The notes below the pieces were generated by a model. The model had not been told where the DNA came from and ran no database searches. It saw nothing but the letters and a program-made list of their open reading frames with translations. Both the position numbers and the translations under genes were made by a program. DNA of 38,615 nucleotides, from the IMG/VR virus record IMGVR_UViG_3300002461_000316, positions 1 through 38,615 of that record; one strand, written 5' to 3'. Origin of the DNA: a virus. Shown piece after piece: positions 1 through 38,615 of this stretch; the stretch's first letter is position 1; the number at the start of each line of letters is the position of its first letter.

Positions 1-81
1 TCATGCTGCCGGTACACCCGAACGCCCAGGACGCGCTCAGAGCGATCCCGTTCACGGTGAGCGAGCAGAAGGTCTACGCGG
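1..81. repeat. Terminal exact direct repeat, left copy (identical to 38535..38615)
   Basis: Base-by-base comparison: tcatgctgccggtacacccgaacgcccagg...gagcagaaggtctacgcgg occurs at both window ends, 81/81 identical. The window cuts both copies, so the true repeat length is unknown. Confidence 0.97.
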
Positions 82-320
82 CGTTTCGCGCGCTCAGGGG
101 CCGCCTACGCAGGCCAGGGCTGCACATCCACGACCTTCGTCACTCCCTCGCCTCGGCCCTGGTGTCGAGCGGAGCGACGCTGCCCGAGGTCGGGGCGATG
201 CTGGGCCACAAGGCAGTCCAGTCCACAAAGCGCTACTCGCACCTGTACCCGGCCCGCGTGGCCGAGATCGTCGGCCGGATCGTTGTGCGAGAAAAATTGA
301 CCGGACCTGGCAAGAAATGA
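3..320 (+). pseudogene. int: Tyrosine recombinase (phage integrase), C-terminal ~105 aa only
   Basis: The translation contains the C-terminal catalytic motifs of tyrosine recombinases: HIHDLRHS (His-x-x-Arg), MLGHKAVQST and KRYSHL (catalytic Tyr). The N-terminal and Arg-I region is missing. When the ends are joined, the same frame is closed by TGA at 38444..38446. Confidence 0.8.
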
Positions 321-647
321 CGTCTGCAACGCTTGTTGCGCTTGATTCGCCCTATGAAGCGCTTGTATGCAGGGAGCGCGAAACGGACTTAAAATCCCTC
401 GCTCGCAAGGGCATGCCGGTTCGATTCCGGCCCCGGGCACCACGGAAAAACAACGGGTTACGCGGGGTCGGGGTGTTCCACGTGGAACGTGGTGTGCGAG
501 AAGATCTGACCGACCGATGAGCGCCGACACCCAAACGATGCTCGCGACCCTAGCGACCGCCGACCTCGCACGACTGGACCGATTCGCCGCCTGGGCGACC
601 GCGAACCAGGGCGCGCCCGGGCTTGATGTGCTGCTCTGGGCGGCCGA
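321..647. other. attP-like non-coding region between the integrase stub and the lysis cassette
   Basis: No convincing CDS. Three direct CGCTTG[TA][TA] repeats lie at 330-337, 339-346 and 360-367. The region holds the tRNA 3' fragment (385-442) and a perfect 14-bp palindrome, GTTCCACGTGGAAC, at 475-488. Confidence 0.5.
385..442 (+). tRNA. Partial tRNA-Leu(UAA): anticodon loop to CCA end only (att core candidate)
   Basis: Anticodon loop cTTAAAa, anticodon UAA (388-394). Long variable arm gctc-gcaa-gggc (401-412). T arm gccgg-ttcgatt-ccggc (415-431). Acceptor 3' strand cccgggc, then discriminator a and CCA (432-442). The upstream sequence does not supply a matching 5' acceptor strand (gccctat versus the required gcccggg), U8, or a canonical D arm. 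Confidence 0.7.
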
Positions 648-827
648 CTACCGCCGGGCAGAGTTGCGCTTGTCCCAGATCGACCACGCCACGCCGGCGA
701 GCGCCGCCAGCCCTCCCACGATCGCGTCCATCGTCGCGCCGTCAACGCCGTAGCGAACGGCCAGGCCGCCACCGATGGCGGTCAGAAGGTGTCGGGCCAG
801 AGCGGTCACGATCGCGGCGTTAAGCAT
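648..827 (-). CDS. Small membrane protein, holin/pinholin-like (59 aa)
   Basis: ATG at 827. MLNAAIVTALARHLLTAIGGGLAVRYGVDGATMDAIVGGLAALAGVAWSIWDKRNSARR has two Gly/Ala-rich hydrophobic segments and a basic C-terminal tail. It is the last gene of the lysis cluster. Confidence 0.55.
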   Translation of the reverse strand: MLNAAIVTALARHLLTAIGGGLAVRYGVDGATMDAIVGGLAALAGVAWSIWDKRNSARR

Positions 828-847
828 CGGCGGATCCTTGGGGTCGG

Positions 848-985
848 TCACTTCAGCCACCTGTCGAGGGCAGCGCTGATCAGCTTCACCGCCCACAGGC
901 CGCCGGCGACGCAGCCGGCACCGAAGGCGACGCCGCAGATCGCGGCGAAGAGGACGGCCAGGAAGCCGATCGAGAATCCGCTCAC
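848..985 (-). CDS. Very hydrophobic 45-aa membrane peptide (lysis-cassette member)
   Basis: GTG at 985 overlaps the endolysin stop (GTGA). VSGFSIGFLAVLFAAICGVAFGAGCVAGGLWAVKLISAALDRWLK. It is the 3' part of track ORF 848..1153, whose upstream part overlaps the endolysin in another frame. Confidence 0.5.
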   Translation of the reverse strand: MSGFSIGFLAVLFAAICGVAFGAGCVAGGLWAVKLISAALDRWLK

Positions 986-1461
986 AGAGAGCTCGCGTAC
1001 TGCCAGGCCTGGGCGTAGAGCCGGGGCCAAGTCTTTTTCTTCGGCAGGCCAGGGTTCCAAGCCAAGAGGTACTGCTTCCAGGCGCCCTCGACGTCGTCCG
1101 GCCCCGGGATCGCCGTCGGCACCCACCACAGATTGAGGCGGGCGAAGCAGCACGCCAGGATGTCGTTGTGCTCGACTGCCGCCCAGTAGTCGACGACCGG
1201 GTCTTTCGAGTCGTACCTCAATGCCTCGAGCACGGCCAGGATATGCGGCCGAGTCGCCCGGTGCGTCAGCACGCCCCTGATGCCGGCCTGCTCAAACTGC
1301 CAGAACCCCCTCGCGGGACCATTGTGCAGTTGCCGACGATGCTCGCAGCGGCTCTCCTGCAGGGCGATGGCGAGCAGGTTCGCCCGCGCCTCGATCGAGT
1401 TCATCCTGGGGGGCAGGAGTGTCATTGCCGCATCGTAGATCGGGCCGTACGCCAGTTTCAT
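982..1461 (-). CDS. Endolysin, lysozyme-like / lytic transglycosylase (SLT-like) fold
   Basis: ATG at 1461 (ATGA overlap with the upstream gene). MKLAYGPIYDAAMTLL...LLAIALQESRCEHRR...GPARGFWQFE carries the Glu-Ser catalytic motif typical of SLT-type muramidases. It sits between small membrane proteins. The long 329-aa track ORF is an upstream extension. Confidence 0.7.
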   Translation of the reverse strand: MKLAYGPIYDAAMTLLPPRMNSIEARANLLAIALQESRCEHRRQLHNGPARGFWQFEQAGIRGVLTHRATRPHILAVLEALRYDSKDPVVDYWAAVEHNDILACCFARLNLWWVPTAIPGPDDVEGAWKQYLLAWNPGLPKKKTWPRLYAQAWQYASSL

Positions 1462-1736
1462 CGCGGCTTCTCCATGGGTCGGTCGATCTTGTGAGCCAGC
1501 GTCCGCAGTGCCTCCTCGATCCTGACCTGCGCGCGGATCTGCTCTTCGTCCTGCCGGCGGTCGATGTCTTTCTGCAGGACGATGGCGGACTCGAGCATGG
1601 ACACCCGCTTGTCCAGGGTCGTGTACGCGTAGATGACAGCCAGCGCTGCCGACAGGAACGCGAGGATGTCCCCAAGACTCACCTCTCGCTTCAGGGTCCA
1701 CTTGCTCATTTCGCTCCGCATGCTGTTTTCCCTCAT
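1458..1736 (-). CDS. Single-TM protein with coiled-coil C-terminus (holin or i-spanin-like), 92 aa
   Basis: One TM segment (LGDILAFLSAALAVIYAY) is followed by a charged helical region (QKDIDRRQDEEQIRAQVRIEEALRTLAHK). ATGA overlaps occur on both sides. Confidence 0.5.
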   Translation of the reverse strand: MRENSMRSEMSKWTLKREVSLGDILAFLSAALAVIYAYTTLDKRVSMLESAIVLQKDIDRRQDEEQIRAQVRIEEALRTLAHKIDRPMEKPR

Positions 1737-2368
1737 GGCTGCAAAGAGGCCTGGCTGTCGAGCCAGTAGTGCTCTTCGTCGACGACGGCCTGTGGCGACC
1801 AGATCTGGATCGGCGACACGTCAATGGTGGGGGCCGTGGGGTAGATGAAGTCGTACCCGAATCCCACGTAGTGCCCTGTGTCCAACACCTTGCCGACGGG
1901 GAACTGCGGCAGTCGCACGCTCCCCTCAACGCGGGTCCAGTGCGTGCCCACAGAGACGCCAGGGCATTCAATGATTTGGTAATCGCCCGTGGAGTAATTG
2001 ATCCAAAATATGGGCACCACGTACAGATCGCCGGACGCTACCCGCAGCGCGCCTCTGTAGCTCACATCCGAGCCGACCAGCTCACGCGATTTGTACATGT
2101 GGTGCTCGAGCCAGGTCCACCGGCACTGCGGCAAGTACTGCGTCTCCCCTTGTGTGGGCATGGCGGTCCAGCGCATCCGCATGAAGTACTCGGGGTTGCC
2201 GGGCACCTCGGTCTGCCCGACAACAAATGGCACTCGAGTGACCTCGCACTCGCCGCCAACACCAGAGCCCGCCCAGAACTTGTTGGCGATCCAGGCGCCG
2301 CCATCCTTGATGCGAACGATGCCCGGAGGGGCCTGGCGATACCGGCTGTTCACAACGTAGTTGCGCAT
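1733..2368 (-). CDS. Tail-fibre-associated protein (distal fibre / receptor-binding or assembly), 211 aa
   Basis: ATG at 2368 overlaps the tail-fibre stop (ATGA). It lies directly downstream of the fibre gene, and the sequence is beta-rich and Trp/Tyr/Gly-rich. Function is inferred from position only. Confidence 0.4.
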   Translation of the reverse strand: MRNYVVNSRYRQAPPGIVRIKDGGAWIANKFWAGSGVGGECEVTRVPFVVGQTEVPGNPEYFMRMRWTAMPTQGETQYLPQCRWTWLEHHMYKSRELVGSDVSYRGALRVASGDLYVVPIFWINYSTGDYQIIECPGVSVGTHWTRVEGSVRLPQFPVGKVLDTGHYVGFGYDFIYPTAPTIDVSPIQIWSPQAVVDEEHYWLDSQASLQP

Positions 2369-3933
2369 CAGGCGAACTCCGCGTTGACGTAGATCCTGGC
2401 GTTGGCGTTGGCCGCATACAGCAGGCACCCGTCTCCGGCAGTGCGCACCGCACCGATGTCGCCACTGAGAACGGCCCTGTCGCGCTGCACCGTGGCCACG
2501 GTCGCCGACAGCGACGTCATGGCGTCGTTGGAGGTCTGCGTGGCGCAGAAGAAGTGGGCGGCCGCGCTGACGGTGATGGTTGGGCGAATGCGCTTGCGCT
2601 CATACTGGACGTTGAACGCGCCCGTGTCGGTGTCTGTCATGCGGCCTGCGCCGAACTGCGCGTTGACAACCCCGCCATCGCCAAGCGTCTCGAAGAACTG
2701 CAGGCAGCGGTCCTCGTCCACATCCCAGGGCGGCTCGACGATAGGGATGTCCGCGACGCCGCTGGCGGCAAGCCGCACGCCGGCGACCTCAAAGTGGTCG
2801 TTCGCCCCGGCGGTCCCGGTCCACAACGCCTGGAAGCCCAGCGCCACTTGGATGGCCGTGCCGTTGAGCGCCGCGCTCACGAGGCTGAACTCCTGCCAGG
2901 CCGTCGTGAGGGTGACGTTGGTGTTGAGAGCCGAGACGCTGCCCGTCCATGCCCCGCTCTCGACAGCGGTCGCGCTCTCGTCCCCCGCGGTGCCGGTGGT
3001 AAGCGACACCGTCAGAGTCGAGCCGGCCGTCGAGTAGCCAGACCCGCATCGCGCCCAGAATCGAATCGTGGTTGCCTTCCCCGATAGCAGGCGCGATACG
3101 TTCGACGGCAGCACAGTGCGGAAGCGGGTATCGCCGACTGTCGCCCCGGCGTTGCGCGTGATCCGCGCGCACGACAGGTAGGGCGCTCCTGGCCCCGACT
3201 GCTGCGCCGCGGTGACGTTGCCGGTCACGCCGCCGTTCTGGAAGCAGTACCAGCGCTGGAACACGTAGCTCACAGCACTGGCGACCGGGTTGTGCGAGGT
3301 GACCGTGGGGTCGCGCATGAAGTTGAACGCGCCGTTGATGAGCACATTCTGCGCGCCGACCTCTTGCAGCCCGAGCGTGATCCTCGCGGCGCCTGCGCTG
3401 GCGTCGTCGAGCACGGTGCGGATGAAGGCCGTGACCGTCATCAGCGCCGCCGTGCCAGAGCCGGTGAAGTACGGGGCCAGATTGGCGCCCGACGCCAGGC
3501 CGGCGAGCGCCGACAGCTCAGGATCCGCTGCGACGTTGAACGAGAAGACCATCCAGCGATTGGCTGCGAGGTCGGTGGCAAACACCCCGGCCGTGTGCCC
3601 CTCCAGGCAGACGTAAGTGTTCCCGCCCTGGGCGACCAGATCTAGGGCGGCGTAAACCGTCGCAGGGCCCCAGTTGCCTCGCGGGCGGAACGTCGAGTTC
3701 ATCAACGCGAGCACGTCTGGGTGCAGCGTGTGCATCTTGACGACCTGGTCGCGCAGCTCATCGTCATCGCGCTGGATCACCGCGAGGTTCGCCAGCAGCG
3801 CAGCAATCGTCGCTTGCAGCGCACTGAACTCAGCGTCGAGCTTCGCCGTGTTCACCGTGCTGCGACCGGACGTACTGCCGGCCTCCTCCTGCGAGAAGTC
3901 GGTCGTCGGGTTGTAGGCGGGGGGCTGACTCAT
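2368..3933 (-). CDS. Tail fibre protein, 521 aa
   Basis: The N-terminus (MSQPPAYNPTTDFSQEEAGSTSGRSTVNTAKLDAEFSALQATIAALLANLAVIQRDDDELRDQVV) is the conserved anchor/coiled-coil type I recall from proteobacterial phage tail fibres. The C-terminal part is Gly/Ala/Thr-rich. ATGA overlap with the giant gene. Confidence 0.7.
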   Translation of the reverse strand: MSQPPAYNPTTDFSQEEAGSTSGRSTVNTAKLDAEFSALQATIAALLANLAVIQRDDDELRDQVVKMHTLHPDVLALMNSTFRPRGNWGPATVYAALDLVAQGGNTYVCLEGHTAGVFATDLAANRWMVFSFNVAADPELSALAGLASGANLAPYFTGSGTAALMTVTAFIRTVLDDASAGAARITLGLQEVGAQNVLINGAFNFMRDPTVTSHNPVASAVSYVFQRWYCFQNGGVTGNVTAAQQSGPGAPYLSCARITRNAGATVGDTRFRTVLPSNVSRLLSGKATTIRFWARCGSGYSTAGSTLTVSLTTGTAGDESATAVESGAWTGSVSALNTNVTLTTAWQEFSLVSAALNGTAIQVALGFQALWTGTAGANDHFEVAGVRLAASGVADIPIVEPPWDVDEDRCLQFFETLGDGGVVNAQFGAGRMTDTDTGAFNVQYERKRIRPTITVSAAAHFFCATQTSNDAMTSLSATVATVQRDRAVLSGDIGAVRTAGDGCLLYAANANARIYVNAEFA

Positions 3934-6900
3934 CGCTGCTGCTCCTCGAGCTCGTCGTTGTACTTGCGCAGAGCGCGTGCCATGAGGGTGGCCTCGTCAC
4001 GCTGCAGTAGCCGCCGCTCCTGCGCACGCTCCTCGCGCGGCAGCTCGTCGACAGCTCGTATTTTCTTCGACAGGTTGCTCATTTCACGCCGATATTGCTG
4101 GCTTGAGATCTCGCGCGCCATCGCCAGCAGGGGCGCCTTCTCGTCGCGGATCCTCTCGGCACGCTCAATGTCACCGTCCTGCTCGTAGCCCTTGAGCAGC
4201 TTGAGCGCCCGGGTGGCGTCGTCGCGCAACCGGTAGTACTTCGACGCCAGGTCGCGGTCATCGACTTGGCCGTAGAACTTGCCGACGAACGGCACGCGGC
4301 GCGCCGGGTAGTCTTCCGGCTCGGCCTCGCCCAGCGCGCGGTTGACGGTGTGCCGGGAGAAGTCGAGCATCACCATCCCGAACTGACCGACGCCGCCGGT
4401 GGCGGTCTTCACGATGTGCTCGATCGTGGTCGGCGAGATGTCGATCGCACCGCCCTCGCGCTCGGTGCCGCCGGTCGCGGCCGACAGCCAGCGCGTGAGA
4501 TCCTTCGCCGTGTCGCTCGTCGAGCGGAAGTACAGCTGGTGGTCGGGCTTCGGGCCGCTCTGCGGGAACGGCTCGGGGCGCATCGGGCTGCCGAAGAAGG
4601 TCTTGTTCTCGGTGAACTGGACGAACGGGTCGGCGATCGTCGGTGCCGCGTACTGCATCGGCGTGGCGGTCTGGCCGAGCGGCACAAAGCTGTCGAGCGC
4701 GGTCTGAGTAAACGACCAAGCGAAGTCGATCGGCTTCTTGCGCTCCTGCACCAGGCCGCTGCCGCTGGCAGTAAGGATCGCCTCGGTCATCAGTCGGCCG
4801 GCGTTGTGGAAGACGTTGAAGCCGTACGGCAGCGGGATCTGGATGTGCTTCCCGTCGCGCATCATGAAGATCATGTTCCTCTGACGCACATGCTCGGGGA
4901 TGAGCTCGTAGCGCAGGTTCCCGTCCTCGTCCCGGTCGTCGTCGCCGAGCATGCGATTGACGAGCTCGAGGGCCGCGGCGAATGCGACCATCATGCCGGC
5001 GTACATACGGGCACGGCGAGACGTGGCGACGGCCTGCACCAGGCGCGCGGTGCCCTGCACGCTGGCGTTGAAGAACATGTACCAGGCATTGGCCGCGACG
5101 CTGCGGTTGCCCTTGCGGTTGAAGTTGACCGTCATGTTCTTGGCGATCGAGGCGGCCCGCTTGGGCGAGAGCCCCATCTTGCGCGCCTCGGCGAACGCCG
5201 ACAGGCGGATCGCGTTCTCGATGGAGTTGTTGGCGAGCTCGACGTACTCGAGCGCCTTGTGGCCCATCTCGCGCGGGTCGAGCCGGCTGCGCTTGGCGCG
5301 CTCGAGCAGCTTGCCGATCTCTGCCTGCCGGTCGAGCAGCGTGTCCCACATCTGCATCCAGCCGGTCTGGCCGCCGCTGTCTTGGAACTCGCGGTAGGTC
5401 TGCGCCCAGGTCGAGGTGCCGTCGCCCTTCTCGGCGTTCAAGACGCCGCGCATGGCCCGCGGGATGTTGGCGATGACCTGCGGCGCCCTGCCCTTGAGCT
5501 CGGTGTCCTGCAAGTTGACGGCCGCGGTCTGCACGTCGCGAGCGAAGTTGGTTACCCAGAACTGCGGGTTGTAGGTCGTGACCAGGTTGGCCATGACTCG
5601 AGTGATCCGCCCGACGACCTTGGTAACAGCGCCCAGCTGGACGACGCCGAGGTTGTTCATGGCGCTGGCAATCGCCATCGCCCGCTCGTTCGACGGGTTG
5701 AAGGTGATCACCCGCTCGACGATCTCGCCGTTGGCGCCCTTGTCCTTGACGATGAAGACGTCATCGCGCTGGCGCCACATGGGGTCGATGCCGGTCTGCA
5801 CCAGGCCCGTCGTCGGGTTGACGGTGCGCTTGGTCGGGGGCGTGTCGAGCCGCCAGAAGTCGGGGTTGGGGTTGTCCTCGACCATCTTGATGAGCGCCCG
5901 CCCGACCGTCGCCCGCTCGGCGCGAATGATCGCCCGCTCATGCTGCGAGATCACTGCCGCCAGGATGGCGATGGCCTCCTTCTGCGAGCCCAGGGCGCGC
6001 TTCGACTCCTTGCCGGACACCTTGAACCCCTGCCCAGCGGAGGGCGTGTCGATGTCGCGGAACAGCGGCACGTAGTTCTGGTAGGCGCCGCCCCATGCGT
6101 TGATCGTGGCCTGCGACTCGAGGCCTTCACTGACGAGGATCTGCCGGGTCGCGGCGGTGATCCCGTCGACCATGCCGGCGAGCCGGTTCAGATCGGTCAT
6201 GCGCCCCGCCCGGCGGAACCCGGCGATGATGTCGGCGGCATTGGCCGCACCCGGGTTGCCGTCGCGCGCAGCCGCGGCCGCGTCGTCGTACAGGCCCGAG
6301 AGATTGCCCGGCGCGCCCGGGTTGATCTTCGCCATCTGCTTGTTGCGCTCGGGGGCGTGGCGCGCCCAGAGGTACTTGCCGAGATCCTCTGCGCTCACCT
6401 TGGCGTCGCGCATCGCCTCGAGCAGAGGCTCGATGTGTGTGCGTGCCGCCTTGTTCACCCGAGCGCTCACGCGCCCGTGGTAGAGCTCCTCGGCCAGGTA
6501 GGCGTCATTGCCCTCGGTGATGAGGCCAGCGGCGCGCTTCATCTCGTCGCGCACCCGCTTGACGTCGATGAACCGGTCCTGCCACTCGCGCACCCGCTTG
6601 ACGTCGATGAACCGGTCCTGCCACTCGCGCAGCAGACGATCGACGAGCGCCGGCTCGTTCAGTCCGTAGGTTGGGGCGGCAGCGGCTCGCGGTCCAGTCG
6701 GTCGTCCACCGACAGGTCGCTGTCCGGCAGGCTGCGTACCTGCTTGAGGTGCTGCTCCCACTCCGGGTCGGGGCGGCCCTCTTGGAGCGCCCGGTCCAGT
6801 CTGGTTTGCAGCTCGATCGGCCCCTTGCGAGACTGGCTGGCGTTCTTGAGCGCGTGCGCTGGCACCTTGCTCCGAAAGCGCTTCACGTAGGCGCTGATGG

Positions 6901-9900
6901 ACTTCGTCAGCGGACTGTGGGGCACCTTCGCCCGTCGTCGGGTCGCCATAGATCTGCTCCAGGGTCGCGGCCCACTTCGGCATCGCCGTGCGGACCAGCT
7001 CAGGGTTGACATTGTAGAGGGCGCTCACTTGAGCGAACAGCTCGAGCTGCGCGACCTTCTCACCGGTGGCGCCGGCGGCGAGGGACCGCAGCGGGTAGGA
7101 CAGGATGCGGCCCAAGTCCGAGTCCACCTCGGCATTGGTCCAGGCGTACCAGGCCTCGTCGAAGAGGTCGCCCGCGTCGGTGTCGGTGAATCCCGTCGAC
7201 AGCCGCGGACTGCTCATCGATACGGCATCGCGCTCGCCCGAGGCGGCGAAGTCGATCGCGTGAGCGATCTCGTGCGCGAGGGTGTGCAGCGCCTCGTCGC
7301 GGATTGTCGGATCGGCAGAGCGCAGCATCGCCAGCCGATCCAGCGAAAGCGTGACGACGTTCTGGTCGGGGAAGTAGGAGCCGTTGGCACTTGCATCGCG
7401 GGACGCGAACGTCAGCCCGGCGATCACGTCCGGCGGCGCCAGCGTAGGCCCGAGATCGGCAATCGCCCGCTCGACCGCCAGCTTCTCGCTCGGCATCAGC
7501 CGCTTGACGTCCTCGCGGTTGCGTTGCGACTTGAACGCGAGCTCGGCCCCACCGGCGGTGCGGACGCTGGCCTTAGCCGGCGTCCGGTCGTCGAAGCTGC
7601 GGTCTAGCCGCGGCGGGGAATCTTCGGCAGCTTCGGCGGCAGCAGGCTCTGCGACGGCTTGTCGTCCGCCGCTTTCGACTGCTGCTTGGGAGCTCCCGGA
7701 ATCTTCTCGAGCCCGCGCCCCACCCTCGTCAGGAAGGACGACAGACTCTCGTCCGCCTCGTCCTGCGCGTCGGCGGGACGAAATGTCGGATCGAGCGCGC
7801 TCGACTGCTGCGTCGATTTGGGCCTGCGTGATCCCCTGGGATCGGGCGAGCGAGATAGCGGCCTCAGTGTGCGGCAAAACCTTGAAGTGGCCCTCGTTGC
7901 GCGATGCGCGATCGAAGTGTTGGGCAGCAAACTCATCGGGCGCGTTCGCCAGCGATGGGTCCATCTTCCGCATGAATGCCGCCTTAGCTTCGGTGCGGGT
8001 GCTGTAAACGCCCAACCGAAGATCCGGTTCGTAAGTGAAGGTGCCGGCAGACACCCCTGCCAAACCCCGCTTTGCCGTTCGACGCTCGGCGATCACGTAT
8101 CGCTTCGGCGTTTTGTCGTCGACCGACCGATCTTCTTGTGCTGCCTGCTCCCCGGCCTGCGCATCCCGTCGCGCCCGCTGCACGAGCGCCGTCTGCTCGG
8201 CAGTACGCTGGAATCCGGGCGTGCCCGCTGCCTCGGCGAGATCCGGGTAGCGGCGCAGGATCGAGATGTCCTCGGCAGTGCGTGCGAACGCGGGCGTCTG
8301 TGCGGCGCGTAGCACGCGCGCCATGTCCTCGGATGGCCCGAGGCTCGTCCGATCCCCAACGGGCTCGCTGGCGGCCCGCTCCGTAGGCCGAACGGTGTAC
8401 TCCGTGCCCTGCGGTTCCTGCGGTTGGGGCGGCGTGACGTCCCTCGCCGGTTCCTGCTGGCCGATGATCCGGCGCACGGCCGCGAGGATGGCCCCGCCGT
8501 CGGTGTCGCCGAGCTCGCCAGGCGGCACCTGGCTGGGCGTGCGGTCGCGTTCGTCGCGACCCTGGATCACCTCCGACGGGCGGATCTGCTGCTCGGGGCT
8601 CGAGGCGACATCCGAGGGCGCCGGCAGCAATGCCACCGGGGCGGCGGACTCGGTGCGCTCCTTGGCGTACTTGCCCCGATCGCGGCCACGCACGACCATC
8701 GGGATCCCCTGGTCGGGCAGGAACTGGCTGTCGATCGTCGGCAGCGGCGCGTCCTGCTCGGAGGGCTGGATGCTGTCGAGCGTCTCGCGCACGCTGGCGA
8801 GGATCCGCTCCTCTGGACTCAGGAGGTCGCCCGGGAGTACTGGTGGTGACCCTTCCGCCCCAGGGAGATAAGGCGGACGGGGGACAGACCCCGGGCGAAC
8901 CTGTGGAACCGGACGCATCCCTGCGGAGGTGATGCCCGGGTCGAACGTCTCAGAATCACTGAGGAGTTGGCGAGCGAGCGCGGTGATGTTGTCCGCGTCG
9001 CTCATCGTGGACGGGTCGAGCGTGCCCGGGTCGCGGCCGAAACGGTTCATCAGCCCACTGCGCGCAGCCGCGCCGGCCTGCATGCTGCCAGAGACGATCG
9101 CGCCCATGGCGGCCGCATGCGCGACCTGCTCGAGCATCTGCTTGGGCGTCATATTGGGGGCGAGCCCCGACACGAGGTTGTTCTCGATCTGGCCGAGCTG
9201 GGTGACGCTCTCCCCCAGCGACTCGGCGGCCATCGCCTTCACCCGCTGGGTGAGCGCCTCGCCGCTCATGCCGGCAGTCTTCAAGGCCTTGATCGTCTCG
9301 CCGAAACCGATCTGCTCGCCCAGGAACTCCCAGAAGGCGTCGACCGCAGCGATCTGGGCGCGCTCCCCTTGGGACAGGTTCGCCAGCGACGGGTCGTTGT
9401 AGCGTGCGCCACCAGCACCCATCGCCATCGCAAGCGTCGGGGCCTTCGTCACCGCGAACGACTGCATGAGCGTGGCGACCTGCGTCGGTGTGACGGCGTT
9501 CTTCAGCGGCCCCATGGCCATCCAGTAGAACGGAGCGTTGGCGCCGATCGTGGCGATGGCATCCTCGACGAACTTGCCCACGCCGGCGAGTTGCTGGACG
9601 TTGCCGGCGGCCGCCTCGCGCTCGATGCGCGACTGAGCGAAGTAGTCAGAAGCTGTGTCTGCCCCGACGACATCCGAGATGCCGCGCGCCACACCTTCGC
9701 TCTGCGAGTAGAGCTGATCTGCCGCGCCGACGACGCCGCGTACGATCGGAGCGAACGCCGGGTTGTCGACACCACCCACGGCCTGGCGGGCGGCGCTGGC
9801 AATCACGCCTGGCATGGTCTTGGGCTGCCTGGGGTCGCCGATCTGACCACGCGGCACCCGGGCCTCGATCAACGCACTGCGCCGGGCATACTCCTCGGGA

Positions 9901-10328
9901 CTGAGTGTCACGCCTGGCGCCATGGTCGATTCCGGCCCGATGGCCGGCAGGCTCGGAGACACAGGGGTGCCGCCCATGCCCTTCATCACGCTCTGGTTGC
10001 TGGCGGTGCTGGTCGCCCCGACGACGTTATCGAACAGACCGCGGCTTGTCGGTGCCGGCAGACCCAGTGCGCGCCTGGCCGCCTCGGTGACGACGGGCGT
10101 GGTGAGCGGCGTGACGGGCAGCTTGGAGATCGCATCGGATGCGACCTGCGGGACGTTGCGCTTCACCGCATCGCGCAGATCGGTCACGACCCGGCGGAAG
10201 CGATCGACGAACGAAGTCTCGCTCGAGGCCTTGGTGGGCTCTGCTTCTGCCGCCTCCAGCGGCTTGAACCCGCGCTTGGGCGTGTCGTCGACAGCGGCGT
10301 CTACTGCTTCGAGAGGTTTGAATGCCAT
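3930..10328 (-). CDS. Giant virion (ejected/internal) polyvalent-type protein, 2132 aa, with a Zn-metallopeptidase HExxH motif and a PLxRFG-like C-terminal region
   Basis: Uninterrupted 6.4-kb ORF in the tail/ejection module. TLAHEIAHAIDF (HExxH codons at 7260..7274). Pro/Gly-rich linker (GAPRGPPRPGVGAAPQAGTQPAGQRPVGGRPTGPR). The C-terminal half has IQIPLPYGFNVFHNAG (4815..4838) and NMTVNFNRKGN, resembling PLxRFG-domain polyvalent proteins. Confidence 0.65.
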   Translation of the reverse strand: MAFKPLEAVDAAVDDTPKRGFKPLEAAEAEPTKASSETSFVDRFRRVVTDLRDAVKRNVPQVASDAISKLPVTPLTTPVVTEAARRALGLPAPTSRGLFDNVVGATSTASNQSVMKGMGGTPVSPSLPAIGPESTMAPGVTLSPEEYARRSALIEARVPRGQIGDPRQPKTMPGVIASAARQAVGGVDNPAFAPIVRGVVGAADQLYSQSEGVARGISDVVGADTASDYFAQSRIEREAAAGNVQQLAGVGKFVEDAIATIGANAPFYWMAMGPLKNAVTPTQVATLMQSFAVTKAPTLAMAMGAGGARYNDPSLANLSQGERAQIAAVDAFWEFLGEQIGFGETIKALKTAGMSGEALTQRVKAMAAESLGESVTQLGQIENNLVSGLAPNMTPKQMLEQVAHAAAMGAIVSGSMQAGAAARSGLMNRFGRDPGTLDPSTMSDADNITALARQLLSDSETFDPGITSAGMRPVPQVRPGSVPRPPYLPGAEGSPPVLPGDLLSPEERILASVRETLDSIQPSEQDAPLPTIDSQFLPDQGIPMVVRGRDRGKYAKERTESAAPVALLPAPSDVASSPEQQIRPSEVIQGRDERDRTPSQVPPGELGDTDGGAILAAVRRIIGQQEPARDVTPPQPQEPQGTEYTVRPTERAASEPVGDRTSLGPSEDMARVLRAAQTPAFARTAEDISILRRYPDLAEAAGTPGFQRTAEQTALVQRARRDAQAGEQAAQEDRSVDDKTPKRYVIAERRTAKRGLAGVSAGTFTYEPDLRLGVYSTRTEAKAAFMRKMDPSLANAPDEFAAQHFDRASRNEGHFKVLPHTEAAISLARSQGITQAQIDAAVERARSDISSRRRAGRGGRESVVLPDEGGARAREDSGSSQAAVESGGRQAVAEPAAAEAAEDSPPRLDRSFDDRTPAKASVRTAGGAELAFKSQRNREDVKRLMPSEKLAVERAIADLGPTLAPPDVIAGLTFASRDASANGSYFPDQNVVTLSLDRLAMLRSADPTIRDEALHTLAHEIAHAIDFAASGERDAVSMSSPRLSTGFTDTDAGDLFDEAWYAWTNAEVDSDLGRILSYPLRSLAAGATGEKVAQLELFAQVSALYNVNPELVRTAMPKWAATLEQIYGDPTTGEGAPQSADEVHQRLREALSEQGASARAQERQPVSQGADRAANQTGPGAPRGPPRPGVGAAPQAGTQPAGQRPVGGRPTGPRAAAAPTYGLNEPALVDRLLREWQDRFIDVKRVREWQDRFIDVKRVRDEMKRAAGLITEGNDAYLAEELYHGRVSARVNKAARTHIEPLLEAMRDAKVSAEDLGKYLWARHAPERNKQMAKINPGAPGNLSGLYDDAAAAARDGNPGAANAADIIAGFRRAGRMTDLNRLAGMVDGITAATRQILVSEGLESQATINAWGGAYQNYVPLFRDIDTPSAGQGFKVSGKESKRALGSQKEAIAILAAVISQHERAIIRAERATVGRALIKMVEDNPNPDFWRLDTPPTKRTVNPTTGLVQTGIDPMWRQRDDVFIVKDKGANGEIVERVITFNPSNERAMAIASAMNNLGVVQLGAVTKVVGRITRVMANLVTTYNPQFWVTNFARDVQTAAVNLQDTELKGRAPQVIANIPRAMRGVLNAEKGDGTSTWAQTYREFQDSGGQTGWMQMWDTLLDRQAEIGKLLERAKRSRLDPREMGHKALEYVELANNSIENAIRLSAFAEARKMGLSPKRAASIAKNMTVNFNRKGNRSVAANAWYMFFNASVQGTARLVQAVATSRRARMYAGMMVAFAAALELVNRMLGDDDRDEDGNLRYELIPEHVRQRNMIFMMRDGKHIQIPLPYGFNVFHNAGRLMTEAILTASGSGLVQERKKPIDFAWSFTQTALDSFVPLGQTATPMQYAAPTIADPFVQFTENKTFFGSPMRPEPFPQSGPKPDHQLYFRSTSDTAKDLTRWLSAATGGTEREGGAIDISPTTIEHIVKTATGGVGQFGMVMLDFSRHTVNRALGEAEPEDYPARRVPFVGKFYGQVDDRDLASKYYRLRDDATRALKLLKGYEQDGDIERAERIRDEKAPLLAMAREISSQQYRREMSNLSKKIRAVDELPREERAQERRLLQRDEATLMARALRKYNDELEEQQR
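6547..6631. repeat. Perfect 39-bp tandem duplication (about 2.2 copies) inside the giant gene
   Basis: cacccgcttgacgtcgatgaaccggtcctgccactcgcg at 6552..6590 is repeated exactly at 6591..6629. This encodes REWQDRFIDVKRV twice, in frame. Confidence 0.95.
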
Positions 10329-10329
10329 G

Positions 10330-11286
10330 TCAGTCGTAGTAGCCGATCAGTTTGCCGTCCTTGGAGCGGACCTCGAATCCCTTCCCTGGCACCCACACGC
10401 CGACCCGGTTGCCCTTCATCTGCGGGTCTTTGCGGAATCGATCGCGTGCCTCGGTCTGCTGGCGCACCGCGCGATCCTCGTTGGCCTCGGCCTCCTTGGC
10501 ATCGGCATTCACCTCGCGCTGACGCGTGGACGCTCTCGCCGCCTCGGCCCTCGCGCCCGGCAAGTCGACGTCGATCTCGCGGTTGGTGAGGCGCCTGCGC
10601 GCGTCCCTCTCGCCTGCGGATGCGTTGCTGGCGTTGCCGGCAGAACGACGTTGGAATCCCTCGGCCTTGACCGCATCGAGGGCCGCCCTGTAGAGCGCCT
10701 CGTTGATGATGGCGCCCTCGCCCGACTCCTGGTTGATCGCGAGGCCCTGCGCATTCGGGCTACTGAACGGCTCGCGCACCTTGCGTCCAGCCGCCGCGAG
10801 CACGGGGGCCTGGTCGCTGGCCTTGGTAAGGTCGGCCGCCCGGCTCACCAGCATGGTGTCGAGGTTCTGGCTGCCTGCCCCTGCCATCTGCTGGGCGTTC
10901 GTCTTGCCCGTGGCCAGGCGATTGCCATGGACCGCTCCGAGCGCTACGCGCAAGAGCCGGTCTTGATCGGGCGTGAGCTCTGGGCGCTCCACCCCATCGA
11001 CCCCCAGCATGTAGTCGCGTGCCTGCCGTGCGATCGGCAGCGTGAGCCCCGAGTTCATCGCGGCGTAGGTGAGCGCGTTCTCGGGATCCTCGCGGAATGC
11101 TCGCTCGGCGTGCAGCGCCGCCACCTCCTCGCGTGCCTTGTCCGCCAGTGCGAGCCGCTGCCCGACCTGCGCGGAATGCGACTCGACGGCCGCGTGGTCC
11201 GCAGCGGTCAACCCCGACGAGCTCGTCAGCAGTGTGCGCAGCGAGTCGGTGATCGAAGCCGGCCGGCGGATCTTGAACTCTGGCAT
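10330..11286 (-). CDS. Internal virion / ejection-type protein, 318 aa
   Basis: ATG at 11286 with GGGAGG SD. Ala/Arg/Glu-rich, lying between the nozzle-side genes and the giant gene. Function is from position only. Confidence 0.4.
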   Translation of the reverse strand: MPEFKIRRPASITDSLRTLLTSSSGLTAADHAAVESHSAQVGQRLALADKAREEVAALHAERAFREDPENALTYAAMNSGLTLPIARQARDYMLGVDGVERPELTPDQDRLLRVALGAVHGNRLATGKTNAQQMAGAGSQNLDTMLVSRAADLTKASDQAPVLAAAGRKVREPFSSPNAQGLAINQESGEGAIINEALYRAALDAVKAEGFQRRSAGNASNASAGERDARRRLTNREIDVDLPGARAEAARASTRQREVNADAKEAEANEDRAVRQQTEARDRFRKDPQMKGNRVGVWVPGKGFEVRSKDGKLIGYYD

Positions 11287-11296
11287 GTCGCCTCCC

Positions 11297-11977
11297 TTAC
11301 AGTCTCAGTCCGGCCGGGCGGGTCGGCATCTTCAGGCCCAGGCCGCCGGTCCCGGTTGCCCCAGGCGCGGGAGTGCCGGCGGGTGGCCGCGGCACGCCGC
11401 CTCGAGCGCCCTGCGCGAATCCCATCGTCGCCAGCGCGCCGGTCAGATCGCCCAGCAATGCCTTGGCACTGTTGGGGCGCACTGTCTGGATCGCCGCCAT
11501 GTACTGATCGCCCACGTTGCGAGAGGCCGTGCCCGCCGCACCCAGCTCGGTGGCCGCGCGCCGCAGCCGCAGGTCGTCATCGGTCGCCATGCGCTCGGTC
11601 GATGCACCAATCGCCAGCTGCTCGATGGCGCGCTTGATCGCCTCGGCATTGGCTGCCCGGCCCGTCTCTCTGGCTTGCGAGAACCCGTCCGACGGGCGCC
11701 CGCCTGTATCGAGCGGCGGCGCCTTGACGGCCTCAGCGACGGTCTGCTCGATCGACTGGCGAACGTCGCCCTGGTTGCGCTGCATCTGCGCCGCTCGCGC
11801 CTCGGGCGTGATCGTGTCCATGTAGCCGCGCGTGGCGGCCTCCTGCTCGGCGGCGCGCCCCAGCTTGTACTGACGCATCTGCTCGGCGATCTGCTGCTGC
11901 TTTTTCTCGACGCCCCGCTGCGCCGAACGCTTCAGGCCTGCGCTGGCAATGGCCGCCGCGATAGTAAATAGGTCCAT
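11297..11977 (-). CDS. Internal virion-type protein, 226 aa
   Basis: ATG at 11977 with AAGGGGTGA SD. N-terminal hydrophobic segment (MDLFTIAAAIASAGL) and a Gly/Pro-rich C-terminus. Confidence 0.4.
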   Translation of the reverse strand: MDLFTIAAAIASAGLKRSAQRGVEKKQQQIAEQMRQYKLGRAAEQEAATRGYMDTITPEARAAQMQRNQGDVRQSIEQTVAEAVKAPPLDTGGRPSDGFSQARETGRAANAEAIKRAIEQLAIGASTERMATDDDLRLRRAATELGAAGTASRNVGDQYMAAIQTVRPNSAKALLGDLTGALATMGFAQGARGGVPRPPAGTPAPGATGTGGLGLKMPTRPAGLRL

Positions 11978-11987
11978 CGATCACCCC

Positions 11988-13433
11988 TTAGTAGTTGATG
12001 ACCGTGCCGCTGCCGCCACGCACCGGATTGTAGAAGGCGCTCGTCCGACCCTTCAGCGCCGCGAGCATGTTGTTGTCCTTGTTCTTCGCGTCGAAGACCT
12101 GCTTGTTCACCGCCGCATCCGAGAGCAGGTCACCGAAGAGCTGCTGCTTCGCCCCGGAGTTCGCCATCGACAACGAGTTGCGCAGGGCCGCACTGGTCGC
12201 GTTGACAGACTCCGCGCCCCCGCCGCTGGCAATCATGCTCAAGGCATTGCCGCGACTGCCCTCGCGCTGCGATCGCAGGCCGGCGAGCGCCGAGCGAACT
12301 GCATCGTCGATGCGTGTCGCCCCCGTCTGCTTGTCGAAGTCGAGCCGGTTCAGCTTGTCGGCGTACGGCGTGCCGAGGTTGCCCGTGTCGGCCGCCCTGA
12401 ACTTCACCGCACGCGTCGCATCTTCGTACTTGCGACCGAGCTCGTCGGTGTAGTACCCGCGCAGCGCCCCGCCTAGCTGCTCGTCCTCGGCGGCGAACTG
12501 CGCCTTCGCAGCGTCGGAGTCGAAGAGCGCGTTGACCTGTGCCCGAAGGGCGGCCTTGCTCGCCTCCTCGGAGGATGCGAACTGCACCCCACTCAAGTCG
12601 CCGCCGCTCGCGCCGCCGCCTGCGCCCGTCAGCGCGCCGAGCGCTGCCGATGCGATCAACCCGTCTGCGACCTTCGATCCGGTCGTCAGGTCGCCCAGGC
12701 TCGACTTCAGCGTCGAGGCGATATTCGCCACGCCACCCAGACCGCCGGTCGCTGCCGGCGCATTGACCCCCCAGATCTTCCCCATGGCGCCGGTATCGAA
12801 ACTGTTCAGCGCGTTGACGCCGGCACTCGCTGCGCCGGCCGCCCCTGCGCCACCAGCCGCGCCTGCTGCTTCGCCCATGAACGTCGGGAACGCGCTTGAT
12901 CCCATCGTCGCAGCGCCCGCGCCACTGAGCGACGAGATGCCGCCCGTGATTGCAGGCATCATTACCCCAATGGCGGGCGAGGTCAGGAACTCCTTGAGCG
13001 TTTGCCGCCACCCGCGCTTGCGGGTCGCCTTGGCATCGAAGTCGCCCTGCATAAGGTCGGGCCGGTAGACCAGCTCACCGTTCTCGCGGCGGACCGCTGC
13101 CCGCGGGTCGTTCAGGTACGAGTCCGCCGTCATACCCTCGACGCCCTGCGTGAACCTGGGGTCGGCAAGGCGGCCGAAGAACGGCGCGAACTCCTCCGCG
13201 GAGATCTTGGCGCCCGGCTGCCAGCGAAAGGCATCGGAACCGAGCAGCGCCTCCTGCAGCCCGCCGCGCGCCATCGCCTCGATGTCACCGGAGTCGTAGG
13301 GCGAGTAATAGGTGCCCCCGCCCTCCAAGTCCTCACGAGGACCGGAGACAGCGACGCGCTCGCCCTCGCCCTCGCCCCACCAGTTGCCGCGCGCATCCTG
13401 CGTCGCCTTCCCGAAGCGCCTACGCCCAGCCAT
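11988..13433 (-). CDS. Internal virion-type protein, 481 aa, Gly/Ala-rich centre
   Basis: ATG at 13433. Long GAGAATMGSSAF...AAGAAGGAGAAGAASAG tract. Lies immediately downstream of the nozzle-like gene. Confidence 0.4.
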   Translation of the reverse strand: MAGRRRFGKATQDARGNWWGEGEGERVAVSGPREDLEGGGTYYSPYDSGDIEAMARGGLQEALLGSDAFRWQPGAKISAEEFAPFFGRLADPRFTQGVEGMTADSYLNDPRAAVRRENGELVYRPDLMQGDFDAKATRKRGWRQTLKEFLTSPAIGVMMPAITGGISSLSGAGAATMGSSAFPTFMGEAAGAAGGAGAAGAASAGVNALNSFDTGAMGKIWGVNAPAATGGLGGVANIASTLKSSLGDLTTGSKVADGLIASAALGALTGAGGGASGGDLSGVQFASSEEASKAALRAQVNALFDSDAAKAQFAAEDEQLGGALRGYYTDELGRKYEDATRAVKFRAADTGNLGTPYADKLNRLDFDKQTGATRIDDAVRSALAGLRSQREGSRGNALSMIASGGGAESVNATSAALRNSLSMANSGAKQQLFGDLLSDAAVNKQVFDAKNKDNNMLAALKGRTSAFYNPVRGGSGTVINY

Positions 13434-13448
13434 AGCACTCTCCCATCG

Positions 13449-15029
13449 TCATAGCGGCCCCAGCACCTCGTAGTAGGTCTGAAGCGAGGACAGCTCGAAA
13501 TCCTCGTCGGCCTCGTGCGTGATCACTGGCGCGACCGACACCGCCGCGATCTCCATCGGATGCATGCCGTCCGAGCGGCTGTCCCCAGACACCGGCACGC
13601 CGTCGGTCTGCCTCGCCGGGTCGCGCGTGTCGTACTTGAAGCCGACCTCGTAGCCCCCTACGCCGGCGACATCGAAGCCAACGAACTGCTTCAGCAGGCC
13701 GGGCGTCTTGTTGTCCAGAAAGAACATCTCTGCGCTGCAGCGCGGGGCCACCCCATCGTCATTGGTGGCAGACAGGGAAACCTCGTAGACGTTGTCTCCG
13801 TGCCTGCAGTAGAGCGTGGTGTCCAGCACTGTGAGCACCGTCACATCGAAGGGGAAGTCGAAGATTGCCCAGGCCGAGAGCTTGGCCGTGCGACTGTACG
13901 AAAGCACATAGGCGCGGCTGCCGTTGACGCACCAGACCTGGCCGAGCCGCGGGAAGTAAACCGACACAGGGCTGTCGCTGTCCGCGATCTCAGAGCGGAA
14001 AGCGTCGATCGGCGTGCCGCTATCAGACTCTTGCAGGTTGTTCGTCAGCACGGCGATCGAGATCGTCCTGAAGCCCTCCTGCGCGAGGAACAGCAAGTCG
14101 CCGGCGAACGAGATCGGCGTTCCGCCGTGCAGGGTTCCAATCTGGTCGGCAGTGCCCTTGAGCGCGTTGGCATCCGGGTTACTTGCGACAGACCAGATCT
14201 GCGTCGAGTCGCTATAGAAAATCGCCAGATCAGCGCCGAACTGCCCGAGGCCTGTGACCGTGTCCGAGCCTGATGCGTGGCTGTCCGACGAGATCGTCCC
14301 GGCGTCGCTTGCGGTCGTCCAGTCGCGCGCAGCGGTGACCGCGCAGAAGCGCACGTTGCGCCCAGAGTTGCTGTAGAGCTTCTGCCCGATCTTGCGCACG
14401 TGCTTGCCGTGCGGGCAGTTGGGATCGGTCACCCGGAACGATCGGCATGTCCACGTGATTTGATTGGGGCCGGCATTGTCCACCACGGTCGCGCCAAGAG
14501 TCGTCGGCCACACAGGCTGCGCGCCGCCCGTCGTGCCCGTGCCAGAGATCGACGTCGCCTGGTAGCGGAATCCGTTCTCAACGGTCGGTCGCCGGTACTC
14601 GTTGAGCGGCACGGCGTTCGCAGCCGACCACGCTCCCGGGTCATCAAAGTAGTGGTGCTCGACAGCCCCGCTTGCATACTCGATGGCGGCATAGAGGAAT
14701 CCGTTGAACAACTCGGCGTAGTGGACCTTCGCCACTGCGGAGACGGTCCCTTGGTTGCGGGCACGCCTGGCCCGGAACAACGGGTTGGCGTGCGAGATCG
14801 CAGCCCCGTCGGCCGAGAAGAACGTGTTGAGCTGACCGCCCGCCGCGCGCATCCCTTTGGTGCCAGCCTCGAGGCCCGCCACAATCGCCAGACACGGGCG
14901 CTTCTTGATCGACCGACCCGTGGTGACGTAGCAGTTGACGAGCGCCCAGAGCGCGTTGGCGATCGGCGAGTGCTGCTTGCGCCTGCGATCCAGTCCGCCC
15001 CCGAAGTTGTCCCAGACGATCGTCGGCAT
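13449..15029 (-). CDS. Tail nozzle / tail tubular B-like structural protein, 526 aa
   Basis: Large beta-rich protein directly after the adaptor-like gene (TGATG junction at 15029). The assignment rests on gene order in podovirus tail modules. Confidence 0.45.
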   Translation of the reverse strand: MPTIVWDNFGGGLDRRRKQHSPIANALWALVNCYVTTGRSIKKRPCLAIVAGLEAGTKGMRAAGGQLNTFFSADGAAISHANPLFRARRARNQGTVSAVAKVHYAELFNGFLYAAIEYASGAVEHHYFDDPGAWSAANAVPLNEYRRPTVENGFRYQATSISGTGTTGGAQPVWPTTLGATVVDNAGPNQITWTCRSFRVTDPNCPHGKHVRKIGQKLYSNSGRNVRFCAVTAARDWTTASDAGTISSDSHASGSDTVTGLGQFGADLAIFYSDSTQIWSVASNPDANALKGTADQIGTLHGGTPISFAGDLLFLAQEGFRTISIAVLTNNLQESDSGTPIDAFRSEIADSDSPVSVYFPRLGQVWCVNGSRAYVLSYSRTAKLSAWAIFDFPFDVTVLTVLDTTLYCRHGDNVYEVSLSATNDDGVAPRCSAEMFFLDNKTPGLLKQFVGFDVAGVGGYEVGFKYDTRDPARQTDGVPVSGDSRSDGMHPMEIAAVSVAPVITHEADEDFELSSLQTYYEVLGPL

Positions 15030-15688
15030 CAGATCACCACCGGCTTGGAGAGAGCGCTCTCCTCAAGGTAGTCGTAGGGCGAGAACTTGGTCTTCACCCG
15101 GGCCTGCGCCTTGAGCCGAGTCAGCAGGCTCTCGGCGCTCGACAGGTGCAGGTTCGCATCCGGCTGCCGGTAGTGCGCCTTGGCCGTCGCCAGGGCCAGG
15201 ATGAAGACGAGATCGCTGTCGACCGTGAAGCGATCGTCGTCCTGCTCAAGCCGGCCGAGCGCCTTGATGTAGAAGACGCGGATGTTGCGGATGGCATTGT
15301 TTTTCGGCCAGAGCTCGATCTGCTCGTAGGGCGCCCAGCGCTGGGGCCAGGACGCATTGTCTTGGGTGCTGTACATCCGCGCCGAGATGCCCTTGGGCAG
15401 CGGGTCGCTCCAGTCGTCGTTGCCGGTCGTGTCGACCGAGATCGCCTTGATGCGCTCTGGGTTGGCGTCGTCGGGGTAGTCGACCAGGTACTGGTTGACG
15501 CCGATCTCCACGGTGCTGTACTTACGCAGCTTCGCCCAGTCGCTGGCCTCGTAGAGCTGCTTCTGGGCGGTGCGCAGGATCGAGTCGACGTTGGCGCGCA
15601 CGACCCCAGCGGACGCGCCGGTCGCAGCGAAGCCGAGCCGAGCCAGCAGCTCTGCGCGCTTCTCTCCGAGGGTTGCCCACTGGGTCAT
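15029..15688 (-). CDS. Head-tail adaptor / tail tubular A-like protein, 219 aa
   Basis: Size and position (first gene of the tail block, upstream of the nozzle-like gene). No motif-level proof. Confidence 0.4.
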   Translation of the reverse strand: MTQWATLGEKRAELLARLGFAATGASAGVVRANVDSILRTAQKQLYEASDWAKLRKYSTVEIGVNQYLVDYPDDANPERIKAISVDTTGNDDWSDPLPKGISARMYSTQDNASWPQRWAPYEQIELWPKNNAIRNIRVFYIKALGRLEQDDDRFTVDSDLVFILALATAKAHYRQPDANLHLSSAESLLTRLKAQARVKTKFSPYDYLEESALSKPVVI

Positions 15689-15691
15689 GGC

Positions 15692-16306
15692 TTACGCCTC
15701 TGCCATCTGATCGACCACCAGGTCGACCAGTGCGTCCTTGGTTGCGCGCTCGGGCACCTTGACGCCCATGTCCCGCAGGCGCTTGCGAAGCTGCACGACC
15801 GTCATGTCGGCCGGCGCCATGTCCTCGAGGTCGTCCTCGAGCTCCTCGTCGGGGCTGTCATCGGCCATCCCGTGGATGAGGGCGTCGATGTTGGCCGGCG
15901 GCAGGCTGCCCTTGCGGTACTGGCGCACGGCCTGCGCGAACTGCTGCGGCGAGCCGTAGACCTTCTTCACGACCGGCATCGGGAGCTCTTTGTCCATGCC
16001 GTACAGGTTCACCAGGCGATCGTACTCGCCGCCCAGGTCATGGAACGGGTCATCTTCCGAGGCGACCATCAACTGCTTGATGAGCGCGTCCTTGAGCGGC
16101 ATGAGCGGATCCGCCTCGGGGTTGTAGGGGAACTTCAGCGGCTTGACCGCGGAGGCCCCCTTGATCTCGGCCATCGCCTCGGGCGTGGTCAACTGAGTCG
16201 ACTCCCCGTGGATCTCCTCGAGGAGCGGTACCTCCCACGGAAACACGCACACAGAAGTGCTGTCCATGATGCCGCGGTTCACGTTCACGAATACTCGGTA
16301 GGTCAT
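15692..16306 (-). CDS. Hypothetical virion-module protein with C-terminal SAP/Rho-N-like helix-extended-helix motif, 204 aa
   Basis: C-terminus: MTVVQLRKRLRDMGVKVPERATKDALVDLVVDQ, preceded by an acidic stretch (DDSPDEELEDDLED). Confidence 0.45.
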   Translation of the reverse strand: MTYRVFVNVNRGIMDSTSVCVFPWEVPLLEEIHGESTQLTTPEAMAEIKGASAVKPLKFPYNPEADPLMPLKDALIKQLMVASEDDPFHDLGGEYDRLVNLYGMDKELPMPVVKKVYGSPQQFAQAVRQYRKGSLPPANIDALIHGMADDSPDEELEDDLEDMAPADMTVVQLRKRLRDMGVKVPERATKDALVDLVVDQMAEA

Positions 16307-16340
16307 CGTCGTTTTCCCTGTATGCCCGCCTCAAGAAGGG

Positions 16341-16361
16341 GCCGCCGACGGGCTTGGCGGC
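16341..16361 (-). terminator. Terminator-like hairpin after the low-GC 497-aa gene
   Basis: gccgcc (16341-16346) pairs with ggcggc (16356-16361) around a 9-nt loop. It sits in the 57-nt gap between the stop at 16364 and the next ATG at 16306. In the transcript it is followed by cccuucuu. Confidence 0.4.
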
Positions 16362-16363
16362 GG

Positions 16364-17857
16364 TTACGCAGGCGATCCCACCAACGCAGCGCCGTGGACA
16401 TACTCAACCACCATATGCATCCCGGCCTGATACAGGTCAGCCAGTGACTCCAACCATCTCGTGCCAGGCGCGTTGCCGCCATCGTGGCCGTCCCAACAGT
16501 TGGACCCGTGAATGTAGACGGCGCACCTTCGGACACCGGCCTCACAGAACACCCGCGCCCAATGGTTTGCCGCTACCGCCGACCCCGTGCTGCCGTCGTC
16601 AAAGTCCAGGCTGACCTGAGCACTGCTCATACTAGTGTGTGAGCCGATAAATCGTATGCCTCGCACATTGGCTCTCTGGCCGATCGTGCTGATTCGCGGC
16701 ACACCGTAACCCTCAGAATTGTTGCCGCCGAACTGATCTAGCCTCGCCACCATCCAGCCATACCCCGGCTTTGGAACCGTGTTATTTGGGTCGCACCAAA
16801 TCGCCGTCTCAGGGGAAGCTAATTCAAACGTCTCCTGATCGTAAGCGTTATTGTTGGCGTAGAAGTAACCCCACTGATCGAGCATTTCCGGCGTCCACCC
16901 TACCCGATAACCGTTCGCAACAGCTGTGGCAATGTCGGCCTTGAAGGTTGAGTCTTTGGTGGCTTTGGTCCCATCTTTCCAAAACCACAGACCAGAGTGG
17001 ACAATTGGATACAACAGCCCGCCTCTGTCGACGGTTCTGTCGCGGATGAACGACCGAATGTCTGCCCCGATCCGGTTGCCCAGATAGTTGGGTTGCAACC
17101 CCCACGTGCTCGGCATACGCATCCTCTGCTGCGCAGCGTATACCCGCTCGCAGTCCGCGATTCTCGCGCTCGTCAACGAAACCGAAGCATCTGGCATGTC
17201 ATCCAGATCTATCACCACCTGTATTTTTCGAGGCGGCGGCGCGATGTGCCCTGCTTCGATAGCCTCCACCAACAGCAGGGGCAGCCCGTGGTACAAGCCT
17301 TGGTACTGCTGACTCCCCTGCACGTACACCCAACCATTTTCCCCACGGTAGCGCCAAGCCACAGGATTAGCCCCTGTGGCGTCAGTCTGAAGCACCCGGT
17401 ATTGCGTCATGTGTGCCTGCACAGTGACAGCAAACGAGGCTGTAACCGTGTACCAATCGCAATCGCGCCAGCGGGTTTTGCGAGCTACGGCCGAATCCAC
17501 TATTGCCCCCGCACCGACGTTGGCCAGCATGAGGGCATTCGCATTCTGGTCTACGCCCAACGCGAACACAGGGATAGGAGTTTGCCCTTTGACAAACCTG
17601 GATACCGGCTTGCCCGCCCCGCTCGTCCACGTGGTCCAGCCCGATCCGCGCAGATGCGGGAATACGACAAATTCATACGCCCCTGCTGGCAAGGAGTCCG
17701 CGAATGTCGATGTGTCCTCAAGCGGGCGTTCTTCCACCACGTAACCAAGACTGGAAAGAAACGTCTTCATATACTGCGTGGCGAATCGATTGTCTCCGGT
17801 CCACGCTGCCCCCTGATAGTACGACGTGGGTTGGCACAACAACACTTTGCGCGTCAT
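16364..17857 (-). CDS. Orphan 497-aa protein in a low-GC island (possible enzyme; function unknown)
   Basis: ATG at 17857 preceded by GGGGTGG (GTG at 17866 is an alternative). Local GC is about 50-55% against about 65-68% in the flanks (60-nt lines counted by hand). I recognise no motif. Confidence 0.6.
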   Translation of the reverse strand: MTRKVLLCQPTSYYQGAAWTGDNRFATQYMKTFLSSLGYVVEERPLEDTSTFADSLPAGAYEFVVFPHLRGSGWTTWTSGAGKPVSRFVKGQTPIPVFALGVDQNANALMLANVGAGAIVDSAVARKTRWRDCDWYTVTASFAVTVQAHMTQYRVLQTDATGANPVAWRYRGENGWVYVQGSQQYQGLYHGLPLLLVEAIEAGHIAPPPRKIQVVIDLDDMPDASVSLTSARIADCERVYAAQQRMRMPSTWGLQPNYLGNRIGADIRSFIRDRTVDRGGLLYPIVHSGLWFWKDGTKATKDSTFKADIATAVANGYRVGWTPEMLDQWGYFYANNNAYDQETFELASPETAIWCDPNNTVPKPGYGWMVARLDQFGGNNSEGYGVPRISTIGQRANVRGIRFIGSHTSMSSAQVSLDFDDGSTGSAVAANHWARVFCEAGVRRCAVYIHGSNCWDGHDGGNAPGTRWLESLADLYQAGMHMVVEYVHGAALVGSPA

Positions 17858-17858
17858 G

Positions 17859-18323
17859 TTAGCCACCCCGAGCCACGACGTACGCCCTTACCGTCACGGG
17901 ATTGACACCGCCCGTCTCTGTGATTCGAAACATCAAAAACGGGAAGTACGCCATTGCGGCATCGTCGAGCTTGAGGATGTACGAGCTTGTCCCTACGACC
18001 ATACCTGTGATGCGGTCCCCGAGACTGTGCAGGTTGTTAATGCCATCACGTGAGCCAAACACAGTGAGCCTGGCGGTGCCGGTGCCAGTGATGATGACGT
18101 GGGCCGTGCCCTCGGCGCGTCTAAGCTTGCGCATGTCGATCCACGGTGAATCAGAAGAAGCACTCGCGGCAACCGTCACAGTGGAGGCGTCGTCACCGAA
18201 CAACCAAGAAAAGTAGGCAGCCTCAAGGCCGACGTCGCCGTCGGTAACCCGAACATGAACGGATCCGTTCGTACCCTTAACCGCCATAGATCCGCCGCTA
18301 GGCCCATGCACCCCGATGTCCAT
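17859..18323 (-). CDS. Beta-rich 154-aa protein, possible capsid decoration/cement protein
   Basis: TAATG junction with the upstream gene. It is the second gene downstream of the major capsid gene. GC is lower (about 58%). The assignment is positional. Confidence 0.35.
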   Translation of the reverse strand: MDIGVHGPSGGSMAVKGTNGSVHVRVTDGDVGLEAAYFSWLFGDDASTVTVAASASSDSPWIDMRKLRRAEGTAHVIITGTGTARLTVFGSRDGINNLHSLGDRITGMVVGTSSYILKLDDAAMAYFPFLMFRITETGGVNPVTVRAYVVARGG

Positions 18324-18706
18324 TAGGCACCACCTTTCTTCGCGGCCTTCTTCGCAGCTCTCTTGATCGTGACCTCCGACTTCGGCTCGCCACTTTCGGG
18401 AGTGGTTTCGCCAATCCCCTGGTCGCCCGAGGGCGCCGGATCAACGACGTCACCACTTTGCGGCTGGATCTTCGCTACTTCCTTGGCCTCGAGGCGGACC
18501 CGCTCTGCCTCTGCCGCTTCTGCCGCCTCCTGCTCTGCCCGATCGCGCTCGGGCTGCCGCACCTCGGCCAGCGTCCGGCCGTCCTCGAGGACGATCGCCG
18601 CTTCGCCGTGCGTCTGTGCCAGCGCTTCCAGGTGTGCCTCCTGATCGCTCTCGCGGAGCTGGACCGGGATGAGGTCGCCGTACTTGCGGATGTGAACTAC
18701 GTGCAT
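18323..18706 (-). CDS. Hypothetical head-module protein, 127 aa, acidic centre and Lys/Ala-rich tail
   Basis: ATG at 18706 with AGGAGA SD. AEQEAAEAAEAERVRLEAKE ... KRAAKKAAKKGGA. Confidence 0.5.
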   Translation of the reverse strand: MHVVHIRKYGDLIPVQLRESDQEAHLEALAQTHGEAAIVLEDGRTLAEVRQPERDRAEQEAAEAAEAERVRLEAKEVAKIQPQSGDVVDPAPSGDQGIGETTPESGEPKSEVTIKRAAKKAAKKGGA

Positions 18707-18723
18707 GGCGCTGTCTCCTGAGA

Positions 18724-18745
18724 TCCCGGGGGCATGCGCCCCCGG
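18724..18745 (-). terminator. GC-rich hairpin immediately after the major capsid gene
   Basis: cccgggggc (18724-18732) pairs with gcccccggg (18737-18745) around a 4-nt loop. It lies 10 nt downstream of the capsid stop. There is no clear U-tract, so it may act as an attenuator or RNA stabiliser rather than a full terminator. Confidence 0.45.
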
Positions 18746-18755
18746 GGTGTCGCCG

Positions 18756-19826
18756 TTAGGCGATGGCGAAGACCGACTGCGCGTTCGCGCGACCCATGGT
18801 CACGGCACCGCGCCACGTCAGACCCCAGTACCACTCGTAGCGGTCATAAGCCCGCGGCGGCTTGCGGGTGATCATGTCCTGGCCGTTGAGCGGACGCAGC
18901 TTCAGGAAGTTCAGGTTGAGCATGTAGGCACGCTTCAACCACGACGTCGCCGCCCCCGTGAGAGCCTGCAGGTCGTCGAACTTCGGGTTCCAGACGATCG
19001 GAACACCGTGGAACGACATCGACTCGGTGCCCATGTCGATCGACTTGGCGAACGGGGCGTTGCTGTACGACATGCCGCCGCCGGCGCCGTAGGTGCGCAG
19101 CATGAAGCCACGCAGGCCGTCGATAAAGTCACCGCCGGCCTCGATGAACGCCGGGCGCCCACCGTTGCGGATGTTGTAGCGCCAGCCGATCTCCATCGTG
19201 TCGAGCACGTTGCCCGTGGTCGTGGTGACGGTCAGGCCCGTGACGCCGTAGTTGCGCCAGTACTCGTTGCCGGACGTGGCGCGGTTGATGCCACCGACGA
19301 TGCCGGTCGTGGGCGTGGTCGACACCAACGCGTCGACCCCGGTGATGGCGTCGGGCGACTGCGTGCCGTCCAGGTGGATGGCGCGACAGAATGCGTCGAG
19401 GAAGCCCTCGCGAAGCGCGGTCGACTGCTCTTCGATGAGGTTGGTCAACGACACCATCTCGTCGGCGGAAGCGTTGCCGCGCTGGGCGTTGTCGTCGGTG
19501 ACGCTGATGCCGTTCTGCAGCAGGCGATCCTCGTCCAGGGCGAAGCCGTCGTGCGCGGAGCGCCAGGCGTAGTTGGCCTGTTCGATGGTCTGCCGGCGGT
19601 TGAACGTGACGATCTGCGCCCCGTTGAACCACTGGAAATTGCTCTGGTAGCGAGCGCGAAGCTGCTCGACGATGAACTGCTTGGCACCGGGTGCGCTCTT
19701 CTTGCGCGAGCTCAGTGCGTTGAAGAGGGGATCTTCGGTCTTGACCTGGTCGATCGGGTTGTTGCGCAGGTAGTAGTCGAGGCCGATTTTTCCGGCGTCG
19801 GCCACCTCTTGAGAGGTGAATGGCAT
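18756..19826 (-). CDS. Major capsid protein, 356 aa
   Basis: Position after portal and scaffold. GGAGG SD. Followed by a strong hairpin. Size is typical of HK97-fold capsid proteins. Confidence 0.7.
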   Translation of the reverse strand: MPFTSQEVADAGKIGLDYYLRNNPIDQVKTEDPLFNALSSRKKSAPGAKQFIVEQLRARYQSNFQWFNGAQIVTFNRRQTIEQANYAWRSAHDGFALDEDRLLQNGISVTDDNAQRGNASADEMVSLTNLIEEQSTALREGFLDAFCRAIHLDGTQSPDAITGVDALVSTTPTTGIVGGINRATSGNEYWRNYGVTGLTVTTTTGNVLDTMEIGWRYNIRNGGRPAFIEAGGDFIDGLRGFMLRTYGAGGGMSYSNAPFAKSIDMGTESMSFHGVPIVWNPKFDDLQALTGAATSWLKRAYMLNLNFLKLRPLNGQDMITRKPPRAYDRYEWYWGLTWRGAVTMGRANAQSVFAIA

Positions 19827-19830
19827 GAGA

Positions 19831-19888
19831 GCCTCCGTGGTCGTGGTGAGAGTCCATGCACTGGTGAGGTGCCGTACACCACGGAGGC
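19831..19888 (-). promoter_or_regulatory. 11-bp perfect stem-loop in the scaffold-capsid intergenic region, covering the capsid SD
   Basis: gcctccgtggt (19831-19841) pairs with accacggaggc (19878-19888). In the minus-sense mRNA the 3' arm ACCACGGAGGC contains the GGAGG 5 nt upstream of the capsid ATG (19826). Confidence 0.6.
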
Positions 19889-19930
19889 GAACCCGTTTAC
19901 GCCGCGGAGCCGATCCCGCTTACTGGCGAC

Positions 19931-21172
19931 TTACTGGGTGCTGCCAAGGCCTCGTGAGATGGCCTCGAGCATGGAACCTGGCGCGGCTGGGCCGGGTCGC
20001 ATTCCACCTCTGGGACGAAGCCCGCCGTCATTCTTTGGCGCCGTTGGCTGTCGAGTGCCCGCTGGGATCTGGATGGTGTCATACGCCATCTGGATCGCGG
20101 CCACCCAGTCCTTCGGCTGAAAACGGGTGACGATGTCCTTCATCCGTCCCGCGAGTATATCGGCCTTCTGCGAGAATTGCGGGTCATCGGCATGCATCTT
20201 CCGGTTCCACTTCGCGATGTCCTCGAGCCCCTGCTCCCTTTCCTGGTGGTACGCCTGCTCGCGCTCCTGCTGCTCGCGCGCCGCACGGTCCTGCGCCTCG
20301 TGCCTGGCAGCGAGCGATCGTGCCTTGACGACCTCGAGCGCGGCCGCCCGGGACATGTCACCGTCCTCAACCTGCTGCTGCAAGTCTTGGTGCTCGGCGA
20401 GCGGATCGTAGCCAGGTGCCTCGCGCCCCGCCTGCTTGAGCAGCACGGCACGCCGGGAGTCCAGCCACTCGAGCGCGGCGTCGACATTCCCGCTCTTGAA
20501 CTGGTAGTTGAAGTCGAGCAGATGCGCGAGATCGTCCTCCGTGGTGTGCGTCTGCTTGAGCACCCCGATGATCGATTCGCGAGCCTGGCTCAGTTGCGTG
20601 TTGACCTGGGAGAGCTCCTCGACGCGAGACTCGACCGCCTTGGCGTGCTTGTGGAGCTCGTGGAAGCGGCCGATCGCGCGGGGCGAGAGATTCCGCTTGT
20701 CCTCGGCGGTTAGCTGAAAGTCGTCGGCTTTGGCCGACTTCGTTTCTCCCAACGGTTCAGGCGCCTTGCCATCCGGCGCGTCGCCGTTGGCAGGTTTTCC
20801 GTCGGCAGCCTTTCCTTCGCCAGTTCCTGCAGCTGCTGCCTTACTGCCGCTTTTATCACTACCTCCAGTTGCTCCAGGCTCAGCGTCACTCGCTCGAGCG
20901 AGTCCCTCCTCGATGGCGGCTCGCATTCCATCGGCTGGGTCGACGGGCTTCTTTGCATCGCTGCCGTCACCACCAGCACCACGATCGTCAGCACCGCCAG
21001 CACCACCAGCACGATCGCCTGCAGCGGCATCGCCTCCTTGATCTCCGCTGCCACTGCCAGCATCACCATCGCCGAGATCGCCATCGCTACCATTGCCCAC
21101 ACCACTCGAGCCCGCGTCATGCCCGTCTCCCTCGATCGGCTTTTGAACGTAGAACCTCATCCACCACGGCAT
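19931..21172 (-). CDS. Scaffolding-like protein, 413 aa
   Basis: Lies between portal and capsid (TGATG junction with the portal stop). Has a Gly/Asp/Ala-rich acidic N-terminal third, then a long charged helical region (EELSQVNTQLSQARESI..., AREQQEREQAYHQEREQ). Confidence 0.55.
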   Translation of the reverse strand: MPWWMRFYVQKPIEGDGHDAGSSGVGNGSDGDLGDGDAGSGSGDQGGDAAAGDRAGGAGGADDRGAGGDGSDAKKPVDPADGMRAAIEEGLARASDAEPGATGGSDKSGSKAAAAGTGEGKAADGKPANGDAPDGKAPEPLGETKSAKADDFQLTAEDKRNLSPRAIGRFHELHKHAKAVESRVEELSQVNTQLSQARESIIGVLKQTHTTEDDLAHLLDFNYQFKSGNVDAALEWLDSRRAVLLKQAGREAPGYDPLAEHQDLQQQVEDGDMSRAAALEVVKARSLAARHEAQDRAAREQQEREQAYHQEREQGLEDIAKWNRKMHADDPQFSQKADILAGRMKDIVTRFQPKDWVAAIQMAYDTIQIPAGTRQPTAPKNDGGLRPRGGMRPGPAAPGSMLEAISRGLGSTQ

Positions 21173-23457
21173 CACTGCCCCCTGTTTTCCGCGCTCGGCT
21201 CAGGTTTCGGTCGTCCGCCGGCGTTGAGCGCGGTCTTGCCGTCGACGACGTTCTGGATCACAAGGGACGCGCCATCGATCAGCTCGCCCATCGCACCAGG
21301 AACACCATGCGTCCCGGGCACCACTCCCAGGCGCGAGATGAGATCGACGGCCGCTTTGATCAGCATCGACCTCATCTGGATTTCTGCATCGGCTGCCGCC
21401 TTCGCTTCGTCAGCGGCACGCTTGTTCTCGATCTCGGCGAGCTTCGCCTGCTCCTGCATCTTGGCCCTCTCGAGATCGGCCTGACACTGCTGGTAGGCCT
21501 CCTGCAGCTGCGCCATCTGCGCCTGCATCTCCTGCAGTTGCTGCATCAGCTGGGCGGTGTCCTGCTCGCCACCCTGGCCTGCCTGGCGCGGGATGAAGCG
21601 ATCAATGTCGAGTCTCTCGTCGAAGCGTCGCAGCGTCTCCTTCAGGAGCTCGATCTGGGCGTTCGCCATGTCGGGCTGGCCAGCCACACGCAGCTCGGCG
21701 ACCTGCCCCATGCCCTCCTTGAGCGCCGGCATGATCGCCGCCCAGTCCTCGCGCTCTTTCGCCTGGTTGGGCTTGCCGGAAGAGCCGGCGCGGACCTTGA
21801 CGCGGATCTGGTGCCAGATCTCGGGGTCGGCGCGCTCGGGCCACTCTGCGCCCTCGCCGACGATCTCGCGCACCTCGATCAGGGTGAACTTCTGCAACAT
21901 GATCTGCAGCGCCGCCTCGGCCATCTCGGACACCATGTCCTCGATCGCATCCTGGCGCTCGGCCACCCGGTTGGCGAGCGACTGCGCCATGATCTGCGCC
22001 TCGGTCGCCGTCTTCGCCTGGATGAGACTGGCACGCGATGCATCGGACAGGCCGACCATCATGTCCATGTCGTTGCGGATCAGCGTGACATCGTATGCAG
22101 CAGGATCGATCGTGATCCCGTCGAGCTGCATGATGTCGTTGTTGACCGGCGTCGCCGGGTTGCCCGACACGCCGTACCAGCCGCGCGCCTTGCGGTGCGC
22201 CAGGGCGTCGATCTCGTCCTCCTCGAGCTCGCCTCCCTTGCGGTAGACGCGCACCGGGATCGCTTCCTTGCGCGCCTCGGCGTAGAGGTATCGCGTGTGG
22301 TTGTACTCCTCCTGCAGATGCAGCAGCAGCTCCACGTCGCTGATCGGGCGCCAGCGTCCCTCCACGATGTTGAAGCCCAGCGCGTACAGGGCATGCCAGC
22401 GCTTGGGCATGGCGCTCGGGACGTAGGGCTCGCGGGCGTACGCGTGCGCTCCCTCGCAGATCGTGTAGACGCGCCCGTCGCGCATCGACCAGATCTCCCA
22501 GACCCGGCGATAGGCTTCCTTGCCGGTGCCGCCGCGCTGCGCCTCCCGGTTGCCGTCCGGCCCCATGTCATGCTCGAGGCCGCTGATGCGCGCGGGCGGG
22601 AAGTGCTTCGACCCCTTCCAGGGCTTGCGCCCGTACCTCGCCCGGTACTCGGAGTCGGACATGTACACGCCCATGGCGAGCTCGCCGGCGTTCTCGTAGT
22701 CCTCAAACTCGACCACGTCCTCGTCGAGGATGCGAACGTCCTCGGTGCGGCAGCGGTCGATGACGAAGCCCTTGAACACCTTGAGCTCCTCGGACTGCAG
22801 CACGCCGTCACGCTGATTGATGAGCTCCTGGCGCAGGCGCTGCTGCTCCTCGAGGTCGGTGGATGCCTTGAGCTGGCTGTTGGTCGCCTCGATGCGCGCG
22901 AGGTTGTCTTGGATGTCGTTGATGCGGCGCACGAGCAGCGGGTCACCCGAGTACTGCTCCTGCCAGCCCATCTTGAGCCAGCCCACGCTCGTCGTCATCG
23001 CGGCCCTGATGTTGGCCTTCATGCGCTTCTTGAGCTTGCCCTCCTCGACGAAGCAGCGATTGAGCAGCGCCTGGGCAGTCTCGCAGAACGCCTTGATCTT
23101 GTCGTACTCGCCGTCGCCGACAGACTCGACCGGGGTGACCGCGATCTCGGGGTTGCGCGCGTAGATGTGCGGCAGCAGCGTGGCCATCGTCGCGAAGACC
23201 AGGTTGGTTCGCACCGTCGCCATGCCGGCCTGCGAGAGCGCCGCCTCGGATGCATCGGCCTCGTTGGCGGACTTGATGCCGTAGGCGATCTGGCGCAGCC
23301 GCGGCAGCGTCTTCTCGTCGTAGTCCTTGCGGGCCTGGCCGGCGCGGTCGATGCGCTCGAGCAGAGATCGGCAGTGCGCCTGCTCCTCGGCAGAGACGCT
23401 CTCGATCGGCTCGTAGGTCGGATCTTCCTGCCGCTGCTGCTTCGCTGCTTTCGCCAT
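21172..23457 (-). CDS. Portal protein, 761 aa
   Basis: Size, position upstream of scaffold and capsid, and a C-terminal coiled-coil/charged tail (QLMQQLQEMQAQMAQLQEAYQQ). Confidence 0.7.
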   Translation of the reverse strand: MAKAAKQQRQEDPTYEPIESVSAEEQAHCRSLLERIDRAGQARKDYDEKTLPRLRQIAYGIKSANEADASEAALSQAGMATVRTNLVFATMATLLPHIYARNPEIAVTPVESVGDGEYDKIKAFCETAQALLNRCFVEEGKLKKRMKANIRAAMTTSVGWLKMGWQEQYSGDPLLVRRINDIQDNLARIEATNSQLKASTDLEEQQRLRQELINQRDGVLQSEELKVFKGFVIDRCRTEDVRILDEDVVEFEDYENAGELAMGVYMSDSEYRARYGRKPWKGSKHFPPARISGLEHDMGPDGNREAQRGGTGKEAYRRVWEIWSMRDGRVYTICEGAHAYAREPYVPSAMPKRWHALYALGFNIVEGRWRPISDVELLLHLQEEYNHTRYLYAEARKEAIPVRVYRKGGELEEDEIDALAHRKARGWYGVSGNPATPVNNDIMQLDGITIDPAAYDVTLIRNDMDMMVGLSDASRASLIQAKTATEAQIMAQSLANRVAERQDAIEDMVSEMAEAALQIMLQKFTLIEVREIVGEGAEWPERADPEIWHQIRVKVRAGSSGKPNQAKEREDWAAIMPALKEGMGQVAELRVAGQPDMANAQIELLKETLRRFDERLDIDRFIPRQAGQGGEQDTAQLMQQLQEMQAQMAQLQEAYQQCQADLERAKMQEQAKLAEIENKRAADEAKAAADAEIQMRSMLIKAAVDLISRLGVVPGTHGVPGAMGELIDGASLVIQNVVDGKTALNAGGRPKPEPSAENRGQ

Positions 23458-23526
23458 GCTGCACCTGTGAGAAGGGGCAGTCAGCGTTGTGAGCGCTGCT
23501 GCCCCATCGTGGATCGGCTGGTCGGG

Positions 23527-23853
23527 TTACGCCGCCTTGGCGGCATGCTCGGGCTGCGGGATGATCACTGCGTGGCCATCGCGCACGTTGCGGTTCCACC
23601 CCACCATGACGCCCTGGACGTAGGCGAGCGCCATGTCGTCCTTGTTCTGGTCCTCGATCGCCACAGGCGAGATCGAGCGATCCATCGTGTCCTGGTTGAG
23701 CGAGCGACGATCGCGGTACGAGAGCACGATCGCCTGCGGCTTGCTGCCGTAGCGGGTGACGTAGTCTTGGATCAGGTTGCTGACCCCGTCGAAGGTCAGC
23801 GACGCCGTGAAGGGCTCGAGCGTCGCTGCCTTCTTGAGCGTGTCGCCTAGCAT
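23527..23853 (-). CDS. Hypothetical protein, 108 aa
   Basis: ATG at 23853. High third-position GC. No recognised motif. Confidence 0.5.
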   Translation of the reverse strand: MLGDTLKKAATLEPFTASLTFDGVSNLIQDYVTRYGSKPQAIVLSYRDRRSLNQDTMDRSISPVAIEDQNKDDMALAYVQGVMVGWNRNVRDGHAVIIPQPEHAAKAA

Positions 23854-23860
23854 CGGTCGG

Positions 23861-24448
23861 CTAGGCGATCAGGCCGCCAATCGCGCTGCCGCTCGTGTAG
23901 GCCGAGCAGCGCATCGTCATGTAGCGGGCGAGCGCGACCTCGACCTTCACCGAGCCGCCGCCAACCGCGCCGAACGCCGGGATGGCGATCTCGCCGGACA
24001 TCAGCGCATCCGCGAAGCCGGCAACCGGCGCGCTGGCCGAGCTGGTGTAGTAGTGCTGCGTCGCGTCGATCGAGTCCGCTTTCTCGAATACGATCGTGCC
24101 GACGAACACGGCTGCCGCTCCGAGGTCGGAAGCCCACGCCACGGCGCTATGCCCGGGCAGGAAGGGCGACTCGTCGCAGATGACCGACACGGTGGCGGTG
24201 CCGCCGAAGGTGCCGTTGCCGACAGAGCCGTTGAGCGCGGCCGTGGTGGCGGCGACTGCGCGCAGGGTCCACTCGCCGTTCATTGCCAAAAGACCAGTCA
24301 CACCGGCGATGGCGAGACGAGATCCGTTGCGCTGCCGGTGGCCCGCGGTGAGGGTGGCAACGATCGGGGTGGCGTTGGTGCCGCCTGTGATCAACACGCC
24401 GCGCGTCGCGCCGGACACGGACCCGAGAGACTTGATCTTGTTCGACAT
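23861..24448 (-). CDS. Hypothetical Gly/Thr/Ala-rich beta protein, 195 aa
   Basis: AAGGAG SD lies 7 nt upstream of ATG 24448 (ATG 24454 is too close to the SD). SLGSVSGATRGVLITGGTNATPIVATLTAGHR...NGEWTL. The long 315-aa track ORF is an upstream extension. Confidence 0.5.
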   Translation of the reverse strand: MSNKIKSLGSVSGATRGVLITGGTNATPIVATLTAGHRQRNGSRLAIAGVTGLLAMNGEWTLRAVAATTAALNGSVGNGTFGGTATVSVICDESPFLPGHSAVAWASDLGAAAVFVGTIVFEKADSIDATQHYYTSSASAPVAGFADALMSGEIAIPAFGAVGGGSVKVEVALARYMTMRCSAYTSGSAIGGLIA

Positions 24449-24585
24449 CGTCATACTCCTTGAGGAGAGAGGCCCCTCTGCCCGCAGGAAGATGGCGATC
24501 CTGCTGCGCCCGTGGATCTCAGTCGTCGGCCCACGTCGACGTGAGAACCAAGCGTAGCGTATTGCAGCGAGAATGCACCTCCCGG

Positions 24586-24873
24586 CTATACCGGGAACAT
24601 GTACTGCGCCAGGTCGGGGTCGTCGGGGTCGACCGGTGCGAGGTACACGCGCCACAGGCGCTGCCCGCGGTAGACGTAGTCGAGATCGGGCGGGCACGCG
24701 TGCGGGTACTCGTCGAGGCGGACCACGCGCGCCGGCGTCTTCGGCAGCCTGCAGCCGTTCTCGCCCTGGATCTGGACGATCTCGCCGACGGTGAGCCGGT
24801 TGGCCCACTTGTCGCTGCGCAAGGTGATGAGCGGCAGCCGGCCGGGGTCGTGGGAGAAGCCCATCACCCGCAT
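24586..24873 (-). CDS. Hypothetical protein, about 95 aa
   Basis: ATG at 24873 (or 24864) overlaps the stop of the Tat-signal gene. No recognised motif. Confidence 0.45.
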   Translation of the reverse strand: MRVMGFSHDPGRLPLITLRSDKWANRLTVGEIVQIQGENGCRLPKTPARVVRLDEYPHACPPDLDYVYRGQRLWRVYLAPVDPDDPDLAQYMFPV

Positions 24874-25100
24874 GACGGGTACTCGACTGGGATCGTCTCG
24901 TCGAGCCACTGGTGCGGCGCCCGCTCGGGATCGATCACGCTGAAGCCCGAGTAGTACCCGATCGCCATCTTGCCCATCTGCTCGATCTCGGCAGCGGTGA
25001 AGCCGGACATCAGCGACGGCGCAGGCTCGAGCTCGATCGCCGGGGCCTTCGGAGCGAGCGCGGCAGCGACCATGCCGCCCAGGAAGGCGCGGCGCTTCAT
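24864..25100 (-). CDS. Small exported protein with twin-arginine (Tat) signal peptide, 78 aa
   Basis: MKRRAFLGGMVAAALAPKAPA-IELE: an RRxFLG twin-arginine motif, a hydrophobic h-region and an A-x-A cleavage site. AGGTGA SD. Confidence 0.6.
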   Translation of the reverse strand: MKRRAFLGGMVAAALAPKAPAIELEPAPSLMSGFTAAEIEQMGKMAIGYYSGFSVIDPERAPHQWLDETIPVEYPSCG

Positions 25101-25194
25101 GGCTTCACCTGCACGAGCGTGACGACGTACACGTCCCCGTTGATCGACACCATGTCGCCGTCGTCCAGCTCCCTGGACGTCGTGAACGTCGCCG

Positions 25195-25653
25195 CTACCT
25201 GCCCCGCCAGTCTGTCTCGTCCCAGGCGAGCTTGCCGAGGTTGCAGTGGCTGCAGAGGACTTGCAGGTTGTCCAGGCTCAGGGCAAGGTGCGGATACCGG
25301 CTGCGCGGCTTGATGTGGTCCACGTGCAAGGCTGCCGTTGGCGTAGGCCGCGATCCGCAGCACTGGCACCTCCCACTCGAGCGGAGCAGGGCCTTGTATC
25401 GGATCACCCGCCATGCGGCGCTCGTGTAGAAGTCCGCGGGCGAGTGCGACGGTGCGCTGGATGTCCATGGAGAGCCAGTGAGGGACTCGGCACATGGCTG
25501 GGTCGCAGCGCCCCACGTCCCGCAGGTCGGCCGCCGCAGCCGCGGGCCGAAGAGCAGAGCGCTGAGATCGGACAGGAAGCTCAAGGGGATCGAAGCCCAG
25601 GCCACGGGGGCCTCGATCATGCAGCTGCGACACCCGCTCGGCAAGGCGCGCAC
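25195..25653 (-). CDS. HNH endonuclease (start uncertain: GTG 25653 or ATG 25620)
   Basis: C-terminus: RCQCCGSRPTPTAALHVDHIKPRSRYPHLALSLDNLQVLCSHCNLGK. This shows CxxC ... HVDH ... N ... CxxC/HxxN, the classic HNH layout of terminase-associated endonucleases. Confidence 0.75.
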   Translation of the reverse strand: MRALPSGCRSCMIEAPVAWASIPLSFLSDLSALLFGPRLRRPTCGTWGAATQPCAESLTGSPWTSSAPSHSPADFYTSAAWRVIRYKALLRSSGRCQCCGSRPTPTAALHVDHIKPRSRYPHLALSLDNLQVLCSHCNLGKLAWDETDWRGR

Positions 25654-25665
25654 GACTGTGCGTGT

Positions 25666-26067
25666 TTACCCTCGCCACGGCTCTCCCCCCAGCTTGTGGC
25701 GCAGCAAGGCGTCGAGCCTGGGGTCGACATACGCCTGGCGCTCCGGGTCGCCGGCGTTGCGACCGAATGCCTCGGCGATCGGGGAGGCAAGCGGATCGTC
25801 CCGGTCCTGGCCCATCAACCACTGCAGCGCCAGCTCGATCGTGTACTCGAGCCCCTCGCGCGCCAGGCGCAGCGCCGTCTCAAAGTTGGGCGCCTGCACG
25901 ACGATGCAGTTGCCAGCGAAGAGCGCACCCTTGACGTACTCGAGGCCGCGGTAGCCCTGGATCGTGAACATCCAGAGCTTGTAGCGCGAGAGCTGACGCT
26001 CGAGCGTGACGCCGCGGTCCTTCAGCTCGACGAGCTCGTCCATCGACAGGATGGCCCGGCGCAGCAC
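25666..26067 (-). CDS. Hypothetical protein downstream of terL (start uncertain: GTG 26067 or ATG 26043)
   Basis: The frame is coding-like through ...LVLRRAILSMDELVELKDRGVTLERQLSRYKLWMFTIQGYRGLEYV.... The 294-aa track ORF would overlap terL. Confidence 0.45.
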   Translation of the reverse strand: MLRRAILSMDELVELKDRGVTLERQLSRYKLWMFTIQGYRGLEYVKGALFAGNCIVVQAPNFETALRLAREGLEYTIELALQWLMGQDRDDPLASPIAEAFGRNAGDPERQAYVDPRLDALLRHKLGGEPWRG

Positions 26068-26120
26068 CAGCTCCTGCTCGATTCGCTCGACCTCGCGCTG
26101 CGCCTCGACCGCTTCTGGCG

Positions 26121-27683
26121 TCAGTGGACGAATGTCCTCTGTCGCGCCAGCCTCTCCCTCTCCTCCGAGTCCATCTTGTCCAACCAGTCCATCGTCCACT
26201 GTTTCGGCCCCTTCACTTTGCGCTTCGTTGGGATTGCCCGGGCCTTCGGCCTGGACATGCATGCGTACCTGACCTCGTCGATCGGGTGATCCTCCTGGTC
26301 GGTGTCGATGTCCTCGACCTTGAGCTCGTCGTGCTGGACGGCCTGGATGACGCGTATGCCATCGGGCTGGTTGTCCATGAGGAACAGCGAGGCGCTGCTC
26401 GGATCGTCTGGGTCTTCGCGCAGGCGCTGCCTGAGCTGATCCCAGCCAGGCTCGCGACGCTTGTCGGCCTTGCGCATGGGCAGCGTGCGGCCGTGGTGCT
26501 TGACCTTCATCGCCCGCTCGGCGAGCGACGGGCCGCCGTCCTCGGCCCACATCTGCGTGTCACAGACGACGTACTCGAGCTTCTCGTCTGCTGGCGTGCG
26601 CTCCATGACGCCCTTGGCCCACGCCTGCACGTTGAGCTTGAGGCCGACGTTGTTCTGGTCCGGCTTCGACCCGTACCACTCCCGGTATCGCACGAGCGAC
26701 CCACGCGGGACGACGATGCGGTTGCCCAGCATGCCCTCGGCCACCCAGTCGTCGGCGGCGATTGCGTACCAGCCGACGCTGAACGGCTTGGCGCTGCCCC
26801 AGTCGACCGCCGCGAATCGCTTGGTGAAGATATTGTCGGGGAGCGTCTTCGCCTTCAGCACGTGGTGCTCGAGCGAGAACTCGGGGAAGAACCCGCCGGC
26901 CAGGATGTTCCAGTCGCCGAGCTCCATCGCCTTGACCAGTGCCGGGTCGCCCAGACCGCGCATGCGGTTGACATAGGTCGGGTCGGCCTCGACGCCTCGC
27001 GGGTTGTCGGTCAGACGCGCGGGGATGTACTGGCGGATCATGCCGCCCTCGATCTGCTTGGTGCGCCTGGGCTCGGTCGCGTGCGGCACGTCGATGAAGG
27101 TGCGCTTCACCCAGTGGTGCCCGACGTTGCCGGGGTTCGATCCGCACAGGATCCGCGGGAAGACGTTCTGCTGCAGCACCGAGCCGTCCGGCATCACGTG
27201 CCCTTCGCGGTAGTGTGCCGGCAGGTCGATGTTGACCATCCGCACCCGGAAGCGCAGGTAGCGGTAGATCGACTCGGTGAACGTGGTGAGCTCGTCGATC
27301 ATCAGCACGTGGATCTCGGAGCCGTGGTACTTGTACTTGTGCTCCTCGTCCTTGCAGTGGCAGAGGAAGATGCGACTGCCGTTGGTGAAGCGGATCTCGC
27401 CTTGCAGCACCTTCGCCCACGGCTTGTCGGCGAGCATGTTGCGGAACCCGGTCGGCCCCTCGACGTGGTTCTTCACGAGGTCGTCCTCGACCCGGCGGAA
27501 GATGTAGGCCTGCAGCCCCGGGATCTCGATGCACCAGGAGATCGCCGCCTGGCGCATGAGGTGCGACTTGCCGCCGAACGCGGCGCCGCCGTAGAGGATC
27601 TCGGTCGCCGGCGAGCGATAGCAGTACAGCTGCTTCGGCTGCAGGTTGGCCTTCCACTGCGGTGGCGTACCGTCGAACGGCAT
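26121..27683 (-). CDS. terL: Terminase large subunit, 520 aa
   Basis: Walker A-like GGAAFGGKSH near the N-terminus, size, and position directly after terS. GGAGGAG SD. Confidence 0.85.
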   Translation of the reverse strand: MPFDGTPPQWKANLQPKQLYCYRSPATEILYGGAAFGGKSHLMRQAAISWCIEIPGLQAYIFRRVEDDLVKNHVEGPTGFRNMLADKPWAKVLQGEIRFTNGSRIFLCHCKDEEHKYKYHGSEIHVLMIDELTTFTESIYRYLRFRVRMVNIDLPAHYREGHVMPDGSVLQQNVFPRILCGSNPGNVGHHWVKRTFIDVPHATEPRRTKQIEGGMIRQYIPARLTDNPRGVEADPTYVNRMRGLGDPALVKAMELGDWNILAGGFFPEFSLEHHVLKAKTLPDNIFTKRFAAVDWGSAKPFSVGWYAIAADDWVAEGMLGNRIVVPRGSLVRYREWYGSKPDQNNVGLKLNVQAWAKGVMERTPADEKLEYVVCDTQMWAEDGGPSLAERAMKVKHHGRTLPMRKADKRREPGWDQLRQRLREDPDDPSSASLFLMDNQPDGIRVIQAVQHDELKVEDIDTDQEDHPIDEVRYACMSRPKARAIPTKRKVKGPKQWTMDWLDKMDSEERERLARQRTFVH

Positions 27684-27689
27684 GCTGCG

Positions 27690-28301
27690 CTACTCCTCCG
27701 TGATGCCCTGCTCCTCGAGCGAGAGCACGCGGAAGCTCTGGTCGAGGGGCTGACCCTGCACGTTGATGATCACGGTCGCCGGTACCGCGGTCTGGTTGCC
27801 CTGCTGGTCGCGATCGACCGGCGAGCCCAGCTTGTCGAGCACTGCGTCGGCGGCCGCCTTCTTCGACTCAAACTCGAGCTCGGTGATCACCCCGGCGTCG
27901 AACTTGATCTTGCGGATGCACGAGGCCTGCTCGAATGTGAGCGCCTTGATGCCGACGAACCGCCCCTGGTCGTCGACGAAGTCGCGCCGATCGCTGTCGA
28001 GGATGTCGTTGTACGTGCGCAGCGCCTTCTCGACCATGTCGGGGAACTGCTTGGGCAGCTCCGAGCGCATGATCTCCAGGTGCGCCTGCACGTGCGAGCG
28101 GCGCAGGATCTCGTAGCCGCGCACCCCGGGGTTGCTCGGGTGCTTGCCGCCCTCCTCGCCCTTGACGCCCATCCTGCGGGCCGCCTCGGAGGCGTTGAAG
28201 TTGCAGCGCAGGTAGTGCTCGAGGAACGTCTTCTCGACGATCGACAGCGGCCTGAGCGCCGGCTTCTTCGCCGGCTTGGCCGGCAGCGTCTTGCTCGCCA
28301 T
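27690..28301 (-). CDS. terS: Terminase small subunit (Terminase_2-like), 203 aa
   Basis: LSIVEKTFLEHYLRCNFNASEAARRMGV...GYEILRRSHVQAHLE matches the conserved N-terminal HTH pattern of small terminase subunits. ATG at 28301 abuts the upstream stop (TGATG). Confidence 0.75.
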   Translation of the reverse strand: MASKTLPAKPAKKPALRPLSIVEKTFLEHYLRCNFNASEAARRMGVKGEEGGKHPSNPGVRGYEILRRSHVQAHLEIMRSELPKQFPDMVEKALRTYNDILDSDRRDFVDDQGRFVGIKALTFEQASCIRKIKFDAGVITELEFESKKAAADAVLDKLGSPVDRDQQGNQTAVPATVIINVQGQPLDQSFRVLSLEEQGITEE

Positions 28302-28564
28302 CAGTTGAACCTCTGGCCCGGCAAAGGCGCGGCCGCCTCGAGTTTGAACGCCCCCAGCACATGCTCGTGCCCGACGTGCGCGAGGTTCCACAGTTCCGCG
28401 GGCAACCCGATGTAGCGGTACATCACCGTGTCGCCATCGCATGCGTACAGGATCAGCGTGTCCACCTTCTTGCCCGCCATGTCGAGCAGCAGCTGGCGGA
28501 TCTCGGCGAGGATCTTCTCCCGCAGCTGCTCTTCGTTTTCGGCCTGCTCGATCACTGTCGTCAT
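28301..28564 (-). CDS. Hypothetical protein, 87 aa
   Basis: ATG at 28564 (ATGA overlap). MTTVIEQAENEEQLREKILAEIRQLLLDMAGKK... Confidence 0.5.
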   Translation of the reverse strand: MTTVIEQAENEEQLREKILAEIRQLLLDMAGKKVDTLILYACDGDTVMYRYIGLPAELWNLAHVGHEHVLGAFKLEAAAPLPGQRFN

Positions 28565-28836
28565 CCCATTGCTCCGAATCGTGTGCCCGTGCGCAGGAAG
28601 CCCGTGCGAGGGCGTGGTCGCTTCATCGAGCTGCGGTGCCCGCCCATGTGGTAGAGCCCGCAGAACTCGCACTTGTACGCGCTGACCCGCCCAGCATCGG
28701 GACGGCGCAGGATCGCGTCGGTCGGGTTGAGGAACACCCGCTTGCCCTGGCACTCGACCAGGCGCCGGCGCTCCCGGTGGATGTGGGCCTCGAGCTTCTC
28801 GATCACCTTGGCCCAGTCGACCTGCGCGCCGCTCAC
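28561..28836 (-). CDS. Hypothetical small protein with CxxC motif, 91 aa
   Basis: GTG at 28836 overlaps the RuvC-like stop (GTGA). ...ECQGKRVFLN...YKCEFCGLYHMGGH. Confidence 0.45.
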   Translation of the reverse strand: MSGAQVDWAKVIEKLEAHIHRERRRLVECQGKRVFLNPTDAILRRPDAGRVSAYKCEFCGLYHMGGHRSSMKRPRPRTGFLRTGTRFGAMG

Positions 28837-29360
28837 GCCGCGAGCTCCAGCTTGGGCCGCTCGCCGAGGAACGAGTCGGCCAGGCGGGACTGCTGCGCGC
28901 CGTAGCGGGCCAGGAGGATCGCCTCTGCCCTGCCGTGGTCCTTCTTGCGCGCCAGCGCTTCGCAGCCCGGGTACAGCCGGATGGCCGCGGCCCGTGCCGC
29001 GTTCTTGTCGCTGTCGAGCGCGTAGGAGCGCTTCCAGGTCTTCGGATGCACGCGCTGCACCGAGAGACCGATCGCTTCGCACACGCCGCGGATGCAGCCG
29101 CGGGTGTCGCCCAGGCTGAACATCGAGCTCACGCCCTGCCCTGGCATCGCGCCGACTTCCTCGATCCACACCTCGGCGATGTCGACGACATGCAGCCGCA
29201 GAAGCCTGGCGAGTCCGACGCCGTCGACCTCGTTGGCCTTGCGCGCCTTCTTGCCGGCGTCGCGGATCGGCATGTCGACCACCCACTGCAGCGAGCCGCT
29301 CGGCGTGACGGCTGCGAGTGCCCCGGTGATGCCCGGATCGATTCCCACGATCAGTCCCAT
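28833..29360 (-). CDS. RuvC-like Holliday junction resolvase, 175 aa
   Basis: MGLIVGIDPGITGALA carries the RuvC N-terminal catalytic Asp motif. It has a central acidic residue (EEVGAMPGQG) and C-terminal GRAEAILLARYG. GGAGGTGG SD upstream of ATG 29360. Confidence 0.75.
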   Translation of the reverse strand: MGLIVGIDPGITGALAAVTPSGSLQWVVDMPIRDAGKKARKANEVDGVGLARLLRLHVVDIAEVWIEEVGAMPGQGVSSMFSLGDTRGCIRGVCEAIGLSVQRVHPKTWKRSYALDSDKNAARAAAIRLYPGCEALARKKDHGRAEAILLARYGAQQSRLADSFLGERPKLELAA

Positions 29361-29557
29361 GCTGCCCACCTCCACTGTTCGACCTCCTGTCGCGTCGCCC
29401 GACGAACCATTCGCCGGGTCATCACGCTGGGGTACTGCCGGTGCTCGAGCACAGGCGCGCCGCGCTTGATCACCTCCACAACCTTGCTCATCGTGCTCGG
29501 CTCCGGGGGCGTCGCGACCCATGCCACGCCGTCGGCATCGAAGACGATGTCGATCAC
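29351..29557 (-). CDS. Hypothetical protein, 68 aa
   Basis: GTG at 29557. Overlaps the RuvC-like start by 10 nt. No recognised motif. Confidence 0.4.
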   Translation of the reverse strand: MIDIVFDADGVAWVATPPEPSTMSKVVEVIKRGAPVLEHRQYPSVMTRRMVRRATRQEVEQWRWAAWD

Positions 29558-29573
29558 GCCTGCGCCCTTCTTC

Positions 29574-29611
29574 TGTCACCCCTTGACATCACTGTCACCG
29601 GGTGACACAAT
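29574..29611 (+). promoter_or_regulatory. Sigma70-like promoter with two TGTCA-N5-TGACA inverted repeats (operator candidates) driving the plus-strand cassette
   Basis: TTGACA (29583-29588), 17 nt, then CACAAT (29606-29611). IR1 TGTCAcccctTGACA (29574-29588) overlaps the -35. IR2 TGTCACCgGGTGACA (29593-29607) is a perfect 15-bp palindrome filling the spacer and reaching the -10. Confidence 0.6.
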
Positions 29612-29658
29612 GACTGCACGGTGATCGATTGATGACCGACAACGAAACGGAGATGACA

Positions 29659-29868
29659 ATGAGCAAAATCGAAATCGCAGTCGACACCCCCGAGTCCGAG
29701 CAGTTTTGCGCCTGGCTCAACGCCCAGGGGCATGACGCCAGCGTCGGAAATAGCACCGGCAACTACATCGACGGCGTGCTGTGCCATGGCCGACAGGACG
29801 ACGACGGTGAGGCGGGAACCGCGATGAACTCTCTGTGGACCGCCTACTGCGACCAGCCCGCCGCCTAA
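29659..29868 (+). CDS. Small strongly acidic protein, 69 aa (cassette gene 1)
   Basis: GGAG lies 6 nt upstream of ATG 29659. MSKIEIAVDTPESEQFCAWLNAQGHDAS...GRQDDDGEAG has 11 D/E against 2 K/R (counted by hand). Confidence 0.55.
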   Translation: MSKIEIAVDTPESEQFCAWLNAQGHDASVGNSTGNYIDGVLCHGRQDDDGEAGTAMNSLWTAYCDQPAA

Positions 29869-29892
29869 CCCACCCAACCCAAGGAGACGAAC

Positions 29893-30204
29893 ATGCAAGC
29901 CAACCAAGCCATCGACTACCTGCAAACCTGCCAAGCCATCCCGGCGCGCGCCATGTCCAAGCCCATGTTTCGCCTCGTTCGCGCCGCCGCCCGTTGCGCC
30001 GACCGCGCTTACCCCGGCATGGCTGGCTACTATGATCCCGAATACGACGGCCCTCGCGCCGACATCAACGCGTTCCGGTTTGCCGCCCCTTGGTCCGCTG
30101 ACGTGATCCCGCAGTCGCCGCGTCTGCAAGCCCTGCTGGCCGAGCGGTTCCCGGTTGCCGATCCGTGGTCTAACGCCAACTTTTTCGCCAAGCTCGTCCT
30201 GTAA
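29893..30204 (+). CDS. Hypothetical protein, 103 aa (cassette gene 2)
   Basis: AAGGAG SD lies 6 nt upstream of the ATG. No recognised motif. Confidence 0.55.
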   Translation: MQANQAIDYLQTCQAIPARAMSKPMFRLVRAAARCADRAYPGMAGYYDPEYDGPRADINAFRFAAPWSADVIPQSPRLQALLAERFPVADPWSNANFFAKLVL

Positions 30205-30207
30205 CCC

Positions 30208-30426
30208 ATGACCCCGCGCGCATTCGATGCGGCCCTCGCCGCCACGCGCATGGACCCGACCGGCAGCACCGCTCGTGCTTGCCGGCTGGTTCTGGTCGAC
30301 GGCCAGAGCCGGGAAAAGGCCGCGCAAGCCGCCGGCATTGATCGTGCGGCCGTCTCTCGAGCCGTCGCCAAGCTGATGCCGAGGCATCGCTGCCCGCACT
30401 GCCACGGCACCGGCTACACGTCCTAG
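30208..30426 (+). CDS. TrfB/KorA-like HTH transcriptional regulator with C-terminal CxxC-H motif, 72 aa (cassette gene 3)
   Basis: ARACRLVLVDGQSREKAAQAAGIDRAAVSRAVAKL resembles IncP KorA as I recall it (ARGVLVDGKPQATFATSLGLTRGAVSQAVHRV). The protein ends ...HRCPHCHGTGYTS. Confidence 0.55.
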   Translation: MTPRAFDAALAATRMDPTGSTARACRLVLVDGQSREKAAQAAGIDRAAVSRAVAKLMPRHRCPHCHGTGYTS

Positions 30427-30428
30427 CA

Positions 30429-30884
30429 TCACGACTCCACCCCCGCGAGCTCGAGGCCCGCTTCCCGATCTGCCTCGATCTCGCGGATAAGCCAGTACTG
30501 CGGGAGGGCGCCCCAGTGCCGCTCGAGCTCCCAGGGCGGCGGCCCGAGGGCCATCCGCTCGAGCCTTCTGCGCTTGGCGTTGGCGGCTCTCTCGGCCTGG
30601 CTCTTGGCGAGCGTGCGCAGTTCCGCCTCGATGCGGTCGAGCTCCTCGAGCACCCTGGTCAGCGGCACGGTCAGCCGGTAGGTCGCCGGCGTGTGCTGGT
30701 GCTGCCCGCTGCCGGCGGCGAATCCCTGCTTGCGCAGCCAGTAGATCGCGTTCTTCGCCGGCGCCTCGTCGATCCGCAGCCGCTCCAGCAGCACGCGCCT
30801 GGTCGTGGGTCCACCGCAGAGCTCGCGCGCGATGTTGGCGATGTGCGCGGGTGGCCGGCGGGTGCGGGGCATCGAGTGCGTCAT
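30429..30884 (-). CDS. Winged-helix-like DNA-binding protein (replication/regulatory accessory), about 151 aa
   Basis: ATG at 30884 (the track start at 30956 is a GTG overlapping the upstream gene). ...RRVLLERLRIDEAPAKNAIYWLRKQGFAAGSG... is followed by a coiled-coil. Confidence 0.4.
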   Translation of the reverse strand: MTHSMPRTRRPPAHIANIARELCGGPTTRRVLLERLRIDEAPAKNAIYWLRKQGFAAGSGQHQHTPATYRLTVPLTRVLEELDRIEAELRTLAKSQAERAANAKRRRLERMALGPPPWELERHWGALPQYWLIREIEADREAGLELAGVES

Positions 30885-30934
30885 GCCGCCACCTGAGCCG
30901 GATTCTGAGGCCGCTTGATGGGCATCAGACGCCT

Positions 30935-31138
30935 CTAGATCGAGCACCACTCCCACTCACGCTCAGGCCTGCGAGGCCGCGGCGGCAGGGCATTGCCGAC
31001 GCCGTAGGGCCTGCGGTCCTGCACGATCTCGGCATGCTCGCGGCAGTACCAGGGTCCGCTGCCTGTGGTGCTGTTGATCGCCACGACGCCGGTGTGCATG
31101 CATGGCACGCCGCTGCGGTTGTCTACGAAGTCGCACAT
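30935..31138 (-). CDS. Small Cys-containing protein, 67 aa
   Basis: GAGGGAG SD lies 6 nt upstream of ATG 31138. MCDFVDNRSGVPCMHTGVVAINSTTGSGPWYCREHAEIV... Confidence 0.5.
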   Translation of the reverse strand: MCDFVDNRSGVPCMHTGVVAINSTTGSGPWYCREHAEIVQDRRPYGVGNALPPRPRRPEREWEWCSI

Positions 31139-32148
31139 GCTTTGCTCCCTCTGAGCTTGTCGAAGATCTTGGTCTTGAGGCTGTCGTAGGTGTCGCTCTG
31201 CAGCGCGTGGATGCCGAGCTCGCGGGCCTTGCGGTCGATCGACTGCGGGGAGGTCCACCAGGCGTCTGTGGGCGCCTTGCGCTCCGGTGGCGCAGGCGGG
31301 TGCAGGATGTCCTGCACGATCGCGTCGAGGTACTTGGCGGGGATGAGCGCAGGGGCTGGCTTCTGCAGCCTGGCTCGCTCGACAGCGTCGTCGAGCTGGG
31401 CGTCGGTGATGCCTGCCTCGGCCCACTGCTGCACGACCGGGTGTTGGCCTGTGACCTGAACACCAGCAGCGCGCGCACGGGCGGCGATGGCACCGGCGCG
31501 GGTCGGAGACACCAGGGTCGGGGCTATAGCGCGCTGCTTTTGATTTTGAAGTTTAAGGTCTTGTCCTGTCTTGTCCTGTCCTGTCTCTTCTACAGGAGAC
31601 CCTAAGGAGTCCTTACGCTCTGCTTGTTGCACTCCATGTTGGAGTCCTTGTTGGACTCCTTGTTGGATCGACGAAGGAGATCCCGAAGCAGCGCCTCTTC
31701 CGCCTTCCGAGCCGCCTTTGCCCGTTCCAGGTTCATTGCCGTTATGACTTGCAGCCCACCGTCTTTCATTTGCTTTCGCGCTCCGTTCCTTGAACTTTTT
31801 CCGACGCTCCCATGCCTCGTTCGCCTCCTCGCACAGCACCCTGTGGTACAGGCGACCATCCGAGCATTTGACGAAGCCGCGCAGCGCCATGCTCTTGACC
31901 TTCCCCCATCTTGGGCCGGCACCGCTGAACGCGCGCAGCACCCGCTCGTCATCGGGCAATGACCCCGGGGGCGTCTGCTTCCAGGCTCGGCACCACAACA
32001 TCATCGCCGCCCAACACTCCTCGGGCGTTCCCAGCGCAACGAGCTCGGAAGCCATGAGCCGGTCGACGTTGAGCATGAAGCCGCTGAAGCCGCACAGGTC
32101 GACGTCTGCTGCGACAAGTGGGGCAGGTAGTTCACTCATGGTCACCAT
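31123..32148 (-). CDS. DUF1376 (YdaU)-type phage replication protein, 341 aa
   Basis: The N-terminal region FMLNVDRLMASELVALGTPEECWAAMMLWCRAWKQTPPGSLPDDERVLRAF fits the DUF1376 pattern. The central low-complexity linker is encoded by the iteron block. The C-terminus is helical. Confidence 0.6.
   Translation of the reverse strand: MVTMSELPAPLVAADVDLCGFSGFMLNVDRLMASELVALGTPEECWAAMMLWCRAWKQTPPGSLPDDERVLRAFSGAGPRWGKVKSMALRGFVKCSDGRLYHRVLCEEANEAWERRKKFKERSAKANERRWAASHNGNEPGTGKGGSEGGRGAASGSPSSIQQGVQQGLQHGVQQAERKDSLGSPVEETGQDKTGQDLKLQNQKQRAIAPTLVSPTRAGAIAARARAAGVQVTGQHPVVQQWAEAGITDAQLDDAVERARLQKPAPALIPAKYLDAIVQDILHPPAPPERKAPTDAWWTSPQSIDRKARELGIHALQSDTYDSLKTKIFDKLRGSKACATS
31533..31667. promoter_or_regulatory. 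Candidate origin of replication: AT-rich stretch plus tandem short repeats inside the replication gene
   Basis: AT-rich ctgcttttgattttgaagtttaaggtc (31533-31560). gtcttgtcctgtcttgtcctgtcctgtctc (31558-31587). Four tandem 12-mers: ctgcttgttgca, ctccatgttgga, gtccttgttgga, ctccttgttgga (31620-31667). Confidence 0.55.
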
Positions 32149-32360
32149 CCGTAGAGATTGCGCGCCCCCGGGTAGGGCCGCGGCGTGATTGCGGTGTCAT
32201 CGGCCCCCTGCTGCTTTGGGCTGGGCTTGAGCCTGGCCTCGCGCTGCCAGCGGTAGGCTGTCGAGCAGCCGATCCCGAGCGCCTCGGCGACATGCCATGG
32301 GCTCTCGCCCGCGGCGAGCAGGGCCTCCGCGGCGCGTCGGATGTGGGACGAGCAACTCAC
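32142..32360 (-). CDS. Small HTH protein, 72 aa (in the cII-like position)
   Basis: GTG at 32360 overlaps the Cro-like stop (GTGA). AAGESPWHVAEALGIGCSTAYRWQRE is an HTH. Confidence 0.55.
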   Translation of the reverse strand: MSCSSHIRRAAEALLAAGESPWHVAEALGIGCSTAYRWQREARLKPSPKQQGADDTAITPRPYPGARNLYGW

Positions 32361-32617
32361 CCGGCCTCTCGGAGTGAGGCCACCACGCGGGGGCGGCGCC
32401 GGCGTGGCACGATCGGTGCTACCACCGACGCGAGCTCAGGGAAAAAGTCCAGAACCGTGACCTTGTGCCCTGTCAGCTGCTGTATGGCGATGGCATGCTT
32501 GAGAGGTACGCGGCCGCGCCAGGTCCAGTTCGTGACCGCCGTCGGCACGACGCCCAGTTGGTTGGCCAGGTCCGCTGTGGACCCGGCGATTTCGATGGCT
32601 GTCTTTAGAGGAGTCAT
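32357..32617 (-). CDS. Cro/YdaS-like HTH regulator, 86 aa
   Basis: MTPLKTAIEIAGSTADLANQLGVVPTAVTNWTWRGRVP is the YdaS/Cro-type HTH pattern. It is divergent from the cI-like gene. ATG 32617 is preferred over 32662 because promoter and operator motifs occupy 32626-32669. Confidence 0.7.
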   Translation of the reverse strand: MTPLKTAIEIAGSTADLANQLGVVPTAVTNWTWRGRVPLKHAIAIQQLTGHKVTVLDFFPELASVVAPIVPRRRRPRVVASLREAG

Positions 32618-32730
32618 AGCTCGTGAGGATACACACCGTGGGTGTTCTTTGTCAATCACCATACGTTGCTGGCAACGAGCCAGCGTCAGAGGCTATAACT
32701 ACGCCTTGCACACGATTGGTGATTCACGAG
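32618..32730. promoter_or_regulatory. Divergent immunity control region with three related operator-like 15/16-mers
   Basis: Site A CACACcgtGGGTGTT (32632-32646). Site D on the minus strand GCAACgtaTGGTGATT (32654-32669). Site C CACACgatTGGTGAT (32709-32723). The leftward promoter has -35 TTGACA (rc of 32650-32655), an 18-nt spacer and -10 TATCCT (rc of 32626-32631). That -10 ends 8 nt before ATG 32617, so the transcript is near-leaderless. Confidence 0.55.
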
Positions 32731-33102
32731 ATGTCTTTTTCCCAACGCCTCAAGCACTTCCGGGCGGCAGCTGGCCTCACGCAGCGCGCCCTCGGGAACG
32801 CCTGCGGCTGGGGCGAAGGGATGTCGGCTCAGTCGAGAGTCGGCAACTACGAGCAAGCGCTCCGCGAGCCGTACCTCACCGACATCGTCAAAATGGCCAA
32901 AGTCCTGGGTGTCTCGCCAGAGCTGCTCGCCTTCGGCGACCGATCCGAACTCACCGACGACGAGCTCGAGCTGCTGCAGGCCTACCGCCAGGCGGACAAG
33001 GATGGCCGGGCCAGCTTCAAGGCGCTGTCCAAGGCCTTGCAGCGCTCTACCGATCGACTGCGCCCTGTGGCGCCGAACGACGTGTCCACGAAACGTCGGT
33101 AA
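32731..33102 (+). CDS. cI-like XRE-family HTH repressor, 123 aa, no S24 peptidase domain
   Basis: MSFSQRLKHFRAAAGLTQRALGNACGWGEGMSAQSRVGNYEQALREPYLTDIVKMAKVLGVSPELLAFGD is an XRE HTH. The short C-terminus lacks the Ser/Lys autocleavage module. Confidence 0.75.
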   Translation: MSFSQRLKHFRAAAGLTQRALGNACGWGEGMSAQSRVGNYEQALREPYLTDIVKMAKVLGVSPELLAFGDRSELTDDELELLQAYRQADKDGRASFKALSKALQRSTDRLRPVAPNDVSTKRR

Positions 33103-33128
33103 GTGGTACCTGGTTTCGGTATTTTTTT
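33089..33128 (+). terminator. Intrinsic-terminator-like hairpin plus T7 run after the cI-like gene
   Basis: cgaaac (33089-33094) pairs with gtttcg (33113-33118). An inner ggta/tacc pairing follows, then gtaTTTTTTT (T run at 33122-33128). The stop codon lies in the loop. Confidence 0.5.
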
Positions 33129-33198
33129 CCGAAAGGGACTTGTCTCACCCGGCTGCGCGTGGCATCGTCTTAGGCCCTGCCCGCTCACCGAGGATGAG

Positions 33199-33372
33199 AT
33201 GCAGCAACCGCAACACCTGACGATCGAAGAGATCGCCGCCGTCTACGCCCTACGCTCCCTCACCCCCGCCCAGCGCACACTGGCTTACGCGTTCCTCGCC
33301 GAGATGTCCCGCGCGAACCCGCAGCCGACTGAGATCCCCGCCACAAGCAACGTCGTCCCGCTCCGCAGGTAA
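33199..33372 (+). CDS. Hypothetical small protein, 57 aa
   Basis: ATG at 33199 with GAGGA upstream. MQQPQHLTIEEIAAVYALRSLTPAQRTLAYAFLAEMSR... Confidence 0.4.
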   Translation: MQQPQHLTIEEIAAVYALRSLTPAQRTLAYAFLAEMSRANPQPTEIPATSNVVPLRR

Positions 33373-33414
33373 ACACCCATCGTCGGCCTGGCGCGCATTT
33401 GCGCGTCACAGAAT

Positions 33415-33457
33415 CACACGACGGGTGTTGACACGACTACACCGCGTGTGTTCTAAT
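33415..33457 (+). promoter_or_regulatory. pL-like early promoter with an operator copy
   Basis: TTGACA (33428-33433), 18 nt, then TCTAAT (33452-33457). Site B CACACgacGGGTGTT (33415-33429) has the same ends as site A in the immunity region and overlaps the -35. CACACG/CGTGTG arms (33415-33420 and 33445-33450) flank the promoter. Confidence 0.55.
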
Positions 33458-33499
33458 GAGCTCTCAGTCGCAGCCCGCGACGCAAACCGGAGAGCTCAG

Positions 33500-33952
33500 A
33501 TGGAAGGCAACCTGTACGTCACCAAGGAAGAAGTCGCAGCGCTCGTGAAGGCCAAGTTCGCCGGGAAGTTCCCTGGCCACGACATCACCATCGATCTCTG
33601 CAGCTACGGCAACACCCGCATCGAGATCAAGCCGTCCCTGCCGGCTGCCCCCGCCCTCGTACCCGTCTCCGAAATGACCCTGGACTACGGGCTGACCCCC
33701 GCCGAGGCGCAACAGCACTACGTCGAGCTGAACGAAGAGGCGGCGCGCATCGCCCTGGCGCGCTGCCTGCGGGTCATCGCCGCCGCGGTGGACCACACCG
33801 ACGCCTACGAGCCGCTGACCAGCTTGGCTGACGACATCGAAGCGCAGGCCGAGCGGAACATCGAGCGCGCCGCAACCGACGAAGCCGAGCACGACTACGG
33901 CATGCGCACGTCGGCACGCTATCGCAAAGCGATGATTGGGGAGGCGGCATGA
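33500..33952 (+). CDS. Hypothetical early protein, 150 aa
   Basis: GGAGAG SD lies 5 nt upstream of ATG 33500, downstream of the promoter at 33428-33457. Confidence 0.55.
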   Translation: MEGNLYVTKEEVAALVKAKFAGKFPGHDITIDLCSYGNTRIEIKPSLPAAPALVPVSEMTLDYGLTPAEAQQHYVELNEEAARIALARCLRVIAAAVDHTDAYEPLTSLADDIEAQAERNIERAATDEAEHDYGMRTSARYRKAMIGEAA

Positions 33953-34275
33953 GCGACTGGACGCCGGGACCGTGGACTATTTATCCAGAAACAGATGGCA
34001 CAGAAATATGTGCTGTAACGATGGCACCGAAACTACCTATTCGGCAAGTCATCGCGCATCCGGTCAGAGGGGAGAACTGGATCGCCAACGCCCGCCTAAT
34101 CGCCGCCGCTCCGGATCTGCTGGCCTATGCGGAATGCGAAGAGGCTCGCGCGTGCTGTGAAGACATCGCTGAGACGGTACTGAAGCGCCACGGCTACAAG
34201 CCCGGCGAGTCGTCTCACGAATTCATGGACAAGATGCGCCGCGCCGCCCTCGCAAAAGCCAGGGGCGAATCATGA
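33949..34275 (+). CDS. Hypothetical early protein, 108 aa
   Basis: ATGA overlap. MSDWTPGPWTIYPETDGTEICAV...NARLIAAAPDLLAYAE. Confidence 0.55.
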   Translation: MSDWTPGPWTIYPETDGTEICAVTMAPKLPIRQVIAHPVRGENWIANARLIAAAPDLLAYAECEEARACCEDIAETVLKRHGYKPGESSHEFMDKMRRAALAKARGES

Positions 34276-34442
34276 TCGACACCCTCTGTTGGGCCTGCTC
34301 GACCTCGTACCCGATCCCGCATGCAGCCTGCCCGCACTGCGGCGCGACGAACCCGAACGTGGATCTGGAGCGCGCTTACCGTGAAATGGATGACCGGACG
34401 CTGATCGCGGAGCCGGCGTTACTTAGGAGACAAGCAGCATGA
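34272..34442 (+). CDS. Zinc-ribbon mini-protein, 56 aa (below the ORF-track cutoff)
   Basis: Hand translation: MIDTLCWACSTSYPIPHAACPHCGATNPNVDLERAYREMDDRTLIAEPALLRRQAA. It has CxxC...CxxC and ATGA-type overlaps on both sides. Confidence 0.5.
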   Translation: MIDTLCWACSTSYPIPHAACPHCGATNPNVDLERAYREMDDRTLIAEPALLRRQAA

Positions 34443-34654
34443 TCACGCACCTCACGTTCCACCGCATGCCCGAAGACAAAGCCATGCACAGATCCGACAC
34501 CCTCCGCGAGCTGCCGACGCGCGTGCCGAGTGACGAGTTCGTCGAGATGCAGAAAGCACCGGGCGGGTTCTTCGTCATGCTGTTCTGGTCGGTCATCGGC
34601 GGCGCTTTGATCTGGGCGCTCGTGGTGCTTCTGCTCTCGTTGGGGAAGTCATGA
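34439..34654 (+). CDS. Small membrane protein, 71 aa
   Basis: C-terminal TM segment FFVMLFWSVIGGALIWALVVLLLSL. Confidence 0.5.
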   Translation: MITHLTFHRMPEDKAMHRSDTLRELPTRVPSDEFVEMQKAPGGFFVMLFWSVIGGALIWALVVLLLSLGKS

Positions 34655-35745
34655 GCGACATGATGAAGCCGTACATCGAGGTCGGCACCCTTCCCCGCGA
34701 GTCCTACATCGGCGGCCCCGATGCGGCGTGCGTGATGAACGTGAGCCCCTACCGCACGGCGGTCGACTGCTTCTTCAGCAAGGTCGACCCGCAGCCCGAG
34801 GTCATCAGCGAGGAGAAGCGCAAGTTCTTCCGCCGGCGCAAGCACCAGGAGCCGATCATCGCCGCGATGCTCGAGGAGGAGTACGGCATCGTCGTCACCC
34901 GGCTGTCGATCGACGAGCACCCGAACCGCTACCAGGACGTCGAGTACCCGTTCCTGGCCGCCGAGATCGACTTTGAGTTCCTGATGTCGCCCTCTGTGCG
35001 CCTGCGGTTCCCGGAGCGGCCCGACTTCCGCGCGATCCCCGACGGCACGCTGCTTGCCGGCGAGATCAAGACCGTCCACCCGTTCAGCGCCCACGAGTGG
35101 GGCGAGCAGGGATCTGAGGAGGTGCCTACGCACTACGCCGCGCAGGTCATGCACGGGCTGGGCATCACGCGGCGGCCGGCAGCTCTGGTGGTCGCCCTCT
35201 TCGGCCTCGACACCCTGATGGCGTTCCCGGTCATGGCTGACCAGGAGACGATCGACTTGATGCGCGCCGAATGCGTGAAGTTCTGGACCGAGAACGTCCT
35301 GAAGCGCGTGCCGCCGGACCCGGTCAACCTGGACGACATCAAGCGACTCTACACGTTCAAGGCGTCGCGCCCGTGCTACCTGACCGACGAAGTCCACCGG
35401 GCGCTCGTGCAGATGCAGCAGGCGAGGGACACGATCAACGCGATGAAGGGCGACATTTCGTACCTCGAGCTCATCGTCGCCAAGCACATCGCCAACGCCT
35501 GGGGCAAGCCGCTGCTCGATGACGACGGCAAGGTCGAGATTGAGGCCGACGAGGAGGCGATCCTGTACCTGGGAGACGCCGAGGTCGGCAGCTGGAAGCG
35601 TCAGCGCGGCACGTACCTCGACCAGAAGAGTCTGGCCGCAGACAGGCCCGAGCTCGTCCACGCCTACACCGTCGAGCACCACTACCGGGTCTTGCGGCTC
35701 AAGAAGCCGAAGGCCACATCGAAGTCCAACCGGAAAGGGAAGTAA
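34651..35745 (+). CDS. YqaJ-type (lambda Exo-like, PD-(D/E)xK) recombination exonuclease, 364 aa
   Basis: IGGPDAACVMNVSPYRTAVDCF matches the YqaJ N-terminal motif (G-x-S/P-D-a-a-x-i-x-x-x-S-P-Y-x-T). AAEIDFEF and LAGEIKTV supply D...ExK. It lies directly upstream of recT. Confidence 0.75.
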   Translation: MSDMMKPYIEVGTLPRESYIGGPDAACVMNVSPYRTAVDCFFSKVDPQPEVISEEKRKFFRRRKHQEPIIAAMLEEEYGIVVTRLSIDEHPNRYQDVEYPFLAAEIDFEFLMSPSVRLRFPERPDFRAIPDGTLLAGEIKTVHPFSAHEWGEQGSEEVPTHYAAQVMHGLGITRRPAALVVALFGLDTLMAFPVMADQETIDLMRAECVKFWTENVLKRVPPDPVNLDDIKRLYTFKASRPCYLTDEVHRALVQMQQARDTINAMKGDISYLELIVAKHIANAWGKPLLDDDGKVEIEADEEAILYLGDAEVGSWKRQRGTYLDQKSLAADRPELVHAYTVEHHYRVLRLKKPKATSKSNRKGK

Positions 35746-35747
35746 CC

Positions 35748-36707
35748 ATGTCCACCCAAGCACTGAAGACCGTCGCACAGAAGACAGCCGTCGCGGAGAA
35801 GCCGAAGGATTTCCCTGCGATGCTCAACGCATGGCTGCCCGAGATCCAGCGGGCGCTGCCGAAGCACCTGTCGGCAGAGCGCATCGCGCGAGTCGCCCTG
35901 ACGGCGTTCCGCCGCAACCCGAAACTCGGAGAGTGCGATCCCCGCTCCGTGTTCGCCGCGGTGCTCCAGGCTGCGCAGCTGGGCCTCGAGATCGACACCC
36001 TGGGGCGCGCGTACCTCGTGCCCTACGAGAAGCGTCAGAAGGTCGGGAACCGCTGGCAGACCGTCGGCGTCGAGTGCCAGTTCATCCCCGGCTGGAAGGG
36101 GCTCATCGACCTGATGAACCGCAGTGGCGATGGCACCGTCTGGACGGGCGCGGTCTTTTCCGGCGACGAGTTCGACTGGCAGCTGGGCGACAGCCCGTTC
36201 GTCAGGCACATCCCCCGCGGCGAGCTCGATCCGCTGCGCATGACGCACGTGTATGCGGTCGGCCGGGTGAAGGGTTCCGATTGGCCGATCATCGAGGTGT
36301 GGCCCGTCGAGAAGATCTGGAAGCACCGCGACCGCTACAACAAGGTCGGGGACAGGCACTACTCGTTCACCAACCCCGAGATGTACGCGCGCAAGGTGCC
36401 GCTGCTACAGGTGCTCAAGTACATGCCCTGCTCGACCGAGCTCTCGAGGGCAATCGCGGCCAACGATGACGCCGAGATGAGCCGGCAGAACGTCAATCTA
36501 CACGACGCGATCCAGGGCGAGTACACGCCCTCGGTCGACAACGGCAACGGCGGCGACGATCTGGAGTTCACGAAGGGCGACGCTCTGAAGATGATCGAAG
36601 ATGGTGATCTCAGTGGCGCCGAGCAGGTTGCGGCGACCCTGGACCTCGACGAGGCAAACGAGGTGCGCGCCGCGATCGATGCGGCGAAGGCTCCGAAGAC
36701 CGAGTAG
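35748..36707 (+). CDS. recT: RecT-family single-strand annealing protein, 319 aa
   Basis: PKLGECDPRSVFAAVLQAAQLGLEIDTLGRAYLVPYEKR is the conserved RecT core. It is paired with the exonuclease. Confidence 0.8.
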   Translation: MSTQALKTVAQKTAVAEKPKDFPAMLNAWLPEIQRALPKHLSAERIARVALTAFRRNPKLGECDPRSVFAAVLQAAQLGLEIDTLGRAYLVPYEKRQKVGNRWQTVGVECQFIPGWKGLIDLMNRSGDGTVWTGAVFSGDEFDWQLGDSPFVRHIPRGELDPLRMTHVYAVGRVKGSDWPIIEVWPVEKIWKHRDRYNKVGDRHYSFTNPEMYARKVPLLQVLKYMPCSTELSRAIAANDDAEMSRQNVNLHDAIQGEYTPSVDNGNGGDDLEFTKGDALKMIEDGDLSGAEQVAATLDLDEANEVRAAIDAAKAPKTE

Positions 36708-36713
36708 ACCAAC

Positions 36714-36788
36714 GGGTGCCCGGCCACGTCAGGACGCAGTGACGTAAAACCGCCGCGCAAACCTCCGGGTGTACCCGGCCGGGCGCCC
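36714..36788 (+). ncRNA. Candidate structured RNA element in the recT-downstream gap
   Basis: A 12-bp outer stem pairs gggtgcccggcc (36714-36725) with ggccgggcgccc (36777-36788), with one G-U pair. It encloses an acgtca/tgacgt hairpin (36726-36745). A competing ccggg-tgta-cccgg hairpin lies at 36765-36778. Confidence 0.35.
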
Positions 36789-36817
36789 ACCCCCACTTAC
36801 CCACAGGAGAAGTTGAT

Positions 36818-37069
36818 ATGAGCAGCAACCGGATTTACCTGATTCACCACTCAGCCGTACACGCAGACGGCGTTGCCGTTCAGACGCACCTCGTCGAGGC
36901 GCCGAACAAAGCGCAAGCAATATTGCACATCGTGCGGGAGCACATGTCGGCGCGGGTCGCCACGCAGAACGACCTGGTCATCTGGCTGCAGCGGGGGCTG
37001 AAGGTCCAGACCGTCTCGAGCCAGCCGGCCGAGATCGCCCCCGCCAACGAGCGCGACGCACGTGGATAG
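36818..37069 (+). CDS. Hypothetical early protein, 83 aa
   Basis: AGGAGAAG SD. MSSNRIYLIHHSAVHADGVAVQTHLVEAPNKAQAILHIV... Confidence 0.55.
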   Translation: MSSNRIYLIHHSAVHADGVAVQTHLVEAPNKAQAILHIVREHMSARVATQNDLVIWLQRGLKVQTVSSQPAEIAPANERDARG

Positions 37070-37421
37070 CAGAGACGCTCACCGCATCCTGCGGGCCAAT
37101 CGCAATCCCGCCGCCAACTCTCCCGCCGCAATTGCCGCATGCGCTGCGAGCGACGCGCCCCCGCCCCGCCCGGCGCCTGGAGAGATCGAGGCTCTCGCCC
37201 TGCAGCTGCACGACGAGCTCAACCTGCTGGCCGAAGACATCTCGCGTCTTCAAGGGCGCCTCGCCCCCGCGCTGTCCGAGGCAGAGCCAACCGACAAGAT
37301 TTCCAGCGAAGTGTTCGCAACCCCGAGGACTCCGCTGGGCGGGAGTCTTCGGTCAGCAATCAACTGGGTCGGAGCTCATCGGCAGGCGATCACCGACCTC
37401 ACCTTCCGGCTCGAGTTGTAG
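37062..37421 (+). CDS. Hypothetical early protein, 119 aa (GTG start, uncertain)
   Basis: GTG at 37062 overlaps the upstream gene by 8 nt. Pro/Ala-rich N-terminus, then a helical segment (EIEALALQLHDELNLLAEDISRLQGRL). Confidence 0.4.
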   Translation: MDSRDAHRILRANRNPAANSPAAIAACAASDAPPPRPAPGEIEALALQLHDELNLLAEDISRLQGRLAPALSEAEPTDKISSEVFATPRTPLGGSLRSAINWVGAHRQAITDLTFRLEL

Positions 37422-37453
37422 CCGGCCTGCACCTCCACATCAAGGACAACAGC

Positions 37454-38116
37454 ATGACCACCAAAGGCTTCAGGATCGTCGAGCAGGACGTCGAGTTCAC
37501 TCACATGAACACCCGACTCGAGAAGAACGGCCCCAACGAGAAAAAGAACGCCGTCGATCTCACGATGTCCATCCAGATGGAGAACGACGTCCTCGATTCG
37601 ATCCTGCCTGGACTGCGCACTGCGTTCTACGCCAAGCCGAGCAAGGATGACATCGGCGACCTGGCCGACCAGGGCAAGATCGATCGCCCGATCCGGCTGA
37701 AGTACCCCGCCCTCGCGGTCCAGTCCTTCGACAGCGAGTGGGTGAACTACACCCTGGCGTTCCACTACGGGATCGACGGGGAGAGCGACGTCGTCCTCGA
37801 GGACTGCACCGTCAAGAGCATGAAGATCGAGCTCCACGACGGTGGCACGGTCGACATCAACTGGAAGGTCGGAGCGCACCCGACCGACGACCAGTACGCT
37901 GTCCTGTCGGAGCGACTGCGCACCGGTAAGGTCCAGATCACCCTCGTGAAGGCCAAGCAGGTCGAGAAGCAGAAAGACCTGCTCGACAACGAGCCGGTGC
38001 CGAACCCGGTCGCCGCTGCGGCGAACGACGATGAGGTTCAGGCCGACTCGATGGCGGCAGCCCTGGCCGCACTGCCCGCCGATCAGCGGGCCGACGCAGC
38101 CTCGAGCCTGGGGTAG
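37454..38116 (+). CDS. Hypothetical early protein, 220 aa
   Basis: ATG at 37454 with AAGGA upstream. MTTKGFRIVEQDVEFTHMNTRLEKNGPNEKKNAVDLTMSIQ.... The 325-aa track ORF is an upstream extension. Confidence 0.55.
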   Translation: MTTKGFRIVEQDVEFTHMNTRLEKNGPNEKKNAVDLTMSIQMENDVLDSILPGLRTAFYAKPSKDDIGDLADQGKIDRPIRLKYPALAVQSFDSEWVNYTLAFHYGIDGESDVVLEDCTVKSMKIELHDGGTVDINWKVGAHPTDDQYAVLSERLRTGKVQITLVKAKQVEKQKDLLDNEPVPNPVAAAANDDEVQADSMAAALAALPADQRADAASSLG

Positions 38117-38118
38117 TC

Positions 38119-38355
38119 ATGGACAGGCCACGCTGCGTCACATGTGGGCGCTACTTCAAGCACGAGGCCGGCGTGGCGTGGCGAATGGTCTACTCGGGCG
38201 GCCCGCTGCCCGAGCCAGACCACGAGGCCTACCGTTGCCGGCCTTGCGTCGAGAAGGTCGGCCCGTTCGACCCGCAGCCGGGCATCAGGCCCGAGTTCTC
38301 CTGCGGCATCGTCAAAGAGATCGGGCACGTGGAGTCCTGGGAGGGAAGGCAGTGA
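38119..38355 (+). CDS. Zinc-ribbon-like small protein, 78 aa
   Basis: MDRPRCVTCGRYFKHE...YRCRPCVEKVG carries CxxC...CxxC. Confidence 0.5.
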   Translation: MDRPRCVTCGRYFKHEAGVAWRMVYSGGPLPEPDHEAYRCRPCVEKVGPFDPQPGIRPEFSCGIVKEIGHVESWEGRQ

Positions 38356-38594
38356 GCGAAGAACTGAGGAAGGCGGCGCGGGAGTTGATCAAGTCGCTTC
38401 GACGAGACGCCGATTGCCAGGCGATGGAATTTAACGGCGAAATTGAGGCAGTAGAAGCCGCCCTGGCCGCGACAGAGCCGTGCCCTACGTGCGGAGGTTT
38501 TCACCGGGACTGCGGACTGACAACGACGCCCCGCTCATGCTGCCGGTACACCCGAACGCCCAGGACGCGCTCAGAGCGATCCCGTTCACGGTGA
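38352..38594 (+). CDS. Small early protein whose 3' end reads out-of-frame into the integrase-stub / terminal repeat, 80 aa
   Basis: GTG at 38352 (GTGA overlap). VSEELRKAARELIKSLRRDADCQAMEFNGEIEAVEAALAATEPCPTCGGFHRDCG... continues as ...SCCRYTRTPRTRSERSRSR inside 38535..38594, in the +1 frame relative to the integrase stub. Confidence 0.45.
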   Translation: MSEELRKAARELIKSLRRDADCQAMEFNGEIEAVEAALAATEPCPTCGGFHRDCGLTTTPRSCCRYTRTPRTRSERSRSR

Positions 38595-38615
38595 GCGAGC
38601 AGAAGGTCTACGCGG
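38535..38615. repeat. Terminal exact direct repeat, right copy (identical to 1..81)
   Basis: Same 81-mer as 1..81. Implied unit length is 38,534 bp. This fits a circular or terminally redundant genome, or an attL/attR pair. Confidence 0.97.

Follow-up and report, generated by a model that had tools for sequence, protein, structure and literature searches.

An intact tRNA-derived attP beside an integrase remnant in a complete phage genome: probable scar of a xis-int deletion

The closest described arrangement to the one considered here is the module of lambda-type temperate phages in which xis, int and attP follow one another, the integrase gene being the last of the early operon and adjoining attP; where a tRNA gene is the target, the attP core is the 3' part of that tRNA and the arms contain direct repeats. 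Defective prophages and ex-temperate phages can carry integrase pseudogenes and deletion scars, and lambda int mutants can be complemented by a helper integrase. Cis-mobilizable elements (CIMEs) have kept their att sites, have lost their integration genes and use the integrase of an integrative and conjugative element, ICE (PMC5704250).

The stretch of DNA analysed (the window, 38,615 bases) is the whole of an IMG/VR virus record. Like the lambda-type module it has integrase sequence last in an early operon (cI-like HTH, YqaJ, RecT and onward to int) and adjoining attP, its core is a tRNA 3' part (58 nt) with direct repeats in the arms, and the full-length allele found in the same project is likewise preceded by an HTH_17 excisionase-like gene. 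Unlike that module the window has neither xis nor two thirds of int, the integrase family is divergent (best homologue 58%) and Pfam covers only the last 65 residues even of the full integrase of this family. With the scars of defective prophages it shares an integrase 3' fragment beside att, an out-of-frame ORF fusion and nonsense in a second copy, but its setting is different: a circular phage from a metagenome, complete and apparently replicating, whose other modules look intact. As in CIMEs and lambda int- phages there is an att site without integration genes, with an element carrying the cognate integrase in the same community, and what marks an att-only (CIME-like) element, an att site with neither integrase nor excisionase of its own, is present; CIMEs, however, are integrated remnants between attL and attR, whereas the window is a complete phage for which mobilisation in trans is hypothetical, and neither attL or attR nor a tandem junction was recovered here.

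In all likelihood the window is the complete, closed genome of a xis-int deletion variant of a lambda-like temperate phage with a host among the Burkholderiales, and it would not integrate unaided. The feature itself is an ordinary deletion scar beside an intact attP, with little new biology in it. Sibling contigs came from a metagenome scan with window positions 1-60, which led to two contigs of the WGS set LNFM01 (L016 and L017), and from exact-protein look-ups, which led to MEGAHIT k127 contigs of PRJNA301005, an activated-carbon metagenome. The features referred to below are these:

1..81, the same as 38535-38615, no strand: 81-nt terminal repeat, no physical genome end but an assembly by-product
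3..320, plus strand: integrase 3' remnant, 105 codons from ATG and up to 124 from GTG at 38480
330..367, plus strand: three direct CGCTTGWW repeats (starts at 330, 339 and 360), located in the P arm, after the int stop codon and ahead of the core
385..442, plus strand: attP core, the 3' 58 nt (anticodon stem to CCA) of a tRNA-Leu(UAA)
443..462, plus strand: tRNA trailer-like stretch AAAAACAACGGGT, partly conserved in the attB flank of a metagenome-assembled genome (MAG) and in L017
475..488, no strand: perfect 14-bp palindrome GTTCCACGTGGAAC, in the P' arm
667..672, plus strand: fourth CGCTTG (GTTGCGCTTG), in the P' arm, the core lying ~225 nt to its left; the 10-mer is the same as at 335-344
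38352..38594, plus strand: chimeric small ORF of 80 codons, seen in translation and called as an 80-aa gene in contig L019
38512..38521, plus strand: deletion junction, GCGGAC (38512-17), a 6-nt match to the full integrase gene, then 4 nt with one match
38522..38615, plus strand: start of the integrase remnant (94 nt), closing the record at its 3' end; 38535-38615 within it repeat 1-81

Positions 1-81 recur at the far end of the record, which is of the DTR class with a CheckV completeness of 100%; the circular unit is 38,534 bp long, with a GC content of 65.8%. The closure of the circle holds, the join 38534->1 being read through by an independent MEGAHIT k127 contig, L019 (8,069 bp; run SRR2905840), which matches the window over 37522..38534->1..6592 with three mismatches (99.96% identity) and carries, uninterrupted and in this order, the small ORF, the integrase remnant, attP and the holin gene. 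Since L019 comes from a different run, both the junction and the closure are supported by a second data set. One of the three explanations offered in the original prediction, which had been made from the sequence alone, was that the missing 5' part of the integrase gene lies just outside the window. That is refuted for this record, because the window is the whole record and L019 crosses the join; and where a full-length integrase ORF was to be looked for upstream of position 1, the circle gives an in-frame TGA at 38444-46, 30 codons upstream of the remnant ATG, and integrase homology only from 38513.

In CheckV/IMG-VR practice DTR contigs are taken as complete circular genomes, and the window is like them in having identical sequence at both ends. 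It differs from the usual case in that its repeat is not the k-mer overlap of a closed path but would come from a 94-nt entry into a shared stretch. The stretch in question, of 107 nt (38522-38534 plus 1-94), is common to the window, L016 and L017, and the two window ends, an end of L016 and an end of L017 all extend into it by exactly 94 nt; the 81-nt repeat can be understood as the product of a K=95 graph (94 + 94 - 107 = 81).

On the minus strand, from ~32.6 kb down to 0.65 kb, are a P22 Cro-like gene, a DUF1376 replication gene, the small and large terminase subunits, virion genes, a tail fibre gene, an endolysin-like gene and the holin gene, and on the plus strand from 32.7 kb an XRE-type HTH gene, a YqaJ exonuclease, RecT and several orphans are followed by the int remnant. 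By this layout the remnant and attP lie where lambda keeps xis-int-attP. The annotated phage collection held no close relative: tblastn with the remnant gave at most 56% identity over half of its length and blastn with the early region gave two trivial matches only, while a 220-aa neighbour protein had no relative in IMG/VR and was absent from the MAG considered below and from 401 genomes of its order. Two minor features of the minus-strand block may be recorded. At 6586-6596, inside a 2132-aa virion gene, L019/L022 and L021 have ~39 extra bases, an in-frame repeat-number difference in this giant protein, and at 28833-29370 on the minus strand an ORF starting MGLIVGIDPGITGALAAV looks like a RuvC-type Holliday-junction resolvase, with no Pfam match at E 0.01.

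That 3..320 encodes only the His-x-x-Arg, LGH and Tyr part of a tyrosine recombinase, as originally proposed, is borne out. The remnant matches PF00589 at profile positions 106-170 of 172 (E 2.6e-12), keeps His-II-x-x-Arg-II, His/Trp-III and the Tyr nucleophile in HDLRHS, LGH and RYSHLY, and equals residues 232-336, the last 105, of a full integrase of 336 aa. In a scan of 1.84 billion representative proteins its best homologue was P0001 (340 aa), residues 224-324 of which align to it at 58% identity, and its homologues are full-length integrases of 330-348 aa to whose last ~100 residues it aligns. Arg-I, in the LRWR of the homologues and of the full allele, falls ~20 residues before the remnant start and is missing from the window; where 7/7 homologues and the full allele have TKN, with the catalytic Lys of the beta-hairpin, the window has TDN (38516-38524), the Lys codon falling on the deletion junction. 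A tblastn search of the doubled circle with residues 1-223 of seven homologues, for the N-terminal part, gave nothing better than E 0.1. The picture of an attP whose integrase has lost its N-terminal two thirds, Arg-I included, is thus upheld, with the loss put at ~225 aa where roughly 250 had been estimated.

A caution attaches to the profile match. The full 336-aa integrase (in contig L021) also matches PF00589 at 106-170 only, its N-terminal 250 residues being without a Pfam domain, and because the full-length protein gives identical coverage the partial match is not in itself proof of truncation; by profile coverage alone, all members of this divergent integrase clade would look truncated. 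At the level of sequence it is the alignments that prove the truncation. IMG/VR yielded distant integrases only and no exact copy of the 5' end of the full integrase, and exact-product look-ups for the 81-aa holin call, the 105-aa remnant and the PAPS reductase brought nothing new. Of the three mismatches in L019 one falls in the remnant, where it changes GAG to TAG at codon 62 (window position 186); the frame is thus decaying and not under selection. The remnant is without arm- and core-binding domains, Arg-I and the beta-hairpin Lys and therefore should not recombine DNA: to judge from what it encodes, the frame of 105-124 codons is a pseudogene incapable of recombination.

No replacement was found for what has been lost. 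The six-frame PF00589 search of the window gave a single match, the remnant, and so no second tyrosine recombinase; six-frame HMM searches for Resolvase (serine recombinase), rve transposase and ParB gave no match, in keeping with the earlier statement that no other recombinase, transposase or partition gene is to be seen. Nor is there a clear excisionase in the window, HTH_17 giving only a sub-threshold 13.8 bits, in the early region.

The att site, on the other hand, is in good order. All 58 nt of the core are identical to a locus of a Burkholderiales MAG (JALHQN010000006.1; L003 354-411) at which ARAGORN calls an intact 87-nt tRNA-Leu(taa) and the integration site looks unoccupied, so the recognition of a tRNA-Leu(UAA) 3' part at this place was correct. 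In the window ARAGORN and Rfam report no tRNA; for this reason the 5' half is taken not to be tRNA, as had been noted, and a complete tRNA there was rejected. The likeness to the MAG persists for ~13 nt beyond the CCA, and after ~462 phage, L017 and MAG fully diverge. Since the 13-20 nt past the CCA (AAAACAACRRGT; window 443-462, L017 443-462, L003 412-430) are partly conserved in all three, the functional att site may extend beyond the tRNA.

The three direct repeats between int and core, also part of the original description, are real and are identical in L017 and L021. The window has nine copies where 3.7 are expected, and three CGCTTG within 45 nt were reached in 7/300 shuffles, a modest clustering; these CGCTTGWW repeats are candidate arm-type Int binding sites. 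The 14-bp palindrome to which attention had been drawn is indeed perfect, but such palindromes number six in the genome against 4.6 in shuffles, and as a functional site it was rejected, its frequency being at the level of chance.

At the other side of the join, uninterrupted identity to the full-integrase contigs begins at 38522 (by alignment and column table), tblastn placing the start of integrase homology at 38513-38522 (RTDNDAPLMLPVH at 38513), and the breakpoint 38521|38522 is in unique sequence, separated by 13 nt from the 81-nt repeat. The small ORF consists of ~57 native codons (38352-38521) and then 23 codons that run through the integrase remnant in another frame; it is the left side of the deletion scar. 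It had no Pfam match and no homologue in a search set that apparently lacks the proteins of the window's own sample, and in the same set nothing was found with a query in which the native codons run on into the ORF, cut at its 5' end, with which L021 begins; given that gap in the set, these negatives carry no weight. Direct adjoining of 38521 to the first base of L021 was rejected, as the reading frames disagree. A Logan contig, L020 (run SRR2905841), ends exactly at 38521, which probably marks the branch point of a second continuation. Among the contigs none carried the undeleted left side, the sequence past 38521, and for this reason we infer the deletion from the scar, from L021 and from the end of L020.

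Full integrase sequence is present in the same project in more than one setting. L016 holds a PAPS reductase gene, an HTH_17 excisionase-like gene (PF12728) and the first 257 integrase codons, including LRWR (Arg-I) and TKN, and ends with the 81-mer; L017 starts with the 81-mer, is 97.4% identical to window 1-462 and then diverges. The int-attP module, 97-99% identical, is common to a second, unrelated mobile element. A third contig, k127_115755 (run SRR2905841; our L018 and L021 taken together), of 39,982 bp, opens with small genes, xis and the 336-aa integrase, its first base lying 1,405 nt ahead of window position 1, and then runs through attP, holin and the whole phage to end with the small ORF and the remnant, stopping at position 82. 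In it the full integrase (L021 13617-14624) adjoins the same attP and holin as in the window, and the 10.5 kb of L018 show no mismatch to the window. We read this contig as a backbone shared by an int+ form and the deleted form, each of which probably contributes a dead-end tip.

At positions 95, 96, 98, 125 and 173 the full integrase always has G, C, C, T and C and the remnant always C, A, G, C and A. Within 166 nt the two differ six times, each time synonymously, the last 105 residues being identical, and the rest of the genome is nearly identical between the int+ contig and the window; because of the six synonymous differences the remnant is not a very recent offshoot of this particular full allele. 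Over 187-348 the L017-type and L019-type sequences are the same, and as these 162 nt exceed k=127 the link of the full integrase to the phage arm in L021 could be mis-phased; junction abundance and phasing across shared stretches rest on contigs.

The event that would best account for all this is a deletion from an int+ ancestor. It would have spanned at least ~1.4 kb, taking the excisionase gene and the first ~225 integrase codons, with its right end at 38521|38522 and the microhomology GCGGAC 4 nt to the left, and the cut would have joined the small upstream ORF, out of frame, to integrase codon ~226. The resulting variant should be unable to integrate or excise alone, its course being lytic growth or abortive lysogens unless Int and Xis were supplied in trans. 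Of the explanations first put forward, a defective or ex-temperate phage is the one that fits best.

Might Int and Xis in fact be supplied in trans, in line with the helper integrase that the original prediction allowed for? An int-less phage with a competent attP, served by a co-resident sibling or by the second element, would be capable of helper-dependent lysogeny, and such a reading adds function to the deletion without contradicting it. The attP is intact, its P arm and core being 97-99% identical to those beside the full integrase, the last 105 residues of that integrase are exactly the remnant protein, xis together with full int is found in at least two settings of the project (L016/L017 and L021), and the CIME concept offers a precedent (PMC5704250). 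Yet the link between phage and helper is co-occurrence in one metagenome project, their sharing of one cell being hypothetical; no hybrid junction contig (remnant-core-foreign flank, or tRNA 5' half-core-phage arm) was found among the contigs, and the nonsense mutation and the scar are equally compatible with plain decay. We regard helper-dependent lysogeny as unlikely. Its stronger form, in which the variant would be a stable att-only temperate phage that uses the Int and Xis of its sibling or of the L016/L017 element and integrates by accretion at that element's att site, is a quite improbable proposal; were it true, such a phage would be the counterpart among phages of a cis-mobilizable element.

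Accretion might also be taken literally, as a single tandem molecule of the kind that k127_115755 displays, with xis and full int, attP, the whole phage and then the remnant at position 82, and the split of alleles at 95-173 would be expected if two elements had crossed over at or near the core. L019, however, has remnant, core and phage arm in succession, which is the free or concatemeric form, no contig pairs remnant and core with a foreign flank, and the stop of L020 at 38521, on an inference from unitig ends, indicates a second continuation that a tandem does not predict. The ends of k127_115755 may equally well be the dead-end tips of two variants on a shared backbone. A tandem molecule is highly improbable.

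Even less credence can be given to the notion that the real phage has only a full integrase and that the joining of small ORF and remnant is a chimeric path through a repeat. It is true that the terminal repeat is an assembly by-product at the 107-nt shared stretch, across which the IMG/LNFM01 assembly could not phase. But the breakpoint is in unique sequence 13 nt short of that repeat, the join is present in the assemblies of two runs (L019 and L018) at k=127, which exceeds the 107-nt stretch, and L019 ties it to an allele of its own with a private nonsense mutation. Finally, that the remnant is a functional short protein, for instance a C-terminal catalytic-domain fragment modulating a helper integrase, is barely credible, for although the frame is open over 105-124 codons with a coding-like GC3 of 0.83 and retains His-x-x-Arg, LGH and Tyr, the copy in L019 has a stop at codon 62, the parent gene accounts for the high GC3 and the frame is overlapped by the out-of-frame tail of the upstream ORF.

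With the deletion variant as the preferred reading, the practical interest lies in the lifestyle and completeness calls made on viral contigs. Automatic pipelines would score a 100%-complete DTR contig that has a cI/Cro-type switch and an integrase Pfam match as temperate, despite which this genome would be unable to integrate unaided, and its completeness is certified by a terminal repeat which is itself the by-product of a repeat found in other contigs too. The biological value is modest: a natural polymorphism, in one activated-carbon community, centred on a single exchangeable xis-int-attP module, with int+ contexts on one side and a genome with int deleted on the other, which would allow trans-complementation between mobile elements to be tested.

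Two further observations concern the neighbourhood of the module. On the minus strand of L017 (630-9398) a SNF2-like protein of at least 2922 aa stands in place of the phage lysis genes. Five neighbouring small genes, those for PAPS reductase and xis and three orphans, start with an identical 17-mer, RTGARCGAGCGCCTGAG (VSERLS.../MSERLS...), with copies at 875 and 1843 of L016 and at 169, 330 and 569 of L021 (reverse complement). The point at which L016 and L021 diverge is exactly one copy of it, at the start of xis, and the small ORF of the window (38352) starts with a degenerate copy, GTGAGCGAAGAACTGAG; the shared 17-mer may mark a module boundary at which elements recombine.

Follow-up and report, generated by a model that had tools for sequence, protein, structure and literature searches.

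An antisense three-gene cassette with acr-aca-type architecture in a temperate lambdoid phage

Layout of the cassette

We analysed the genome of a complete temperate phage of 38,615 bases (the window), which encodes CI/Cro and an integrase. The phage is environmental, has a GC content of 66% and has relatives in Betaproteobacteria. The original prediction had singled out one three-gene cassette in this genome, and every sequence feature that it described is present where it had been placed. The cassette comprises three plus-strand genes, encoding proteins of 69, 103 and 72 amino acids with intergenic gaps of 24 and 3 nucleotides, and lies antisense inside a minus-strand lambdoid operon. Its features are as follows.

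29574 to 29588, plus strand: IR1, operator-like inverted repeat TGTCACCCCTTGACA (TGTCACC-C-cTTGACA), whose right arm is the -35 hexamer
29583 to 29611, plus strand: sigma70-type promoter, with TTGACA at 29583 to 29588, a 17-nt spacer, CACAAT at 29606 to 29611 and an extended -10 TG at 29603 to 29604
29593 to 29607, plus strand: IR2, TGTCACC-G-GGTGACA, a 7+1+7 palindrome that fills the spacer and touches the -10
29617 to 29895, plus strand: mosaic block (5'UTR, gene 1 and gene 2 ribosome-binding site), 95.7% identical to loci L006 and L007
29619 to 29638, plus strand: stem-loop CGGTGATC-GATT-GATGACCG at the predicted 5' end of the transcript, -9.1 kcal/mol
29659 to 29868, plus strand: gene 1, acidic cargo protein and candidate inhibitor, 69 aa, Shine-Dalgarno sequence GGAG 6 nt upstream
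29893 to 30204, plus strand: gene 2, cargo protein of a rare stand-alone family, 103 aa
30208 to 30426, plus strand: gene 3, KorA/Aca4-type helix-turn-helix (HTH) protein and predicted autorepressor, 72 aa, with a C-terminal CPHCHGTG tail

The product of gene 1 contains 11 Asp or Glu and 2 Lys or Arg residues, matching the acidic composition that had been proposed, and the length assigned to gene 2 was likewise confirmed. Gene 3 lacks a Shine-Dalgarno sequence and begins 3 nt past the gene 2 stop codon (the TAACCCATG junction). Its stop codon faces that of a convergent 175-aa gene, and no terminator was found after gene 3. Searching for related loci through this neighbouring 175-aa protein returned none, and neither Rfam nor tRNA scanning found anything in the window.

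The cassette had been described as unique in its plus-strand orientation across about 32 kb. This is essentially right, if less than rigorous for the first 20 kb: public gene calls for 20.2-38.6 kb place every gene from about 20.2 to 32.6 kb on the minus strand, with the cassette as the sole exception. A rough GC3-based pick across the whole window yielded three further plus-strand open reading frames (ORFs), at 2091-2360, 20177-20713 and 24096-24557, which we judged, informally, to be spurious. Antisense orientation of the cassette is kept in all six of the phage loci that have readable flanks.

A strong promoter overlapped by paired inverted repeats

The near-consensus promoter that had been read at this position is present and has, in addition, the extended -10 TG; no other sigma70-type match lies within 28800-31200. 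Between 20000 and 38615 there are two matches of at least 10/12, the second being a PR-like promoter before cro, against 1.5 expected, so that the match alone does not exceed what chance would give across the genome and its significance comes from its context. TTGACA, a 17-nt spacer and a -10-like hexamer occur at the equivalent position in seven related loci, which between them have five different promoter sequences, and the hexamer is TAnnnT in all of them except L019, where it is GACCAT. Inverted repeats in the core promoter were also found in L006, L013, L014, L015, L019 and L023.

The two TGTCA-N5-TGACA repeats reported to overlap the promoter are the only matches to this pattern in the 38,615 bases; shuffled sequences contained 0.01 on average, and none of 100 reached two. 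IR1 has the design of IR2, with two mismatches where its arm makes the -35 hexamer, and the centres of the two repeats are 19 bp apart. In L013, L014 and L019, IR1 is kept as (T/C)GTCACC-C-(C/G)TTGACA in flanks that are otherwise unrelated. No further operator site was found elsewhere in the genome, which leaves one predicted target promoter. The same three loci carry a hairpin of other sequence at an equal offset from the -35, and the stem-loop at the 5' end of the transcript might stabilise the mRNA or serve as a third operator.

Gene 3 encodes a KorA-type protein distantly related to Aca4

The resemblance of gene 3 to TrfB/KorA that had been noticed by eye was borne out by two profile searches. 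The Pfam KORA family matched gene 3 with E=1.2e-5 and 25.9 bits, just below the cut-off of 26.7, and a profile that combined gene 3 with its relatives matched, among PDB entries, the DNA-binding domain of TrfB/KorA (E=3.6e-5). By BLASTP, gene 3 was 35% identical to Aca4 WP_071533911.1 over 54 aa (E=1e-5) and 43% identical to the Aca4 homologue WP_079381596.1 (E=4e-8). An Aca4 HMM built from 10 published Aca4 sequences gave 33.5 bits for gene 3 and 16.5 bits for RK2 KorA, and 72-104 bits for the clearly Aca4-like proteins of ten metagenomic loci (L017, L018, L027, L028, L032, L034-L036, L038 and L051). Among reference Aca4 proteins, identity averages 72% for Acr-associated members and 42% for solo homologues (PMC9410906). 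By sequence comparison, gene 3 is thus a distant homologue of Aca4 that lies outside the range described for the Aca4 family. A word-based protein search with gene 3 returned only gene 3 itself, and a scan of genome contigs gave a single distant Aca4-like match, in Vreelandella. We treated a PADLOC match of gene 3 to JetC (E=0.019) as noise, and a search of the literature after 2021 for Aca4 brought up unrelated papers only.

Gene 3 ends 16 residues beyond the HTH, in ...KLMPRHRCPHCHGTGYTS, and this CPxC tail is invariant in its subfamily. The Aca4 C-terminal helix, SCRRG(L/I)xLA, is absent from gene 3, and the Aca4 operator, tacaccc(N4)gggtgcA, is absent at the promoter; the KorA operator GTTTAGCTAAAC gave no match with up to 2 mismatches allowed. 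No ParA or ParB gene was called in the annotated half (20.2-38.6 kb). In plasmids of Betaproteobacteria, namely pMsip01 and a Comamonas replicon, CPxC-tailed relatives of gene 3 precede parA/parB or trfA. Because these relatives hold the plasmid KorA position, membership of the regulator family is not in itself a sign that the cargo is anti-defence.

Among Aca proteins, Aca4 is the one of KorA type, and each of the ten Aca families that have been assayed, Aca4 among them, represses its cognate inverted-repeat promoter by about 90% (PMC9410906). By analogy, we infer that gene 3 would bind IR1 and IR2 and repress the promoter, and the protein is predicted to dimerise through its CPxC tail.

Gene 1 is under protein-level selection and recurs beside unrelated regulators

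Gene 1 is predicted to adopt a small alpha/beta fold (AlphaFold2 (AF2) pLDDT 85.7). Comparison with a 96%-identical DNA copy in L006 revealed eight synonymous changes and one non-synonymous change, from which we conclude that gene 1 is a real gene under purifying selection as a protein. A 292-aa ORF antisense to it must be spurious, because the same changes amount to one synonymous and eight non-synonymous ones in its frame. These data also bear on whether antisense transcription is itself the function, with a convergent promoter that curbs transcription running on from the early operon into the genes for terminase and structural proteins, the ORFs being incidental. The conserved orientation and the absence of a terminator would fit such a role; selection on the gene 1 protein, the conservation of both cargo families as proteins in other contexts and a relative that manages without the cassette (below) speak against it, and we rejected a purely antisense-RNA function as extremely improbable.

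The flanks of the mosaic block are unrelated between this phage and L006/L007, on the promoter side as well as on the gene 2 side. L006 and L007 have a near-identical gene 1 (98.6% at the amino acid level) in phages with different portal and replication genes, and an unrelated 62-aa gene takes the place of gene 2. One could imagine that gene 1 is an immI-like antirepressor that inactivates a prophage CI and is silenced by gene 3 in lysogens. P22 ant is kept silent in this manner by Mnt and Arc, which have the ribbon-helix-helix (RHH) fold. The phage is temperate, the strong promoter is under predicted repressor control and an RHH protein accompanies one of the gene 1 homologues, all of which would suit an antirepressor. 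However, the CI repressors of phages that share the 98.6%-identical gene 1 are just 30% identical, the cargo of sister loci is unrelated and gene 1 has no likeness to known antirepressors in Pfam, PHROGs or the PDB. We consider an antirepressor improbable, and discarded a repressor-specific one on account of the CI divergence and the unrelated sister cargo.

More distant homologues of gene 1 were found in other cassettes. Those that are 64% identical head three-gene cassettes (L053-L055) ending in a homologue of Aca10 (46% identity, E=8e-15), and the promoter there, read by eye, is TTGACA-17-TAGTAT with a palindrome in the spacer. A 60%-identical homologue is paired with a NikA-like RHH protein, antisense within the NinB/NinG region, and its promoter, also read by eye, is a weaker match (TTGCAT-17-TACATT) with an inverted repeat in the spacer. 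The gene 1 family thus occurs with three regulator types: Aca4-like, Aca10-like and RHH. Of all the cargo families that are candidate inhibitors, gene 1 has the best support.

Gene 2 belongs to a rare, often stand-alone family

The gene 2 family is represented by 25 clusters among 1.84 billion representatives and has the invariant motif GYYDPE...R...PQS..L...D. Its AF2 model is helical (pLDDT 70.5) and has no fold match. Homologues of gene 2 mostly do not adjoin an Aca-like gene: in L057 and L001 they stand alone with their own promoter and no adjoining HTH or RHH gene, and in L056 the homologue overlaps an upstream RHH gene.

We weighed the possibility that genes 2 and 3 form a reverse-order toxin-antitoxin or abortive-infection pair, with gene 2 in the role of toxin and gene 3 in that of HTH antitoxin and autorepressor. 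A gene of about 100 aa followed 3 nt on by a small, putatively autoregulatory HTH gene has that appearance, as does the overlap with an RHH gene in L056, and Aca proteins are similar to antitoxins (PMC9410906). The solitary homologues argue against an obligate pair, as do gene 3 homologues that lie behind many unrelated genes, including the 62-aa replacement of gene 2, and we found no match to a toxin fold or family and no PADLOC hit. With neither an obligate, co-inherited pair nor a recognisable toxin, we rejected a type II toxin-antitoxin module, and the wider toxin-antitoxin or abortive-infection reading is very improbable.

Neither cargo protein resembled anything recognisable at the outset, and this held under systematic search. 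Genes 1 and 2 matched no family in Pfam, PHROG, NCBIfam or PADLOC, no PDB entry by sequence and, with Foldseek of AF2 models, no PDB fold below E=0.1; gene 1 likewise matched no BFVD fold below E=0.1. Homology to replication or housekeeping proteins was looked for and not found. No homologues of known Acr or anti-defence proteins were detected in this or the related cassettes, the Acr references being those with a structure or an HMM (which AcrIC6-8, AcrIE9, AcrIF12 and candidate clusters lack). A tblastn search with all three proteins against 50,697 GenBank phage records had no match, and the cassette has no DNA-level relatives among GenBank phages. Glutaredoxin/KaiB-like Foldseek matches for gene 1 (E about 1) were dismissed as noise, and a PDB profile match of gene 2 to ribosomal protein S16 (E=0.1) was rejected.

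The regulator is kept and the cargo is exchanged

The gene 3-type regulator is kept in at least 11 related loci, and the cargo belongs to at least 16 unrelated families. The 18 cargo proteins from 12 loci are mutually dissimilar, except for one pair of methyltransferases. L015 and L023, for example, have regulator and promoter in common and different cargo. DNA methyltransferases, which have a known anti-restriction function, are the cargo in two loci. In L060, a relative whose resolvase is 84% identical, the cassette is missing from the corresponding junction. Cargo is therefore exchanged in modular fashion, and the cassette is polymorphic for presence and absence. An invariant slot would have spoken against the original prediction; the slot proved variable, as is also evident from the replacement of gene 2 in L006 and L007.

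An alternative is a kil/kor-type or 'moron' module, in which a KorA-like repressor restrains potentially harmful, host-directed genes that do not serve counter-defence. Their roles might be host takeover, modulation of cell division or metabolism, superinfection exclusion or lysogenic conversion. In IncP plasmids, KorA controls kil operons, and gene 3 is a member of the KorA family whose CPxC-tailed relatives hold the true KorA position in pMsip01 and the Comamonas replicon. Moreover, an own promoter, antisense placement and presence or absence among relatives are the classical signature of a moron, and the searches gave the cargo no anti-defence match. Set against this are the Aca4 profile, which scores gene 3 above RK2 KorA; the extreme turnover of cargo (at least 16 unrelated families, with DNA methyltransferases among them), which is typical of counter-defence slots; the recurrence of gene 1 beside an Aca10 homologue; and the lack of the KorA operator, of KorB/IncC partners (in the annotated 20.2-38.6 kb) and of the KorA C-terminal domain. 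We regard a module of this kind, and the host-directed roles that it would imply, as a serious if unlikely explanation.

Comparison with known systems

Operons of the acr-aca4 type on Pseudomonas mobile elements are said to have been reported by Marino et al. in 2018. They were analysed, with Aca4 WP_071533911.1, by Shehreen et al. 2022 (PMC9410906). In both acr-aca4 and the cassette, a small KorA/TrfB-type HTH protein (65-72 aa) is the product of the final gene in a short operon that encodes small proteins, a strong constitutive-type promoter carries two related inverted repeats with a CACC/GGTG core, the cargo is variable and the HTH domains are homologous (35-43% identity). At 72 aa, gene 3 is also a KORA/HTH_23-domain protein within the 65-72 aa by which Aca4 is defined. 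The two differ in the C terminus of the regulator (CPxC tail versus the helix SCRRGxxLA), in the operator (TGTCACC-N1-GGTGACA versus tacaccc-N4-gggtgca) and in the position of the repeats, which lie on the -35 and spacer here and on the spacer and 5'UTR in Aca4 operons. Unlike acr-aca4, the cassette contains no known acr, is antisense to its neighbours and belongs to a phage whose host is probably not Pseudomonas. It shares the generic traits of acr-aca loci: repeats in the core promoter, an operon of proteins of <200 aa with a small HTH protein on a mobile element, and swappable cargo.

The acr-aca1 operon of Pseudomonas phage JBD30 was reportedly studied by Stanley et al. in 2019, and acr-aca2 of Pectobacterium phage ZF40 by Birkholz et al. 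in the same year. In these systems, a strong promoter gives a burst of expression on infection and is then autorepressed by way of a pair of inverted repeats within the core promoter, which spares neighbouring phage genes excess transcription. The model proposed below for the cassette has the same burst followed by autorepression, whereas the HTH family of acr-aca1 and acr-aca2 is another one, their operons are co-directional with their neighbours and their cargo consists of proven anti-CRISPRs.

RK2 KorA (TrfB; PDB 2w7n, 5clv) has a DNA-binding domain homologous to that of gene 3. Like the predicted dimer of gene 3, it acts as a dimer to repress strong promoters in front of small genes whose roles are poorly understood (kil-kor), and it occupies the korA position at which CPxC-tailed relatives of gene 3 sit in betaproteobacterial plasmids. 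KorA differs in having a C-terminal domain for dimerisation and KorB interaction, the GTTTAGCTAAAC operator and an incC/korB partner, and it is a global repressor, whereas gene 3 has one predicted target promoter in the genome. The gene 1 homologues that lead cassettes with the 46%-identical Aca10 homologue provide a further parallel, with acr-aca10 (Aca10 of Pseudomonas citronellolis; PMC9410906), although that cassette is in another element and gene 3 is not an Aca10.

Proposed model and implications

We propose, with a probability of about 0.55, that this temperate lambdoid phage carries the cassette as an accessory operon of acr-aca type, which represses itself and whose cargo most likely consists of immunity inhibitors. 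The anatomy of the cassette, the protein-coding status of its genes and the homology of gene 3 are observed directly, and association points to an anti-defence role for genes 1 and 2. The acr-aca-like architecture and candidate anti-defence role that had been proposed are thus supported, the cargo being of no recognisable housekeeping type and the slot variable.

On entry of phage DNA, when the repressor is absent, host sigma70 RNA polymerase would fire the promoter at 29583-29611. The transcript would begin with the 5' stem-loop, from which the small, cytoplasmic products of gene 1 (acidic) and gene 2 would be translated, and gene 3 would be made in smaller amounts by translational coupling. 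A gene 3 dimer may then bind the two TGTCACC-N-GGTGACA-type repeats over the -35 and the spacer/-10 and turn the promoter off. Such a shut-off would be needed because the cassette is antisense, stop-to-stop with the convergent 175-aa gene and lacks a terminator; unrestrained, its transcription would collide with the replication-to-terminase operon of the phage. Both cargo proteins would most likely be stoichiometric inhibitors of host immunity, either of CRISPR-Cas or of another system.

A broader reading, which we offer tentatively and which is somewhat doubtful as a whole, is that CPxC-tailed KorA-type repressors, many of them with a DnaJ-like CxxCxGxG motif, form an undescribed Aca-like class. 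Their dimers may be joined by one zinc ion that two single CxxC knuckles bind together, in place of a protein dimerisation domain. In temperate phages that infect Betaproteobacteria, these repressors may label a counter-defence slot of very high variability, located at the nin/resolvase-terminase junction and antisense in every case. On this view, gene 1 would represent a new, broad-host inhibitor family taken up separately by regulators of three unrelated kinds (Aca4-like, Aca10-like and RHH). Gene 2 and about 15 other cargo families would add further new inhibitors, which may act on defences other than CRISPR.

The architecture itself is already known; what is new here is a variant of the acr-aca-type operon with an Aca4-related regulator that is distinct in its tail and operator. 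If its cargo were ordinary morons, the cassette would be a well-documented but unremarkable accessory module. We know of almost no anti-defence genes from phages of Betaproteobacteria, and the phages that bear such cassettes are uncultured, high-GC phages that probably infect this group. If the cargo serves counter-defence, the CPxC-tailed KorA/Aca4-like repressor together with the TTGACA-17 promoter would provide an anchor for guilt-by-association mining, and about 16 small protein families would become candidates at once. Gene 3 and its 15-bp site would form a compact, possibly zinc-dependent repressor/operator pair with potential as a genetic part, and the conserved antisense placement makes these cassettes a case in which to study how operons of this sort are shielded from, or disturb, the transcription programme of the phage.

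Genome context and coding content of the cassette

The first 82 nt of the window (bases 1–82) are repeated at its end (38534–38615), which makes it a circular assembly of an entire genome, about 38.6 kb long. An activated-carbon metagenome contains a contig of 39,982 bp that matches it at 100% identity; we found no DNA-level relatives among deposited phages, and no GenBank phage has a large terminase more than 42% identical to its own. The gene layout is lambdoid, with CI, YqaJ/RecT and integrase genes on the plus strand. The minus strand carries genes for a Cro-like protein, an HTH protein, a DUF1376 replication protein, a 175-aa winged-helix-like protein, a 68-aa protein, a RuvC-like resolvase, the small and large terminase subunits and the structural proteins. 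One ORF of 2,132 aa in the structural region (3930–10328, minus strand) presumably codes for a giant protein with a tail or injection role.

Features of the immunity region, integrase and cassette
38480 to 320, spanning the circular junction: tyrosine-integrase C terminus (HDLRHS...LGH...RYSHL), 73% identical in DNA to the integrase of the related locus L014
32731–33102, plus: CI-like HTH, 123 aa, divergent from the PR-like promoter and Cro-like gene
32626–32655, minus: PR-like promoter, TTGACA-18-TATCCT, directly upstream of the Cro-like gene
32357–32617, minus: Cro-like gene
29351–29557, minus: 68-aa ORF between resolvase and cassette, uncalled in the public record
29619–29638: stem-loop (−9.1 kcal/mol) exactly at the predicted 5′ end of the cassette transcript
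29659–29868, plus: gene 1
29893–30204, plus: gene 2
30208–30426, plus: gene 3

All three cassette genes proposed in the original prediction were recovered, with coding-type GC3. Between gene 1 and a diverged copy there are eight synonymous differences and one non-synonymous difference, and such purifying selection on gene 1 disfavours a purely antisense function, in which the antisense transcription itself would be what matters. A 292-aa ORF running antisense to the whole cassette (29554–30432, minus) was rejected as a high-GC artefact because of its one synonymous versus eight non-synonymous differences, together with its composition. The 68-aa ORF has a GTG start 17 nt from the first inverted repeat of the cassette promoter and is 72% identical in DNA to the viral contig L061, a conservation that makes it probably a real gene. 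Gene 3 lacks a Shine-Dalgarno sequence and starts 3 nt past the gene 2 stop; its own stop lies 2 nt from that of the convergent 175-aa gene, and no terminator was found between the two.

A promoter covered by two putative operators

The near-consensus promoter claimed for the cassette holds up: TTGACA (29583–88) and CACAAT (29606–11) are separated by 17 nt, with an extended −10 TG in addition. Only one other sigma70 site scores equally in 20–38.6 kb, the PR-like promoter before cro. TGTCA-N5-TGACA occurs twice in the genome (0.01 expected), both times on the cassette promoter. As described originally, IR2 (29593–607) is a 7+1+7 palindrome, and IR1 (29574–88) is built alike, its right arm modified to serve as the −35. 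When the motif was relaxed to three mismatches, no further operator-like site was found elsewhere in the genome, which leaves the cassette promoter alone as the predicted regulon. Three related loci (L013, L014 and L019) share the IR1 sequence (T/C)GTCACC-C-(C/G)TTGACA and have hairpins of differing sequence (−8.5 to −13.3 kcal/mol) placed as far from the −35 as the stem-loop is in the window; this points to a 5′ mRNA structure that has been conserved, or to an extra operator.

A regulator related to Aca4

The resemblance of gene 3 to TrfB/KorA was confirmed by a Pfam KORA match (E=1.2e-5), and a profile of gene 3 and its relatives finds the TrfB/KorA DNA-binding domain of known structure (E=3.6e-5). 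Aca4 is an anti-CRISPR-associated family of the KorA type (67 aa, KORA/HTH_23, best template 2W7N), whose promoters carry two copies of an imperfect repeat, tacaccc-N4-gggtgcA; all ten Aca families tested repressed their cognate promoters by about 90% (PMC9410906). Gene 3 is 35–43% identical over the HTH domain to the Aca4 sequences in the supplement of that paper, and an Aca4 HMM gives it 33.5 bits versus 16.5 bits for RK2 KorA. However, gene 3 lacks both the dimerisation domain of KorA and the C-terminal helix of Aca4, ending instead in CPHCHGTG, with CPxC invariant across its subfamily, and its putative operator has just the CACC/GGTG core in common with that of Aca4. These C-terminal and operator differences lead us to place gene 3 in a sister lineage predicted to act like Aca4, rather than in the strict Aca4 family.

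The CPxC tail seems to be an undescribed variant of KorA. CPxC-tailed KorA-like genes also occupy the genuine korA position of betaproteobacterial plasmids, upstream of parA/parB in Methylovorus pMsip01 (L063; NC_012970, 2995–3249) and of trfA in a Comamonas replicon (L062; NZ_CP139995, 2914–3150). A further such gene in korA position was seen at L033; these plasmids are conjugative or TrfA-type. The regulator family alone is therefore no proof of cargo function. The main rival reading, a kil/kor-like or moron module whose cargo acts on the host for some other purpose, appears unlikely to us.

A conserved slot with changing cargo

Scanning the alignment of gene 3 relatives against viral and metagenomic contigs gave 5 and 33 loci. 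CPxC loci with upstream sequence have TTGACA, 17 nt and a −10-like hexamer, which is TAnnnT except at L019 (GACCAT). What lies between promoter and regulator is unrelated across loci: the 18 cargo proteins have no pairwise similarity save one DNA-methyltransferase pair, and two loci with near-identical regulator and promoter (L015 and L023) carry different cargo. One phage whose resolvase is 84% identical lacks the cassette at the corresponding junction, so the slot is variable among relatives. Every phage locus with readable flanks has the cassette antisense between the replication/nin genes and terminase. The cargo-stop/regulator-start junction TAACCCATGA recurs next to unrelated cargo (window 30202–30211, L006 6427–6436, L015 3995–4004) and may both provide microhomology through which cargo is exchanged and signal translational coupling. 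Orphan DNA methyltransferases with an NPPF motif lie upstream of the CPxC regulator at L024 (126–656) and L048 (110–916), consistent with an anti-restriction role of the slot.

Neither cargo protein has a match in Pfam, PHROGs, NCBIfam or PADLOC, in line with the original description. Guilt-by-association evidence for gene 1 is unusually good. At L006, L007 and L009, a 279-bp block comprising the 5′UTR, gene 1 and the RBS that follows shares 95.7% identity with the window; outside it the promoter differs, gene 3 is 46% identical and an unrelated 62-aa gene replaces gene 2. L006 and L007 are different phages (SU10-type versus P22-type portal, DnaB versus Prim-Pol). An antirepressor role is disfavoured because near-identical gene 1 occurs in phages whose CI repressors differ. 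Distant gene 1 homologues come first in a cassette closed by an Aca10 homologue (46% identity, E=8e-15), and another lies in a two-gene antisense cassette within a NinB/NinG region, with a NikA-like ribbon-helix-helix (RHH) gene last. Where the regulator is Aca10-like or RHH, gene 1 homologues have in common a conserved 5′UTR of about 60 nt with a TGGAC...GTCCA hairpin (L052 1400–1468; L053 370–433), unlike the 5′UTR in the window. Gene 1 is confidently predicted to form a small alpha/beta domain (pLDDT 85.7), with no significant match in PDB or BFVD.

Gene 2 is predicted to be helical (pLDDT 70.5), with its most conserved residues in low-confidence loops and no significant PDB match. Its family is tiny: 1.84 billion representatives yielded 25 clusters, with proteins of about 100 aa throughout. 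Members sit among other small accessory genes, sometimes adjoining DNA methyltransferases. One lies directly 3′ of an RHH gene; others are solitary, with their own palindrome-bearing promoter. The promoter of the solitary homologue at L057 (about 1470–1500) is TTGCGT-17-TATTAT, its spacer holding the perfect 12-bp palindrome GTTACCGGTAAC, and no regulator gene lies alongside the homologue; an N6/N4 DNA methyltransferase gene is just upstream and a TnpB gene nearby. That gene 2 homologues can be solitary and partners swapped argues against a toxin-antitoxin pair.

A model for the cassette

The best-supported model, to which we give a probability of roughly 55%, is the acr-aca-type operon originally envisaged, with a promoter covered by putative operators, an Aca4-related regulator and swappable cargo. 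DNA entry would trigger a burst of cargo synthesis from the strong promoter, and a gene 3 dimer on IR1/IR2 would then shut it off, a step that would be necessary because the cassette is antisense and without a terminator. Autorepression by gene 3 is very probable; for an anti-defence role of the cargo we see even odds. The cassette architecture itself is not new, and candidates for acr-aca operons abound. What is new is an apparent CPxC-tailed lineage of KorA-type regulators with its own putative operator, and a conserved antisense slot with a set of uncharacterised cargo families in an unexplored phage group.

Follow-up and report, generated by a model that had tools for sequence, protein, structure and literature searches.

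The exact 81-bp repeat that joins the two ends of the analysed phage sequence is, with a probability of roughly 80%, an overlap left by assembly of a phage genome that is circular or circularly permuted, its position pinned by a fork between two variants of the phage beside a real scar in an integrase gene. The window, meaning the whole stretch of 38,615 bp that was analysed, is a phage genome of 65.8% G+C whose minus strand encodes the terminase (small and large subunits), the major head protein, a tail fibre and a giant LPD38-domain protein of 2,132 aa, and whose plus strand carries an early operon, including a YqaJ exonuclease and RecT, with an integrase fragment at its end. A sister contig that is identical to the window over the early stretch (L001) shows Cro-like and HTH genes. 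As a de Bruijn-graph contig of a temperate-type phage the window is complete, and the genome assembles as a circle. The one hint of a host, an integrase match among species-representative genomes, comes from a Thiomonas sp. metagenome-assembled genome (L012, DAIDHU010000563.1) and at 43% identity is too distant for the host to be named.

Direct comparison of the window ends confirmed the repeat and the unit length described in the sequence-only reading. Positions 1..81, which fall within the integrase remnant, are identical to 38535..38615 at 81 of 81 bases, leaving a circular unit of 38,534 bp; a terminal overlap had been taken to call for an exact repeat of at least 20 bp at the contig's two termini. 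The 81-mer occurs in the window just twice, at the termini, where chance would predict no copies, and no prefix of the window longer than 81 bp recurs as its suffix. The earlier suggestion that the repeat might extend past 81 bp, having been truncated on both sides, is contradicted by database records: JGI/IMG has an entry for the 105-aa stub protein in which the longest contig measures 38,615 bp, so the window appears to be the entire contig and the repeat was not cut short. A look-up of this protein as a called gene found no record.

Sister contigs were found by exact-protein look-up in the re-assemblies of two runs from an activated-carbon metagenome project (PRJNA301005). The contig k127_108532 from run SRR2905840 (8,069 bp; loci L002 and L005) covers 37522..38534 followed by 1..7095, with a single copy of the 81-mer and three mismatches, and its alignment to the window is ungapped up to a repeat-copy difference near 6590. 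Because this contig crosses the joint, the end-to-start join is real sequence, and the fusion of the early region with the integrase is not an artefact of the window's own assembly. The same contig (at locus L002) provides the independent read-through, with one repeat copy and unchanged gene order, that was sought as a further mark of a terminal overlap. The contig k127_115755 from run SRR2905841 (ENA; 39,982 bp), which was rebuilt without conflict from L004, L021 and L001, starts with 1,405 extra nt, continues with the whole unit less 39 nt, and closes with 82 nt of the repeat. Three small ORFs and a xis-like ORF (MSERLSAKQAAAILGV...) lie in its extra segment, along with codons 1-226 of an integrase that is complete at 336 aa; nothing in the window or in relatives corresponds to the segment's first 570 nt. 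Compared with the window, k127_115755 is identical from 38522 to 94 and unrelated leftward of this segment, differs by six SNPs within 95..260, and is then identical to about 6,590; beyond 260 the remainder of its genome equals that of the window apart from a 39-nt difference in repeat copies. One activated-carbon metagenome project thus contains at least two versions of the phage, or of very close relatives, and the full-integrase ENA contig could itself be a chimera of the two variants.

Two repeats of other kinds were observed on these sequences. A perfect 39-bp tandem repeat (2.2 copies) lies at 6547..6631 within the gene of the 2,132-aa LPD38 giant protein and has one copy fewer in both ENA contigs, corresponding to 13 aa less, which is copy-number variation in a probable tail or ejection protein. 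On k127_115755 (L004, reverse strand), the 19-mer TGAGCGAGCGCCTGAGCGC opens each of three successive small ORFs that lie upstream of the full integrase, at 170, 331 and 570, in two exact copies and one with 3 mismatches, and the products of these ORFs begin VNERLS, VSERLS and MSERLS. The window lacks this 19-mer, which may promote module exchange as a repeat at gene boundaries.

Aligning the window's join with k127_115755 mapped the scar to 38521|38522 on the plus strand, 13 nt from the repeat edge, where early-region sequence meets integrase codon 227 in what would be a deletion or replacement. The sequence-only reading had placed the fusion point between about 38447 and 38537, within 90 nt of the repeat edge, and had proposed that a search against phages with intact integrases would locate the breakpoint; the scar does lie in that interval, and the alignment to the full-integrase contig narrows it to the position given here. 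At this point the integrase sequence reads CCGCGGACGAAG|AACGACGCCCCGC and the window reads CTGCGGACTGAC|AACGACGCCCCGC. To the left of the scar the two are unrelated save for a GCGGAC hexamer and one further base, and a short imperfect homology is found just upstream of the scar, consisting of GCGGAC, four unmatched to partly matched bases and then AACGAC. If the left parent shared some of the bases that follow, the fusion point would lie slightly to the right of 38522. The first integrase-derived bases, from codon N227 onward (38522..38534, plus strand), form the left 13 nt of the segment common to the two variants. A k=31 Logan contig from SRR2905841 that covers the early region (L003) ends exactly at 38521, an end that would be produced by a fork in that run's graph at 38521. 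A further k=31 Logan contig from the same run (L006), covering the tail-fibre region, ends at 414, within a tRNA-Leu fragment downstream of the integrase, which is consistent with the graph forking there to a host tRNA-Leu gene or to some other att-core-bearing element in the sample.

The two versions of the locus differ as follows. One has the xis-like ORF complete, a tyrosine integrase of 336 aa and an attP module; in the other, the stub version seen in the window, early-region sequence stands in place of everything upstream of integrase codon 227, through replacement or through a deletion. We infer that illegitimate or short-homology recombination produced the scar and took out the xis-like ORF together with integrase codons 1-226, and the phage's own RecT/YqaJ system may have made it at the short imperfect homology. 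The left parent, that is, the original continuation of 38521, was sought with a 38-mer among IMG/VR viral contigs and with a 28-mer among JGI metagenome contigs (a collection that also lacks the window's own contig), with no match in either, and blastn of 37000..38615 did not find it among GenBank phages. Nor was any sequence found that precedes the 1,405-nt segment in the full-integrase variant.

The placement of the contig ends can be derived from the sequence shared by the two variants. They are identical over just 107 nt (38522..38534 and 1..94), and the 81-mer sits at the exact centre of this segment with 13 nt on each side, which bears out the earlier suspicion that the contig does not break at an arbitrary place. 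Under the node-centric de Bruijn rule, a unitig starts k-1 bases before the first specific base and ends k-1 bases after the last. In a graph simulation of the circular unit together with the full-integrase contig at ten k values from 77 to 127, k=95 was the sole value that gave a unitig start at 1 and a unitig end at 38615, so that the repeat geometry is explained by a k value that the source assembly presumably used. The arithmetic is as follows: 95 - 94 = 1, 38521 + 94 = 38615, and the overlap is 2 x 94 - 107 = 81. As the variants agree only over the short 107-nt node, the assembly graph would fork on each side of it; the contig would start one k-mer ahead of the first stub-specific base and end one k-mer past the last, and each contig end would reach into the common node, leaving the 81-nt overlap. 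What tells against the model is that in its pure unitig form it adds a break at 260/261, the point at which the variants rejoin; for it to hold, the bubble at 95..260 would need to have been collapsed with the 107-nt node left unmerged. The MEGAHIT k127 contig from SRR2905841 stops at 82, one base past the window end, a position that k=127 does not explain. The assembler and its working, with k=95, are presumed from the model; that the contig ends are set by a short node common to two variants holds whatever the exact mechanism. Among the other settings tried by simulation and arithmetic, k=81, SPAdes-type edge conventions and path-extension models, none yields 1 and 38615.

The integrase remnant occupies 1..320 on the plus strand, entered across the join from 38522..38534, and encodes residues 227-336 of the 336-aa tyrosine recombinase plus the stop codon. 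Its match to the Pfam family Phage_integrase (PF00589) covers profile positions 106-170 of 172 only, and the best solved-structure match is the catalytic domain of HP1 integrase (1AIH). According to the 1AIH alignment, the first catalytic Arg is R198 and the conserved Lys is K226, both of which lie upstream of the break and are lost, and H274, R277, H300 and Y309 are kept in the stub. A functional tyrosine recombinase was taken to have a complete catalytic domain (Arg-I, Lys, His-x-x-Arg, His/Trp and Tyr) and an N-terminal core-binding or arm-binding domain; the catalytic domain of the stub is incomplete, and residues 1-226 are absent from the window. Additionally, no xis-like ORF was found in the window upstream of the remnant. 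Because the arm-binding and core-binding domains are missing from the remnant along with two catalytic residues, and no xis-like ORF precedes it, the stub variant would be unable to integrate or excise by itself, though an apparently intact attP is kept.

The alleles of this remnant also carry information on its age. Within 95..260 (plus strand), the stub differs from the full-length allele at positions 95, 96, 98, 125, 173 and 260, variant-specific bases beginning with position 95 on the right of the common segment, and all six differences are synonymous although just 27% of possible single changes are. Comparison with relatives L007-L011 indicates that the changes at 95, 96 and 98, and probably the one at 125, arose in the full-length lineage, where selection would keep changes silent. 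The changes of the stub lineage are those at 173 and 260 (polymorphic) and a nonsense allele at 186 (polymorphic). The contig k127_108532 has the window alleles at 95-173 joined to the early region and the scar, and since k=127 is greater than the 107-nt node, this linkage of scar and alleles is no graph ambiguity. The same contig has T for G at 186 (L002 position 1199), as well as C at 260 and T at 1717; the change at 186 turns the codon at 186-188 from GAG to TAG, a nonsense mutation in the stub frame. Being few and partly nonsense or polymorphic, the stub-lineage changes give no sign of constraint on the stub, and judged from these alleles the integrase truncation looks recent.

Downstream of the integrase by 65 nt, at 386..442 on the plus strand, lies a 57-nt attP-like copy of the 3' part of a tRNA-Leu(UAA) gene, comprising the anticodon, variable and T arms, the 3' acceptor strand and CCA. 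The fragment is single-copy in the window, gives a partial tRNA-clan alignment, and matches annotated tRNA-Leu genes as well as unannotated stretches of several other phage records; a complete tRNA was not found at this place in the window. The identity between related integrase modules and the window ends at 442/443, which marks the right edge of the att core, and an integrase followed by a tRNA-Leu fragment is the usual layout of an integrase-attP module with a tRNA 3' end as its target. Other phage contigs have, in the matching place, integrases with 87-93% identity to the full-length one, and the relatives L007-L011 share the order of early operon, xis-like ORF, integrase, tRNA-Leu fragment and minus-strand late genes, including the LPD38 giant protein. 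The early genes differ among the contigs carrying related integrase modules. A sibling phage, represented in both runs by contigs of 44,320 bp (L013, k127_100076; L014, k127_97887), has the same layout, with YqaJ, a homologue of the 220-aa early protein and an LPD38 giant protein; its early operon abuts a holin, an endolysin and the late genes, with no integrase and no tRNA fragment there. At this position the integration module is thus an exchangeable cassette, and the one in the window is decayed.

On the other side of the scar, the reading frames behave largely as the sequence-only reading had described them. Reading the frames confirmed that the integrase frame is closed upstream of the join by a stop at 38444-38446, and it is open from 38447 through the join to 320; it also confirmed that the ORF with the CPTCGGFHRDCG motif (38352..38594, plus strand) enters integrase sequence out of frame and stops at 38594. 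The description of this ORF as coding-looking fared less well. Its GC3 is 0.66 vs 0.83-0.87 in neighbouring genes, it is not called as a gene on two sister contigs, and no homologues were found among 5.8 billion proteins or among 1.84 billion representatives, so that the ORF is doubtful; its non-integrase part is limited to 38352..38521, a 170-nt stretch separating the last solid early gene from the scar, and its final 23 codons are out-of-frame integrase. A candidate origin of 38356..38521 as a diverged piece of xis, of the extra segment or of relatives was rejected, as tblastx and blastn gave no similarity. The last confidently coding early gene, at 38119..38355 on the plus strand, encodes a 78-aa protein with CxxC motifs, has a GC3 of 0.87 and is called on L001, L002 and L003. 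Window positions 38103..38333 match positions 3186..3417 of another contig (L019) at 89% DNA identity, and the match ends at 38333, 22 nt ahead of the stop of the 78-aa gene, whose homologue on L019 is 105 aa long with an extra Cys-rich tail. Past this match, L019 holds other small genes and then the apparent N-terminus of a different integrase at the contig end. By this alignment, 38333 is another mosaic joint just upstream of the scar. A terminator and promoter scan of the region gave nothing above chance.

In metagenomic viral contigs, terminal repeats usually arise when circular or concatemeric templates are assembled; their lengths cluster at the k values of assemblers, and the breaks seem random (CheckV, PMC8116208). 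A plain circular-contig overlap of this kind, in which a loop with a final k of 81 was cut arbitrarily and the closeness to the scar is coincidental, would agree with 81 being odd, like de Bruijn k values, and with the circular order confirmed by an independent contig. The window indeed resembles the direct-terminal-repeat contigs of CheckV in its identical start and end, its phage-sized unit and the circle seen in an independent contig; unlike theirs, its break is pinned by the 107-nt two-variant node instead of falling at random, and its overlap of 81 equals 2(k-1) minus the node length at k=95, not k. A random cut would centre the 81-mer to the base in the 107-nt node in about 1 in 38,534 cases and would fall within 13 nt of the scar in about 7 in 10,000, the simulated k=81 unitig ends are 15 and 38601 rather than 1 and 38615, and the second assembly ends one base away, at 82. 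Mainly on account of the exact centring of the 81-mer, the arbitrary loop was rejected as improbable. A biological repeat, whether the attL/attR pair of an integrated prophage or a direct terminal repeat physically present on a packaged genome, scarcely merits belief. An exact direct repeat at each end of a phage-sized unit with integrase sequence nearby is what it would lead one to expect, but the repeat lies entirely within a gene remnant, its edges are predicted by the variant-specific bases and k=95 alone, and the sister contig runs left from position 1, without a terminus there, into the rest of the integrase and phage-like small ORFs. The attL/attR proposal of the sequence-only reading fails on the same evidence: the sole att-like sequence, the tRNA-Leu fragment at 386..442, is single-copy and outside the repeat, and no host DNA is apparent outside the repeats, the contig ends reading into each other. 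Its broader idea that the repeat edge is a recombination junction stands insofar as a real integrase-gene scar adjoins at 38521|38522, but the 81-bp repeat itself is no recombination product. Its fallback, a k-mer overlap of a circular assembly, came closest to the truth but is incomplete in assuming an arbitrary start. The preferred reading remains that of an assembly overlap of the circular genome at the variant fork.

Two further alternatives concern the scar and the history behind it. It is very improbable that the fusion of early region and integrase is a misassembly, a chimeric join through a short repeat with no such molecule behind it. The short imperfect homology at the join (GCGGAC, four bases, AACGAC) could have invited such an error, and the ENA contig of 39,982 bp does combine both contexts; yet the join is seen in three assemblies from two sequencing runs, the 8-kb k=127 contig ties it to stub-specific alleles and a private nonsense mutation, and a k of 127 is longer than the 13-nt junction homology and also than the 107-nt node. 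A more tenable, if still somewhat unlikely, alternative holds that two different phages share only the integrase-attP end and that the stub is an old, fixed remnant, not a recent deletion within a population. The six differences at 95..260, all of them synonymous, suggest the divergence of two alleles that were both functional at the time, no counterpart of the extra segment's first 570 nt is seen in the window or relatives, and the integrase module is mosaic among phages with different early regions. Against this, the ENA contig past 260 equals the window save for the 39-nt copy difference, though an assembler would collapse such phages anyway, and the few, partly polymorphic changes of the stub lineage (173, 186, 260) argue for a recent event.

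Set beside known systems, the locus shows the parts of a tRNA-targeting integration module in a reduced state. Like other integrase-attP modules directed at the 3' end of a tRNA gene, of which that of HP1 (1AIH) is an example, the full-length sibling has the Arg, Lys, His-x-x-Arg, His and Tyr residues and places its integrase 65 nt upstream of the 57-nt tRNA-Leu 3' fragment. HP1 likewise integrates into a tRNA-Leu gene. Unlike such modules, the window keeps only residues 227-336 and has neither Arg198 nor Lys226, neither of the two DNA-binding domains and no upstream xis-like ORF. Virulent Streptococcus thermophilus phages carry truncated integrase genes, and phage Sfi21 undergoes spontaneous deletions in its lysogeny module. 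As in the integrase remnants of such non-lysogenic derivatives of temperate phages, the 5' part of the integrase and its neighbours have been lost at the end of the lysogeny or early region, the rest of the genome is intact, and the stub variant co-occurs with integrase-positive relatives. Unlike in those derivatives, repressor-like and Cro-like genes are apparently still present on L001, and the window variant is known from metagenomic sequence alone.

Combined, these results describe an ordinary feature, a defective integrase remnant together with an assembly overlap, and they carry a caution for the reading of viral contigs: strain-level variation can place a terminal repeat non-randomly, and the length of such a repeat need not be k, nor does a position beside an integrase make it an att site. 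A more far-reaching proposal, considered rather unlikely, is that the stub variant is a natural integration-dead derivative that keeps attP beside a proficient sibling, either borrowing Int and Xis in trans or caught part-way through the loss of lysogeny; if the trans-borrowing reading were true, the stub variant would integrate and excise only through the Int and Xis of its sibling. Without adding a new mechanism, the finding of a half-deleted integrase with a kept attP, a sibling with the whole module and a further relative without an integration module at that position, all in one community, provides a small snapshot of the gain and loss of integration modules.
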